Source: Lytechinus pictus
Lineage: Eukaryota
Direction: 5' to 3'
DNA length: 64,000 bases
NCBI RefSeq assembly: GCF_037042905.1
Contig: NC_087245.1
Coordinates: 2,234,001-2,298,000, forward strand
Position numbers and translations under genes: made by a program. Shown here in pieces: positions 1 to 64,000 of the stretch (its first letter is position 1; each line of letters begins with the position of its first letter). The notes beneath the pieces are model-generated. The model saw only the letters and a list, made by a program, of their open reading frames with translations. It ran no database searches and was not told the DNA's origin.

Positions 1-3000
1 TGGCCCACTGTATTCATTTAGGGTATCGTGTGTTGTAATCAAACAGTGACACATTCGTAGAAAGTACACGGCTTTCATTATTACCAGCGCATTAAATCCC
101 GGTAAGCAGTGAAATTTATTTTCTTGCCCCCATTTCATTCCTAGAAATATTTGACTCTCAATTTTTAAAGTGTGAGTAATGATATTGAGTCCTTGGGATG
201 TGGAATAGATGCCCTTTTCTTTGTAAATAATACTTTGTCTTTTTATTAAAATGTCACATTTGAAACGAAGGTCTTGTACCCAAGTGCGTTTCAAATTGTA
301 AAAGTAAATTTGAGCTAGGAAAACGAGGAAAAAAACTTCATCAGCAAAGCTGTTGTGGTGTAGGCCTGTATGCTGACAAAAACCTTCAATACACATAACG
401 TAGAAGTACTATGATGACTTTTTGATACAACACAACATCGACCTCTGTGGAATTTAGGTCAGCATGAGGTCGTGTGGGGTCATTGACCAACTTTCCTTCA
501 TGGGGGGGGGGGGGGGAGTGATTGACATCTGATCTCGTCATATATGATAAGCGGGGTTCATTAAGAAAGTGATCATTAGTGAGATCATTTGTCAAATCTA
601 AGGCCATTTATTCTTCTGGGAAATTTGTTCATCTTCTATTGCTCCATTCCTGAGATGTTGAATAACTACCAGTCTCTATCTCAGAAATCATTTGATTACT
701 TGTTGATAAGCAGAGACATCAGAAAATTCATAAATTATCCTTCCTGATATTCGTTTGATGGGAAGACTGCAAGGTTCTGAAAAGGCATGACAGGCCAAAA
801 TTCTATTCAGTAATGGAAGTATTTTGCGCGATATATTTCAATTTTGGCTCATTCTGAAGTTATTTAGTCATATGTGGTCAGTAGATTTTTCATTGCTTGT
901 TATTTAAATAGAAATATCACTAAGGTTTATTGCATACTGACTTAGAAGAACTTTCAAAGCATCTTCTTCTGGTCATATATATAAAATTCGAGAGGTCTTC
1001 TGAATGTACATATATTAAAAGATGAGTGAGAAGGTTATAGTGAGAATGAGAGATGCATTAAATTGTTACATGTACACAAAACAGCTAAAACAGCACCATA
1101 AGTAGATGAAAGTATACAAAACAGAAACTCTACAGTGATATTTTACCCAGTATTTGTAAAAATTCATGCCTCCTCAATGTCTCCTTGATGTCTCAATGTT
1201 CCCAAACAGAGAATTTCAACATACCTTCTTGACCCCTTGTCTTTCAAGACCCTAGATATCAAGTAACAACTTGAATGTCAGATACTTTACTCTTCTGTGT
1301 ATGACCCAAGAAGTTTTTAATGGATGACTCAACTTTAGGTTGCCATGGTACTACAGCTATGTTACAAGAGGGCCAAGTATTTAGTGAGGTTTTGTTACAT
1401 TCTTGTCTGACCTGCTATGACCTTTGACCTTGGGGTTGTTGATGATATGTTGATAATTAGAACTTGATACTGGGAGTTGTCCCATCCTATTTGGGTTTTA
1501 TTTGCAAGTGTTTTTGCAGTGTCTTCTGTTAATTTGATGTGATTCATGTTACTTCTTGTAGTGGCTATTGCACATTCTGTTTCAACAAACTAGACCGATA
1601 CCTGATGCCTGTAATGTAAGCCCTATATGAATTGTACCCCTCTCTTCCCCCCAACAATATGGGTCCTTGACAAGTCGTATTCTGGCAGGAAAACTTACGA
1701 ATTGCAATGTTTTTACATTGCATCTCTATAATGTAAAACCATGTAGGTCCATATTGGTTTCAGCCTACATCTCATATGTTAAAACATATTCACACAGTGA
1801 TGAAGTAAAATAAGTAAAGTATAAAGCTTACATCAATTAAAAATAATGGACACATGGAAGTAAGGAAAATAAAGATAATGTGGAAATTAAATTCAAGTTA
1901 CCCAATTAAATTTGAAAAGAGGTGCTTCAATCGCAGTTTAATAAGCAAAGATTTTGTAGTGACTTTGTAAAACTATTATGGATATGTAGGAACCTAGAAC
2001 ACCTTTGTATGGAAGAATGCAGTCAGATATTATTGAGAGCCTTCTTGGGTGATGGATTTGTGAATATAATTCTGTTTTTAGACATTCAACCCCTTGTTTA
2101 GACTTTGTTTTACCAATTTCAAGATCAATTGATGGTGGCATCCCCAGGTTAACATTACAACAGAAGAGATGAAATCATATTTTCTCTTTTCTAGCCCAAT
2201 TTAGTGTTGTAAATCTTTTGAGGTAAAACACCTGTAAGAAATGCCAGATCGTACAAGTTCAGAGGTTAGGCTCGATAGCTGTAGGGGTAAAGGGGCATGT
2301 CCCCCTCTCCCATTTTACTCCAACCATCCACTATCTTTCAATATGAGCTGTCATGCAGTGAGTGACACACTTAACTGTTTCTTTTCATGTTTGCGTTAAA
2401 AAAATATGACACCATTTAAAATGTATCCATCTTATTTTCACAGTTTGTTCCTTTATATCAAAAGTTTGATAGGTTTGCAAACACTTTTGTCTCAACATGA
2501 ATGATGTTTGTAGTAATACAGATTTACAGAAATATACACCAAAATCGTGACTGACCCCCCCCCCTCCCTTTCACCCACCACCAAAATGCATCAATTTTTC
2601 ATTTGTTTAAATGATGGTTTGATTTTTAAATGTTCATCCCAAATCAAAGTACACCTGGACATGCCCTCTTTGACATAGCTGGTTTTGACCCATATCAGGC
2701 AATCATAGTGTAAAGCAACCCCAATATCAAAGTCAGGTATCAAGGGATTGCCACTTTGACGTAATACCAAATAAATGACCCACTTTTCACAGATCCTAAG
2801 CTAATCTCACTGAAAATGATATGAGTATTATATTTTGAAGGCTATAATTATATGGATGCAAAATCAGTATCAATTGGTACTGGCTTTTATGTTTTGTAAT
2901 TACAGGTTTTTTTTTGTAACCACATTGGCATTTTCACAAGGTTATGATTACTAGTATTCACACTTTAATTTTTAGCATACAAAGATATATGAAAGGCAGG

Positions 3001-3489
3001 AACAATTTCTGACCAAATAGTTTCTTCATAAAAAACAGGCAATTTTTTTTATAATAGCTGAAACATTTATAGATTTTAACTCAGATAATGTCAAATTATG
3101 GAAAATTACTTCACTTTGTTTGCAGCATGTGCCCTTTCACTTTAGATTATACGATTTAATAGAAATATGAATCAATTATAGTGTAATGAATAGGAAACAT
3201 AAATTTTGTAATTCTAATACCTGGAAGACAGAGTTTACTAGTATTACTTTACCTGTGATTAGGTTTATGTTTTACCTGTGAAAACTGGTTTCTGGCAGGT
3301 ACTTGTCTCTGGTGTGTTTTCTGAGTATCTAAACACAGGTTTCAATCAAAATATGAAACACATCAAAGATAGAATGATGTGATATTTTGATACCAGTATT
3401 CCCAATTGGTATGGATTGGAATGTAGTAGAACAAGCTCAATGGAACAAGCTCAGCAGAGACTCACACAGCAGTTTGTGCCTGGGTGAGT

Positions 3490-3559
3490 GGAGGGGAGGA
3501 GGGAGGTGGGGGGGGGGGGTGGGGTGGAGAGGAGGAGGGAGGGAGGGGGGTGCAGAGGG
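3490..3559 (+). repeat. G-rich low-complexity tract (G-quadruplex-capable)
   Basis: Many GGG runs in ~70 nt. Confidence 0.6.
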
Positions 3560-3806
3560 AAATAGTGTGCATTATGATCAATATAGCTCAGGCAAGTGTG
3601 GTTATAATGATCAATGCTAAAGATATGCTGTTTTAGGGGTTTAAGTTGTATTATTTTCCGAATACAATAAAAAATAATTTCTGTATGCTCTATTCTCATT
3701 CACAGTGCCTACATTTAGTTGTGACCTTCCCCTTAATCCATGCTATAGAATTGAAATTTGTCATACCAGTATTTAATTTGTTTCTTTTGTTTTTATCTTC
3801 TTACAG

Positions 3807-4169
3807 TATGTACTGGCACAGATCAAGGTACCGCTAAACCATACAACAGCGATACTGCCGGAGCAAGGCAACAGTACTATGAAGATTTAAAGGAAAGATA
3901 TACAAACTGTACATACGTTGACGGAAACCTGGAAATATCCTTTCTCCATGAGCAAGAATATGATCTTAGCTTTCTCTCATCGATACGGGAAGTCACAGGA
4001 TATATTCTCATTCTCTTGACGTATTCCCGGGTGATACCGCTCACAAACTTACGGGTTATCAGAGGAACAAAGCTTTACGACGACAAGTACGCCCTCTATG
4101 TTGCATTGACGTTTCATACAGGAGATCCAGAAATAGCTACAGAAGAGATTTGGTTAACATCATTACATG
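3807..4169 (+). CDS. EGFR: EGFR exon 1 in window (L1 domain)
   Basis: ttacag|...|gtaagt; VCTGT...[13 protein letters not shown]...LTNLRVIRG. Confidence 0.95.
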
Positions 4170-7100
4170 GTAAGTCTATTGATAGCTATGTACCTAGTTA
4201 TTATTTGTTGTCATACTTTGTTCATGTATTATTTTTGGGGTTTTGGTTTTTATTTAAAGTTAAAAACTTAAAAGATAAATATTCTATTAATGATGGGAAT
4301 GTTTCCTGGATCCACATCGGCTCCTGAATAGCAGAAGTGAATAATATGAAAAATCAGCCAAGTTGAATGAAACAATTTCCAGAGATTCTGAAATAGCCTT
4401 GGGTAAAAGAAATAGACAATGAGTGTTGAATTGGTTATTGGTCTAATCTCACTCTGTCTAATTCTATGCTATCAATAAGAAGTCTTGATATCTAGCTGCT
4501 CCTTGGCCCATGCACCATTTTGGTATATATTTGAAATATTTCCATTGGTCTAAAACCTCTTTGTCTCTATGGTTTTATGAGCTAGAAGACCACAGGAGAA
4601 ACACCAAATAGGTTTTTGACAATGGGGTAGTTCATTCAAACAGGTAGTGACCAGTATTTCATAAAAGGTGTTTAACACAAAAAAGCATAATGGGGTTTAA
4701 ACATCCTCCTTGGTTCTTTAAGCACACTAAAATATTGGGAATATTCAAATGATGCCTATGTGTACATTTAGGGAGAATAAAATTGGATCAGATTCAGCAT
4801 TTCAGCATGGGGCATCCTTAAAAACAAAGGCGAGGTAATATCTATGGTACACTTAAATTCTCAGCTGTGATATCAGATCAATGATTTTTGCTACGCTGAT
4901 GTTTTTGACATGATCTGAACTGTCACATACTTCTTCCATAAATCCCAATCAAACGCTCGTATCGATGAATGATGATTAAACCAGGCGCGGATCCAGGGGG
5001 CACGTGCCCCCTTCCTTTTGAGAAGCAAAATTAAAAATTTGTAATGTAAAAATGCCATGAAAACAGAGGTGTGGCCCCTCTTTTGAAATTGAACACCTTT
5101 TTTTTTGGCTTGTCAAATTTTTTCGGGTACGAAATATCCTTAATTTGTTGTTGAAAACCTTTTTTTTTTTGGGGGGGGGGGGGCTTGTCAAAATTTTCCT
5201 CCGAAAAATTCCCCCCCCCCCTTTGGAAAATCCTGGATCCTCCCCTGATTAAACATACTGATTTTAAGATTAAAAAAGGAATTCAATCATATTAATCATG
5301 GTTTCATTCAATTTTTAAACTAGTATTGCTAAAATTGTGTTTTTTCTTGCAGAAATCTTGAAAGGAGATGTATACTTTCATCAGAATAATCAACTGTGCT
5401 ATGTACAGACCATTGCCTGGGATGACATGCAACCTGGTTTGGTAGCCAACTTCTCAGTATGGGATGAACATCCACAACGTAACTGCTTAGGTGAGGACTA
5501 TTTCATGTGCTTACAGCAAGAAAGGCATTAGCTACTTAGAAAGATAAACTTATTTTGCTCTTTAAATCTGTTAGTTGAGAAAATTTTTAAATAATGATAC
5601 ATAGGGACGTTGTCTCTGAGTATTTTAAAGATTACTAATGCAGTCATTGTATTCTATATGGTATACATATCCATAATTTTTATTTATGGAATGCAAGTAC
5701 TTCTTTTATACACAATTTGATATGTGCAAGGTCAGTGCCACTTCCTCTTGTTAAAGTAATTTATAATTATTAATGTTTATCTTTGTTCATCTTCTTTTAC
5801 ACAGAACACCAATGTCATGAATCATGCAAGGGTCGATGCTGGGGTCCAGGAGAGGACCATTGTCAGATATGTGAGTAGACAATGTAATACATCATCATTC
5901 TCCTCAGTTATTTATTCATAATATGAAGATATTAAGCTCTATACATTTTGGTCCATTGAAATAGATAATATTTGAAATATTTCTAGAAGAATAAAGGGAA
6001 GCTGTTTCAATTGATTTTGCATTATTATTTTCTCCAAATCACTCAAAACTTTATTATCAGTCAATAACTTTGATCTATGGTTTGTATGTTTGAAAAGATA
6101 AAGCATGACATTTTTTTGCAGGAAGGTAAATTCTCGTCTTGTCACAAATGCTGAATGAAAGGCATTCTGTCATCTAACCTATAATACTGGAAATTTCTTT
6201 TTGTGAGTAAATGTCTAAATTTGTCCATGGATTTTACTTTTCATGTCTTGGTACACATAAATATTAAGTCTTTCCCTTTTCCTCTCTATAGTAACGCTAA
6301 AAGATTGCAGCTCAACATGCGACTACCGTTGTCGAGGTCCTACTCAGGCGGACTGCTGCCACAGAAGTTGCGCTGGGGGTTGCACCAATTCTTCTAATGC
6401 TGGATGTCTGGTGAGTTTGAACCCTGACCTTCTTGCGGGTGCCATTTACCAAACCACTTAACCATGTTGTCATATGCTGACAGGGGTCAGGTAGCTTTAT
6501 AAAAAAATTTGTGTCCATTGTCTTTCAGCATGTTTGTTACATGGATTTCACAGTAGTTTCGCCAAAAGTCATTGATTTGTTCGTACAGAAATGGCAGGAT
6601 TGGATGGTAAAAGATGCTGAGTGGGTTTCCTTTGGAAATGCACATTCAAAAAAGGTTCACACAAGATGCCTTAGATCCCTAGAATTACAAATTCACTTCA
6701 CTTCTTACTCCCTCTTTGCTTCACCTCATTATTTACTCCAGAATATAGGTGTCTTGATATCTCTCCTCCATAAAGGTTATAGGTTCTGTGCATCATTTGT
6801 TGCATTATTTCTGTTCAGATTTATTCATAACCTAAACTCAACTCTTTCTTCCTTAGGCTTGTCGGCAATTCTCACTGGATAACACCTGTGTGGAAAGCTG
6901 TCCTCGGCGATACGAGTATGATAGAAATACATTCACCAATGTGGAGAACCCAAACTTCCGCTATTCCTATGGTTCCAGATGCCTCAAAGACTGTCCAAGT
7001 AAGATTTTAATCTATAAGTGAACTTGAGGGAGCATTTCCTGCAGCATCTTGGTAATGGTTATCACTGACTAATCTTTTATTATCCAATCAGATGCAAGAA

Positions 7101-10100
7101 TTTCATTAGCACATAACAGGTGCTGGTGTTGAGTAACATTTCATGGAGTATCTTGTGTGTGGTATTCATTGACAAATCTTAGATGCAGATTTTTGTGTAG
7201 CTTGTGACAGGTGCCCGTGTCTAAGGAGCATTTTATGCAGCATCTTGTCAGCACTGACTAATCTTCTGGCAGCCAATCATATTATAGGATTGATGAAAGA
7301 ATAATACATTATGATATGATTCAACACTTTAGAGAAAACTATTTAAGTGACATGGTTATGAAAGGCATATATGACAGAACAAATAGCCATTGTAGTGCTC
7401 CATCAGAAGCAGAAGGGATCATCTACAAGATGTATATTGTTTGTACCTCACTATTCATCATTCTTTGATTTCAGATAACGTCTTGATAGATGGCGATAAC
7501 TGTGTGAAGGTTTGTGGGCCAGGAAAGAAAGAACAAAACAACCAATGCATTCCATGTGATGGCATCTGCCCAAGCAGTAAGTAATCCTTCACTACACAGT
7601 TCAAGGCCAGTTTAATATAGTAGTATCTGGACTATCCTAATTGCAAAATGGTAGGACCAGTATTGATGAACTAGTGTATTATTTATGTTAGCTGAACTGT
7701 TATATTTTACGTACTAAGAATATTGCTTTCTGATAGGTGGAAGGTGATCATGTGACCCCTCATGTGAAACACAGGGTTTCGCTGATCTTTTTTTTAAAGT
7801 CAACATCTTTAAAGTGTATAACAAACCTTATCATCTGGAGGATGAGCAAAATGATTTTATTTTTTTGGAGGTGGGGGGAGTACATTGCACAGTTTATCTT
7901 GCTTAAAAGTTTGTTTCACTGAGTCATTATCTTACTCAGAAGTGCACTTAGATAAGTGTGAACAAGTGTTCCTTACCAATGCAAAATAATTGCAAATACA
8001 AGTTCCCACCAAAAGTAAACAGTTGTAGGCCCAATTGGTAGTAGTAAGTTGGAGTAGGAATTCACGTTTATACAAATAATGTGTTCTTAACACAGCGGAC
8101 AAGCAAAATTTTGGGAGTCGCTGCATCCGATTTCATCTGCTCCAGAAATGGACAAAATTAGCAAAAACAGAAAATAACGGACGTTTGTAGTATTTAGCGG
8201 GGATGTTAAATGGATGTTCATCGGAAGCCTAGTGGATGGCAGTTCTGAATGGGTTACCTGGGGATTTGAAAACTTTATATACAAGATGCATACGCTTAAA
8301 TCCTTTCTATTTCCGCGCCACTAACGATGTATAAACGTTCCATGTACCTTATTTTTCCTCTCTCTTTCCGTTGTTCAGCTCGAACGTATGAAGCACGCTT
8401 GCAATGAGTACGCAAAGGATGCGTAGTGTTTTCCATCGGATGCCAAGATTTTTGTACGTTTTACATCCACTTTGCATCCGTAAGTGCAGTGGGACCGGGC
8501 CTTTAGGTACCAGACTAAAATAAACTTAGATATTTTAAGAGCCTAATATGTGTAGTACATTGATTGAATATCTTTTGACTATGTCTCACACTTTCTTCTG
8601 TATTTCTCTTCTTTTTTTTCACGTAACAGCTTGTGAAGGGATAGGAGACGATACATCATTATCCTCTGTTCATATCAAGAGTAAACAGTTTGATAATTGC
8701 ACCAAGATTAACGGGAATCTAATCATCACTTCACATACCTTTACTGGGTGAGCTAGTCACATGATCTATTCATACCTTGGTCAGGTGTGGATCCAGCTGG
8801 ATTAGACACAAATGTATTGCGAGGCCAACTATTATGAAATAACAATATGCCCCTAAAATGGTATCATGTCTAATACGGCTGGATCCGCGCCTGATTATTT
8901 TACTGCAATGCCACACGTAGAACGTTTGACTTGATCCCCCAAAATGGATTTAATTTCTTGTGTTGCATCCCTACCAGTCAAAGAAATTTGCACCTCATTG
9001 GATACCAACTGAAACAATAAAACATTCTCTAACTATCCACAACAGCGCCATCTTGTGACTATAATGTTGATTATTGATTTTGCACTGTGCATTGTTATAG
9101 CAGGGAGTGAAAAATGGACAGTAGGGCCTACCTGTAAACCTGCTATACGAGATGCTTGGACTTTATCAAGGAAACATTCTCTAGAGAGGGTATAGATGAA
9201 AGGAAGTAGTATGTAATTATAAGAATAACAGTCTATCTTGACATGAATTTTATAAGGCTGCAGTCTTCAACCATACTTACAAATTTCCGTTTTTTAATCA
9301 AAATTTCTTATTTCTTTACATAGACCTTTACTCCAATGAAAAGGTACCATTTTATGAATAAAGATTTGAAAATAGATATCAAGAATGAATTGTGAATATT
9401 ATGAATATTATGAATATAAATATGAATGCTGAGACTTGGTATAATGAATAGGATAATAACAAAAATATTTTGTAAGACACCATGTTCATGTACGTACAAA
9501 AGCTCTGGGTCTGATATAAACAAGTGAGGTGAAAATAGGTGAAAAGGATATGTCTTAATGTTTGACCTCTGATTGTATATCATAGCAGGTTTGAAATTTT
9601 CTTTGTTTCATTTTGTTTGTAATAGTTAGTATGTAAATCTTTTCACGTGTTTTCAAATATGATTATTTTTATTATTATTATTATGTTTATTTATTCTTTC
9701 AGTGATGGTTTCGTAGGTACCACCCCCGTTGAGCCTAGTTCCTTGGAGATCTTTAAGACGGTGAAACAGATAACTGGTTACCTGTCAGTCCAAGGACTTC
9801 ATCATGCTTTCACCAACCTCTCTATCTTCAGTAACCTAGAGAGGATTGATGGTCGTAACTTGTACGGGTAAGGAATATGATAAATAAATCTTTCTTGCTG
9901 AAGTTCCAGGTCTTTATCTGGCCCTGGTTCCTTATATATGTTCAGATTTTTGAATTCAGATAAAACTGAAAATTGAGATGATTCGACAAATCATGTTTAT
10001 TTAAATTAGATGACATAGAGAAGTCAAACTTTAAAACCAATCAGTAAGAATAAAAACAGAAATTTAAGCTCACAAATAAGAAGCTGCTGGCAGCTACAGT

Positions 10101-13100
10101 GCAAACTCAGATGAATAACCCAAAATTTGTTTATCTTCAAGCTATGGGGAAGGGGGGGTGAGGTAATATGCAGTATACTTGTGACAGGAGTATTGAGGAA
10201 CATACATCATTTTTATTATGCTCTACTTGCATTAATCCCATTGTTTTATTCACATTATTTTTTTTTCATATATTTTCAAATGTGTTGTACATGTCAAGAG
10301 TTCTAAGTGAAGTAACAGCTTACCAGTTTTGTTTTGGGAAACAGGGAGTAAGGATCTTTTTTTTTTCATTAGTTTTTTCAAGGTTAAAAGGAAGGGATAT
10401 TTTCAGATTTCATTTATGGAATTTCAAGTAATGTATTGTAAATAATCAAAACAAGATAAAAAAATCCTCGCTTGTCAGATTGCTTTCATTACAATGATAT
10501 TAACAAACAAAGCATACCAGGAAAAACACTAACAAACGATTATATACCAATGATGATCAACAGTTATTTCTCTACTGATGGGGTTTTTTGGGGGGGAGGG
10601 AGGACAAAATGAAAAAAAAAAAAAAATGATGGAAATTCATATTAATTCAAACATGTCGATCTTCTACAAAGATCCGAGTGAACAATAAAATTATGAAGAA
10701 GCTTCATTTTCTCTGAAAATTAATTTCTTTTTAATTTCTCAGGTATTACCACCAATGAAAATAACAAACCCTTGTTTACATATATTTATATACACTCCCT
10801 GATGTCAAGTCTGTATTTCAAAAAATAAAGCATGAATATGTATTCACGTCAGCAATATATCATGAATACAAGCTAAGCCTCATACCTTGCTATCATTTAA
10901 ATTGTGACCATGTTGAAAGTATAGGAGAGGTGGTGGACATTAATTATATAAACCAAGTGTGTTGCCATGGAAATGGGGGCCCTAAAGCTTATTAGTTGTG
11001 ATGCTACTTCACCTACTTCATAACAAACATATACCACAGGGTCGGCGGTGCCAAGGCGGATGCTGTATACATCACATCAACCAACTTGGATTTCTTTGGT
11101 ACGACGAGTCTAAAGGAGGTATCCAACGGTGACATCACAGTCACAAGCAATTCAAAGCTCTGCTACTTGCAGAGGCCAATGTTTAAGTCTATCAGAAAGT
11201 CAAACCGTCAGACTTTAACCGTTACTGGTAGTCGCAGTGAGGAGGAATGTAGTAAGTATGAACCCTCCCTCAACGTCCTCTCAATCCGAATGGATCGTCT
11301 GTATATATATATGCACCCCTCGCACCAAAATATCCCAACTGGATGCTTGTATCTCTTGCATGTTGTCCTTGCATGCCTTGCCCTTAACATAAGTTACTAA
11401 CCTGATAATGATGATAAACTCTTTGGTCAGCAGGTGGTATCTTTAGGTCTCAAAGAACACCACAGAGCAGCAGTGATGAAGGAAGGACTCCTAGGTCATG
11501 CTGTAGAGATGCGTCGCTAAGCAGCTATGTTTCATTGAAGTATATATATACTTTGCACTTGTAGCCCTGGTATGCACATACTATATATCAAGTAGATCGT
11601 TCGAGGGATGAATTTCTTGGCTATTTTCTCATGGTGTCAATGTGAAAAGTGTTTTCTGTATATTTCATTGAATTTGATGATATGTACTGTCTAATTATCT
11701 CTCTGTTTATTGATGATTTAGAGAGCCGCCGTATGCCTCGCTGGCCATTCTTGATAACCTACATCTCGACTCCTTGAGCATGGTCTCACTTAAAGAGGTC
11801 AAGCTGGGTGGGGCGTACGTCCAAGATAACCCTAATCTCTGCTATAGCGAGGATATAACGTTTAAACACATCATAAATTCAGAGTATACTGTCTCCTTCG
11901 TAAGCAACAAACGTTTGGAAGAATGTAGTGAGTATACCCAAACACTATCCCGCTCCTTCAAATAAAACCCCTTAAAATACCCAAACTCAACCCCATAATT
12001 ATCTCAACAATCCCTGAGTGCCAGTTATTATATCCTGTGTGGTGTTAATGTCTTTGACACACAGTACTTTTATAAGATGGGATACATATTAATGCATGTT
12101 TGTTTATGATATGTGGGTTTATGTAATATTTAAGATGTTGGGAAGCTGTAGAAACTAACCACTGCATGTATGAATTGTATGGTGTTGCATGTCATGTTAA
12201 TAATAATGTAACATTATAACATCCCTGCATGATGTGACCTTGTTGGTTTAAATACTGATATGAGATGGTATTCACTTTGCAAAGTCATTCTCAAAAGAAA
12301 AAAAAAAGTACCATGAATTCCTCATAAAGATATTTTCATTGCTCCAGTTTAACTTCAGGATCCATAGACAAAGATATCACTGAGATACAAGCTATTTTTT
12401 TCATTTCAGTTGAAAAACAAACAAAAAAACTTTTTATTTGAGAATGGGTTTTGCTATGTTGATATAATATAGCCATTTTATGCCATGTATGTATGCGTGA
12501 TGAATTTTTTTTTTGCATGTGAATGTTAACTTCACTTCTTCTTAATATCAGCATGTTTGCATGTTTGAATCTTTTTCTTCACCTCACTCTCACTGCCTGT
12601 TTTTGTTTGTTATATTACACCTTCTCTGCACTACCTATATTCACTATTGCATGCCTGTTAACCAATGCATGAATGCTATTGCATGAATACTATAACATGA
12701 TGCCACTGCATGAATATATTTACCTTTGGTTTACTTGGTTTAAGATGGGTTTTATCTTCCTTTTACCTTGCTCTTCTTTCTTATCTTTATTTCTGAAATA
12801 TTTTCAAATCAAGGAAGATAGTCTCTCTTGACCAATCACTACTGTTTTATAGAGAGATGCTATTTGCAATCTATTTTGCTTCACTTGCATGACATTGCAT
12901 GTATGCACCCCTTACAATTAATGGACTGACCCATTAAACTTCACTGACCAATCACAGTCTGCCAAACACTTTTGCACACTCCACACACTGGTCAGAAGTA
13001 AAGCTTTAGAAGGAATACAAAGTGCAATATTACGGAGAAAAGAGGACAACAATTATGATCTCAACTTTATAACTTTTATGATATAGTGTAAAAAAAATTG

Positions 13101-15982
13101 TCACAATATGATTTTTTTTTCATGAAAAAACTTTTAAAATTACTTTTTATTCATATTCTTTCTCCTCCAAGTTGTTTGGAATTTTAATTAAGCAAGATTT
13201 TCAGGGATGTAATTGAATATTAAGAGAATATGATACAATGCCCCTCTTATAGGGAGGGAGTAAATTTAAAAATTAATGGCTTTTCCTCTGACCATGCACA
13301 TAGTTTCCTTTTGTCAACACAGTTTACTGATGCACAACACAATGTATTAGATATTTTGACTTTAATTTGTGTTAATATTCTAGTTCTGCATAGTTATGTG
13401 TTGTTTTAAGCACACATTTGATTTTTTTTTTCAATTTAATTTTGAAGTTTGGAGTTAATTATCTTCTGTTTCTGACTTTCTTTCTTAAAATATAAACAGA
13501 AAAAAAAGAATGTAAATATCTAAAAGATTATCCTGTGATGGGAATATCAGCTTGAATAATTCAATTATAATGTAGATTTATAGTACTGAAGTTGTATCCA
13601 AAAAGTCTTAGATGAAAAATCAAACCGTAATATATGATAAATACCATGTTCACATGGACACATACATAGACCCATCAGGTCCGTTGTATATTTAGGAATA
13701 AACACAATACTATTAACTATTCACTATTTACAATTCACACATGATTGTATGCATCACACGTCAAAGTAACATATCTGTGCATGATACAATTTAAATCCAA
13801 AGCAATATGTGCCTTATGTTTCTCATTGCAGACTGCGCTAACTCGTATGTACATCTGTCTTGTTATAGATAACACTAGATATTAACTGTATATAGCTATG
13901 GAATGAAATATAGTGCAGATTACTAATATAACATGGGGTTAGACTCAATAGAAAGAAGTAACCTATTAGGAATAAGGATGGTTTAGATTGGCATATTACT
14001 ATTGCCCTTTAATATAATGATATTTGGTCCCAGTGCCCTAAAGAAAGAATTAATAGCATTCCTCTCCTGTTATTGTAGCATATCAGATTGCCTTCCATTT
14101 TTAAGAGAAATGATATCTATTAGGAACAAAATTATTTCACCCAATCATTCAATCATGAAGTTTTGTCAACTTGTCATTATTTTGGTGTAGTATTAAATAC
14201 ATTTAATTGTAAATTAGTTGAAATGATTTTACTAAAGAAAATTTAAACATAGACTTTTAAGATATTACATTTACAATTGCCTTGATTCCACACACACAAA
14301 AAATATTCCATTCTAAAATCAATTGGCATAGTAGTTAGTATTGATGAAGAATTGAGGTTTTAGTTTTATTTAATATCCTGCTTCCCCATAGCCTATTTTA
14401 TAGTAAAATCCATGCGTAACTGGGACATTCTAATGCCACTGTAACGTTGTAAAGGCCTATCTGTTCATGATGCAGTAATCTTAACAAAGCAGCTTTGTCT
14501 TTACTGCTTCCCTTCCCCCACTCCATCCCACCCCACCACCTCTACCCCTCCCTATCCAAGTCCTCCAGCACATCAATAATTCCTTAGAAAGTATTACAGC
14601 GTGCACCTACCCGTATTACCCTACCTCTGTGTTTCTTGTCAAGTCACCCCAAACCCTCCCTTCTACCTCTGAGACATGTAATACAAAGCTTTGTGATGAA
14701 TTGAAAATATGAAAGAACACTTCTGATTGGTTCCTGCTCAGTATTTTGAACCAATTACGTGTTTAACATTGATCTTGATTGGTCAGTCTATTGATCACTA
14801 ATCTTTTTGTCACTGATCCTTGATCTTCCTTATAATACTGGAGTGAGATAGTACAAATAAAGTAAAGTTGATATGTGACTATAATGCTGCAGAAAGAAAT
14901 CTTAAATTGATATATAAATACTCTGCATTTTGGGGACCAGAATAATGCTTTAGAAAGAAGCTTTGATCAAAACATAGATATTTCCAGACTTGTTTTCATA
15001 TGCTTATTTAGAGATTTTCAGATTGTTCCTCTAAAAATTCAGATCCTGCCGAAGCATTAACATTAAAGCATTATAATGTGTGAATAACATCATAAGTCAC
15101 ATATAAATTCATGTGATCTGCTTATGAATATTAGGCATGGTATTACATAAACAGGAATCTTATACATATATATGAGTATGATCCATTCTACCTTTGGAAA
15201 TCAAGCATAAATATACTCATCGAGCAAAACATTGTGTTTTGAGAAGCAGAATGTTTTATTCTATTAAGATAAAATTTGGAAAGTAGAAAACTTTCTTAGA
15301 CAAAATTATCAGCAAACAGATGAAGTATTGTTGAATCCAACACCCAACAAATGGTTGTTCCCTACCCCCTCCGGGTCTATCCTACAATTTCCATCCCTAA
15401 TCAGCACTCTTAGGATACCCTGTACCTCTCCATCCTACCACGCCCACTTTCCAGTATACCAGCATGTTATAGCAAATCCCCTTGATAACTCCACTTCGTT
15501 CATTCTGCGTTCATCATCTCATACGGCGTTGGCTTATACTCTCTGGATCATGCATTTTACGCTCCCAAAATTGAACACATTGGAATATATCTTCTGCTGG
15601 ATGGCTACTGCGTATGTGTATCTTCAACTGCGCTTTCTTTCTGGGGCTTGGTTTTACTTACCAATTAATGTGACTACATTTCAGCATTACTGTTAGTATT
15701 TCATTGATGGGATTAATGGCTTATCTTTCAATTTTTTTTTTTCATCTTCTGTGCGCCAGGCCAGCTGTGCTTAAAGTGCCTTTGTACTGTGGATTTTCAA
15801 ATTGTTCTACAACTTACAGAGACAGCATCATTGAAGTATACTACATTTAAAAATACAATCCTACTTTAATTGAATAATCTAGCATTAGTTTGTGCCATTT
15901 CTGATTAGCAGCTATTTGAGCAACTTTCTGATCTTGAATTTTACATGTGATCAGATGTTTCTATTTGAAATTATACATGAAC

Positions 15983-16019
<37 letters not shown>

Positions 16020-19000
16020 TGATTTGTATAAATTCTTGTCAAATTTTGGTTCACCCACAAGTATAGGAAAGGATACACATATCCCCAACCCAATTTTTCA
16101 GAGAAAATAAGGAGCAGAAACGTATCACATTTTAGCCCTAAGCATTATTCACCCATATGCCTGGAACTTCATTATTAACCAATCCTATTCAATAAAGAAA
16201 TTCATTGTTTTTATATATTATATATCTTGTCTGAATTCATGATCTCCCAGATGGTTGAATAACTCCTTTATCGTGATATTAACACACTGGAATGCTGGAT
16301 ACACAAAAACATCAAATGATAATACATTCATCTTTATATTTTTGTGTGCCTATTCATTGTCATTATGACTTAAGTCATGAGTTTTAACTTTGACCCCCCC
16401 CCCCTAGAAAATTTGCAAAAGATATTTTAGACAAAAATTGCAAGAAAAAATGATAATTCTGTTTATTAAAAATGTATATCTTTTTTTCAAAGAATGCGCT
16501 TTCAAAATCCAATTAACTTATTTATTCTATTTGCTTCAATATTTATTATCTTTTCAATCAATGGAAAAAAATATGCTATCTTTCTCAGAAACAGTTCTTT
16601 AATTGTTGTAAACAACAGTGATATTCTCAAAGGAATTCTATGCCAATACTTGCAAATTTTCCTCTTGCTTTGTTCGAGTTGGTATTGCTTTACTGAGTTT
16701 TCAGTATCTTTTCTACTGGTTCAAGGGATTTTCTTGTCTTCATTCTAAGTGTTTTTTAGTCTTTTAATTTTGAGTTTATATTGGTTGACGTTTGGCAGTA
16801 AATGTATAACTGCTATCCAAGCAGTATTTGACAATCAGTATCCTGGAATCCTGGGAAGATACCATGTTTGTGAAACATTGTGTATTCCTGTTTTCATAAG
16901 GTTCAAACATAAAGCAGTGATGCATCATACTATTTGAAGCTACTTTTCAGTATTAAAAACATTTATATTTAGTGTGTGTGAATATCTAAGACCCCTGTTA
17001 CAATCGGATACCGCTCGAAACCGTACCGATAGGGGAGGGAATGAACGCTGTGATGTGAACAGACCACATTTCGGACTCGGTCCGTTCGCGAAGCTAATCC
17101 ACCAATAATCCAGTCAAGGTTGCAAGTGGACTCGGTCGGGTCTCGGGTAGGAAACTTTCAGATGTAACAGGGGTCTTAGTGACAAAGAACCTTTGGTCAT
17201 TGGTGATAACTACTGCCCAAGTTTGCTGCCAAACTAAGTCAATTAATATTCATTGACTTCAGTTTGAAAAGAAACACACATCTTAACAAACTGAAGTTAT
17301 TCATTATCTTTTGTTTTTCTTTATAATTTCAGCACTTTTTTATCTAATCACCTTTGTTTTTGTTTTGATTTGGGTTCATTTTCAGCCATCTTTATATTTT
17401 CATTTTTCTTAGCCACTTTCATCAAGTGTCATCACTGATTTTCATTCTTCATTCTATTTTTATGATTTCATATTTTGTTTTTGTTTTAATCTTTCATTTT
17501 CATTTTATCGATGGTGATGGGCTACTACTCTGACGCACAACTTTGATAAAGTGTTTCTTTACTTTTTGATCTCACAGCACCTTATATTTACTCTTTTGAT
17601 CAACTGTTGGATATATTTTGATATGTACTTATTGTTCCTGGTGTGACAATTTTGATATTGTATGTGTTGTGTGTGAATGAAAAAAATGGAAAGTCTGGTC
17701 ACAATTAATCTTTATTTTGTCTATACAACTTCAGTATGGTTTGCAGTAAACTAGCAAAAATATTTATTGTCATCTACCCAAAATATCTAAAAACCATCTT
17801 TACAGTTCATTTGATGGGGATATGGTATAATTGTTAATTGTTAATATAATTGCTAACCGAAATGCTGAAAGTTATTGCTGCAACTTGAAAATTGTTTTTT
17901 GGGCATATTTTAGGGGCAATTCAGATTTGTACTGATAAGTTTAACCCCCCCCCCCCAAAAAAAAAAAGAAGCATAAGATGAATTTATTTGAGTATAAAGA
18001 TTATTTGTCATCCAGTCTTTCTATTTTTGATTGATTTTATTCTCAATACAAAGAGCACAGGATTGCACATTTAAATAGCAATATCCATGGATATTATGAT
18101 TTTCCTTTTTAATCTTACAAAATATTCATATATGTATATCACTATTTATTCCTTTATTTCATTGTGATGGTATGACTTGCTGTATGTTGATGAAGAAAGC
18201 ACTTTTTTTTATCCATGGATGAATTAACCAGATATTTTGTAAGAATGACAATTTTCAAAAACTTTTTTTGAAGGAAATCATTGATAAGTGAGTTTTAAAT
18301 TGTTGTGTATCTCAAAAGTGCTTATACATACAAAATACCTTTCACTGAAAGATATAACTGTGTAACCAGTTATACCTTTCACTGAAAGATATAACTGTGT
18401 AACCAGTTATACCTTTCACTGAAAGATATAACTGTGTAACCAGTTATATTTTTATTCATGAAATGTGCTGAAGTACAAGTTTATTACTTGGCTGAAACTA
18501 TTTTACAATGAATATATAATCTTACAAAATGTCTTGTTGATTCTAATGCCAATATTAGTGAATAATATTTCACATTGAATATTGTAGCATATGCCAGAAA
18601 TATTGCATAATAGTTATAGCATACTTGCTATATAGCTTTACCTGAGGTTTAATCTGATTTTTCTACAATATTCCTAATTATTTTCAAGTGGAATAAATAA
18701 AATATGATGAATGATTTTAACATTTCAAATTAAGTAAATAGTCCATGTTGACAAATTGAACTAATATTTCAAATCTATCAAACGGTTTTCCATTTGATAG
18801 TGTAAGTAGTGATCAATACAAGCCTCTTAGACTATCAAATTATGCAATATTTCATGGGGTTTATCTATTGTTTAACATTTTGCACATGTTTTTTGTAGGG
18901 TGCTTGTAATGCTATTATTATAATACCTCCTAAGAAAAGTGGCAATTCCATATCCAATTTCAAAGCCTTATTATTCTCAGCAAATTTGATTAATACTAAA

Positions 19001-22000
19001 AAGGTATTGTTTTGTCACAGGCAAACCATTTAAGCTGAAATTTGCAGATCCAGTTGGCCATATGCAAAGTGATATTTCTATTACCCTTCTACATTATAAT
19101 TCACTGAGTGTTTTGCTGAAAAGTAGAAGGACCCACTTCTTACTCAACATCCCTGTCATTTAAAACAACATTCATATTCATAATATGAAACTAAAGCCGC
19201 TGTTGCAATGTGAAATATAATGGTTAATGCCACTTTTCTTTAGGAATGGAAGTTTTTATCTTTTCATATATTGGAACAATGAAACAAATTTGCATCCATG
19301 TTTTTTTTATTTATAATTTGTAGATGTAGTAAACGTTAGAAATCATAGTGCTATGTCCTTGTACCGTTTGTCTGTCCTGTTCTTGTTGCCTGCTTGTAGA
19401 TGATTTAGATGTAGTAAAATTGCATGAATGACTAGAACACTAGAGCAAAACAATTTAAATAGAACTGAAAGAGACGATGGATGCTAAACGATGCCTCTTT
19501 TGGTTCTATTATAACATATTGTATCGCTTTAGCGTTCCAGTCATTCGGCAATTTTACTCCAATGAGTGCGTGTCAAAAAGCTTCAGTATGTCTGTTTTTA
19601 AAGCTATTATGCGGTTTTACAGTACCAAACACTTATTTAACTGAAGTATTGTTCAGTTAAATGAAGGATATTTAATAGAGTACCGTAGAATACCTGCCGA
19701 AGTATGAATTGTATTTGCCTGTTTAGATAATAGTATCACTTGGAAAATAAGAGAAATCAGTTACATTTTACGATCTTGTCTGAGTCAAAAAGAAACATAT
19801 TGGTGTTACATCCACAAAATAGAAACCAGATTATTGTACAATCAAATTATTTTCTGTGGCTGTTGGAGTCAATTTAGAACAAAATACCTGCTAGATAAAG
19901 AGAAATGTAACAGATTTATCTAACTTCATTTAGATGCATGATCATGATGAAATATATTTTCCAAATAATTTTTAATACTTTCAGGTATCTACTAGCAGTA
20001 TATTATAGAAATGCCTTTGTTTGATTCTGAAAATTTACAGTCATTGTGATATTTCATATTAGCTTGAATTTAGAAAAGAAATGTTTTCTCTATTTTATTA
20101 AAGATACATATATATTTTATTTTGAGAAGAGAATAGAGCTATGAATTGAAATCTTATCCATGCTTTATAATTCAGTTATTACTTTTAAGTGTTTTTTTTT
20201 TATTTGATAGGGTGATCAGAAGTTAATTATTTGTTTCAGTTTCGTAAAGAATATAATGACACTAATCGAAGAAGGGTCTAATGTCATAGTATTTTTATTG
20301 TATAATAGTTTGGCAATTATTTGTAAATCCTGGAAAGAATTTAATAGAAAGTTATGTTTGCAGTTAAATATTGATATTTACAATTTTGAATAGTAGGTAT
20401 ACCATGCACTGGCCATTTATTTTTTAGGAGTACAATTATATTTGGTTTAACTACTCTGCTTGTGCCAGGTAATTCACTTCATTATTTGAAGAGCACTTTA
20501 ATAGAGAATTCCGATAAAGTAAATGTTAATTGTAATATATTGAGCAAGTATGATTATCCGTCATTATGAAGTGTCATTCTGTGCAAATTTTAACTATGTT
20601 TATTTCTTATTCTCTCCAAACTAAAATCATTGTACATGTAGTTGCTGAAGGTAAAGTCTGCCATGAGCAGTGTGCTGATATTGGTTGTTGGGGACCAGGA
20701 CCACAGCAGTGTGCTCAATGTAAAAACGCTATCATTGGTGACACTTGTATCGAGGCCTGTGACTTGGAAAATGGGTGAGATATTACAAGAACTACTGCAT
20801 ATTGGTTCATATTCAAGCAATACTTGAGAGAGCACTTTGAATATGTAGGGGAAGGCGGGGTAAGTTGAGCATAGGGGCAAGTTGAGCCACCGCCCCCAGG
20901 CCAATAATGAATGAGTCAGACATTATGGTGGTGTCATGTATTGATGACCCATTACATAACCATTAACCCCACCACATTGTTTTCAACTTTGAAACAAAAA
21001 GTATATTTTTAGAGGGAAAAATACAAATTTCAGCCAAAAAAGTAAAAAAGGGTGTGAAATAGATAAGTGTTTTTTTACACACACACTTCTTTACATATAA
21101 TAAAGCATAAGAACAACATTGTCAGTCCAGGTATGGATCTTCATTCTTGTCACAGTCTTTTACATGATGGATACATAAGAAATGTGTGGATGCGAAATTA
21201 TCGCATTAAGTTCGGACTGGGGTAAGTTGAGCCAGCAAACATGGGGCAAGTTGAGCCATGGTAATTCTTATGGTAATGTAAATAAAAACACAATCAAACC
21301 TTAAAAAGCCATCGATATGCAGGCAGAAAAGAGCAAATTCACATGACAGTTCTTTTACTTTTAGAGAATGTTGGTATTTTTAGAGAATTAGCAAGTGAAA
21401 AGACTTTAAATAAAAAATTGACATGCTGGTTCTTCCCGCATACATTTTGTACATAGTTTTTGTGGCTCAACTTACCCTCGAAGGTGGCACAACTTACCCA
21501 ATAGATGGGGCAAGTTGTGCCACTTGACATCGTTTTTTTCAAAGGTCACAACGACTTTCAGTGTGGGGGTAGAAAGTTGTATATAGGTGAACAAGATTTC
21601 CCAAGAATCATATTTAAAGGCAAGGTACTTATTTTCACAATATTATTAGTCATATCAATTCTATCATGCAAAATGCAAAAAGTGTCACAACTTACCCCGC
21701 CTTCCCCTACTGTTTCTGTTTTATTCACCTTTCATATCACAAAATTTGCTTGTACTTTAAAGGGGAATTAAACCTTTGGAACAAGTGGGCTTGTTTGGAA
21801 ACAGAAAAATCAAGGAATAAGATCAAAGGAAGTTTAAGAAAAATCGGACAAATGAGAAAGTTATGAGCATTTGAATATTGCGATCATTAAATGCTATGGA
21901 GATCCTCCCATCGGCAATGCGACAAAGATGTGTGATGTCACGTGTGAACAACTTTCCCTTTGATGGACTACAAAATACCCCCAAAATGTCTCTATTTGCT

Positions 22001-25000
22001 CTTTCGTATGGTGATACAAACTCTTAGTCCACAATGCATTCTTTGAAAATCTGTATTACATGCCCTCCTATAGAAAGAATACATGATCTACTTATAGATG
22101 TGATAAAAGAGGCAGTTTAAGTGAAATATATACTAAATTAATGGCAAAGTTGTTCACATGTGACATCACACATCTTTGTCGCATTGCCAATAGGAGGATT
22201 AACATAACAATAATGATCTAAACTTCAAACGCTCATAACTTTCTTATTATTTATTCATTTTTTCTCAAACTTTCATTGATCTGTTTCTTTGATTTTTCTG
22301 TTATTGCAAAAGCTATCTTGTTCCAAAGGTTTCATTTTTCGTGTAATTAAAGGGGAATTAAACCTTTAGAACAAGTAGGATTGTGTCGAAACAGAAATTT
22401 AAAATAATAAGAACAAAGAAAGTTTGAGAAAATTGGACAAACAATGAGAAAATTATGAGCATTTGAATATTGCAATCGATAATGCTATGGAGATCCTCCA
22501 ATTGGCAATGCGACAAGGATGTGTGATGTCACATGTGAACAACTTTCCCTTTGATGGACTATGAAATACCCCCAAAATGTCTCTTTTTGCTTTTTCTTAT
22601 AGTGATACAAACTCTTTATCCATGATGTATTCTTTAAAAATCTGTATTACATGCCCTCCTATAGAAAGAATATATGATCTACTGATAGATGTGAAAAAAG
22701 AGGCAGTTTAAGTGAAATATATACTAAAGTTATGGGGAGAGTTGTTCACAAGTGACATCACACATCTTTGTCGCATTGCCAATATGAGGATCTCCATAGC
22801 ATTAGTGATCGCAATATTCAAATGCTCATAACTTTCTCATTTTTTGACTGATTTTTCTCAAAATTTCGTTGATCTGTTTCTTTGATTTTTCTGTTTTCAC
22901 AAAAGCTATCTTTATTCCAAAGGTTTCATTCTTTTAACTATTACTATTACTATTGCCTAACTCATATGTTGTCATTATCAAACATAATGTATTGTTTCAT
23001 CTCTAAGCTAATGTTGTACATTCATTGAATAGGATGCAATTTATCTTTGTTTTGATGAAAGTCTTTAGAATTCAATGACGTTGTATGTAGCACAATATAT
23101 AAGCATCAATCTCACAAATGAAAAGCAAAATTCTTTTCCATCAAACATGATCTTGGACCTTCTCTTATGAACGAATTTATATTACTTTTGTATTCTTGGT
23201 TGTGTTTTAACTTTCTTTCCAGTCAATATGTTGAGATGGAGGCTACTGATCAGGCTCCTGCGGTGTGTGAACATTGTGATGCAGAATGTTCAGCTGGTTG
23301 CTCAGGCCCTGTGAGTATATTTCAACCCTCTATCTCTCATACTGGGGAATGTTTTATCTGGAATTTATATGAAATAAAGATATTTCCCCCAAAAAAATTA
23401 CTGTTGGATAATTTTAAGGTTTGAGTAAGGGAATTAAAAGTTATTTGAAATTGTTTTGTAAAATGCTGGCTGAAACAAGCATTGGCTTTTAGGGTGTACC
23501 AAACCATTTTGATTTTATTATATCTTGTATTTAATTATATTTTATGATTTTTATGGTTGAAAAAGTGAATTGAATTAAATTGGTTTTGATCTTAGACTCT
23601 CCTATGCATGATTGTTACATAAGCATATAATGTGTAGTATGAGGTACATGTCTTCCTCTTAAACCTATTATTATAAATCTGGTCTTTCTATGAAAATATC
23701 TCTGTAATGATACCTTCAACAAAGCCTGTAGGTCTGTTGAACTTCTTTGTGATAAATTTTGATTAATATCATTGCACTGAATACTCTTTGACCTTTGACT
23801 TCGTGACCTATGACCTCCATCAGGAACCAGACCAATGTGACTGCCGGGCAGACTCATCGGGTCACAACTGCAGAAGAAGGTGTCGTCATGTCCAGGATGG
23901 TCCATACTGTAGGGCAGAGTGTCCAGAACTCAAGTTTGCCAATTCTCAGAACAACTGTACCGACTGCCATTCAAACTGCCTCAGAGGGTAAGATTGAAGT
24001 CATGTTTATTTTTCCTGTAGGTATTGCTTGTATCTAGCTCCAATCTGAACCCCATCTGCAAAGCCACTAATAAACTCTAGATTGGGCAAAGCAATGGGTA
24101 TTTGCAATAAGAGCAGTCACCTGTCAGAGACATTTGCTGAAGCGTTGAAAGTAATCATGAGGACATAGCTATATTACATTGAACTTATGATTTCACATGA
24201 CCCATTTACTTGTATTAAAATGAAAAGCATGTCATGAATCGACTAGTGAGTGAGTATGTATATGTATGTTAGTGAGTAGGTGTTTGAATGAGTGAGTGAA
24301 CAATGAATACAGAAGAATAATTGATAAGTAATAAAAATACATCAATTGACTTTCTTTGTAGAGTCAAAGAGTAACCAAATATTTGAATCAAATGTATTTC
24401 TTTGTATGTGTAGGTGTGATGGTCCAGAGAATAATCTTGGTGCTAAAGGTTGTTGGGAATGTCCTCAAGTTATGCTTGACTTCACCAGAAATGTGGTAAG
24501 TGACCCAGACTACAACTTTGGTGTTGAACACTGCTACAATGATTAATCTTCATAATCATAGCTAATAATTCATATATTTAGTAGTTAAACATTTACTATA
24601 TAAATGTTCAGTCTTGCATTTAATAAAGCATAATTTTGTTCTTTCCAATAAACAGCGTTTTGTTAAGGACATCTTTGATACAGAATACTGCATATATTTT
24701 CGGATTTTGGGTATAGATCTTTTCATGATTTACAATAAATGCAGAGATCACAAAGAGCTCATTTTATGAATTTCAATTAGTGAATCTGTAATATATATGT
24801 ATTATGATTTCACAAATTGGTTCCAAAATGATAACCAAAAAGTTTTGACAGTCAATGCATTTTTTTTGCCAGTAAATGATTTATTAAACTAAAATTTACA
24901 TGGTCCTCCAACATCTTCAGGAGTTTATAATTACAATGTGATATCAGATCAATTCAAAGGTTTAAAAAAGGATGTAAAAATAAACATAAATTTTGTTGTA

Positions 25001-28000
25001 AACTAACTTGAAGTAGATATTGCTTGTTATAACAGCTGTTCCATACATTGTTCACACCGTTCCTCTATCTATATAGTTAGATGTTTAAATCCACAACCCT
25101 TATACCCTAGATTATTTATTAAACCACTTTATTTCAAACTCTCTTTATAGATATATTTTCTTATACAATGTTTATACAACATTTTTTTTTTGTCATTTGC
25201 AGATTGAGTGTATGCTTATTAATACTCCTTGTGGTGATGATTACTTCTATGATCGCATCTCTCATTCAGAGAAATCAGATCCTCTTGCTGGGTCAGTGGT
25301 AAGTACATCATCTTTATGCAGATAAAACATCTATTCTCTCAGATATTTATATAATTTTCTCAGTATGTTGTAAATTAACTCTGTAAATGTTATATCCAGT
25401 ATTGAGACTTGTCTTGAAATATATCATCAATCTAATATTTTAAAGCTAATTTTCAACTCTTCGTTTTACGCATCAACATAATGCACAATAGTTGCAAACT
25501 TTAGGAAGTTTGAGAGCTCAGCATAGAATTGAAATTTGAGCCAGAAATAACAAATTTTAGAAGAATATAATTAGGGGAAGGCGGGGTAAGTTGAGCATAG
25601 GGGCAAGTTGAGCCACCACCCCCAGGCCAATAATGAATGAGTCGGACATTGTGGTGGTGTCATGTATTGATGACCCATTACATAACCCTTAACCCCACCA
25701 CATTGTTTTCAACTTTGAAACAAAAAGTACTTTTATAGAGGGAAAAATACAAATTTCGGCCAAAGAAGTAAAAATATGATGTGATATAGAAAAGTGCTTT
25801 TTACCCACACACGTCTTTAAATATAACAAAGAAAAAAGAACAATATTGTTAGTCCAGGTATGGATTCTCATTCTTGTCATAGTCTTTTACATGATGGATG
25901 CATAAGAAATGTGTGGATGTGAAAATATCGCATTAAGTTCGGACTGGGGTAATGTGTGCCAGCCAACATGGGGCAAGTTGTGCCATGGTAATTCTTATGG
26001 TAATGTATAATAAAAAATTAAAAAAACCTTAAAAGCCATTGATATGGAGGCAGAACAGAGCAAATTCACATGACAGTTCTTTTACTTTTAGAGGATGTTA
26101 GCATTTATAGAGAATTAGCAAGTGAAAAGTCTTTAAATAAAACGTTGACATGCCGGTTCTTCCTGCATACATTTTGTACATAGTTTTTGTGGCTCAACTT
26201 ACCCCAGAAGGTAGCACAACTTACCCCACAGATGGGGCAAGTTGAGCCATTTGACAACGTTTTTTTCAAAGGTCACAATGACTTTCAGTGTGGGAGTAGA
26301 AAGTTATATATAGATGAAAAATATTTCCCAAGAATCAAATTTAAAGGCAAGGTACTTAATACTACAATATTATTATTCATATCAATTCTAACATGCAAAA
26401 AGTGTCACAACTTACACCGCCTTCCCTACAGTTTGTTTCTAGACAATTGATTTCAGAATGGAATTCTGTGTTTCTTTGATTTATTTATGAATAATAATTT
26501 GTATGGATATTGATGTGACTAATGACCTTTGACCTCAACAGATATGTCAGCAATGTGACCCTATGTGTATTGGATGTGATGGGGCAGGACCTCGACGATG
26601 TAAGCAGTGTAAACTATTCCAACAAGATGATGAATGCGTAGATGAGTGTCGGACTGGCTTCTATCCGGATGTGGATGATGTGAGTGGAAGATTTTGCCTC
26701 TTATTTGCATTGATACAGATTGGCAGTTATCAGTGCATCGTTTGGTATAGGAAATTGTGTTTTATAAGGATATACCTGAGCTTGTGAAATGTCAAATAGT
26801 AAATTTTTTTTTTAATTTAAAATATTAAATATTTCCAATGGTGGTTACCGATATAACAAGATATCTTTCTCTCCACCATGCCCTATATTCATTAAACCTG
26901 AATAAGTTTAGTTATCATCTACTTTACAGTGGCCACATTATACAATTAGGAGATTACTAGACTTATCAAGGAAAATCGGCCCTGGGAAATAAACTAGACA
27001 TTACATGACAATGCATATACAAATGAATATAAATAGTTGCTCAAATTCACTGCCTTTCTCACTCTTATTACCATTTTCTATTGTTTTTTTTCACTTTGGA
27101 GGAGAAAAGGTCACCAAATTTCAATATGTCTGAAGTTTATTATCTTTTTTAGGTTTACCCAGTAACTAATAAGGCCAAATGAAATGAAATTATCCTTGTT
27201 TTTATCTTTCCTCTAGATTTGTCAGCCCTGTCATTCACAGTGCAGGAATTGCTTCAATGGTACAGAATATGATTGTCTTCAATGTGAATCATATACAATT
27301 AGGACTAGTTTCAACACTGTAAGTCATCCACAACTTCTTCATTCTCCATTATGATAATTCGCCATATTTTGATTTTTTTTTTCTCCCAAACTTTTCAATT
27401 TTTTCAGAGAAAATTTTACCTCTTTGGTCAAATGAACTTGTTCTGTGCATGAAGGATTACACCATCACATGTAAAGTGATAATGTTGTGATGTGAATTTG
27501 CCAGTTAAGAAATTTATATAACATTTCTTAAAAGAACATGGTTCTGGAACTCTAACTTATATCTCAAAAAGTTGTAATAGTTCTTCAAACTATTCATTAT
27601 CATGCTGCATATCTTCAGATACACTTCATGATATTAAAGGAATAAAGTCTAGCAATCGTATGACACATTTGGAAAGGTGATCATTTAGATTAGCCATTCC
27701 CAAAAGTTATTATTAACATGTTGTGGTGATATATGTGCAGTAAATTGGTACCTAGCATTGTTTGAAAATGGTTTTGCACCAGGATTACAGCCAGATTAAT
27801 CTCAGAAATAATGACAATCAGTGCCTTAAGCACTCTGTAGAATAGATATGAGCACTCATTCATAGGTTCTTCATATTTATTTTATTCAGAAACATAATAA
27901 TATGCTTTTTGTCAAGGTACACAATGTATTCTTTCATGGGCATATGTTGGTCCTGAAAAGGACCACCCAAACTTGATGTTTTGACAAGCATGTTCTTGTC

Positions 28001-31000
28001 GTCTCCCGAAGATGATGGAAACCTTCAGAAGTTACAGATTTTTTTTTTCATTTTGAATATCAAGCACTTTCCTTTCCTCACCCATAAATTATTCTGTTCT
28101 GAACAAAATAAAAGACACCTCTGTCTCTCAAAAGAGGATTCTTAGAGCAATATATAATTAAAAGTTCTTATTGACTTTTGTGTGAACCTCACCAGTTCTT
28201 TTGTGCACCCTCCTGTACACCGGAATACCCCAATGAGCTCAGTCCATACGTCTGCGGCAAGGACTGCCCTTCTATGCAATTCCCCAATGCTAAGTCAAAG
28301 TGTGAAGCCTGCCACAGTGAATGCAAAGGTGGTTGCCAGAATGGCACACGAAGTGGATGCTTTGAATGCAGGAATGTTGTAGTGAATAAGGAATGTCGGG
28401 CAGAGTGTCCTGATGCTTATGAGAACGTCAATGGAACATGTCTTTACCTTCACGGGACAGACCAGACTGCACAGCCAAACCCAGGGTGAGTACCAATACT
28501 ACTTTACTCCGATGAAGCTAGGAAAGATGGGTGATGATGATCATAATCTGTGTGCTTAGTTCTTTTTACAAATGTAATTCATTGTGAAATGTTGATTTTG
28601 TTATTAATGAGATGTTAAAAGTTTGGAAAATCATGAATATCGCAGAAATTTATTTTGTGAAAAAATAACAGAGCACACAGATGTGATTATCTTGGACTTT
28701 CTCATCCTTTGAGGATTGATGTTTGAGAGTGGTTTAAATGTCACATAGGTATGATTTCATGTAGATTTTAAGAAATGTCCCTTTTTATTTTCTGCTTTTT
28801 CTTTTTTCATAGAATTACTTTGTTTACAAGTTATGTTCGTAGCATAGCAAGGTATTATATTTTCTACTATATAGAGACTTATAACATCAAACTCTCAATA
28901 TATTCACTTATTTCTTCTTGTTTTGACATAGGTTTGAATTAAACAACTTTTGTTTGTTTTGTTTGTTTTTCATGTCTACCCATCTGTCTGTCTTGAACCT
29001 GCTGTCATCCTGTTCCCATGACAACCAAATCCTACTTCCTGTGCTTCATCTCCTCACACTCCTCTTCTTGTTAATTGTCTTTTCTCAACATGTGTTGTCT
29101 CCTATGACTTGGTTGTATCTTTTCAAATTATACTTTTACTTTTGTGATTTATTCCTTCAATGTTGCTTTACTTTACTTTATTAAAAAAATTGTTATTTCA
29201 CATAACTTGACAACTTATACTTTTCAATTTTCAACTCTTTTTATCTTCTTCTGCTGAAACAATCTATAATAATCACATAATCCACTGTAATGTGTTGTAC
29301 TTGTGATACTCTCTTGTTAAATGTCTTATTCTAAATCTTCTATCTGTTTTCTGTTGGTTTCCCTATACTAACACAAGTTCTCCTCATCTTAACAGTGGAG
29401 GTTTGTCCATCGGAGTTCTTGCCGGCATCGTGATCAGTGCCCTCATCATCTTCATCATTATCGTCATGTTTATCATGTGGTTCAAACGACGTATCAAGAA
29501 TGATATGTACATAGACATCCCGCCAAACATAGTGAGTAAAAGCTTGAGTTTGAGATTACGTTCCATAAAGTATGAAGCCCTACTTGTGTAAGATTTTCCT
29601 GTAATGATTCATATCAGTTTTGTGCCCCAGACAAAAGGGTGTTCTCAAATTATCAGGGATTAATAAGTTCATGAAGGGAAGTAAGAATGAACAAAAATTA
29701 GGGTTTGGTGTACAGAAGGTTGATTATTGACTGGAATTGCAGTACTTGAAACTTCTGTGTGTGAAGTGGCAAGAAAGGCACTTATGTTTCAATTGGTAGA
29801 TTTAGGAACCAAAAATGAAAATCAACTTCTGACTATTGCTTTATTATTATTCAAGGATTTGGAATAGTGTTGACATGTAGATGAAAGAACAGATTGGCTG
29901 ATGCCTAACATGTATTTCATGTGAATATTTTGCAATTTTATTTAAAACAACATAGATAATGTAGTGACATCATTTTTTACAGGCTAGTGACCAAGATTTT
30001 CTGGCAGTGATGAATTAAAAATCAGTGTAAAATTAATGTAGGTTATTTCAAGTTAAAAAAATAGGTGAATATAACACTTTAATATCTGTTTCAAGGATAC
30101 TATTGTTTGGACAGTTATATTCCTGACATGCCTTTAAATTTGAAATTAGTGTAGTTAAAGCATATTGATTAGGAAATCATACATGTTCCAAGTACATGTA
30201 TCAGCACATTTTTGGATAGTTGGTATTTATCTTTCTATGTAAAATCTTTCCATTCTTTTTCAGGACTTAAATGATATGAAGAGCAGTGATTACACTGGAG
30301 CAGTAAGTAAAATGAAACAAATAGACATGTTCTTAATGCTGCATCTAGTACTCTTATGATCAGCGAAAATAAACCAAGAGGTTTTGAGAGAATGTTTACT
30401 TCCTATGTTTTTATTAGACAGTATACAAATAGCGAATAGGCACGAGTGCGATGGTGCGAGATTTCGCATGAGGTGAAAGAAAGATGCTCTATTCAATGAG
30501 GCGTTCAACGAGGCGTTAGCCGAGTTGAATAGAGTGTTTCTTTCTTTCACCGAATTCAAAATCTCGCACCATTGCACGAATAAGAATATTCGCTATTTGT
30601 GTTGTACAACGCCTCGGAATTTAGCGAAAATATGAAGAAAAAAACAAGAGTTTTTCCCTGCAGTAATCTATGAAAAGGGAGCAAAAAATTGAAAGCGAAA
30701 AGCAAAATCCCACAAGCGCACATGACCTTGGGCAGCATTGCACATTTAGCCAGCAGGCTTATACGCGTATTGCGCCTTCACGTTTACTGAGTGCAATGAA
30801 TTAAACAATATTGTGACGTCACCTCCTAAAGCCGTGCAACGGTACATTTTGGATGGTACGTCTTGTGTGCAACAGTACGAATGTTTGACATTCAGCCTCC
30901 CATTTGCTTGCGTATAACGAGCTAAGTAGGCGTTGTACAATAAAAATAAATACATTTAGCATCAGTACTATGTATCCCTCAAACGGGATATTCTAAAGAT

Positions 31001-34000
31001 TTTTTTCAAAATAAAAACCATCTTCAATGACTTCCGAATATCATTGACACTTAAAACATTTGACCAAATTTGTTTTTTTCTCTTTGAAAGAAAACAACTT
31101 TTCTTTCTTATTGATAATTATATGACAGGGGACACAGTGGCCTGTCACAGGTCCCGGATTAAAAAAAAACATTCAATGTACTTGTTCACTGAAATAATGC
31201 ATTGACTAAGTCCTTCGGAGATGCTGTGAAACAGTTGACCCCTTCAATACAAGCTATGAGGTTTCGTATCAGCCAGATCATTATCAATCATTATGATATC
31301 TGAGCTGACTTTCTTTCTCCTTACAGCCTCTGACACCCAGCAATGTGGAACCTAACCAGGCTCAACTGAAGATCATCAAGGACACTGAGCTCAAGCTAGG
31401 TCCAGTCCTTGGATCCGGAGCCTTTGGGACGGTCTACAAGGGTCTATGGATCCCAGAGGGTGAGAAGATCAGGATTCCTGTAGCTATCAAAGCTCTAAGG
31501 GAAGTCTCACCACATGCTGCTGAGGAATTACTTGAGGTGGGTAATGTCAACATGCTCACTATGAAGCAAACACTACATGTTATGCTTCTTTGATTTTGAA
31601 CCAAATATCAACTTTACATCCATTTTCACTTTTAGGCTGTACTCAAATGAAATATAATCAAGAGTGGATATTGAATGGCAATAGGGGGCACAGGTCTTTT
31701 CTTCACCATCTTTCGCCAACAACCAATAACATAATATGCTAAAAATGTGTTATGGAAAGCTTTTTTTGTATAAAGCTCTTGAAAGAGAACAGTAATATAA
31801 TTGTATAATATTCTACTATAAGTTGTGCACATTCAATCCTTTCCTCCTCTGAATTTGATTCAAACAATTAATTACCTTTATTCATATTTCTACATGATTC
31901 TTGTATCATAGGAAGCAAAGGTTATGGCATCTGTGGACCACCCATGTCTGCTACGTCTTCTGTGTGTCTGTATTGCACAAAACATGACATTGATCACCCA
32001 GCTTATGCCATTAGGAGCTATCTTGGACTATGTTCGCCAACACAAGGAGCAGATAGGATCTCACCATCTCCTCAATTGGAGCTTCCAGATTGCTAGGGTA
32101 AATGGACTCAAGATTATTTGTGCTGAATTGATTTTGCTCTAATTTTTACCAACCTGGGACCCATTGCATAAAACTTTTGCCATAAAAAAACTGTGGCAAA
32201 AAAATTGCCAGAGTTTTTCATGGGAAAATTGTTATGCAACGGGCCCCAGATGAAACCTGGGATATGTTATAATATTTGTATGACTAGATCTCGCGTCCTA
32301 GTTGTACTTTTGGAAATGTGGTGTGTTTTCATTTTTACTGCAGCAACAAACAATGGAATATATGACCCAAACATTGAAAATCCCTTTACAGCTATGGATG
32401 AATAAAGGTTGCTACCGTAACATTGGAATGGATGTGACTGGCTGTCATTAAATTGTAGGAAACAGCTAGATTTCTAAGAAAAGTTGTATTCAATTTTGCC
32501 TATCACTACCAACCATAAATAGAATCAACACCCATCATAGCCAGTTATTACAAGACAGATAAAAAGGAATGATTTGTGCCAATTTTGATACAAGTCAAAC
32601 AGTTTTGGTCTCTATCTCACTGACATTGCAAGTCCAACACAAACCTACATACATCAAAAGGAAATTTTTTAAAAGAAAGTTTAATAAAGAGTAATTCTTG
32701 TAAAACCAACCAGTCCATTTGACACGCATGTAAGTCTGTATCCCACTGCTGCCACCAATAAATCCAACTATCCAATGAATTCCGTACTAGGAACAAGATT
32801 TGGGTCAGATTACACAACATTTAATGGTACCTTTTGTAGTACCAGTGAATTAATATAACATAGGGTTTCATCCCACCACTGCCACCAATAATCTAAATTC
32901 CACACCTATGACCACATTAGGAATAACATTTTGGTCAGATTACACATCATTGACTGGTACCTCTTGTAGAAATTGAAAAGGTTTTATTAAAATTATTGCA
33001 CTTTGCAGCCAAAAGGCTGAATTGCGTACAATTTACAGGTATATATACATAGAGTGTACAGATTTAAAAACATCAAACTTGAAATGATGACGAAAATATA
33101 ATGCAAATTAATATATTATGTATACTAAAAGGAAAAGATGAAGTAAAAAAAATACAAACACTGAAAGGTGGTGGTGGTGGAAGGATGTTTATTGATAAAC
33201 ATCTTAATTCAAACAATAAAAACTTAGTTTTAAGCAGGAACAAAAACGAAAGACAGGAGGGTGTCTGGGGACGAGCGAGCAGTCAAGTTCAATGCACAGC
33301 TCCAGCCAAGGATTGCTAATCCCACCACAACACCATTCAACCTGAGCAATGGAATTGGTTATTCAAATCATTGCTCAGGTGGAACTTTGTGTAGGGTCAG
33401 CTAACTTCACCGGAGCTATGCATTAATAGGGCCAACAAACAATCACTTTCAAAACAAAACACACTCACATTCATACCACGCTCATTCATCCAACAACCAT
33501 AAAGACACTAAGTCAAACAACTGAACTCACCCACCCAGCAGTCACCCCTCGCACCTTGCACTCATTAAGCATACGGATGAAAAAATAGTATGCGGCGGGG
33601 GGGGGGGGATGATGTGGGGTGAGTGATCGCTCGACCCAAGAATCTGTCCTGCTCAAACCTGAAAACATTTACTTAAAATATAAAGGATGACGTAGTTTGT
33701 AAGATGATATAAATGTCTTCCACCACATACAGAAATTTTGATAAAAATGAGTGAAATATTGGTATAAAAATAAAAACATCGTTACCTTTTAGTTGTTACA
33801 ATGTGAAATACATGCATTAAAAGCATTACAAAAACACATGTAAACCTATTCAATTATGTTTGAGTTTAAAAAGTTCTAAAAATGGTAAAATTGTAAAATT
33901 TTCATAACAAGCTTATGAACTAATAATAATAATAATAAACAAATTGGTATCAGGCGCGATGTATTAGCATAACACGACTTGCACAGCAGAGGTTTGTATG

Positions 34001-37000
34001 TATATCAACCGGGTAACTAAATAACTAGTCAAGATCTGAACGCCGGTAGCCGTCCCTCGGCAGAACCCCACGGCCACCCGTCCCATACGGCACGTGCACC
34101 AAACCCGCCCAATCCTCCCACCCCTCGCTCTCTGTCATAAGAGCGAAAAGGGTGGAGGGCGAGGCTCCCGTGAACGTACCACGTGGGACCGGTGACCGTG
34201 GGTCCCCCAACGCCCAGCAACCAACATTCAGATCCTGACTAAGGAACAATACAAGCCTATTTCAAATTAGCGTTAAGTAAATTTATAAAGTAAGGTAATG
34301 GACTGTTTAGAAAACGTTTGGTTTTACAATGAAACTGATGATATTTAGGTCTTCTCCTCAATGAGTAATTAACATCATTGTTGAGAGGTAGCCAACTGTT
34401 ACAAAGTGGACTGTTGGCAAGGGAAACAGCAAAGTTCATACACAATTTTTTTTGTCTTTCAGATAAAGATTGTAAAGAAAACACTTCCAAAGCATCGGTA
34501 TAATTAGTGTATTCTTCACCTAGCATAATTCTGCATGCTCTTGACTGAATACGTTCTAAACAAGAAATTTGGTTTTGTGTTAGGTTTCTGTTAAAAACTG
34601 GTACTCCAAAATCCAAACTTGGCCTAATTTAGTACCAGTGAATTGAGATAACATAGGTTTCATCCCACCGCTGCCACCAATAATCCAAATCCCACACCTA
34701 CGACCACATTTGGAACAACACTTGGGTCAGACTTCACATCATTGACCGGTACCTCTTGTAGAACCAGTGAATTGAGATAACATAGGGTTTCATCACTCTG
34801 CTGCCACCAATGTGGTCCAATCCATATCCATACATAAATTCCATTTGAGTCAAATTACACATCATTGACCATTGCTTACTAGTAACAAATTTGTGAGATT
34901 TCCTGGAAGGTTTTACTTGATTGTTGAGATTTTTCAGAAATAAGAACAAAACATTCATTCTTCACTTTTATCACAGGGAATGGTATACCTGGAAGAAAAA
35001 CATCTTATTCATCGTGACTTGGCTGCTAGGAATGTCCTTGTTCAGAGCCCAGCACAGGTGAAGATCACAGATTTTGGTCTGGCCAAGTTCTTGGAGGTTG
35101 ATTCCAATGAATACAAAGCACAGGGAGGCAAGGTAAGTTCAAGATAGAGATATAATGACCTATGTGATATTACACATTTTAATTTTTTGCTGTTCCAGGC
35201 CATTCTTAGTTTTGGCTGGTATATAGGCCCTCTGAATAGAAATGTAGTCCTGTTTTAATTGGAATCCCATTCACACTCTGGCTGATACCATAGTGTTTCT
35301 CAGCCAATCAGCATCAAGGAAAGTTGTCAGATCTGATAAATACAGCAAATAATAATGAAATCCTCTTCAGGGATATCATATCATCTGAATACTTACAGGT
35401 AATGATTCCAGGATGGATTCTCTTACATAATTGATTCTCAATTTTATCAAGTTTAATTTCTTAACGCATTTGAAATTCGTGCCTGCATGTGCTTTATGTG
35501 GCATCATCGGCTAGTCTTAATTGGGGTAAAAGATTCATCTGTGCATGTGTGCATTTTGTTTGGATATGTGTATAAGGATTTCTTTGTTTTCTTTATTCAG
35601 ATGCCCATCAAATGGTTAGCCTTAGAGTGCATTCAGTTCAGGAGATTCTCACACAAAAGTGATGTATGGAGTTTTGGTAAGTACTCTAGAGTGACATACC
35701 TTTTAATACATCATCATTTTCTCTCTATCAATAAGTTTATTCACAGCTGGATCAATGACCATGTCATAAAATTCTTTATTTAGTTATAAATATGTATTTC
35801 TTTTACAAAGTTTAGTATTTGATATTAACCTGGTTTCTGCATTGATGGACTTCAAAATATGATAATTTAGAAAGCTTTTATCCAATATTAACTCCTAGGC
35901 ATGTGTACCGAATTTAGTATATTGAAACTCAGATATGGGAATTCAGAAGTCATGGATTACACTTTGGGGTTTCATCATTTCAAGAGCTGTTCACAAATAA
36001 ATACTAAAACAAAGAGTTACCTTTTCTGGCTTTTCAGGGTCCTTTATGGTTCATGTGTCATACAACATATCATTGTCTTTATCTTTTGTAGGTGTAACCC
36101 TATGGGAGCTGATGACCTTTGGAGGAAAACCCTATGAGGGGGTCAAGGCCAGAGAGGTTCCTGAACTCTTAGAAAGGGGTGAGAGGTTACCCCAGCCTCC
36201 AATCTGTACCATTGACATATACATGCTGATGGTCAAATGTAAGTTATTACAATCATGAGAAAAGTAATTGTAGATTTTATTTTTATTTAGGATAGTGACA
36301 CAAGCTTTTACTTAAGGAAAAGAATTATAGAATCAACTTGTTTAGAATTTGAAAATTTATCGTTCACAAATAGAAGATTTCTTTGTAGTTTGGCATGTGT
36401 TGAAAAAATTGGTTTTTAAAGTCATATTTGTATGCGTGTTACCTGTTTATTACAGATTGCTTGAATATGTAGATACCATATGCACTCATAAATTGTACTG
36501 AAGTTATTTAAAATAAATTATATCTACCTGTATGATAGTGTTATTACCATACATCATCATTTATCATATCCCATATCTTGACTTTCTTCTGTTTTTCATC
36601 ATTGATTAGGTTGGTTGATTGATGAAGATAGTAGACCTACATTCAAACAGCTGCAAGAAGAACTAGAGAGAATGACCAAAGATCCTCAGAGATACCTTGT
36701 CATCCAGGTGAGGATATTTAAACCTTTTCTAAGTTGGTCAAGACTAGATGAACAAGTTTTGGGATATACCACATAGGCATATATAATTTGATATCTTTTG
36801 GTAAAAGTTTGGAAAAAGAATTGTTTTAGATATCTTAATGTCCTATCTTGATGTTTCGATCAACATATTCTGCTCCTTGTCAGGTGTAAAAACTTGATGA
36901 AATTGGAGATACACTGGAGTGAATTTTATTCTACCAGCTTTCTGATTGTTCTTCCATATCATTCTAATTCTACCTATCATCTTAAAGGAGAATGAAACTC

Positions 37001-40000
37001 TTGGAGCAAGTTAGCTTTTGTGAAAGCAGAAAAATCAAAGAATAAGATCAACAAAACTTTGAGTAAAATAGGACTAGCAATAAAAGAGTTATGAGCATTT
37101 GAATGTCGAGATCACTAATGCTATGGAGATCCTCCATTGGCAATGCGACCAAGATCTGTGATGTCACACACGTACAACTCTCCCATTCGGACACTGAAAA
37201 TATACCCCAAAACATCTCTTTTTGCTCATTCTAATCATATGACAAACGATTCATCAATGATATAATGTTGTGAAACCTCTGTACTTGTCATCTCATAAAG
37301 AAAACACCTAACCTTGTGATAGACTCTATAAAAGTGAGAATATAAGTGAAATAAGTACTAAAGTAATGAGGGAGTTGTACGTGTGTGATATCACAGATCT
37401 TGGTCGCATTGCCGATGGGAGGATCTACATGGCACTAGTGATCTCAATATTCAAATGCTCATAACTTTCTTAATATTCATTCAATCTTCCTCAAACTTTC
37501 AACAATATGTTTCTTTGATTTTTCTCTTTGATATGGATTCAGCTAGTTTCAAGGGTTTCATTCTCCTTTAAGTCTCGTTTATCCCTTTTTATCTTTCTCT
37601 TTATAATCATTCTCATCATTTATCCTATCTTCTCCTCCAATCAGAATGATGGTGCATTATCCCTGCCAAGCCCCACTCCTTCAGATTTCTACAAGACCCT
37701 GATGCAGGACACCGAATCAGGAGCTGATCCCAACTTACTCATGGATGCTGAGGATTACCTACAACCTATGAGCCTTACTGCACATAATCTCACCTATGAG
37801 AGTCAGCAAGGTTTCTTCCCACCAGTGAGTCCAACTTGTTACTCCCCGATTGATTCAGCACTCTCCTTACATCATCTTCTATCTCTTTCATTGCTCTATT
37901 TTGTTTTTGTTTATTTTAAAGCAAGAGATAAGATTGTAAAAATATAAAATAATTAAGGTCATATTTGTTAGAATTATTGATGATGATGATGATGTTAAGT
38001 AAGATGATGATGATGGTGACATGATTATTATATGATGATGGTGATGATGATGGTGATGACGATGATTCCCAGTTCTTGACAACTTTAATGATGATTTCTT
38101 AAAAGTGCTTCTATGTGGTGCCTTACCCATACCTTCTAAATGATGATCATATCAATACCATTTATCTTTCTCCTACCAGAATGGTGCTGCACCCATGTCT
38201 CCCTCTGGCAAGCCATCTGGTCCAGTGAGAAAGGATAGCAGTCTTCATCGCTACTGTCAAGATCCAACAGTCAAGGGAAATTTCGACAGGCAAAACAGTA
38301 ATATGAGTGGCACTGGTAAGATTGAGTGTTAATTTGTAATATTAATATTTGATTATTAATATTTTAATATTAAGTCAGTTACAATATATATATTCATATG
38401 GTTTTCCCTTTAGTTTTACATTTTAGTTTCTTACCTAACTTTATAAGATATGGATAATAGCCATTCGAAATATCTCTCATAACATTTACTGAAATTGAGA
38501 GACATAAAAAGTAATTTTTTCAGTCACTCCAACACTCAGATCAGAGATGATGAAATTCTCAATTCTTTCCTTTTATATAATACAATGTATTTCCAAATTA
38601 ACCTGATTTGATTCAAAGTTAAATTCACACTAAACTTTAAGAGAGTAATATTTTTTTCAATTTATATTTCCATAGGAAAATAGAAGCGAGACAGAAATGT
38701 ATCTTGCTTGATGAAAAGATGATTCATGCTCGTATCAACTATCCATTACTCATAAAAAATCTAATATCATGTTTATATGTCTAGCAGATATGCAGATAGA
38801 TTTTTGACACCCATTTTTGTAAATTATGTTTCAGATCCAAGTTTGAATGATGACTACCTGATTCCAAATGACAAGCTAGATAACTTGATGGAAGGTAATT
38901 ATTATTATAAAGGGATTGTTTTACCTTTGTGTTTAAGCCTGCCTATACCGACCTACGTATGGCAAGCCGATTGTTTTTTTTTTCATTTCTTGATGGAAGA
39001 ATTCATTTTTTATATCAAGAAATTGAATTCTTGTGACCAAGAATACATTTTTGTATGTATATTAGGAAATAAGATTAAATGGTAAAAATGGCTTTCCTTA
39101 CATAAGTTGGTTATCAGGAACTGGTTATCCCTGTAAAAAACCTCTGGAAGTTACATAATTTAGGAGTTAAGAGGTTGATATGTATCAATAAAAAAAAAGA
39201 AAAAAAATATGTGATTTGTTTCAATCCAAAAGTTTCAGGAGTCCTAGAGGTGAGTTGATATAAACCTTTTAAAGAGTTTTCAAATGTGATGTATGTACTT
39301 CCTGTTTTTCTCTTTTATTTTCCATTCAAGTTGCATAAATAATGAGATAACTTGCATTTTTATTTTTAAGTCTGATTTTTATGAAAAGAGAGGAAATTAA
39401 TTTTCCAAAGCAAACAAACAATAACCTGATTTACCACTACAATTCAAAAGAGTTTTTATTTGATATACTAGTAAGGCAATGAGTTAATTAAATGATCAGT
39501 GCAATTCTTGAAATGAAATTATTTAAATCTTACAGTACACATTAGTGAATATGCAAGCTTGTTGGTTGCTTATTTATCAAGAAAGATTCAACATTTTGCA
39601 AAGAAGGATATTATGTAATTGTGAGGGTCACAATAAAAAAGTCAAATAAAATGAGATAAAAGATAAGAGTTGTCTTTTTTTAATTTGTGTAGAAGAGCAT
39701 GATTACCAGAACGACCCCCGAAGACCAACAGACCTTGGTGATAACTACCTCCCTCTGAATGATGGAACAGGTTCTCAACCGATGGTAGCTGGTATGATGG
39801 ATAATCTAGAATATCATGCATTGATGGATCAAGCATCACAGGGAGCTAAATCACCCAAGACACCTACTATACATACTGGTGATCCATGGACACCTATGCA
39901 ACAACAACACCCTCATCTGATGGCAAGACAACATAGCACGCCCTCACAGCCAAGAACACCACCAGGTTACGGCCCCATGTCACCAAACGTAAGCACAAGT

Positions 40001-40210
40001 ACCCCTCTTCTTGGTGATGTGTCCTTTGAGGGGCCTGTACCAATCGGTGCTCCCATCATGAATGGACAAAATGGGAATCACAAAGGCCTTTACCGCTCAC
40101 CCCCACCCTCCGTTAGTTCTGGAAGCCTTGGTAGGAATTCAACAAGGGGTAGTGAGAATGACTATGTCAACTCTGATGTGGTGACGGATCGTGGCGAGTC
40201 TACTGTCTGA
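3807..40210 (+). CDS. EGFR: EGF receptor (ErbB-family receptor tyrosine kinase), spliced CDS, 5'-incomplete; 29 exon positions, one with two alternative exons
   Basis: Manually joined GT-AG exons keep one frame (4460 nt with exon 9a, plus 1 nt from the missing exon). Architecture: L1, furin-like Cys-rich, L2, extended Cys-rich, TM, kinase ([29 protein letters not shown]), Tyr-rich tail. Several exon sizes (119, 142, 133, 186, 156, 76, 147, 98) equal the human EGFR exon sizes as I recall them. Confidence 0.97.
4982..5247. mobile_element. Non-autonomous DNA transposon (hAT-like MITE)
   Basis: TIRs CAGGCGCGGATCCAGG / CCTGGATCCTCCCCTG; ATTAAAC duplicated on both flanks. Confidence 0.8.
5353..5490 (+). 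CDS. EGFR: EGFR exon 2 (end of L1)
   Basis: ttgcag|...|gtgagg; [25 protein letters not shown]. Confidence 0.93.
5805..5870 (+). CDS. EGFR: EGFR exon 3 (Cys-rich domain II)
   Basis: acacag|...|gtgagt; [22 protein letters not shown]. Confidence 0.93.
6292..6410 (+). CDS. EGFR: EGFR exon 4 (domain II)
   Basis: ctatag|...|gtgagt; [26 protein letters not shown]; 119 nt. Confidence 0.93.
6857..6998 (+). CDS. EGFR: EGFR exon 5 (domain II, dimerisation arm)
   Basis: ccttag|...|gtaaga; ACRQF...[33 protein letters not shown]; 142 nt. Confidence 0.93.
7475..7576 (+). CDS. EGFR: EGFR exon 6 (domain II)
   Basis: tttcag|...|gtaagt; [33 protein letters not shown]. Confidence 0.92.
8630..8747 (+). CDS. 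EGFR: EGFR exon 7 (start of L2/domain III)
   Basis: taacag|...|gtgagc; CEGIG...[13 protein letters not shown]. Confidence 0.92.
8782..8893. mobile_element. Short MITE related to the 4982 element
   Basis: TIRs CAGGTGTGGATCCAGCTGGATTAGAC / GTCTAATACGGCTGGATCCGCGCCTG. Confidence 0.7.
9703..9867 (+). CDS. EGFR: EGFR exon 8 (L2)
   Basis: tttcag|...|gtaagg; [17 protein letters not shown]...[10 protein letters not shown]; ends in phase 2. Confidence 0.93.
11040..11251 (+). CDS. EGFR: EGFR alternative exon 9a (C-terminal half of L2), mutually exclusive with 9b
   Basis: ccacag|...|gtaagt; phase 2 in, phase 1 out; [70 protein letters not shown]. Confidence 0.88.
11357..12901 (+). promoter_or_regulatory. 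Cluster of TGCATG (Rbfox/Fox-1 binding) intronic splicing elements
   Basis: 2 copies after exon 9a (11357, 11370); 12 copies in 12093-12901 after exon 9b. Confidence 0.7.
11722..11927 (+). CDS. EGFR: EGFR alternative exon 9b (C-terminal half of L2), mutually exclusive with 9a
   Basis: atttag|...|gtgagt; phase 2 in, phase 1 out; [68 protein letters not shown]. Confidence 0.88.
15455..15696 (+). CDS. Candidate alternative terminal exon of EGFR (truncated ectodomain isoform)
   Basis: Pyrimidine tract + ttccag acceptor, in frame (phase 1) with exons 9a/9b; ~80 codons to TAG; AATAAA at 16191. Confidence 0.35.
16986..17179. mobile_element. MITE
   Basis: Perfect 17-bp inverted ends CTAAGACCCCTGTTACA / TGTAACAGGGGTCTTAG; CpG-rich interior. 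Confidence 0.8.
18336..18446. repeat. 37-bp tandem repeat, 3 perfect copies
   Basis: TACCTTTCACTGAAAGATATAACTGTGTAACCAGTTA x3. Confidence 0.95.
20642..20774 (+). CDS. EGFR: EGFR exon 10 (domain IV)
   Basis: atgtag|...|gtgaga; [22 protein letters not shown]; 133 nt. Confidence 0.93.
20848..21707. mobile_element. Tc1/mariner-pogo-like non-autonomous element, copy 1
   Basis: TA|GGGGAAGGCGGGGTAAGTTG ... CAACTTACCCCGCCTTCCCC|TA; repeated GGGCAAGTTGAGCCA motifs. Confidence 0.88.
21761..22340. mobile_element. Kolobok/T2-like foldback MITE, copy 1
   Basis: TTAA|AGGGGAATTAAACCTTTGGAACAAG; long inverted arms (GGCAATGCGACAAAGATGTGTGATGTCAC and its complement). Confidence 0.8.
22351..22933. mobile_element. 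Kolobok/T2-like foldback MITE, copy 2 (tandem with copy 1)
   Basis: Same sequence family; TTAA flanks. Confidence 0.82.
23223..23310 (+). CDS. EGFR: EGFR exon 11 (Cys-rich)
   Basis: ttccag|...|gtgagt; [16 protein letters not shown]. Confidence 0.9.
23824..23987 (+). CDS. EGFR: EGFR exon 12 (Cys-rich)
   Basis: catcag|...|gtaaga; [15 protein letters not shown]...[11 protein letters not shown]. Confidence 0.9.
24414..24495 (+). CDS. EGFR: EGFR exon 13 (Cys-rich)
   Basis: gtgtag|...|gtaagt; [16 protein letters not shown]. Confidence 0.9.
25203..25298 (+). CDS. EGFR: EGFR exon 14 (Cys-rich)
   Basis: ttgcag|...|gtaagt; [32 protein letters not shown]; phases fit neighbouring exons. Confidence 0.85.
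25574..26426. mobile_element. Tc1/mariner-pogo-like non-autonomous element, copy 2
   Basis: Colinear with 20848-21707; same TIRs and TA flanks. Confidence 0.88.
26542..26679 (+). CDS. EGFR: EGFR exon 15 (Cys-rich)
   Basis: caacag|...|gtgagt; [23 protein letters not shown]. Confidence 0.9.
27217..27318 (+). CDS. EGFR: EGFR exon 16 (Cys-rich)
   Basis: ctctag|...|gtaagt; [23 protein letters not shown]. Confidence 0.9.
28196..28485 (+). CDS. EGFR: EGFR exon 17 (Cys-rich)
   Basis: caccag|...|gtgagt; [25 protein letters not shown]. Confidence 0.9.
29396..29531 (+). CDS. EGFR: EGFR exon 18 (transmembrane helix)
   Basis: ctaac branch-like motif at ~29368; taacag|...|gtgagt; [28 protein letters not shown]. 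Confidence 0.92.
30264..30302 (+). CDS. EGFR: EGFR exon 19 (39-nt juxtamembrane exon)
   Basis: tttcag|...|gtaagt; [13 protein letters not shown]; phase 0-0. Confidence 0.75.
30423..30942. mobile_element. Non-autonomous element with two abutting inverted-repeat pairs (possibly Crypton-like)
   Basis: ~180-nt hairpin 30423-30600 centred on CGAGGCGTTAGCCGAG; second pair TTGTACAACGCCT / AGGCGTTGTACAA. Confidence 0.6.
31327..31536 (+). CDS. EGFR: EGFR exon 20 (juxtamembrane PLTPS + kinase P-loop)
   Basis: ttacag|...|gtgggt; PLTPS...[28 protein letters not shown]. Confidence 0.97.
31912..32097 (+). CDS. EGFR: EGFR exon 21 (kinase hinge)
   Basis: tcatag|...|gtaaat; [11 protein letters not shown]...LITQLMPLG; 186 nt. 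Confidence 0.96.
32157..32246. mobile_element. PIF/Harbinger-like MITE
   Basis: CTG|GGACCCATTGCATAA ... TTATGCAACGGGCCC|CAG. Confidence 0.6.
32740..34880. repeat. ~125-bp minisatellite interrupted by a LINE insertion
   Basis: Units containing CTGCCACCAA...GGTCAGATTACAC...GGTACCT...CCAGTGAATT at 32740-32970 resume at 34629-34880. Confidence 0.8.
32972..34628 (-). mobile_element. 5'-truncated LINE (CR1/L2-group) with long 3'UTR
   Basis: ORF 34257-34616 ([14 protein letters not shown]...LSERQKKLC...YSLRR) resembles an ORF2 C-terminus; 3' stem-loop CAGCC-TTTT-GGCTG and AATAAA near 32983-33025 on the - strand. Confidence 0.8.
34977..35132 (+). CDS. EGFR: EGFR exon 22 (catalytic and activation loops)
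   Basis: tcacag|...|gtaagt; [22 protein letters not shown]...[10 protein letters not shown]; 156 nt. Confidence 0.97.
35601..35676 (+). CDS. EGFR: EGFR exon 23 (kinase)
   Basis: attcag|...|gtaagt; [10 protein letters not shown]...SDVWSF; 76 nt. Confidence 0.96.
36092..36238 (+). CDS. EGFR: EGFR exon 24 (kinase)
   Basis: ttgtag|...|gtaagt; [11 protein letters not shown]...[20 protein letters not shown]; 147 nt. Confidence 0.96.
36610..36707 (+). CDS. EGFR: EGFR exon 25 (kinase end)
   Basis: gattag|...|gtgagg; [12 protein letters not shown]...DPQRYLVIQ; 98 nt. Confidence 0.95.
36986..37567. mobile_element. Kolobok/T2-like foldback MITE, related copy 3
   Basis: TTAA|AGGAGAATGAAAC ... GTTTCATTCTCCT|TTAA; arms homologous to the 21761 family. 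Confidence 0.85.
37645..37824 (+). CDS. EGFR: EGFR exon 26 (C-tail)
   Basis: aatcag|...|gtgagt; [14 protein letters not shown]...MDAEDYLQP. Confidence 0.92.
38180..38315 (+). CDS. EGFR: EGFR exon 27 (C-tail, RYCQDPT resembling the Cbl site)
   Basis: taccag|...|gtaaga; [12 protein letters not shown] resembles human QRYSSDPT. Confidence 0.88.
38835..38894 (+). CDS. EGFR: EGFR exon 28 (C-tail)
   Basis: tttcag|...|gtaatt; [20 protein letters not shown]; phase 1-1. Confidence 0.8.
39693..40210 (+). CDS. EGFR: EGFR last coding exon
   Basis: gtgtag|; DYQN, NLEY and DYVN motifs; ends GESTV-TGA. Confidence 0.9.
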
Positions 40211-43200
40211 TGAATGGACAGATGTACTTTCAAAAAGGCCATGGCTTCCTTGCATAAAACTATTTTACGTTATGGCCAAGCGTGCACTCTTTCCCAGATG
40301 TCGACTGATCCATCACAGGCAGAAGAATGGATATACAAATTTAGAGAAAAGACTCATTACTTATACTTCAAATATTTTTTATGTAATGATTTTCAAATCA
40401 TGTTCAAATTATACCGTTTTCATGAGCAACTTTATAAAGTATTTAGTATCTGTATGTTTGTGCCAATAGTGTGAAAAAGAAATTGACTCAAGTTTGGTTC
40501 AAGAATTAAGCTGACTTATCACAAACCAAAGCATATTTATTCTCTTAATTTCCTTGTAAAAGAAGGAGAATGGATATATTTTAATTGTGTCCAAATTATT
40601 GATTGTTTAGGACCGAATCAAAAAGTGAAGTTAATGGTGAACAAATTTTTCAGCTCACCAATCTTTGATCATTTATTTTATTAAGTGATGAATAGGAGAA
40701 ACATATGTAAAGTATTGAATGTGTCATCTCAACTATGTTTGAAGAATTATCCAGTACTCTTTGAAACCACAATTGTTTTTATGTGTCCTTAACATGTTGT
40801 ATGTAGAAAAAATTTATTTCACCCGAATTGTAGCCATAAGGTATTACTAAAAATTGTGAAGTACTAACGTACATATTTTATCATGTTTAATTGTACTTAA
40901 TTTTAGAAATGTTGTCTTTTAATTTTTTCAAAGTTATTTTTAAAATCCAAGAGCTGATTTCCTAACATTGATAATAGTTGTCTCTGAGTGGTACCAATTA
41001 TCCATTATGAAAACCTACTTATTTTCTTGGGATGTAATTACTTGACATTATCAGTCTTGCACAGAACAGCGTCCTGCTTTGCCCCTTTTTCATTCAAATA
41101 GACAATGAAAGAAGCTAAGATTTTTGGATTTATGATTGTTGTGAAGAACAATGCCAACTGCAAGTGGAAAACAACATGTATATGTATGCACAATATGTCA
41201 CCAAATAACTATTTTAACTTTTTTTAAAGATCGAAATATGTTTACTATGAAAAAAAGTGATTAAAATATATAAATATTTGTATGACATATAAATGTAAAA
41301 AAATTATCTATAGTGTCAGGACTTCTTAATTGTTGAAATATTCAGATGCATCTATTAAATCTATTTTTGATCTATTTATAAAACAAATAATCATATGTGT
41401 TTCTTTGTACAGTACATTAACTTAAGAGTTCAGGTGCTTCATTCAGTATATGTACATGTATGTCTCACTAATGATTTCTTCCAACTATTGATATCACGTT
41501 CAACTCATTTTTTTTCTTCTTTCAACTAATTTACCATAGTATTTTACACCATATTCTCAGAAAAATTTGAGATGCAGTGCAACAGTCTGTATTTGAGTAA
41601 TATTATTGTAGAATTTTGCATAATCTGTATGTATTGTTGACTTATTTTTGTGTCAAATAGTACTATGTAAATGATTTAGTGTTGTATCTTTTTTATCACT
41701 GCCAGTGTAAGAACAGTCCTACTGTTAGTTCTACAGTAGAACTAATTATGTATGTATGCATTGTGGTATGTGTTGTGTACCCTTTCATAAAATATTTGAA
41801 GATATTTTTATTGATATTGCAGCTGACATGTTCATCTGTAATGAATCACTGGTTAGGTCTGAAAAAGTTGTCAGTTTTTAGGTAAACAGTAACAACCTAC
41901 TATTGAGAATGAAAAGTAGCATGAAGAGGAAGTAACATAGGGGAATTTCCTCATACTAAAAGAACAAAAAGAATAATGTTGATGGGTGCATCAGATAAAT
42001 CAGAAGTTAGCATTGATGGTGTTTTTAAAATTGTAAATTTGAGGTTTGCGTTTGGATTTTTAACTGGTTGAAATGTGTTTGTAATACAAATATGGTCTCT
42101 GCAATATGTCCCATGCCATGTACATGTATGAAAGAGATACTGCAATCTTGCGATGTGTATCTTACAATATAGTATATAGTCTATTCCAAATAATATGAGG
42201 AAAATGATTGATCCCGTGTTAAGTTTCATTTGAACGTTATAGATGTACTTCCCAGCATTTCCTCAATTTTTAACTCTGATATTGTCTTAGGAACTTAACA
42301 AGTTAACATACAAGTCTCTCTTTTTTTATTGATTCAAAAGAAAAACATATTTCTTGATGTTTGTATATTGTCCTCTTTGAAACAAAGTGGTTAATTTTTC
42401 ACACAGAAGACTGTCAGATGTTGTATACTGGTGTTTAGGTATAAATTACCAATCCTTACTTAATTGACCATATTATCTACTTAATTGACCATAGATCTAC
42501 TTAATTGACCATAGATCTACTTATATTATGTCTTTCCAAAATACAAAAAAAAAAATAAAACAATTATATGACATTCAATTACACATATCTGAAATTTGAG
42601 ATTAATCAAAATTCAAATTGATTTTTTTTTGCCTCGAATTCCAAATTCTTGGTGTTTTCCAGTTTTATAGTTACTATATTTTTTGAGCTATTTTAACATA
42701 ATTCTATGGCTTTGCTGCATCCTCCACTGTTTCTTCAATGATGAAATGCAACGATTAACAATCAAAGACCTCTTGCAGGATTTCCACTTGAAAGATGCTG
42801 CTCTGACTCATGATAAGGTTCCTATACCTAGTTATGACTAAATGAATGGTTATGAAGGAATTACTTGTTTCTACAAATGTTATATGTTTCCTGTCTTTTC
42901 ATGTTCTTTTTAATTGCTTGTTAGAGATTGTTGATTTGGGCCAAATGTATGCATTATATTGCATGCTTGTATTCTCTGCAACAGTTGTACTCACATAACA
43001 TGTCATATGCAAATTTAAGGCATATGTTGATTTGTTAGTTCCTGAATTGTGTTTATAGATTATCATTTGTCCCTCATTTATGCCATTATTCTGATGCACA
43101 CTTGTTCTTAGTTCTACCATCTGTTTGCAAAGTGGTAGCAGGTTTCTAACATCTCTTGTTTGTTACTATAAAGGACAGACCATTTAATGAGAAAATATCT

Positions 43201-43764
43201 CCCCTTTTCTGTAAGAAAAACCTCCCAGGAATAAGAAAGATTAGAATGGTCAGATTACAGTGTATGAATGGTGACTTATTTTAAAAACACGAGTTGCATT
43301 TTTTTAAAAGATTTTTTTTAATGGATTTCCTTTGTCATTGAATGAACTGTTATAAGACTTTTTATTGCTCTTTGGAAAGGCTGGTGCAATCTACTGTAAA
43401 TTATTTTTATACATGTTTTTGGTTATTCTAGTCAGAGTAGGTCTCTAGCATTATTAGCTTCTGATATGTAATGTATGCAAGTCGATTTCAAGATATTCTT
43501 TCATGCCAGCCTAATAGGAAGACTATAAACCTGAGAAAAAAAAATATAAACCTGAAAGGTGGTCTTGATTGGGGATCGGTTGTTTCTGATTTTTATATTT
43601 CATCATCTTACAACATGATCAAATAGAATTGGTGGTGGGATATCAAACTTACATGCTTTCTTATGCAATATTTTATGTTATGTATTATGTAGCATATACC
43701 GTAGATGCTAAAGTAAAGTTATGGAATGCCTTAGATGTGGCCGAAAGCATGACAAAGAAACAGT

Positions 43765-44110
43765 TCTTCTTTCTTCTTCCAGAGTAAGGGCTTCTACAAG
43801 GTGATGAAGATAAACGCACTGGTTGAGTGTGTATGTTTGGAACTTTTCACATACTGTTATTTCATAAGCTCTTGTTCTTGTTGTGCAGGTGCGAATATAC
43901 TTGTGTAAGTAAAAACATTTTTGTTTGTGGTGTTTACCTTTGCATCCCTCTCAAGAAGGCCTTGAAGGCGGGCTTGAAAGCATCAACCGAGAGGTAATGG
44001 GCTGAATCCTGTCGGAGGTTGTTCCAGTCCTTACAGGTTCTTGGGAAGAAGAAAGAAGCATAGGCCTGACTGCTGCATGGGGTATCCTAAATCCAGATAT
44101 GTGCCCCCTA
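43765..44110 (-). mobile_element. CR1-like LINE 3' remnant
   Basis: - strand translates YASFFFPRTCKDWNNL; (GAA)n-like tail. Confidence 0.7.
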
Positions 44111-44124
44111 GTTGAGGGATTTTG

Positions 44125-44427
44125 TTGATGATAATGATGATGATGATGATGATGATGGTAATGATGATGATGGTAATGATGATGATGATGATGATGTTGA
44201 TGATGGTAATGATGATGATGTTGATGATGGTAATGATGATGATGATGATGATGTTGATGATGGTAATGATGATGATGTTGATGATGGTAATGGTGATGAT
44301 GATGATGATGGTAATGATGATGATGATGATGTTGATGATGGTAATGATGATGATGTTGATGATGGTAATGATGATGATGTTGATGATGGTAATGATGGTA
44401 ATGATGATGATGGTAATGAGTATGATA
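44125..44427. repeat. (GAT)n compound microsatellite
   Basis: GAT repeats interspersed with GGT/AAT/GTT. Confidence 0.97.
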
Positions 44428-44712
44428 ATTATCTTTATATGTTGTACATTTCTTTTGACTCTGAATATATTGGGTATAGTTTGTGTTCAGTTTGCTTTTA
44501 CATTATTTCAAGCTGGTGTTTCTTATTTACTGGGTTCATTCATGGTTAGCCTTTGTTTCTGACAAAATAACCGTCGATTGTCTATTGAAACTAATTACTT
44601 TATATAAGGCATATCAGCACAGAGGATTATCCTTTGTTCATCTATCGTTGCACACCCCCCCCCCCACAAAAGATTAATCTTTTGTGATGGGGGGTGGATG
44701 CAAAAATAGATA

Positions 44713-44878
44713 CACTGTAAAAAATGAAGTGCTAATTTAGCACTTACAGTGCTTGTATAGTGACTGCACTACGAGTGCTGATTTTCTAGTTCAAATTTAA
44801 ACTAGAAAATCAGCACTCGTAGTGCAGTCACTATACAAGCACTGTAAGTGCTAAATTAGCACTTCATTTTTTACAGTG
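44713..44878. mobile_element. Near-perfect palindromic MITE (CACTG termini, EnSpm/CACTA-like)
   Basis: TA|CACTGTAAAAAATGAAG ... CTTCATTTTTTACAGTG|TA; ~79-bp perfect arms. Confidence 0.85.
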
Positions 44879-45799
44879 TATCCTTTGCGTTGATGCCAAT
44901 GCTCAGGATTATCAGTAAAGCCAGAATTATTAAACTTGTGATTATTATTTGGTAGAAGAAAGTTACAGTTGTCCAGATAGTGGTAATATTCCATTGATGT
45001 AGGATTTGAATAAAACATGTTAGTATTGTGACATTATTTTTTGCAAACAACATTCATCTTTTGGGGAGAGGAATCAAATGAAGCTGTTTTTGTGGATCTT
45101 TATTCATATACATGAACATGTCATTTTTGAGGTGTTGTATTTAAGAAAGAAAGTTATCACTTTATGCTATGAGAATGTGTGTATAATTATTACTGTTTAA
45201 CAACATATTACATCATTGGGACTATCAAAATTAAAGTTCCTTTATTCATTTGCAGAAAACAATATCCTTGAATTCTTTTATTCTATGGTGTTTATTTTGG
45301 GGGTAGATTCAAGATTATGACAGAGGACCCAAAAGAATATTTAATATGTGTAGTTATTATGTTAACAATGAGAGACTAATACTCCTTGGCCAATTAAAAA
45401 CAAGGATTTGTATAAGTCGTCAGAGCTGACATTATACTATGGAATGTTGCAATTATGAGGAGTATTGATGGAGAGGGGGGGGGGGTACATAGAAAGAGAA
45501 TGATAGTGAAGAGGAAGAGAAATGTGAAAGAAAGTGGAAGAGATAATAAAACTTGATAAAATTAAGCTGTTGTTGAAATCAGAATGAGTTACAATAATGG
45601 TGATTGTGTTTGTTAAATGGGGAGTAATATCAACACCACATAGAACAAACCACAAAATAAATTGTTGAGTGTTTGACATTATGGGCAATCTAATTTGCAT
45701 AATTATCCAATTTCTCTCACAACCTGTTCAAATACAAATTTAGACCCTCAATTGTACATAATATTCAATGTGTTGCATATGATTGAAACCTTTTAATTT

Positions 45800-46480
45800 A
45801 TTAGGTAAAAATATATACATACATACATACAAGCCTACACAGTTTCCAAAGGTAAAAGCATATTAATACATTTCTAAAAGTTAGAATACAATGGAGGTAA
45901 CAACCCGGTACAATTCACTGACTTATAGACAGAAAAAAAGACACACACAAAAACTTATCCGTACAAAGTACATTACATAACAAGGGGAAAACAAAAACAA
46001 AACAGGGCAACTTTATATACATTATATCAAATGACACCATCAATTAATTGTCAACCAATCATCTCAAGACTTAAAATAAGCAACTCAAATTAGGGAGCGG
46101 GCGTAACTTTTTCTCCAAGTTTTGTCTTAAAGTAATTCAAAGATGGTACATTTCTGATGTCTTTAGATAATTTGTTCCTCTTTTTTTGGACCTATAAAAC
46201 AAATATGTTGATAAGAACACGTTCTGTGTCTTGGCAAATGTATAAAATGAAGAGGGTGTATTATATTTATAAAAATTCTGATTTGTATCAAAACAACTGA
46301 GAAAAATTAAGAGGCATAAACCGATTGATACACTAATAAAAATACATTGCTGGTAGGTTGCAATATCTTTTAAAGTAAGCAGTTTAAACTCAGAGTATAA
46401 TGTGCTAACTTTTGATCTTGGCCTGGCTCCAGCTATGATTCTATTTTTATTTTGTTTTGTAACTTTCTTTAGGTTACACT
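45800..46480 (-). mobile_element. Degenerate L2/Crack-like LINE 3' remnant
   Basis: - strand translates NKLSKDIRNVPSLNYFKTK near 46120-46178. Confidence 0.55.
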
Positions 46481-47030
46481 GAAATGCACTTCCAGGGCCC
46501 TGTATGGGAACAGTTTTTTAAGTGGGGTGCTGATCGATATAATTTCGAAAAAAAGGGTTTCACTACAAAAAGAGGGTCATTTTGGTTACATTTTCTCAAT
46601 CTACACATCTTCCAGAATACCTGGGCCTGGGGATGCTGCCTATGGAGAATAATACACCCACAATATTTTTTCTTTGGCCGGTGCTATCAGCACCCCCGGT
46701 TCCCAGAGCAATGTGTACTTCCCCAACTAAGTTATAATAATACAGATAAGGCAATACAAGTGTGGAATACAGTTCTATAATAATGGTAAAAATTCTGTTA
46801 CTTCTACTACTACTAGTAGTAATAAAAATAACGAGAAGAAGGACAAGGAGAATGAGGAGGAGGAGAAAGGAAGAAGACGAGGAAAGGGATTGGGAAGAAG
46901 AAGAAACGATAATGATATGGATTTTGTGAGACCCCCCTCAAAAAAAAAAAATATATGCCTATGTGTGTGTTATTGCAACACTTCTCTACCCCTGTGACTG
47001 TCTCTCTGGTGAATTATCGGATGGTCAAAT

Positions 47031-47335
47031 ACCACTTGGTCTACTTATCAGTTTGTCCAACTTCACATAGTCTAAACTCATTTCGTCAACACCAGTTCAG
47101 CTAATATCCAATTCGTCTAATTCCCACTTGGTCTAATATCCAATTCATCCAATTTCCATTTGGGTTAATAACCAGTTGGGCTAATTCTTACTTGGTCTAA
47201 TATCCAATTTGTCTAATTCCCACTTGGTCTAATATCCATTCGGTCTAATGACCACTTGGTCTAATAGCCAAATGGTCTAATGACCACTTGGTCTAATCGC
47301 CAATTGGTCTAATTCACACTTGGTCTAATGTCCAT
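47031..47335. repeat. ~15/30-bp degenerate tandem repeat
   Basis: CCACTTGGTCTAATATCCAATTCGTCTAATT-like units. Confidence 0.85.
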
Positions 47336-47336
47336 T

Positions 47337-47765
47337 CCCTTGTAAAAAGGTACCATACAGTACCATGGTATTACTATGGTATTACCATAGTATTACCATA
47401 GTATCCAAGGTAAATTCATCAGTACTATAGTACTACCACAGAAGTACCATACGGAATCGGAAAGTACTATTTGAAAATACAGAAGTACCATAATGTACCA
47501 TAGTACTACCATGAATGTACCATAGATGTTACGGTATTACAATGAAATTACTATGGTTGATGTACTAGAGGCCATCCTCACACATGATACTTTCATGGTT
47601 CTCTGTGATACTTTCATACTTTCAAGTATGAAAGAGAACCACGAAAGTACTATGGTACTACATAGTAATTTCATGGTTCTCTGTGATGCTTTCATAGTAC
47701 TTTCAAGTATCACAGAGAACCATGAAATTACTATGGTACTCCATAGTACTTTCATGGTTCTCAGT
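47337..47765. repeat. TACTATGGTA/TACCATAGTA-rich repeat, probably a transposon end
   Basis: Begins CCCTTGTAAAAA; many inverted copies of TACTATGGTA and GAGAACCATGAAA. Confidence 0.55.
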
Positions 47766-47927
47766 TAAAACCCATAAACCAAACTGGATCAGAATGTACC
47801 AGTTGGAACCCATAGACCTCCCATAACCCACTTGAAACCCATTAACCATCCAGGAATATCAAACCAATTGATACCAGTTAGAACCAATAGGCCTTACCAG
47901 TTGATTCCAGTAAAAACCCGTATATAC

Positions 47928-47996
<69 letters not shown>

Positions 47997-48091
47997 GATA
48001 TTACGTTCCGCGTGTTGGACATAGAAGATATTAATGAGGCAAAGTGGTAATGCATTGTACTTTGTTCCAACAGTTTATTTTGAAAGTACTA

Positions 48092-48126
<35 letters not shown>

Positions 48127-48129
<3 letters not shown>

Positions 48130-48618
48130 AAGAAATGGATGAAGAGAACAATGGTAGGCGTAGCTTAAATCAAGGTTCCCCAGAGCTATCTACCCTTTGG
48201 AAAAATTGGTGATGCCGAAAAAATGTCTCTGCTGGGAATCGAACCCGGGCCCCCAGCTTTGAACGCCGGTGCCTTAACCACTAGACCACAGAGACGGGTT
48301 AGTGGCTAGGGCGACCCCGATCCGATTGACCGTCAGATAGACAGATTTTCGACACTATACCAATTATAATTTCCTTTGTCGGGTGAAGGTGGGTTTCGAA
48401 CAATGACAAGCCGCCATGCTTCAGCTGGATCAAAGCTATTGCTTTGATACAGTACACGTATTGGAGAAAGTATACAAATGTGTAAAGGTATACATGTACA
48501 ACAGCTTTGGCAACTCTTTAATTTAAATATTGTAAAGAAATGGAAATTGTAAATCCATTTCTTTACAATATTTAAATTAAAGAGTTGCCAAAGCTGTTGT
48601 ACATGTATACCTTTACAC

Positions 48619-48622
<4 letters not shown>
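48127..48622 (-). mobile_element. (TA)n-embedded tRNA-carrying element, copy 1
   Basis: Flanked by (TA)n; inverted near-copy of 48805-49257; terminal palindrome 48476-48622. Confidence 0.8.
48224..48295 (-). tRNA. tRNA-like gene with TCA anticodon (opal-suppressor-like, Glu-like body) inside a repeat
   Basis: GTCTCTG/CAGAGAC acceptor stem; GTCT/AGGC D stem; CCGGC-GTTCAAA-GCTGG anticodon arm; CCGGG-TTCGATT-CCCAG T arm; followed directly by TTTTTT. Confidence 0.6.
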
Positions 48623-48661
<39 letters not shown>

Positions 48662-48804
48662 ATATATATATATTATATTATATATATATATTATATATGT
48701 ATATATGTATATACGGGTTTTTACTGGAATCAACTGGTAAGGCCTATTGGTTCTAAATGGTATCAATTGGTTTGATATTCCAGTATATATATATATATAT
48801 ATAT

Positions 48805-49257
48805 AAATGTGTGAAGTTATACACGTACAACAGCTTTGGCAACTCTTTTATTTAAATATTGTAAAGAAATGGATGAAGAGAACGATGGTAGCTGTTGTAC
48901 ATGTATAACTTCACACATTTGTATACTTTCTTCCATACGTGTACTGTATCAAAGCAATAGCTTTGATCCAGCTGAGGCATGGCGGCTTGTCACTGTCCAA
49001 AACCCACCCGACAAAGGAAATTCTAATTGGTATAGTGTCGAAAATCTGTCTATCTGACGGTCAATCGGATCGGGGTCGCCCTAGCCACTAACCCGTCTCT
49101 GTGGTTAAGGCACCGGCGTTCAAAGCTGGGGGCCTGGGTTCGATTCCCGGCAGAGACATTTTTTCGGCATCACCAATTTTTCCAAAGGGTAGATAGCTCT
49201 GGGGAACCTTGATTTAAGCTACGCCTACCATTGTTCTCTTCATTCATTCTTTACAAT
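48805..49257 (+). mobile_element. (TA)n-embedded tRNA-carrying element, copy 2
   Basis: Flanked by (TA)n; two internal inverted-repeat pairs. Confidence 0.8.
49095..49158 (+). pseudogene. tRNA(TCA)-like copy with an 8-nt D-arm/A-box deletion
   Basis: Matches 48224-48295 but lacks 8 nt (CTAGTGGT) of the D arm. Confidence 0.65.
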
Positions 49258-50479
49258 ATATATATATATAAGAAGTATGTTTTTATACCTTTGTTTTATT
49301 TGTCGCTTCTCTTAAACTGTAACTGACTTGAAATTTTTTTGTAATTGTTAATTATCATTAACCTTTCTTATCCGAAAAGTCACTGGCTCATAATGTTATA
49401 ACAGACTTTACATTTATATTTATATTTTTTGTACAGATCATATTACTTCAACGTCCTCTTATTTTGTTTTTAATTTCTTTTGAGATAATTCTTTATGATT
49501 ATCATTCATGACTGCGTTTCCTATAACTATTATTATTACCATCAACACAGCGTTTCTTTTCTATAAAAAAAAGAAGCAAGTATTATTTCATACTATCCAC
49601 TCTTTAATATACATGTATTGTTATTCATTCAACATTGGTTAAATATATATTTATGTAAAAATGTTCATTATGTTAAAGGTATATACATTTAGTCTACTCC
49701 CAACCTTTCCCCATTCCTGCTTTTGACATTACTTCTCCCTCTGTATACTTTTCTTTTTGCATCCCCTTTCCAATATTATACATTAGTATACTTTGTGTTA
49801 TTTTTTGTTGCTCGTTTGTTTACTGAAATTTTACTCTATACAAATTCATGTAATTCAGCCTTTGCCTGCTAATTGAATTTTTACCTCCATAAATACCATT
49901 TAACCATCCATCCTATATTATATATATATTTATTTATTTATATATATATGCTGTTGAGATTAAAATAACTCGATTGAGGGTAAGAGGAAAAAAATATCTA
50001 TATAAAACTAACTTAATTATTCTTTATGTTCATTTAATATTTCCACCATGAAAAGTTTCATTGGTGAATTCATAAGTTCCTCCCAAAAATTTCTAGATTT
50101 TTTGAATATTTTTTTTTTCGTTCCAGCTTCTGCTTGATTCCTGCTGATTCCTAATAAGTGTGATGGGGGCTTAAATCCAAGTCACCTCCAAAATGAGCAG
50201 TGGCGTAACAGTTCTTCATGGGGGGGGGGGGACTCGGGAGGTGTGTACGTGCCCTATGTCATGCAAAAATTGCATGTGAGGGTACGGGTACTGCAATGTA
50301 AAAAATATTCGGTAAAATTTTAACCAGCAAGAGGGTAATTACGTGTCCAACCAATTTAGGGCAGGCACCGGCCCCTATTTTTTGGTTACCAAAAAAGGAG
50401 CATCCTTTTTAACTTCTGAAAAACAGAAAGAAAAGTATATATGAAGGAGGTATTATACCCATGTTTAATTTGCATACAT

Positions 50480-50672
50480 TCGTAATTCCGACGCTTCATA
50501 TTCCGAAGGTTCGTTATACCGAAGGTTAGTAATTTCCAAGGTTCTTAGTCCGAAAAACGAAATAAGGTTCGTAATTCAAAAGGTTCGTTAGTCCAAAAAC
50601 GAAATGAGGTTCGTAATTCCGAAGGTTCGTTAGACTGAAAACGAAATGAGGTTCGGTTCGTTAATCCGAAAA
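50480..50672. repeat. Degenerate tandem repeat (GGTTCGTAATTCCGAA units)
   Basis: Visible 16-38 bp periodicity. Confidence 0.8.
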
Positions 50673-51538
50673 TGTAAAAAAAAAATCCCAAAAGGGGGTC
50701 TTTATCACCCCTATTCTGGTCCAAACCATCAACCCCCCCCCCCCCCCCGCGCAAATGATTTTTTTAAATTAGGTTTATAAGTGGTAAACATGCAAGAATA
50801 GTAGTAGACATTTTGAACTTTGACTAAACAAAAATGCATCAACGCTCCCCTATCGATATTTGATTTGATAACTTCTATCTGCTCTTATACTAGTTTTCGT
50901 TAATAGATTAAAACTAGTTTTCTCGTTGAATGCATTATTTGTTTGATGTTCTGTAGTCTGTGTTTTAAGTTGTACTTATCATAAACATGTTCAAGTTGGT
51001 CCTTGTGCCTTTGTATTATGTACATCTATTTACTTTTTAAACCGGATAAATAAAATGAACAATCAAATAAATTTGCAGGTCTAGCAATAAGAGAAAAACA
51101 TGAACTAGCCTCGAAAGCCTATGATCATCCCTTTGAGAGAATTCTGCGTACGTAAACGCCCCTGGCAACGATAGATCAGCCCCTTACCACAGGGGGTGAA
51201 AGGGGTGGGGGTGGGAGAGACAGGGGGCACTTGCACCCCCCCCCCCCCGAATAATAATAATAATCCCCATAGGAACGAAATACTATTTTTCCAAAATGGG
51301 AAATTCCTTTGTTTTTTTAATGAAATGTGCCATTTTTCGAAATGAAATGCCCCTTTTAAAGTATACATTTTAGATTAGAAAATCTCAATTTTTTTTTGTT
51401 ATTGTTATCATTTATTGTTTTAATAGTAAGGTACTCACCATTTCCGGTTATAAAAAGGCTTAGAATGTCCAGTTTTCAGACTGGAATATCTTTTTAGCTC
51501 GCGCTACGCATTATTCGATGTTTCCTATTCATGAGTCA

Positions 51539-51697
51539 CTCGGTCACATTTGCTCTACAGACGCCGTACGGCAAGTCTAAAACAGCTGTTTGAACATTTT
51601 TTGCACCAGCTACATAATAGGTGGTTTAAAGAAAAAAATGAATATAACTGCTGTTTTCGACTCGCCGTACGGTCGCCGTAGATCAAATGTGACCGAG
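51539..51697. mobile_element. Palindromic MITE
   Basis: CTCGGTCACATTTGCTCTAC...CCGTACGG / CCGTACGG...GTAGATCAAATGTGACCGAG. Confidence 0.75.
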
Positions 51698-52084
51698 GTA
51701 TAAACGCAAATTAACAGGTTCCTTTTCTGGTCAGTATATTCAGCTCGCACTTCGCGCTCGTGTTAATTCTTCAGTTAGATGCACATCTTTTAAAGATTGC
51801 AATTAACAATTACTGCTCAGAATGTTTTTTCATTTCTTATTGAAATGTCCAAAAGTGGCTTGCGATTCACACTCGCAACACCTTCCAAGGATGCCTGATT
51901 TACAGTTAATAAAAAAAAACGAGTTTTACAACATCAGCTTTGAATTTTTTTCCAATTCGCTCGCTTGTTACACTCTCTCGAGAAAAATAAACCCTATACA
52001 GTGCGTATAAAAAAAAATGGGACAGATTTGAAGTCTATAAAATTTTTGTTTCAAATTATGATGTCTATATTTTGGTGTAAATAG

Positions 52085-53275
52085 GTGCTCTAAGGTCTTA
52101 TCTTTGAAATGCAATTTAAAAAAATAAACTTTGTTCATGCTTGAGCGAACACGGGACGTTTTTGTTGGGGGTTCAAGCCGAGGCTTGCGCCAGAATTGCA
52201 GAATATGAGTAATATGATGATCAGACTTCTTGCTAATCAGGAGACTTCCTCTTGACCTTTTCATTATCTGTGCCACAATTTTCGAATTATGCTGTCAAAT
52301 TTTATTTACAAATTTATTCATTTACTTGAATTATTTTGTTTTTTCATTTAAACTTCTCTTACCTTTTAATTTTCCTTCATAAGTAACTGAGAAAAAAAGA
52401 TTTTTTTTGTCAACCCAAGCAAAAAGATATGCATTATTAATTGGGAAAACTTGTGATTATTCAAATCCTTTTAATATGTGAAACAAATTATGTTATGTAC
52501 CTTTAAAAGACATGAATCTATTTTTCAAGGGGTCATTGATTCCTTTACCAAGTTTAATTGCTTGACAAGAAACACAGGAAGGGATTCATGTCTTTCAATG
52601 ACAATGGTGTATTGAGTCAATTTTGAAGGAGCTAGATATGGCAGATCGGGTAAAATGTATTAAAAAGTTGTGAGCGAGCGAAGTGAGCACGCAAATATTC
52701 CCACTTTTTTATTACAATATCAAATTTTGTGATAGATTTTGACATATTCAGAAAATAATATCATATTTTACTTTCTATCTTTCCTTTTATTTCCTGCCCA
52801 TTTTTTTTCTTGGTCATGATTTTTTTGAGGGGGGGCTTCCCAAGCCCCCGCCCATCTGTGTGGCACTGTTCAAAAGGCACCATAACCTTTGTAGCACACA
52901 ATGAAAGGATTTGGAAAAAAATCCACGCTCTCCCATACTTCGGTTGAAACAAAATTGTTTTAGCTTGAAGAAGGAATATTCAAAGCTAACAGAGAGAGCA
53001 TATTAAAAAGAAACAACAACAGAACAAATCAAGCAAATAAATAGATCTGAAAATGAATTTTGACTGCATGATTTGAAAATTATGGCAAAGATAATGAAAA
53101 GGTTAAGAGGAAGTCTGCTAATTAGCAAGAAGTCCGATCATTATATTTATAATTTTATGTCATTTTGGCGCAAGCCTCCTTTTTAACCCCAGACAAAAAC
53201 ATTCCGTGTTCGCTCAAGCATGAACGAAACTAAAGTTTTTTTAATAGCATTTGAAAGATAAGACCTTAGGGACCG
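52085..53275. repeat. ~110-bp inverted repeat pair (52085-52196 / 53163-53275), probably transposon termini
   Basis: CTAAGGTCTTATCTTT...CATGCTTGAGCGAACACGG...GGCTTGCGCCA and its reverse complement. Confidence 0.7.
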
Positions 53276-54310
53276 TATTTTTATTATTGAGGTCCGTTCG
53301 CATGCAGGAGAACGCTGGACAGTTTCAAGAACGGGTTCCGACGATTTGTGGGCGTGGCAATGAACTTGTGGGTGTGGCAATGAACTTATCGGCGGGAACG
53401 AAGCGGAATGGTGATCGGCGGAATGCAGGAGAATGGTACCCAGTCACATCCTGGCGTCAGAGATGTGAGAATCGCGGAACGAAGCGGAATAGGACCTAGT
53501 CACAGCGCACGAGCAAAACTGGTGCGCCGAGGATCTCGGCGCCGGCCGGTATAGAATGCTCGCTCAGCTTAGCTCTCAAGAAAACAGCGGCATGAGTACA
53601 AGTGCGCTTGCTTTAATTTAATCTAGAAGTAAATTATCAGTTGATGCTTTACCACCATTATCAATATCCTTTCTTCCCTTATTCCCTTTCTCGTGCATGT
53701 GATATGTGTGACACTTGACTGAGGCCCGTATTTTGTTTTGGATTCGAGTACTAGTATGGAGGCGAAGTGTGTTCGAACATCCAACCTCCATGGTTCAAAG
53801 TAACTACCGGTAGTTGTGTCGCGTCGGACGTGATTTTGGTTGGTTGATTGATATTATTTTTTGCAGAGGGGGGGGGGGGGGGGGGGGGGGGTCATTAATT
53901 TTTTTTCTCCCATTGCCTGCATTGTGATATGAAATGATTTTGTTACAATTATTTTCTGCATTTGATGAATCATTGTATGCCTTTCTTCAATTATTATTTT
54001 GACATGAATTCATGAATTCTAGATTTACTGTACTCCAACGGGTATGAATTGAATTAATTACCGTAAGATGAAAATGGGCCATTCCGGTTAAGGAGAGAAA
54101 ACGGCAAGGTCAAAATCGAGCCCCTCCCCCAAAAATATATATCAACATAAGAAATTTGTAGTGAGTGAATTATTATTCACCAGTCCTGTAGAGATAGCAG
54201 TGACATTACGTCTTACCCCCGTTTGGGAACGGACCGCAGTTCGGATTGCAAACTGCGGTATTTCACCCCATTTTGCGTTTGAAAATCTAAAACATCATTT
54301 CCAAGCCCTG

Positions 54311-54447
54311 GGGGTCGTTTCATAAAGCTGTTCGTAAGTTAAGAGCGACTTTAACAACGACTGGTGATCATCGCCAATTGTACCATTTACCGCAAGACAT
54401 GATCACCAGTCGCTCTTAACTTACGAACAGCTTTATGAAACACCCGC
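54311..54447. mobile_element. PIF/Harbinger-like palindromic MITE
   Basis: CTG target duplication; GTTTCATAAAGCTGTTCGTAAGTTAAGAGCGACT arms. Confidence 0.8.
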
Positions 54448-57400
54448 CTGATCAACCCTGCTTGGCCAGGTAATCCCCACAGGCCAGATTATGAGCGTTG
54501 AGCCAAGGACGAAATGATAACAACAGCTGTGCTATTACGTAAGTCTTCTCTGCCTGTAGAAGGACCTTCGGAATTAAATTATTGTATTCGATATTTAATC
54601 ACGTTTTCAAAGGCATATTGTATTCAGAAATTCAATGCTAGCCCATTTTCAATTTCGAACAAAGAAAATCAACCTCGAAATAAGGAAAGTAAGTGAATAA
54701 AAAATGGCGACATGTTTTCCCGGACCGCACTCGGGCTGTTGTGTTATCTTCGGACCGAGGTCAAGAAACAGGTGTTTTGATACTTACATTGCATGCCTGG
54801 GGCAGTAGGGTTTTCGTACTTGGAGAAGAGGGGTATAGTGTTATCAAACGGAGCTCTTTCGTCATGGATAACTTCAAGACGGACATTTTTTTCATTGTTG
54901 AGAATTTTACGATTTAAGTATGAATTTCTCCCCAAAAATGTACTGAAAATTTGGACAAACAGAATATATACTTAAACAAACTGGAATAAAACAAAATTAA
55001 AGACAAACGTGATGGAGTTGGATTACCATAAAGAAGTCTGATGTGTATGTTTGTTGATAATTCCAACTAAATTGTTGACATGTTTTACGTTTCAGAAATA
55101 TTGCCGTTTGAAAAACTAGTATTGAGACGTTACCATGTCCGTCCCCTGATATTAGATTCATTAATCTCTTATTATATCGAGCCTGTAAATCATCTTGTCT
55201 TTCTTAACCTTATCATATTATACACTCATGAGGACTCTTTCAATCCCATATGGTATGATCAGATATTCCATGTACGAGAGATATGAAAATGTACTTTCAA
55301 AAATCTGATATTTTTGTCCGTCCCCTTCGTAACGTCCCAACTTTCAAGTTTCTACCACACACACGATACGAGATTCATCTCAAAAGTTCTTGAGCACGTG
55401 CGCCGGTCAACCCTGTTCATACACATACAAAATTTTCCATGTGTGTTTTCAGTCACGTAGTCCCAGGGAGAAAAAAAGCATGTCCGTCCCTTCAATATGT
55501 TTGCCGTAACGTCTAAACTTTCGTGCTTTGTCTTGGGTGATTGTTATGTTTTGGTGTTGATTTCTCGTATTTTGTCGCGGTGTGTTGATTGATTAGTGAT
55601 ATTTTTCCGTACTACCCTCATTTCTAAACGTATTTGTAAAGATATCCAATGATTTTCTTTCTTTATTAGAATATAATTTGCATTTACTTGAATATATGTT
55701 ATCAAATTACGACGACCTAAATATTGATGATTATTACAAATATTAAGGAAAAATCTACGTAATTCTAAAAATGGCCGGGAATGTAGTAATCAAGAGATGT
55801 AGTCTTGTTGGGAGTTTCATTCTGAACAAACAAATAAAAAAAATATATATAGTTAAGGAGATAATCCGGACAATTATATAGATATCATGACGACGTTACT
55901 CATGATTTGAGGGTGTCCACCGTCGCGTCTCAAACTAAAAAAGTTTACTTACATGCATAATCGATACTTTTATTTAATTCTGATCTACAATCATATCTAG
56001 TTGGCAAGATTATCGAATTCTTATTCTTCATAATGCTGCAAAATAAAGCAAGAAGTTTTCTTACCTTTTTGCCATGCTTCACCTTCGCTAGGACGTTATT
56101 CTGAATCACAAAGACATGTCCAATATTTTATCCAATGACGTCCAAATTGTAAAAACGGCACATCGTACATTATCTACTCTTTTATAGATAAAATGTGTAT
56201 TTCCATAATAAATCTTACGACTGCCCATACCTTCCGAGACACTTAAAAAGGTTTTATAAATTTTACATGTAAACAAAATGATGTAAAAGGCACTAGAACA
56301 GACTAGACGTTATGATCTCCATGAGGACACTGTAGAATTAAATGTCCGCAATAACGTCCTCGTAACAATTATGTATTTTACCATATTTAGTTTTATATTT
56401 ATTTCAAAAACATATCAAAATCTTCTAATCGTTCTCAGAAAAAACGTTTAAATCACAATCAGGCTTTACGTTTATAAAGTGATCACCGTATGTGATGTTT
56501 ATGGCTGCTCTCTTTACTTCAGACGTTATGATTTTAAACGACAATGTCTTCCGTAACGTCGCACGACTTTTACACCATAATTTGTTGCTGGTGATTCTTT
56601 AGATTTAGGTGGTTGTTTTATTCACATGAATTCATGAAATAGTGCTTTCAAGCAACTTTGATTTTCTGTTCTAGAATTAAAAAAAACAATCGAAAGATAT
56701 AAAAACTACAAATTAGACGTTACGACTTTGACGATGGACATTGCCAAAAATGTGTCGCATATATAATTTTAATAATGCTTGAAATTGTCTTTATTTTCAT
56801 TTGTTTTACCTCGCAATAAACTAGTATTCAAGAGTTGAAAAAAAAGTTAATTTAGGCATACAGTATCAAGCGATGCACGATGTGACAAGTGTCCTTTTAA
56901 GACGTTATTTATTCTTTTTAATATTCCACAATGTCTCATATAAAATTCAGGATTTTTGGAAAGTGGCGGCTAAATTTTTTGACATCGAGGGCTGCGAAAC
57001 GGGATGAAAGTCGGGGGGTGGTCGACCATGCAAAAAAAAATCAAAATCAGATGTTTTTTTCTGATGGGATAAAGCCATCCCAGCGCCCCCCCCCCCCCCC
57101 CGTTCTGGGACCCCTGGTATCAGCGGCGGTTTGGATTTAGGTGCCCAAATTATGTCAATGTTGTGTGGCCAATGTTGTAATTCGAATTGTGACAGAATTC
57201 CATTTTCTTCTCTTTTGACAATAAAATTATAATCTTGCTTTAATCAAATGTATTTTATTTTATTTTATTTTGGATTCTGAAACAAATGTATTGAATAAAC
57301 ATATTTTAATGGTTCGCTACCTAAAAAGATATTTTATACGGTTTCATTTGTTCCTGAATGTACCATGCGGCGGATCCGGATATGACAAGGGGTTCAAACT

Positions 57401-60400
57401 GATGACTTCCCAACAAAATTGATATTTTTTAATGTTCTAAAACTATTCAAGTTGGTTTTTGGACGTTTTGTGTAAACATTTTATGGAAGTCAACATGTGG
57501 TAGGTTTTAGACGTTTTAACACCTTTTTTTAAACGTCAAAATAACCCCCTCCCCCAAAAAAAACATTTAAAAAACTTTCGGAAGTTCGATGAGATGATGA
57601 TGGTGATGATAATGATGATTGATGGTGATGATGATGATAATGACAATGAAGGTAACAATTTTGCACAATGGAGATCCGATTAATGGTCGTAATGACAAGA
57701 ATGATGTGAAATCATTTTAACAAGCTTTCTGCCTTTTTATTGCATCCCCGATTTCCTATCAATTATCTTTCAATTTGTATGAAATATGTGCCAACAAATA
57801 ATATCACTTTTGTTTAAATTTATTAGATTTTTATTCTCATTGTTATATTCTCGATCTTTGTCTGATGATTATTTTATCACCCAGTACTTTTAATGAATTT
57901 GAAATAAATGCTGAATTGATATTGACAACTCATTGTAGCATGAATAATCGGCATTATAGGCCTACGCAATAAAAAAGATGGTTCATTGAGGGCAGAAATT
58001 CTGTCAAAGGATGCATTTATAAACGATACAAGACACAAAATTATTTTTTTAAAGACACATCACGCGAGACTTTTTACCTTTTATTATTTTCTTTTCCAAT
58101 TTCATTCAAGGATTTCATCACGAAATTGTTATTTAAAAAAAAGACACATCACGCGAGACTTTTTTCCTTTTATTATTATCTTTTCCATAATTTCATCACA
58201 GCATCAATCAATCAAAACATTCACAACCTAAATTATAAAAAAATAAAAATAATTCTTATCAGGCGCTTTTCCAAAAGTTGAAAAGTGATATACATCAGCC
58301 ATTAAAAACAAATTGATTGCATGGATGTAACCACGTTATTTTGATATTGTTCCTATTTTCAATCAAATTTATTTGTTTATTCTATACATTATATTTCATT
58401 AGTTACTTTTAGTTCTTTCGTTAGAATTTATCTATTTCAATTTTATGATTATCAATTCTCCCCCCCCCCCCGTAATGTTACCGTGTCATTAATTTGCGTT
58501 GAAACAGTCACATCGTTTGTAAAGCCGAGAAAATTTCCTTTTCTTTTTTTTTTGAAAATTTGTTCCTTCATTAGCACCGTAACGTCTCAACTGGGGACAC
58601 GCGAATTGTCTTCGCCACAGCGAAGAATTGCTGCACAAAACTCGATGTTTCTGTCTTTTATTTACTGGTATTTCATCAAATATCAGAGATGTTTGTCATT
58701 TAAAGGCACTTTCAAGTCATATTTTGGAATTATGCAATTTATTTCGATATCGCTTAGAGTAACGTCCCAACATACCGGCGTATCGAAGATTGCGCTTGCT
58801 ACTGAGCTTGGCAGCGCAAACTAGTGCTTCGATCACCTCCGAGTTTCTTCTATGATCGACTTTATGCGTAAAAACAACGAAAATTTTCCTTATTTATTCA
58901 TTTTTATGCATGTCCACTCGGGAAGAGTAACGTCCCAACATTTTTAGAAATCAGGTGATATTGTGAAATAGACATGCCAGCTTATCTTTTCCTTATCTGA
59001 ACCAGTTTACCGATGTGTTGGCCTATCTAAAACACATGAAAAACCAAGCCTAGCGAGTACTTTATTTTTCGACCCCTTTGTCCAAGTCTTAACAGGAATG
59101 GCCCAAATACGAATTGGAATATAGCGAAATTCCATAAAGATTTGACCCAACATACCGGTACTAAGAATATCTGGCTTCCAATGCCTAGAAATGGGCCACA
59201 TCACGCGTCTTCCAAATGAGTGCCAGTTGGTAAACTGTCATAAAGTCATTTTCATAAGGTGTTAATTATTTTGAAGTCCACCTATATGTTTTAAGCAACC
59301 TCATAATAGAATAGCCTTTAATTAAAAAAAAACCCAAAACAAACAAACAAACCGTTCGGCAGGAGGCAAGGTCATGCAGGGCGACCTGACGGAGGGAGAG
59401 AGATTAGAAGAGGGAGACGGGTGGAATCGACTAGAAGTGGTGTGATTTATTGATTAAAAAGTGAACTTTTCTGATTTATTATATTTTGTGTGTGTGTGTG
59501 TTGGGGGGGGGGGGGGTGACTGAGGTTGACCAACGAGTATTAGACCCTTGTACTATTTTCGTTAAAACGTAGTCCAACACAACTGCAGGCAAAAAAAAGG
59601 CTATCTACGTATAACTCGACAATGAAAAAAAACACCAAAGAATAAGTAATTTCACAGAAGGTTTAATGGCAATTTGACAGATTTATTAATTTCCTGATAG
59701 CATACATTATCCCATCAAATGACAATGTGTTTATTTTTTTCAACTGTTGAACATGTCGCTCACAACCCATGAACGAGGCATGAAGACGGCATATCATATA
59801 TCAAGCCATTTTCCAGTATAATCTGCTCATCCCCACTCTCTTTCTCTCTCCCATCCCTCCATGGTTTGGAGATCGAGAGGCTCTTGTAATCACCTTTGCA
59901 TTACTAACTTACGCTCCAGTGGGACTTAGAATTTGCACAAAAGACTACTCTGGGATATCGGAGGTTGACTAGAATTTTGTCAACCTGGGGGGGGGGGGGG
60001 GGCTGGGGTTCATAGGCTTATTTTGTCTTACATGTAGAAATCAATTTACATCGCCAGAATGTAATCCAACGAGAATAGGGGAACGGAGCTTTAAGAAAAG
60101 ATTCCTTCGTGATATTAAACAAAATTATTTATTCCTTGATAGCAAATTTAACGTTTCTAGTAGTTCCAGCATAACCATGGAGTAAAAGTAGTTTTATGAA
60201 GACATCTCGAGTGGGAATTTCCACCCCGGCCCCCTCTCTCTCCCTCTCTTTAATACATCTTCAGCTCGCCCCTTGGAGTACGGCTGGGGGTGTGTATTGA
60301 CGCAAAAACTCTTCCACACTCCGTCATGAAAAAGAGAATCAATGATACAGGTTTGTGTCGAATGAACAAAACAAAAATAAACATTATTCGGCCGATCGGT

Positions 60401-61685
60401 CAGACCATAGATAAGCATAGCAACATACATTTAACAATACTAAATCATATTCAAGAAATGCATGCAAATGAAAAAAAAATTGACAAAGCGTCACTCAATT
60501 ATTATGACAGCAGCAGCCGGGGGGGGGGGGGTACCCATTCTGCTGTGTCCGAAATTCGTCGAAAAGTCAGTTATAGAATTGATCATATTCTGTCAAATGA
60601 ATCTAAAACTTCGAGATAATATATTCAAAACGCGACAAAACCCGAGTGATCACAATGAGAGGTGAAGAGGTGGGGGGGGGGGGGGGGTACGTGAGATCGA
60701 GTATCAACGAGAAATTAACCCCTGCGAGTGTGCTCCACATGCATTACTAATAGTATGCATTACACGTATCGTGTGTGTGTGCATACAGCATGCAAAGCTG
60801 TGTATACGCGCTCTATCTATAAATAGAAAATATGAATACTAATTAGGTGAAATCGTATGCGCGTACACCGTATACGTGCATGCTATGATTGCATACATAA
60901 ATGCATACACGTAGATATTCTATATGGAGCTAGGGCCAGGGGTTTGATTTTAGTGCCCATGTATATATGGGCATGGCCTGCATGTATTCGCCCTAAATTT
61001 AATCATCTATTATATTTTGTGTTACCCTCATACACTACATTTCCTAGTTTTGCAATAACCAAGACGTGCCATTTCACTAAATAAGACCTTTGTATATTTT
61101 CCCTTTATTCATTCATTGAATTAATTAGCTTAATGCAAGTTTTATTACCCCTACAAACTGACACTAAATAATGTTCCTGTAACATGATCATTAATTTATG
61201 CATTCTGCTCTTGCTTCGCTCTCGCATTATTTATTTGAGGCTATATTTTTTGGGAGGGCAGTTAAAATCTCAAATTTTCATAAGACATAACAAAAAGCCT
61301 TATAAAAGTTATATGCTTCCCACTTGATCATTAATTTACTTTCTTAGACTTTCTTTAATTAATGCACTGTATGCACAAACGTATTCATGTTTACCGTTTT
61401 TCAATGCATGTGAATAAAAATGATTTAGAATTTATATTTCATTAATCAGGAATGTTGCACGAACAGTCCATCTACATTTCAACCTTCATTCATCGTCACT
61501 CCTGTATAATTGGAAAATATGTCAAATGGTTCAGTTGTCATTTTAAAAGATGTAAAACTAAAATTAAGGACAACCCAGGGCCTTAGGCCCTATCTTTATT
61601 TGCATACTTGTTCTTATTGATTTAATTCATTTTCGATTCTTGTGAGATCTCATTTCATACCATTATCATTGTTGCCATTATTACA

Positions 61686-61785
61686 CGATGGATCATTGGT
61701 CTTAACTAAGGCCCGTCGATGGATCATGAACTAAAGGCCCGACGAAGGATCATTGGTCTTTTATAAGGCCTGACGAAGGATCAGA
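61686..61785. repeat. ~30-bp degenerate tandem repeat
   Basis: CGA(T/A)GGATCATTGGTC...AAGGCC units, 3-4 copies. Confidence 0.7.
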
Positions 61786-62063
61786 TTGCCATTGATAAAG
61801 TAAGTACATGTACCAAAGGGTGGGGGGCTGGGGGTGACATTTGTGTAATAAGAATTCACGTACGTTTTAGGGGGCAAGATGGCGTATAAAGGGCAAGATC
61901 TGGAAGCTTGGGAGCGCGCGATCATGAACATCATCAAAATGGAGATTCACGATCGACAGTAAATTATAATTGGGGGGGCGGGGGTATGATAGCGCAGGCC
62001 TTTCCCCGGCCCCTATAAGATCGGAGGGTCGTTAGTCGTAAAAGTAGAGGGTCGTATCGTTCG

Positions 62064-62646
62064 TTTAAGGACAAGCCTACCCCAACTAAAAAAAATATTT
62101 GAAAAAAGAGAAAAATCTAAAAGCATAACATTGAAAATGACATCAAAATCGGATATAAAATAGTTATGAAATTTCAAAGTTTCGCTTAATTTCACATAAC
62201 ACTTGTATGCACATCCTGGTCGGTATGCAAACGACGAGACTGATGACGTCATCCACTCACTATTTCTTTTGTATTTTATTATACGAAATATGAAATATTC
62301 TAAATTTCTCCTCATTGTCAAGTGAAACAGTGATCAATTCCTCCCATGTGGAATTTGCATTGTTTATTACAATATGGTTCGGTCAAGTCGGTCAAATCTG
62401 TAAAAAAAAAAATAATTATTGTATAATTATTCAAACCATTTAGTGAGTGATGGACATCATGGACTGACCCATTTGCATGTCACCGAGTTGTGCACATCAC
62501 CGTTTTGTGAAAAATAAGCGAAATTTTAAAATACCACAACTTTCTTATTTTACATCCAATTTTGATGAAATTTTCAGTGTTAGGCTAGTTTGATTTTTCT
62601 CTATTTATTAAAATCAACATTTTGCTGGGGTGGACTTCACCTTCAA
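62064..62646. mobile_element. Kolobok/T2-like foldback element
   Basis: TTTAAGGACAAGCCTACCCCAAC ... GCTGGGGTGGACTTCACCTTCAA; long internal inverted arms. Confidence 0.7.
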
Positions 62647-63659
62647 TTATAAGGAAAGGAGTGTCGCTAAACAAATAGTAGAGGGTCGCCGGTCATAAGA
62701 GTGTCGCTATAAAGTACGAGAAGACTGTTACATAGTCATCATCATGTTAAAGGGGGTCGCTATTCATAATCAAAGAAGAGGATCGCTAGCATACAGTTAT
62801 AACATGGAAAAGCTTAGCTAGGTTTAATATTCATAAGGGTCGCCAGTAGTAAAACATAGACACGATAGACTCGTAATATATAGTCATAACAGAAGAGGGT
62901 CGCAAGTCATTAAAGCAGAAGGGGATCGCAGGTCATTAATAGTATTAGTAATGCCAGAGGTCACCAGTCACAATATTTATGGGGGTGACTTAAACTATAT
63001 TTTCCCCAATAAGACATCTCAAAAGGTCTAAGTTAATTACAAATGCAAGGTCAAAGCGCGAGCTCTTTTTGGATACTTCATTTATTCAGACCTGAAAATT
63101 TGAAACAACGCAATTGGCCGTAAATTCTTATTCATAGACTTAAAGACATTATGAAGAGAATAACTTGGCCATTGATATGAGCATTAAGAATAATTAGGGA
63201 TGCACCATTAGATATCCAGGGGGGCTGGAAGTTAAAAAACAAAACTTGTTAAATGAGCAAAAAAAATCTTGACTCGCCATCAGAGTAAAAAAAAAATTGG
63301 TCCACTGATAAATCATATGAAAGGGGCAAAAACTGCTCGTGCTTCGCGCTCGCATTATTCATTTATTTGAGCCTAGTATTTCGGGGGGGAGGGGGTTACT
63401 CAGTGTGTTCCTTATGTAAAGGCGCTTAAAATCTCAAATTTTCATATCACATAAAAATCGTCTTATAGGCTTCCCATCACTTGCATCAAGATATCAATCC
63501 TTTTCATTACAAAAAGTACATAGAATGTCCTGTTTGGGGGTCTAAACCTTAAAAAATAGCACACACTTTCCGCTCATATTAGATCATGGTTACAAAACTA
63601 AGTGTTTAGAATGTCCGGTCATGAAATCGAGTTTTCAAAGGAGGTAAAAAAAAAGGTAA

Positions 63660-63992
63660 ATTGCCGATTCGTCCATTGCCAACACATCTTCTCACGTCCA
63701 TCAACATTACGTCTAACAATCATTATAGGTCAATGACCATAATGTGCTATCAACATTTAGTCTAATCACCAGTTAGTCTATGACCATTTCGTCTAACCAG
63801 TTGGATTAATACTCGTTGATTTCCATTTGTTTTGCCGAATAAACATTTTAGACCAATTGTATAAAGAAATGACTTTTGGACCAACTGGTTATTAGACGAA
63901 ATGGCAATTATACCATGCGTATATTTTGACAACTGATGGTAGACAAACTTCTATTATACGAGTTGGTAATTTGACGAACTAGTATTTGACTT
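63660..63992. repeat. Degenerate inverted/tandem repeat (CATTTCGTCTAA / TTAGACGAAATG), MITE-like
   Basis: Left half has GTCTAA units; right half has their complements. Confidence 0.55.
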
Positions 63993-64000
63993 AATGAAAA

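Follow-up and report, generated by a model that had tools for sequence, protein, structure and literature searches.

A dense TGCATG cluster at a mutually exclusive exon pair of sea urchin EGFR, probably a counterpart of the FGF receptor splice switch

The EGFR gene and its two alternative exons

The window, i.e., the whole stretch of 64,000 nucleotides of Lytechinus pictus DNA analysed here (contig NC_087245.1, positions 2,234,001 to 2,298,000), contains the coding part of a gene which, as judged from protein identity and domain content, is an EGFR/ErbB receptor kinase (Table 1). Its exons are identical to the L. pictus protein XP_063959883.1 over all residues compared (403/403, 70/70, and 267/267 amino acids), and the Pfam profiles matching this protein (P0008) indicate two L domains, a furin-like region, domain IV, and a tyrosine kinase. 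The coded parts follow each other in the order L1, furin-like region, L2, domain IV repeats, transmembrane segment, tyrosine kinase, and tail, and the gene product aligns to human EGFR chains. An identity as FGF receptor is rejected by the same protein identities and Pfam matches, which assign the gene to EGFR and the exons discussed below to L2.

Table 1. Features of the EGFR locus. Positions are those of the window; all features lie on the forward strand.
Feature	Position	Strand	Remarks
EGFR/ErbB gene, coding part in the window	3807..40210	+	from ORFs, exon model, protein identity, and Pfam; first coding exon(s) not located
Constitutive exon e9, upstream of the pair	9703..9867	+	middle of L2; donor phase 2; 9867 is joined to A as well as to B
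Exon A (9a of the earlier note), 212 nt, 70 aa	11040..11251	+	C-terminal half of L2; joints e9-A and A-e11
Two TGCATG	11357..11375	+	106 and 119 nt 3' of exon A; ~350 nt 5' of exon B
TACTAAC, followed by tandem AG ~30 nt on	11395..11434	+	possible decoy or cryptic acceptor
Exon B (9b of the earlier note), 206 nt, 68 aa	11722..11927	+	C-terminal half of L2; joints e9-B and B-e11 in 4/4 runs
Cluster of 12 TGCATG	12093..12901	+	166-969 nt 3' of exon B; putative Rbfox-binding intronic element
Degenerate 14-nt tandem unit, 3.6 copies	12666..12715	+	TRF score 58, 72% matches; contains 3 of the 12 sites
Constitutive exon e11, downstream of the pair	20642..20774	+	start of domain IV; joints from 11251 and 11927; 8.7 kb after B

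Exons A and B are homologous (31% identity), and both match the Recep_L_domain profile (E=3e-4 for A, 4e-8 for B). Since both are 3n+2 nucleotides long, either exon alone yields an open frame, and inclusion of both or of neither breaks the frame and leads to an early stop. The intron between them measures 470 nt, which makes it unlikely that mutual exclusion is brought about by steric hindrance within a short intron. The acceptor of exon A is pyrimidine-poor, its T fraction of 0.22 being the lowest of the 18 acceptors listed, and that of e11 is also T-poor (0.30). Exon B is missing from the two L. pictus and the one L. variegatus protein records seen, and its description here therefore adds to the former.

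The use of the two exons is documented by four of 21 RNA runs (X1, X5, X19, and X21), which were mapped for splice joints and carry no tissue or stage labels. Among the stranded raw reads of X19 and X21, of which ~6% per run were examined, 24 and 29 span the e9-B joint, and 21 and 19 the B-e11 joint; no read uses exon A, the depth over which is zero, and the share of exon A in these two runs is under about 10-15% at 95%. Both e9-A-e11 (depth 26.1) and e9-B-e11 (depth 30.2) are represented among the contigs of X1, contig depth being a poor measure of transcript level, and those of X5, a run from a related organism, contain spliced exon B, with exon A present only within an unspliced piece. Unspliced intron contigs occur in both X1 and X5 and may represent pre-mRNA or DNA. 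Neither an A-B nor an e9-e11 joint was found in any of the four runs, given that contigs drop rare forms and that joints are listed only from three reads up. As the joints are of either the e9-A-e11 or the e9-B-e11 type, and as some samples contain B only, A and B are mutually exclusive exons which are both used, in a ratio differing between samples. The exon model and the RNA joints thus bear out the status of alternative exons which an earlier note on this DNA had given them.

The intron between A and B also contains a TACTAAC at 11395, which we take to be a branch-point or QKI-type consensus. No joint in the four runs uses an acceptor following it, and ACTAAY is not enriched around the exon pair. 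A possible donor lies at 11570 and would, together with the AG at 11430-11434, delimit a cryptic exon of 135-138 nt with an in-frame stop, for which the four runs contain no joint.

The exchanged segment and its spread among echinoderms

The exchanged segment aligns to residues 434-499 of human EGFR chains, which we take to be residues 410-475 of the mature receptor (offset of 24). Site 3 of the EGF interface is described as involving Phe412 and Ile438 together with Leu382 (PMC3728333), and a supplementary legend names His409, Phe412, Val417, and Ile438 (PMC2834686). By homology, the exchanged stretch covers the positions of the human site-3 contacts Phe412, Val417, and Ile438. In three urchin genera, position 412 is Asp or Glu in the A form vs. 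Ala in the B form, position 438 Thr vs. Tyr, and position 436 Asp vs. Gly. Position 417 shows a fixed difference between A and B in one of two alignments; residues 415-418 differ between the forms in a register that hangs on a one-residue gap, and a variable loop occupies positions 409-412. It may reasonably be inferred from these positions that the exchange alters ligand binding.

A view on the protein records shows that two unrelated versions of precisely this segment, between identical flanks, occur in eight of 13 echinoderm species, representing all five classes: Strongylocentrotus purpuratus, Diadema antillarum (where the versions come from two separate gene models), Amphiura filiformis, Asterias amurensis, A. 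rubens, Acanthaster planci, Anneissia japonica, and Apostichopus japonicus. This count leaves aside short unnamed fragments without the segment (two from the urchin, three from the Asterias, two from the Holothuria, and four from the Apostichopus cluster) and covers 15 of the 16 members of the Asterias cluster. A single version was found for L. pictus, L. variegatus, D. setosum, Patiria, and Holothuria (1-4 records each), which does not imply absence of the other one, because L. pictus itself has both. Outside the echinoderms, a single version occurs in Ptychodera (13/13 isoforms), Glandiceps (6/6, five with a 16-residue extension), Branchiostoma (three kinase-less models), and six vertebrate representatives. 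Both protein forms are already found among the isoforms modelled automatically by RefSeq for echinoderm EGFR/ErbB4-like genes, as in S. purpuratus, where XP_030830508.1 corresponds to the B form and XP_030830509-11.1 to the A form. A tandem exon arrangement is presumably also present in the other echinoderm genomes, as suggested by the protein pairs. Exon B used as a protein query recovered none of 32 candidates, because the B forms sit inside clusters represented by A forms.

Urchin A and urchin B forms are each conserved from Lytechinus to Diadema and constitute the only supported clades of the tree (94/84 and 99/99, respectively). One form of urchins, brittle star, sea stars, and sea cucumber carries an N-terminal loop of eight residues (seven in Diadema), compared to three in the outgroups, and this common long loop hints at a single origin of the exon pair. 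In AU tests, which did not confirm a single origin, a clade of all long-loop forms was rejected (p=0.034), and the same clade without the sea cucumber row was not (p=0.11, post hoc); also not rejected were a duplication confined to urchins (p=0.44) and a clade of asteroids alone (p=0.34).

The loop at the start of the exon is extended by 17 residues in some sea star isoforms and by 16 in Glandiceps (clusters P0018, P0020, and P0024), and this ligand-facing loop is thus a recurrent site of splice variation. Acanthaster has a second EGFR-like model of 854 amino acids without kinase, and Amphiura a second, near-identical model on the same contig (P0019/P0137), each of which may be a partial duplicate or an assembly artefact.

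The TGCATG cluster and the Rbfox gene

All 14 TGCATG coordinates listed in the earlier note are correct, and its estimate of 12 copies in ~810 nt with less than one expected agrees with the 12 observed vs. 0.27 expected in 809 nt, as calculated from the window outside 11252-13000 (21 TGCATG per 62,252 nt; Poisson P=2.8e-16). In 3000 dinucleotide shuffles of 11928-12950, TGCATG occurred 0.83 times on average and five times at most. A comparison with the other introns of the gene (21,407 nt) gives the same picture: there are 12 copies vs. 0.2 expected after exon B, two vs. 0.1 after exon A (P=0.0056), and none vs. 0.3 before exon A. Of the 22 TGCATG in the coding span of the gene, 14 lie within 1 kb 3' of the two alternative exons, and the remaining 7.7 kb of the intron after exon B contain three further copies (1.8 expected). 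Half of the sites of the cluster are more than 580 nt away from exon B, and one AGCATG is found inside the cluster at 12550. The reverse complement CATGCA is absent from 11252-13000, and the two orientations are balanced in the rest of the window (21 TGCATG vs. 20 CATGCA), as expected for a signal read on RNA. When hexamers are ranked by local clustering, TGCATG takes place 11 of 4026 in the window; the ten ranked above it start at 43.8-47.9 kb, in a region of ATG and AT microsatellites to which TRF was not applied. The TGCATG cluster is not a chance accumulation.

The pentamer TCACT occurs nine times at 12272-12945 (1.05 expected; p=1.7e-6 before correction for 1024 pentamers). Two TGCATG (at 35484 and 35542) are otherwise found in a single intron of the gene, one of 473 nt between kinase exons.

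The genome encodes an Rbfox orthologue with an intact and near-identical RRM, as judged from a comparison with solved structures. A short motif has one exact match in the genome, next to exons which yield this RRM, and the orthologue is located on the minus strand of contig C10 at ~22,028,500-22,037,000 (G000:C10; L063, L064 2620-2528). Three RRM exons were found, and 21/22 and 26/31 residues are identical to the RRM chains of RBFOX1/2, the best solved relatives. The Fox-1_C profile had no matches in the genome, its controls being silent as well, and no Rbfox appeared among the best 30 of 93 matches to the RRM_1 profile, because introns split its RRM. The second RRM exon of 93 nt has TGCATG at -63, -38, -9, and +2, and thus resembles the RRM exon that is subject to self-repression in mammalian Rbfox genes, where Rbfox proteins repress the equivalent exon (PMC3126832); the Rbfox-UGCAUG code therefore looks intact in this animal. 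In another urchin, an RBFOX1-like transcript has been reported to be more abundant at the pluteus than at the gastrula stage (PMC5395446). Two of the four TGCATG at the 93-nt exon touch its splice sites, a layout expected for self-repression, and the donor directly following it is weak, with a stronger-looking GTAAG located ~20 nt further on.

Candidate control of exon choice and related systems

According to a 2009 review, Fox-1 family members form the sole group known to recognize (U)GCAUG specifically, downstream repeats of the motif enhance exon inclusion (the more copies, the stronger), and upstream sites repress it (PMC2777236). It is quite likely that Rbfox controls the choice between A and B via the UGCAUG run, whose members should be regarded as candidate sites. 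The cluster would then represent an intronic element with multiple sites for Rbfox of the sea urchin, setting the choice between the duplicated exons: Rbfox would bind to the UGCAUG run of the pre-mRNA, with the 12 sites 3' of B acting as a downstream enhancer, and Rbfox-rich cells would splice e9-B-e11, while Rbfox-poor cells could use A. Transcripts with both exons or with neither would be lost to nonsense-mediated decay, and the two resulting receptors would differ at ligand site 3 and hence in ligand affinity or preference. The Rbfox-controlled switch proposed in the earlier note is partly borne out by the enrichment, its restriction to the sense strand, the mutually exclusive exons with their different use between samples, and the Rbfox orthologue, its direction, "favouring 9b", being a slight favourite. 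The position rule predicts that the 12 sites promote B, and the second exon of SCN8A, which drops on Rbfox loss (PMC12772994, preprint), provides a precedent. Published cases nevertheless point both ways: a UGCAUG in intron 7b of unc-32 selects exon 7a (PMC3585155), and the results text on SCN9A reports more 5b after RBFOX2 knock-down, the wording of the abstract being ambiguous (PMC12772994, preprint). The B direction has a slight edge over its opposite, and Rbfox control and the B direction taken together fall somewhat short of an even prospect.

The most serious alternative assumes the same element and protein with the opposite direction: exon B would be used by default, and Rbfox, when bound 3' of A and 3' of B, would switch splicing to exon A; A would then be joined to e11, with B left out and Rbfox probably assisted by a tissue-specific partner. 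This reading is possible, if less probable, and has several points in its favour. All 14 sites would act coherently, and B may be the default exon, since the two sites nearest to a donor follow A and the acceptor of A is the weaker one, in fact the most T-poor of all those listed. In unc-32 (PMC3585155) and SCN9A (PMC12772994), it is the first exon that is favoured by sites located after the second, and Fox-2 activates IIIb and represses IIIc of FGFR2 (PMC2777236). In organism B, the only close relative covered, the changes listed number two in the first 172 nt after exon A, which include both TGCATG sites and TACTAAC, vs. 21 in the 406 nt before it, a weak difference (Fisher p=0.03). Against an A direction stand the usual position rule, by which downstream clusters are enhancers of the preceding exon, the fact that 12 of the 14 sites follow B, and the SCN8A precedent.

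Much less probable is a role of the sites, bound by Rbfox or by another protein, other than in the choice between A and B, which would then be set by other factors; such a role might be to assist in splicing out the 8.7-kb intron, whose downstream acceptor is weak, or to retain unspliced RNA. The T-poor acceptor of e11, the unspliced intron contigs of X1 and X5 with their possible origin from pre-mRNA or DNA, and the TCACT excess in the same kilobase would fit this idea, but the cluster hugs the alternative exons rather than the acceptor of e11, with no more than three sites in the remaining 7.7 kb (1.8 expected).

None of the motifs of the potential partners QKI, RBM24/SUP-12, ESRP, CELF, PTB, and NOVA is enriched around the exon pair, as judged with consensus sequences which we assumed for these proteins. 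The ESRP-type TGGTG is found once vs. 0.4 and twice vs. 0.9 expected, and the excesses of MBNL and TGC motifs overlap the TGCATG sites. Known structured RNAs are absent (no Rfam matches in 9000-21000), and an RNA bridge or docking-selector pairing was rejected, the inverted repeats being low-complexity A/T or G/C tracts. In a duplex scan, two of four region pairs stayed within the range of six shuffles, and two exceeded all six (-30.3 and -31.5 kcal/mol); the latter are discounted as an RNA bridge, as each of them depends on gappy pairings with the poly-G tract at 10580. The lack of a convincing bridge, and the distance of more than 580 nt between exon B and half of the sites, count against the preferred reading.

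A similarly improbable view holds that the cluster has no function and consists of decayed tandem repeats or the remnant of a mobile element that came to lie in the intron by chance. The 14-nt tandem unit speaks for it, and the absence of a regular tandem array claimed in the earlier note applies to most sites, with their irregular spacing, but not to 12666, 12680, and 12707, which lie within this unit and may have originated by local tandem duplication. There are also 856 TGCATG triplets genome-wide, many of them in repeat families, a number for which the reversed pattern (8122 matches) proved uninformative as control. Furthermore, conservation is not raised in organism B, where differences of 5.8% and 4.7% in the contigs spanning the cluster fall inside the range of the eight intron contigs listed (3.5-7.5%), at a distance too short to decide and with the letters of individual sites mostly not listed. 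A metagenome scan for an orthologous intron returned a single locus (L001), which was discarded as a spurious match, being bacterial-looking and devoid of TGCATG. On the other hand, apart from the 14-nt unit, the sequences flanking the sites are unrelated and the spacing is irregular, and nine TGCATG per 810 nt are left when the unit is masked. Contig C1 contains 30 TGCATG triplets, three of which belong to this cluster, three to one ATG microsatellite, and 24 to other loci; the microsatellite likewise has 12 sites, but none after masking, and the others retain at most five, in a comparison built on tight triplets, which a cluster without a tight triplet would escape. The stretch 11928-13100 is single copy, its sole match in the 812-Mb genome being itself (in a search that skips very common words). 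Only 50 nt with three sites are tandem, and the cluster as a whole has neither the regular period of a tandem repeat nor the many genomic copies of a mobile element. The motif is, moreover, the exact Rbfox hexamer on the transcribed strand beside validated alternative exons.

It is textbook knowledge that FGF receptors switch their ligand-binding surface by splicing, and the reading preferred here, an Rbfox-controlled choice between A and B, would probably make the exon pair an EGFR counterpart of this switch. As in IIIb/IIIc of the vertebrate FGFR1-3, a receptor tyrosine kinase has tandem duplicated, mutually exclusive exons for the second half of a ligand-binding domain, with UGCAUG near the pair (PMC5703972, PMC2777236), and the exchanged exon carries ligand-contact residues differing between the forms, here assigned by homology. 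In contrast to IIIb/IIIc, which is regulated by RBFOX2 and ESRP, the receptor belongs to another family and fold (L2 instead of IgIII), most sites follow the second exon, and the ESRP-type TGGTG is not enriched. By analogy, the pair appears to work like the FGFR IIIb/IIIc switch but is not a member of it; the FGFR2 parallel of the earlier note is valid in this sense only, since the gene is EGFR and the exons encode L2. Sea urchin Fgfr itself is reported to have a single constitutive exon at the IIIb/IIIc position (PMC5703972), in a paper whose main text does not mention EGFR, ErbB, or Rbfox.

Among invertebrates, the mutually exclusive pairs 7a/7b of unc-32 and 5A/5B of egl-15 in Caenorhabditis elegans are likewise controlled by Rbfox proteins (ASD-1/FOX-1) via UGCAUG, and the unc-32 site likewise lies in the intron that follows the second exon of the pair (PMC3585155). 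There, a single site acts together with a partner (UNC-75 or SUP-12), compared to the 14 sites found here. The vertebrate SCN-alpha exons 5a/5b also form a duplicated, mutually exclusive pair, whose second member is followed by several TGCATG, and the direction varies between paralogues (PMC12772994, preprint); they differ in encoding an ion channel and in having three sites and an RNA bridge, no bridge having been found here. The highly repeated downstream UGCAUG cluster of fibronectin EIIIB, which acts as an enhancer (PMC2777236), resembles the present one, but serves a cassette exon instead of an either/or pair. As for partners of the nematode type, CELF-type and GTGTG motifs, which we assumed for the comparison with unc-32 and egl-15, are not enriched in the urchin gene.

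No published description of the EGFR exon pair or its regulation, nor any account of such a switch in an EGF receptor, was found in a search outside of which lay most subscription journals and all supplements, so that alternative-exon catalogues could list the event; the part of PMC13416820 available does not deal with splicing. A strong regulatory signature on a validated, phylum-wide either/or pair in the ligand-binding domain of EGFR is real. The wider proposal of an ancient, phylum-wide echinoderm switch that is thrown by Rbfox, exchanges ligand site 3 of EGFR, and yields two ligand preferences across tissues is doubtful as a whole. Should it hold, FGFR IIIb/IIIc would have an independent parallel in EGFR, in a lineage whose own FGFR is devoid of the switch. 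With a conserved either/or pair in L2, a second receptor family would be seen to have arrived at this solution, and two EGFRs of different function are predicted for sea urchins, sea stars, brittle stars, sea cucumbers, and feather stars, which would be of relevance to work on echinoderm development and regeneration. The unusually dense cluster also lends itself to testing cleanly whether the Rbfox position rule holds at either/or exons, on which the published cases disagree, and the animal is open to morpholino, CRISPR, and reporter work.

Some further features of the window may be recorded. A microexon for an optional 4-residue piece of S. purpuratus isoforms was not found in the window, and a possible second acceptor at ~29378-29396, 18 nt before the transmembrane exon, fits an optional 5-residue juxtamembrane piece of these isoforms. 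Interspersed repeats with high two-strand read depth and loose ends occupy parts of the introns (~14300-15100, 16980-17150, 19400-19620, 20840-22950, and 25570-26420), with related copies at ~20845 and 25575 as well as around 21750-22950. The long intron also contains a perfect tandem repeat of 37 nt x 3.1 at 18335-18448, and a long ATG/CAT microsatellite (43950-44560) lies downstream of the gene.
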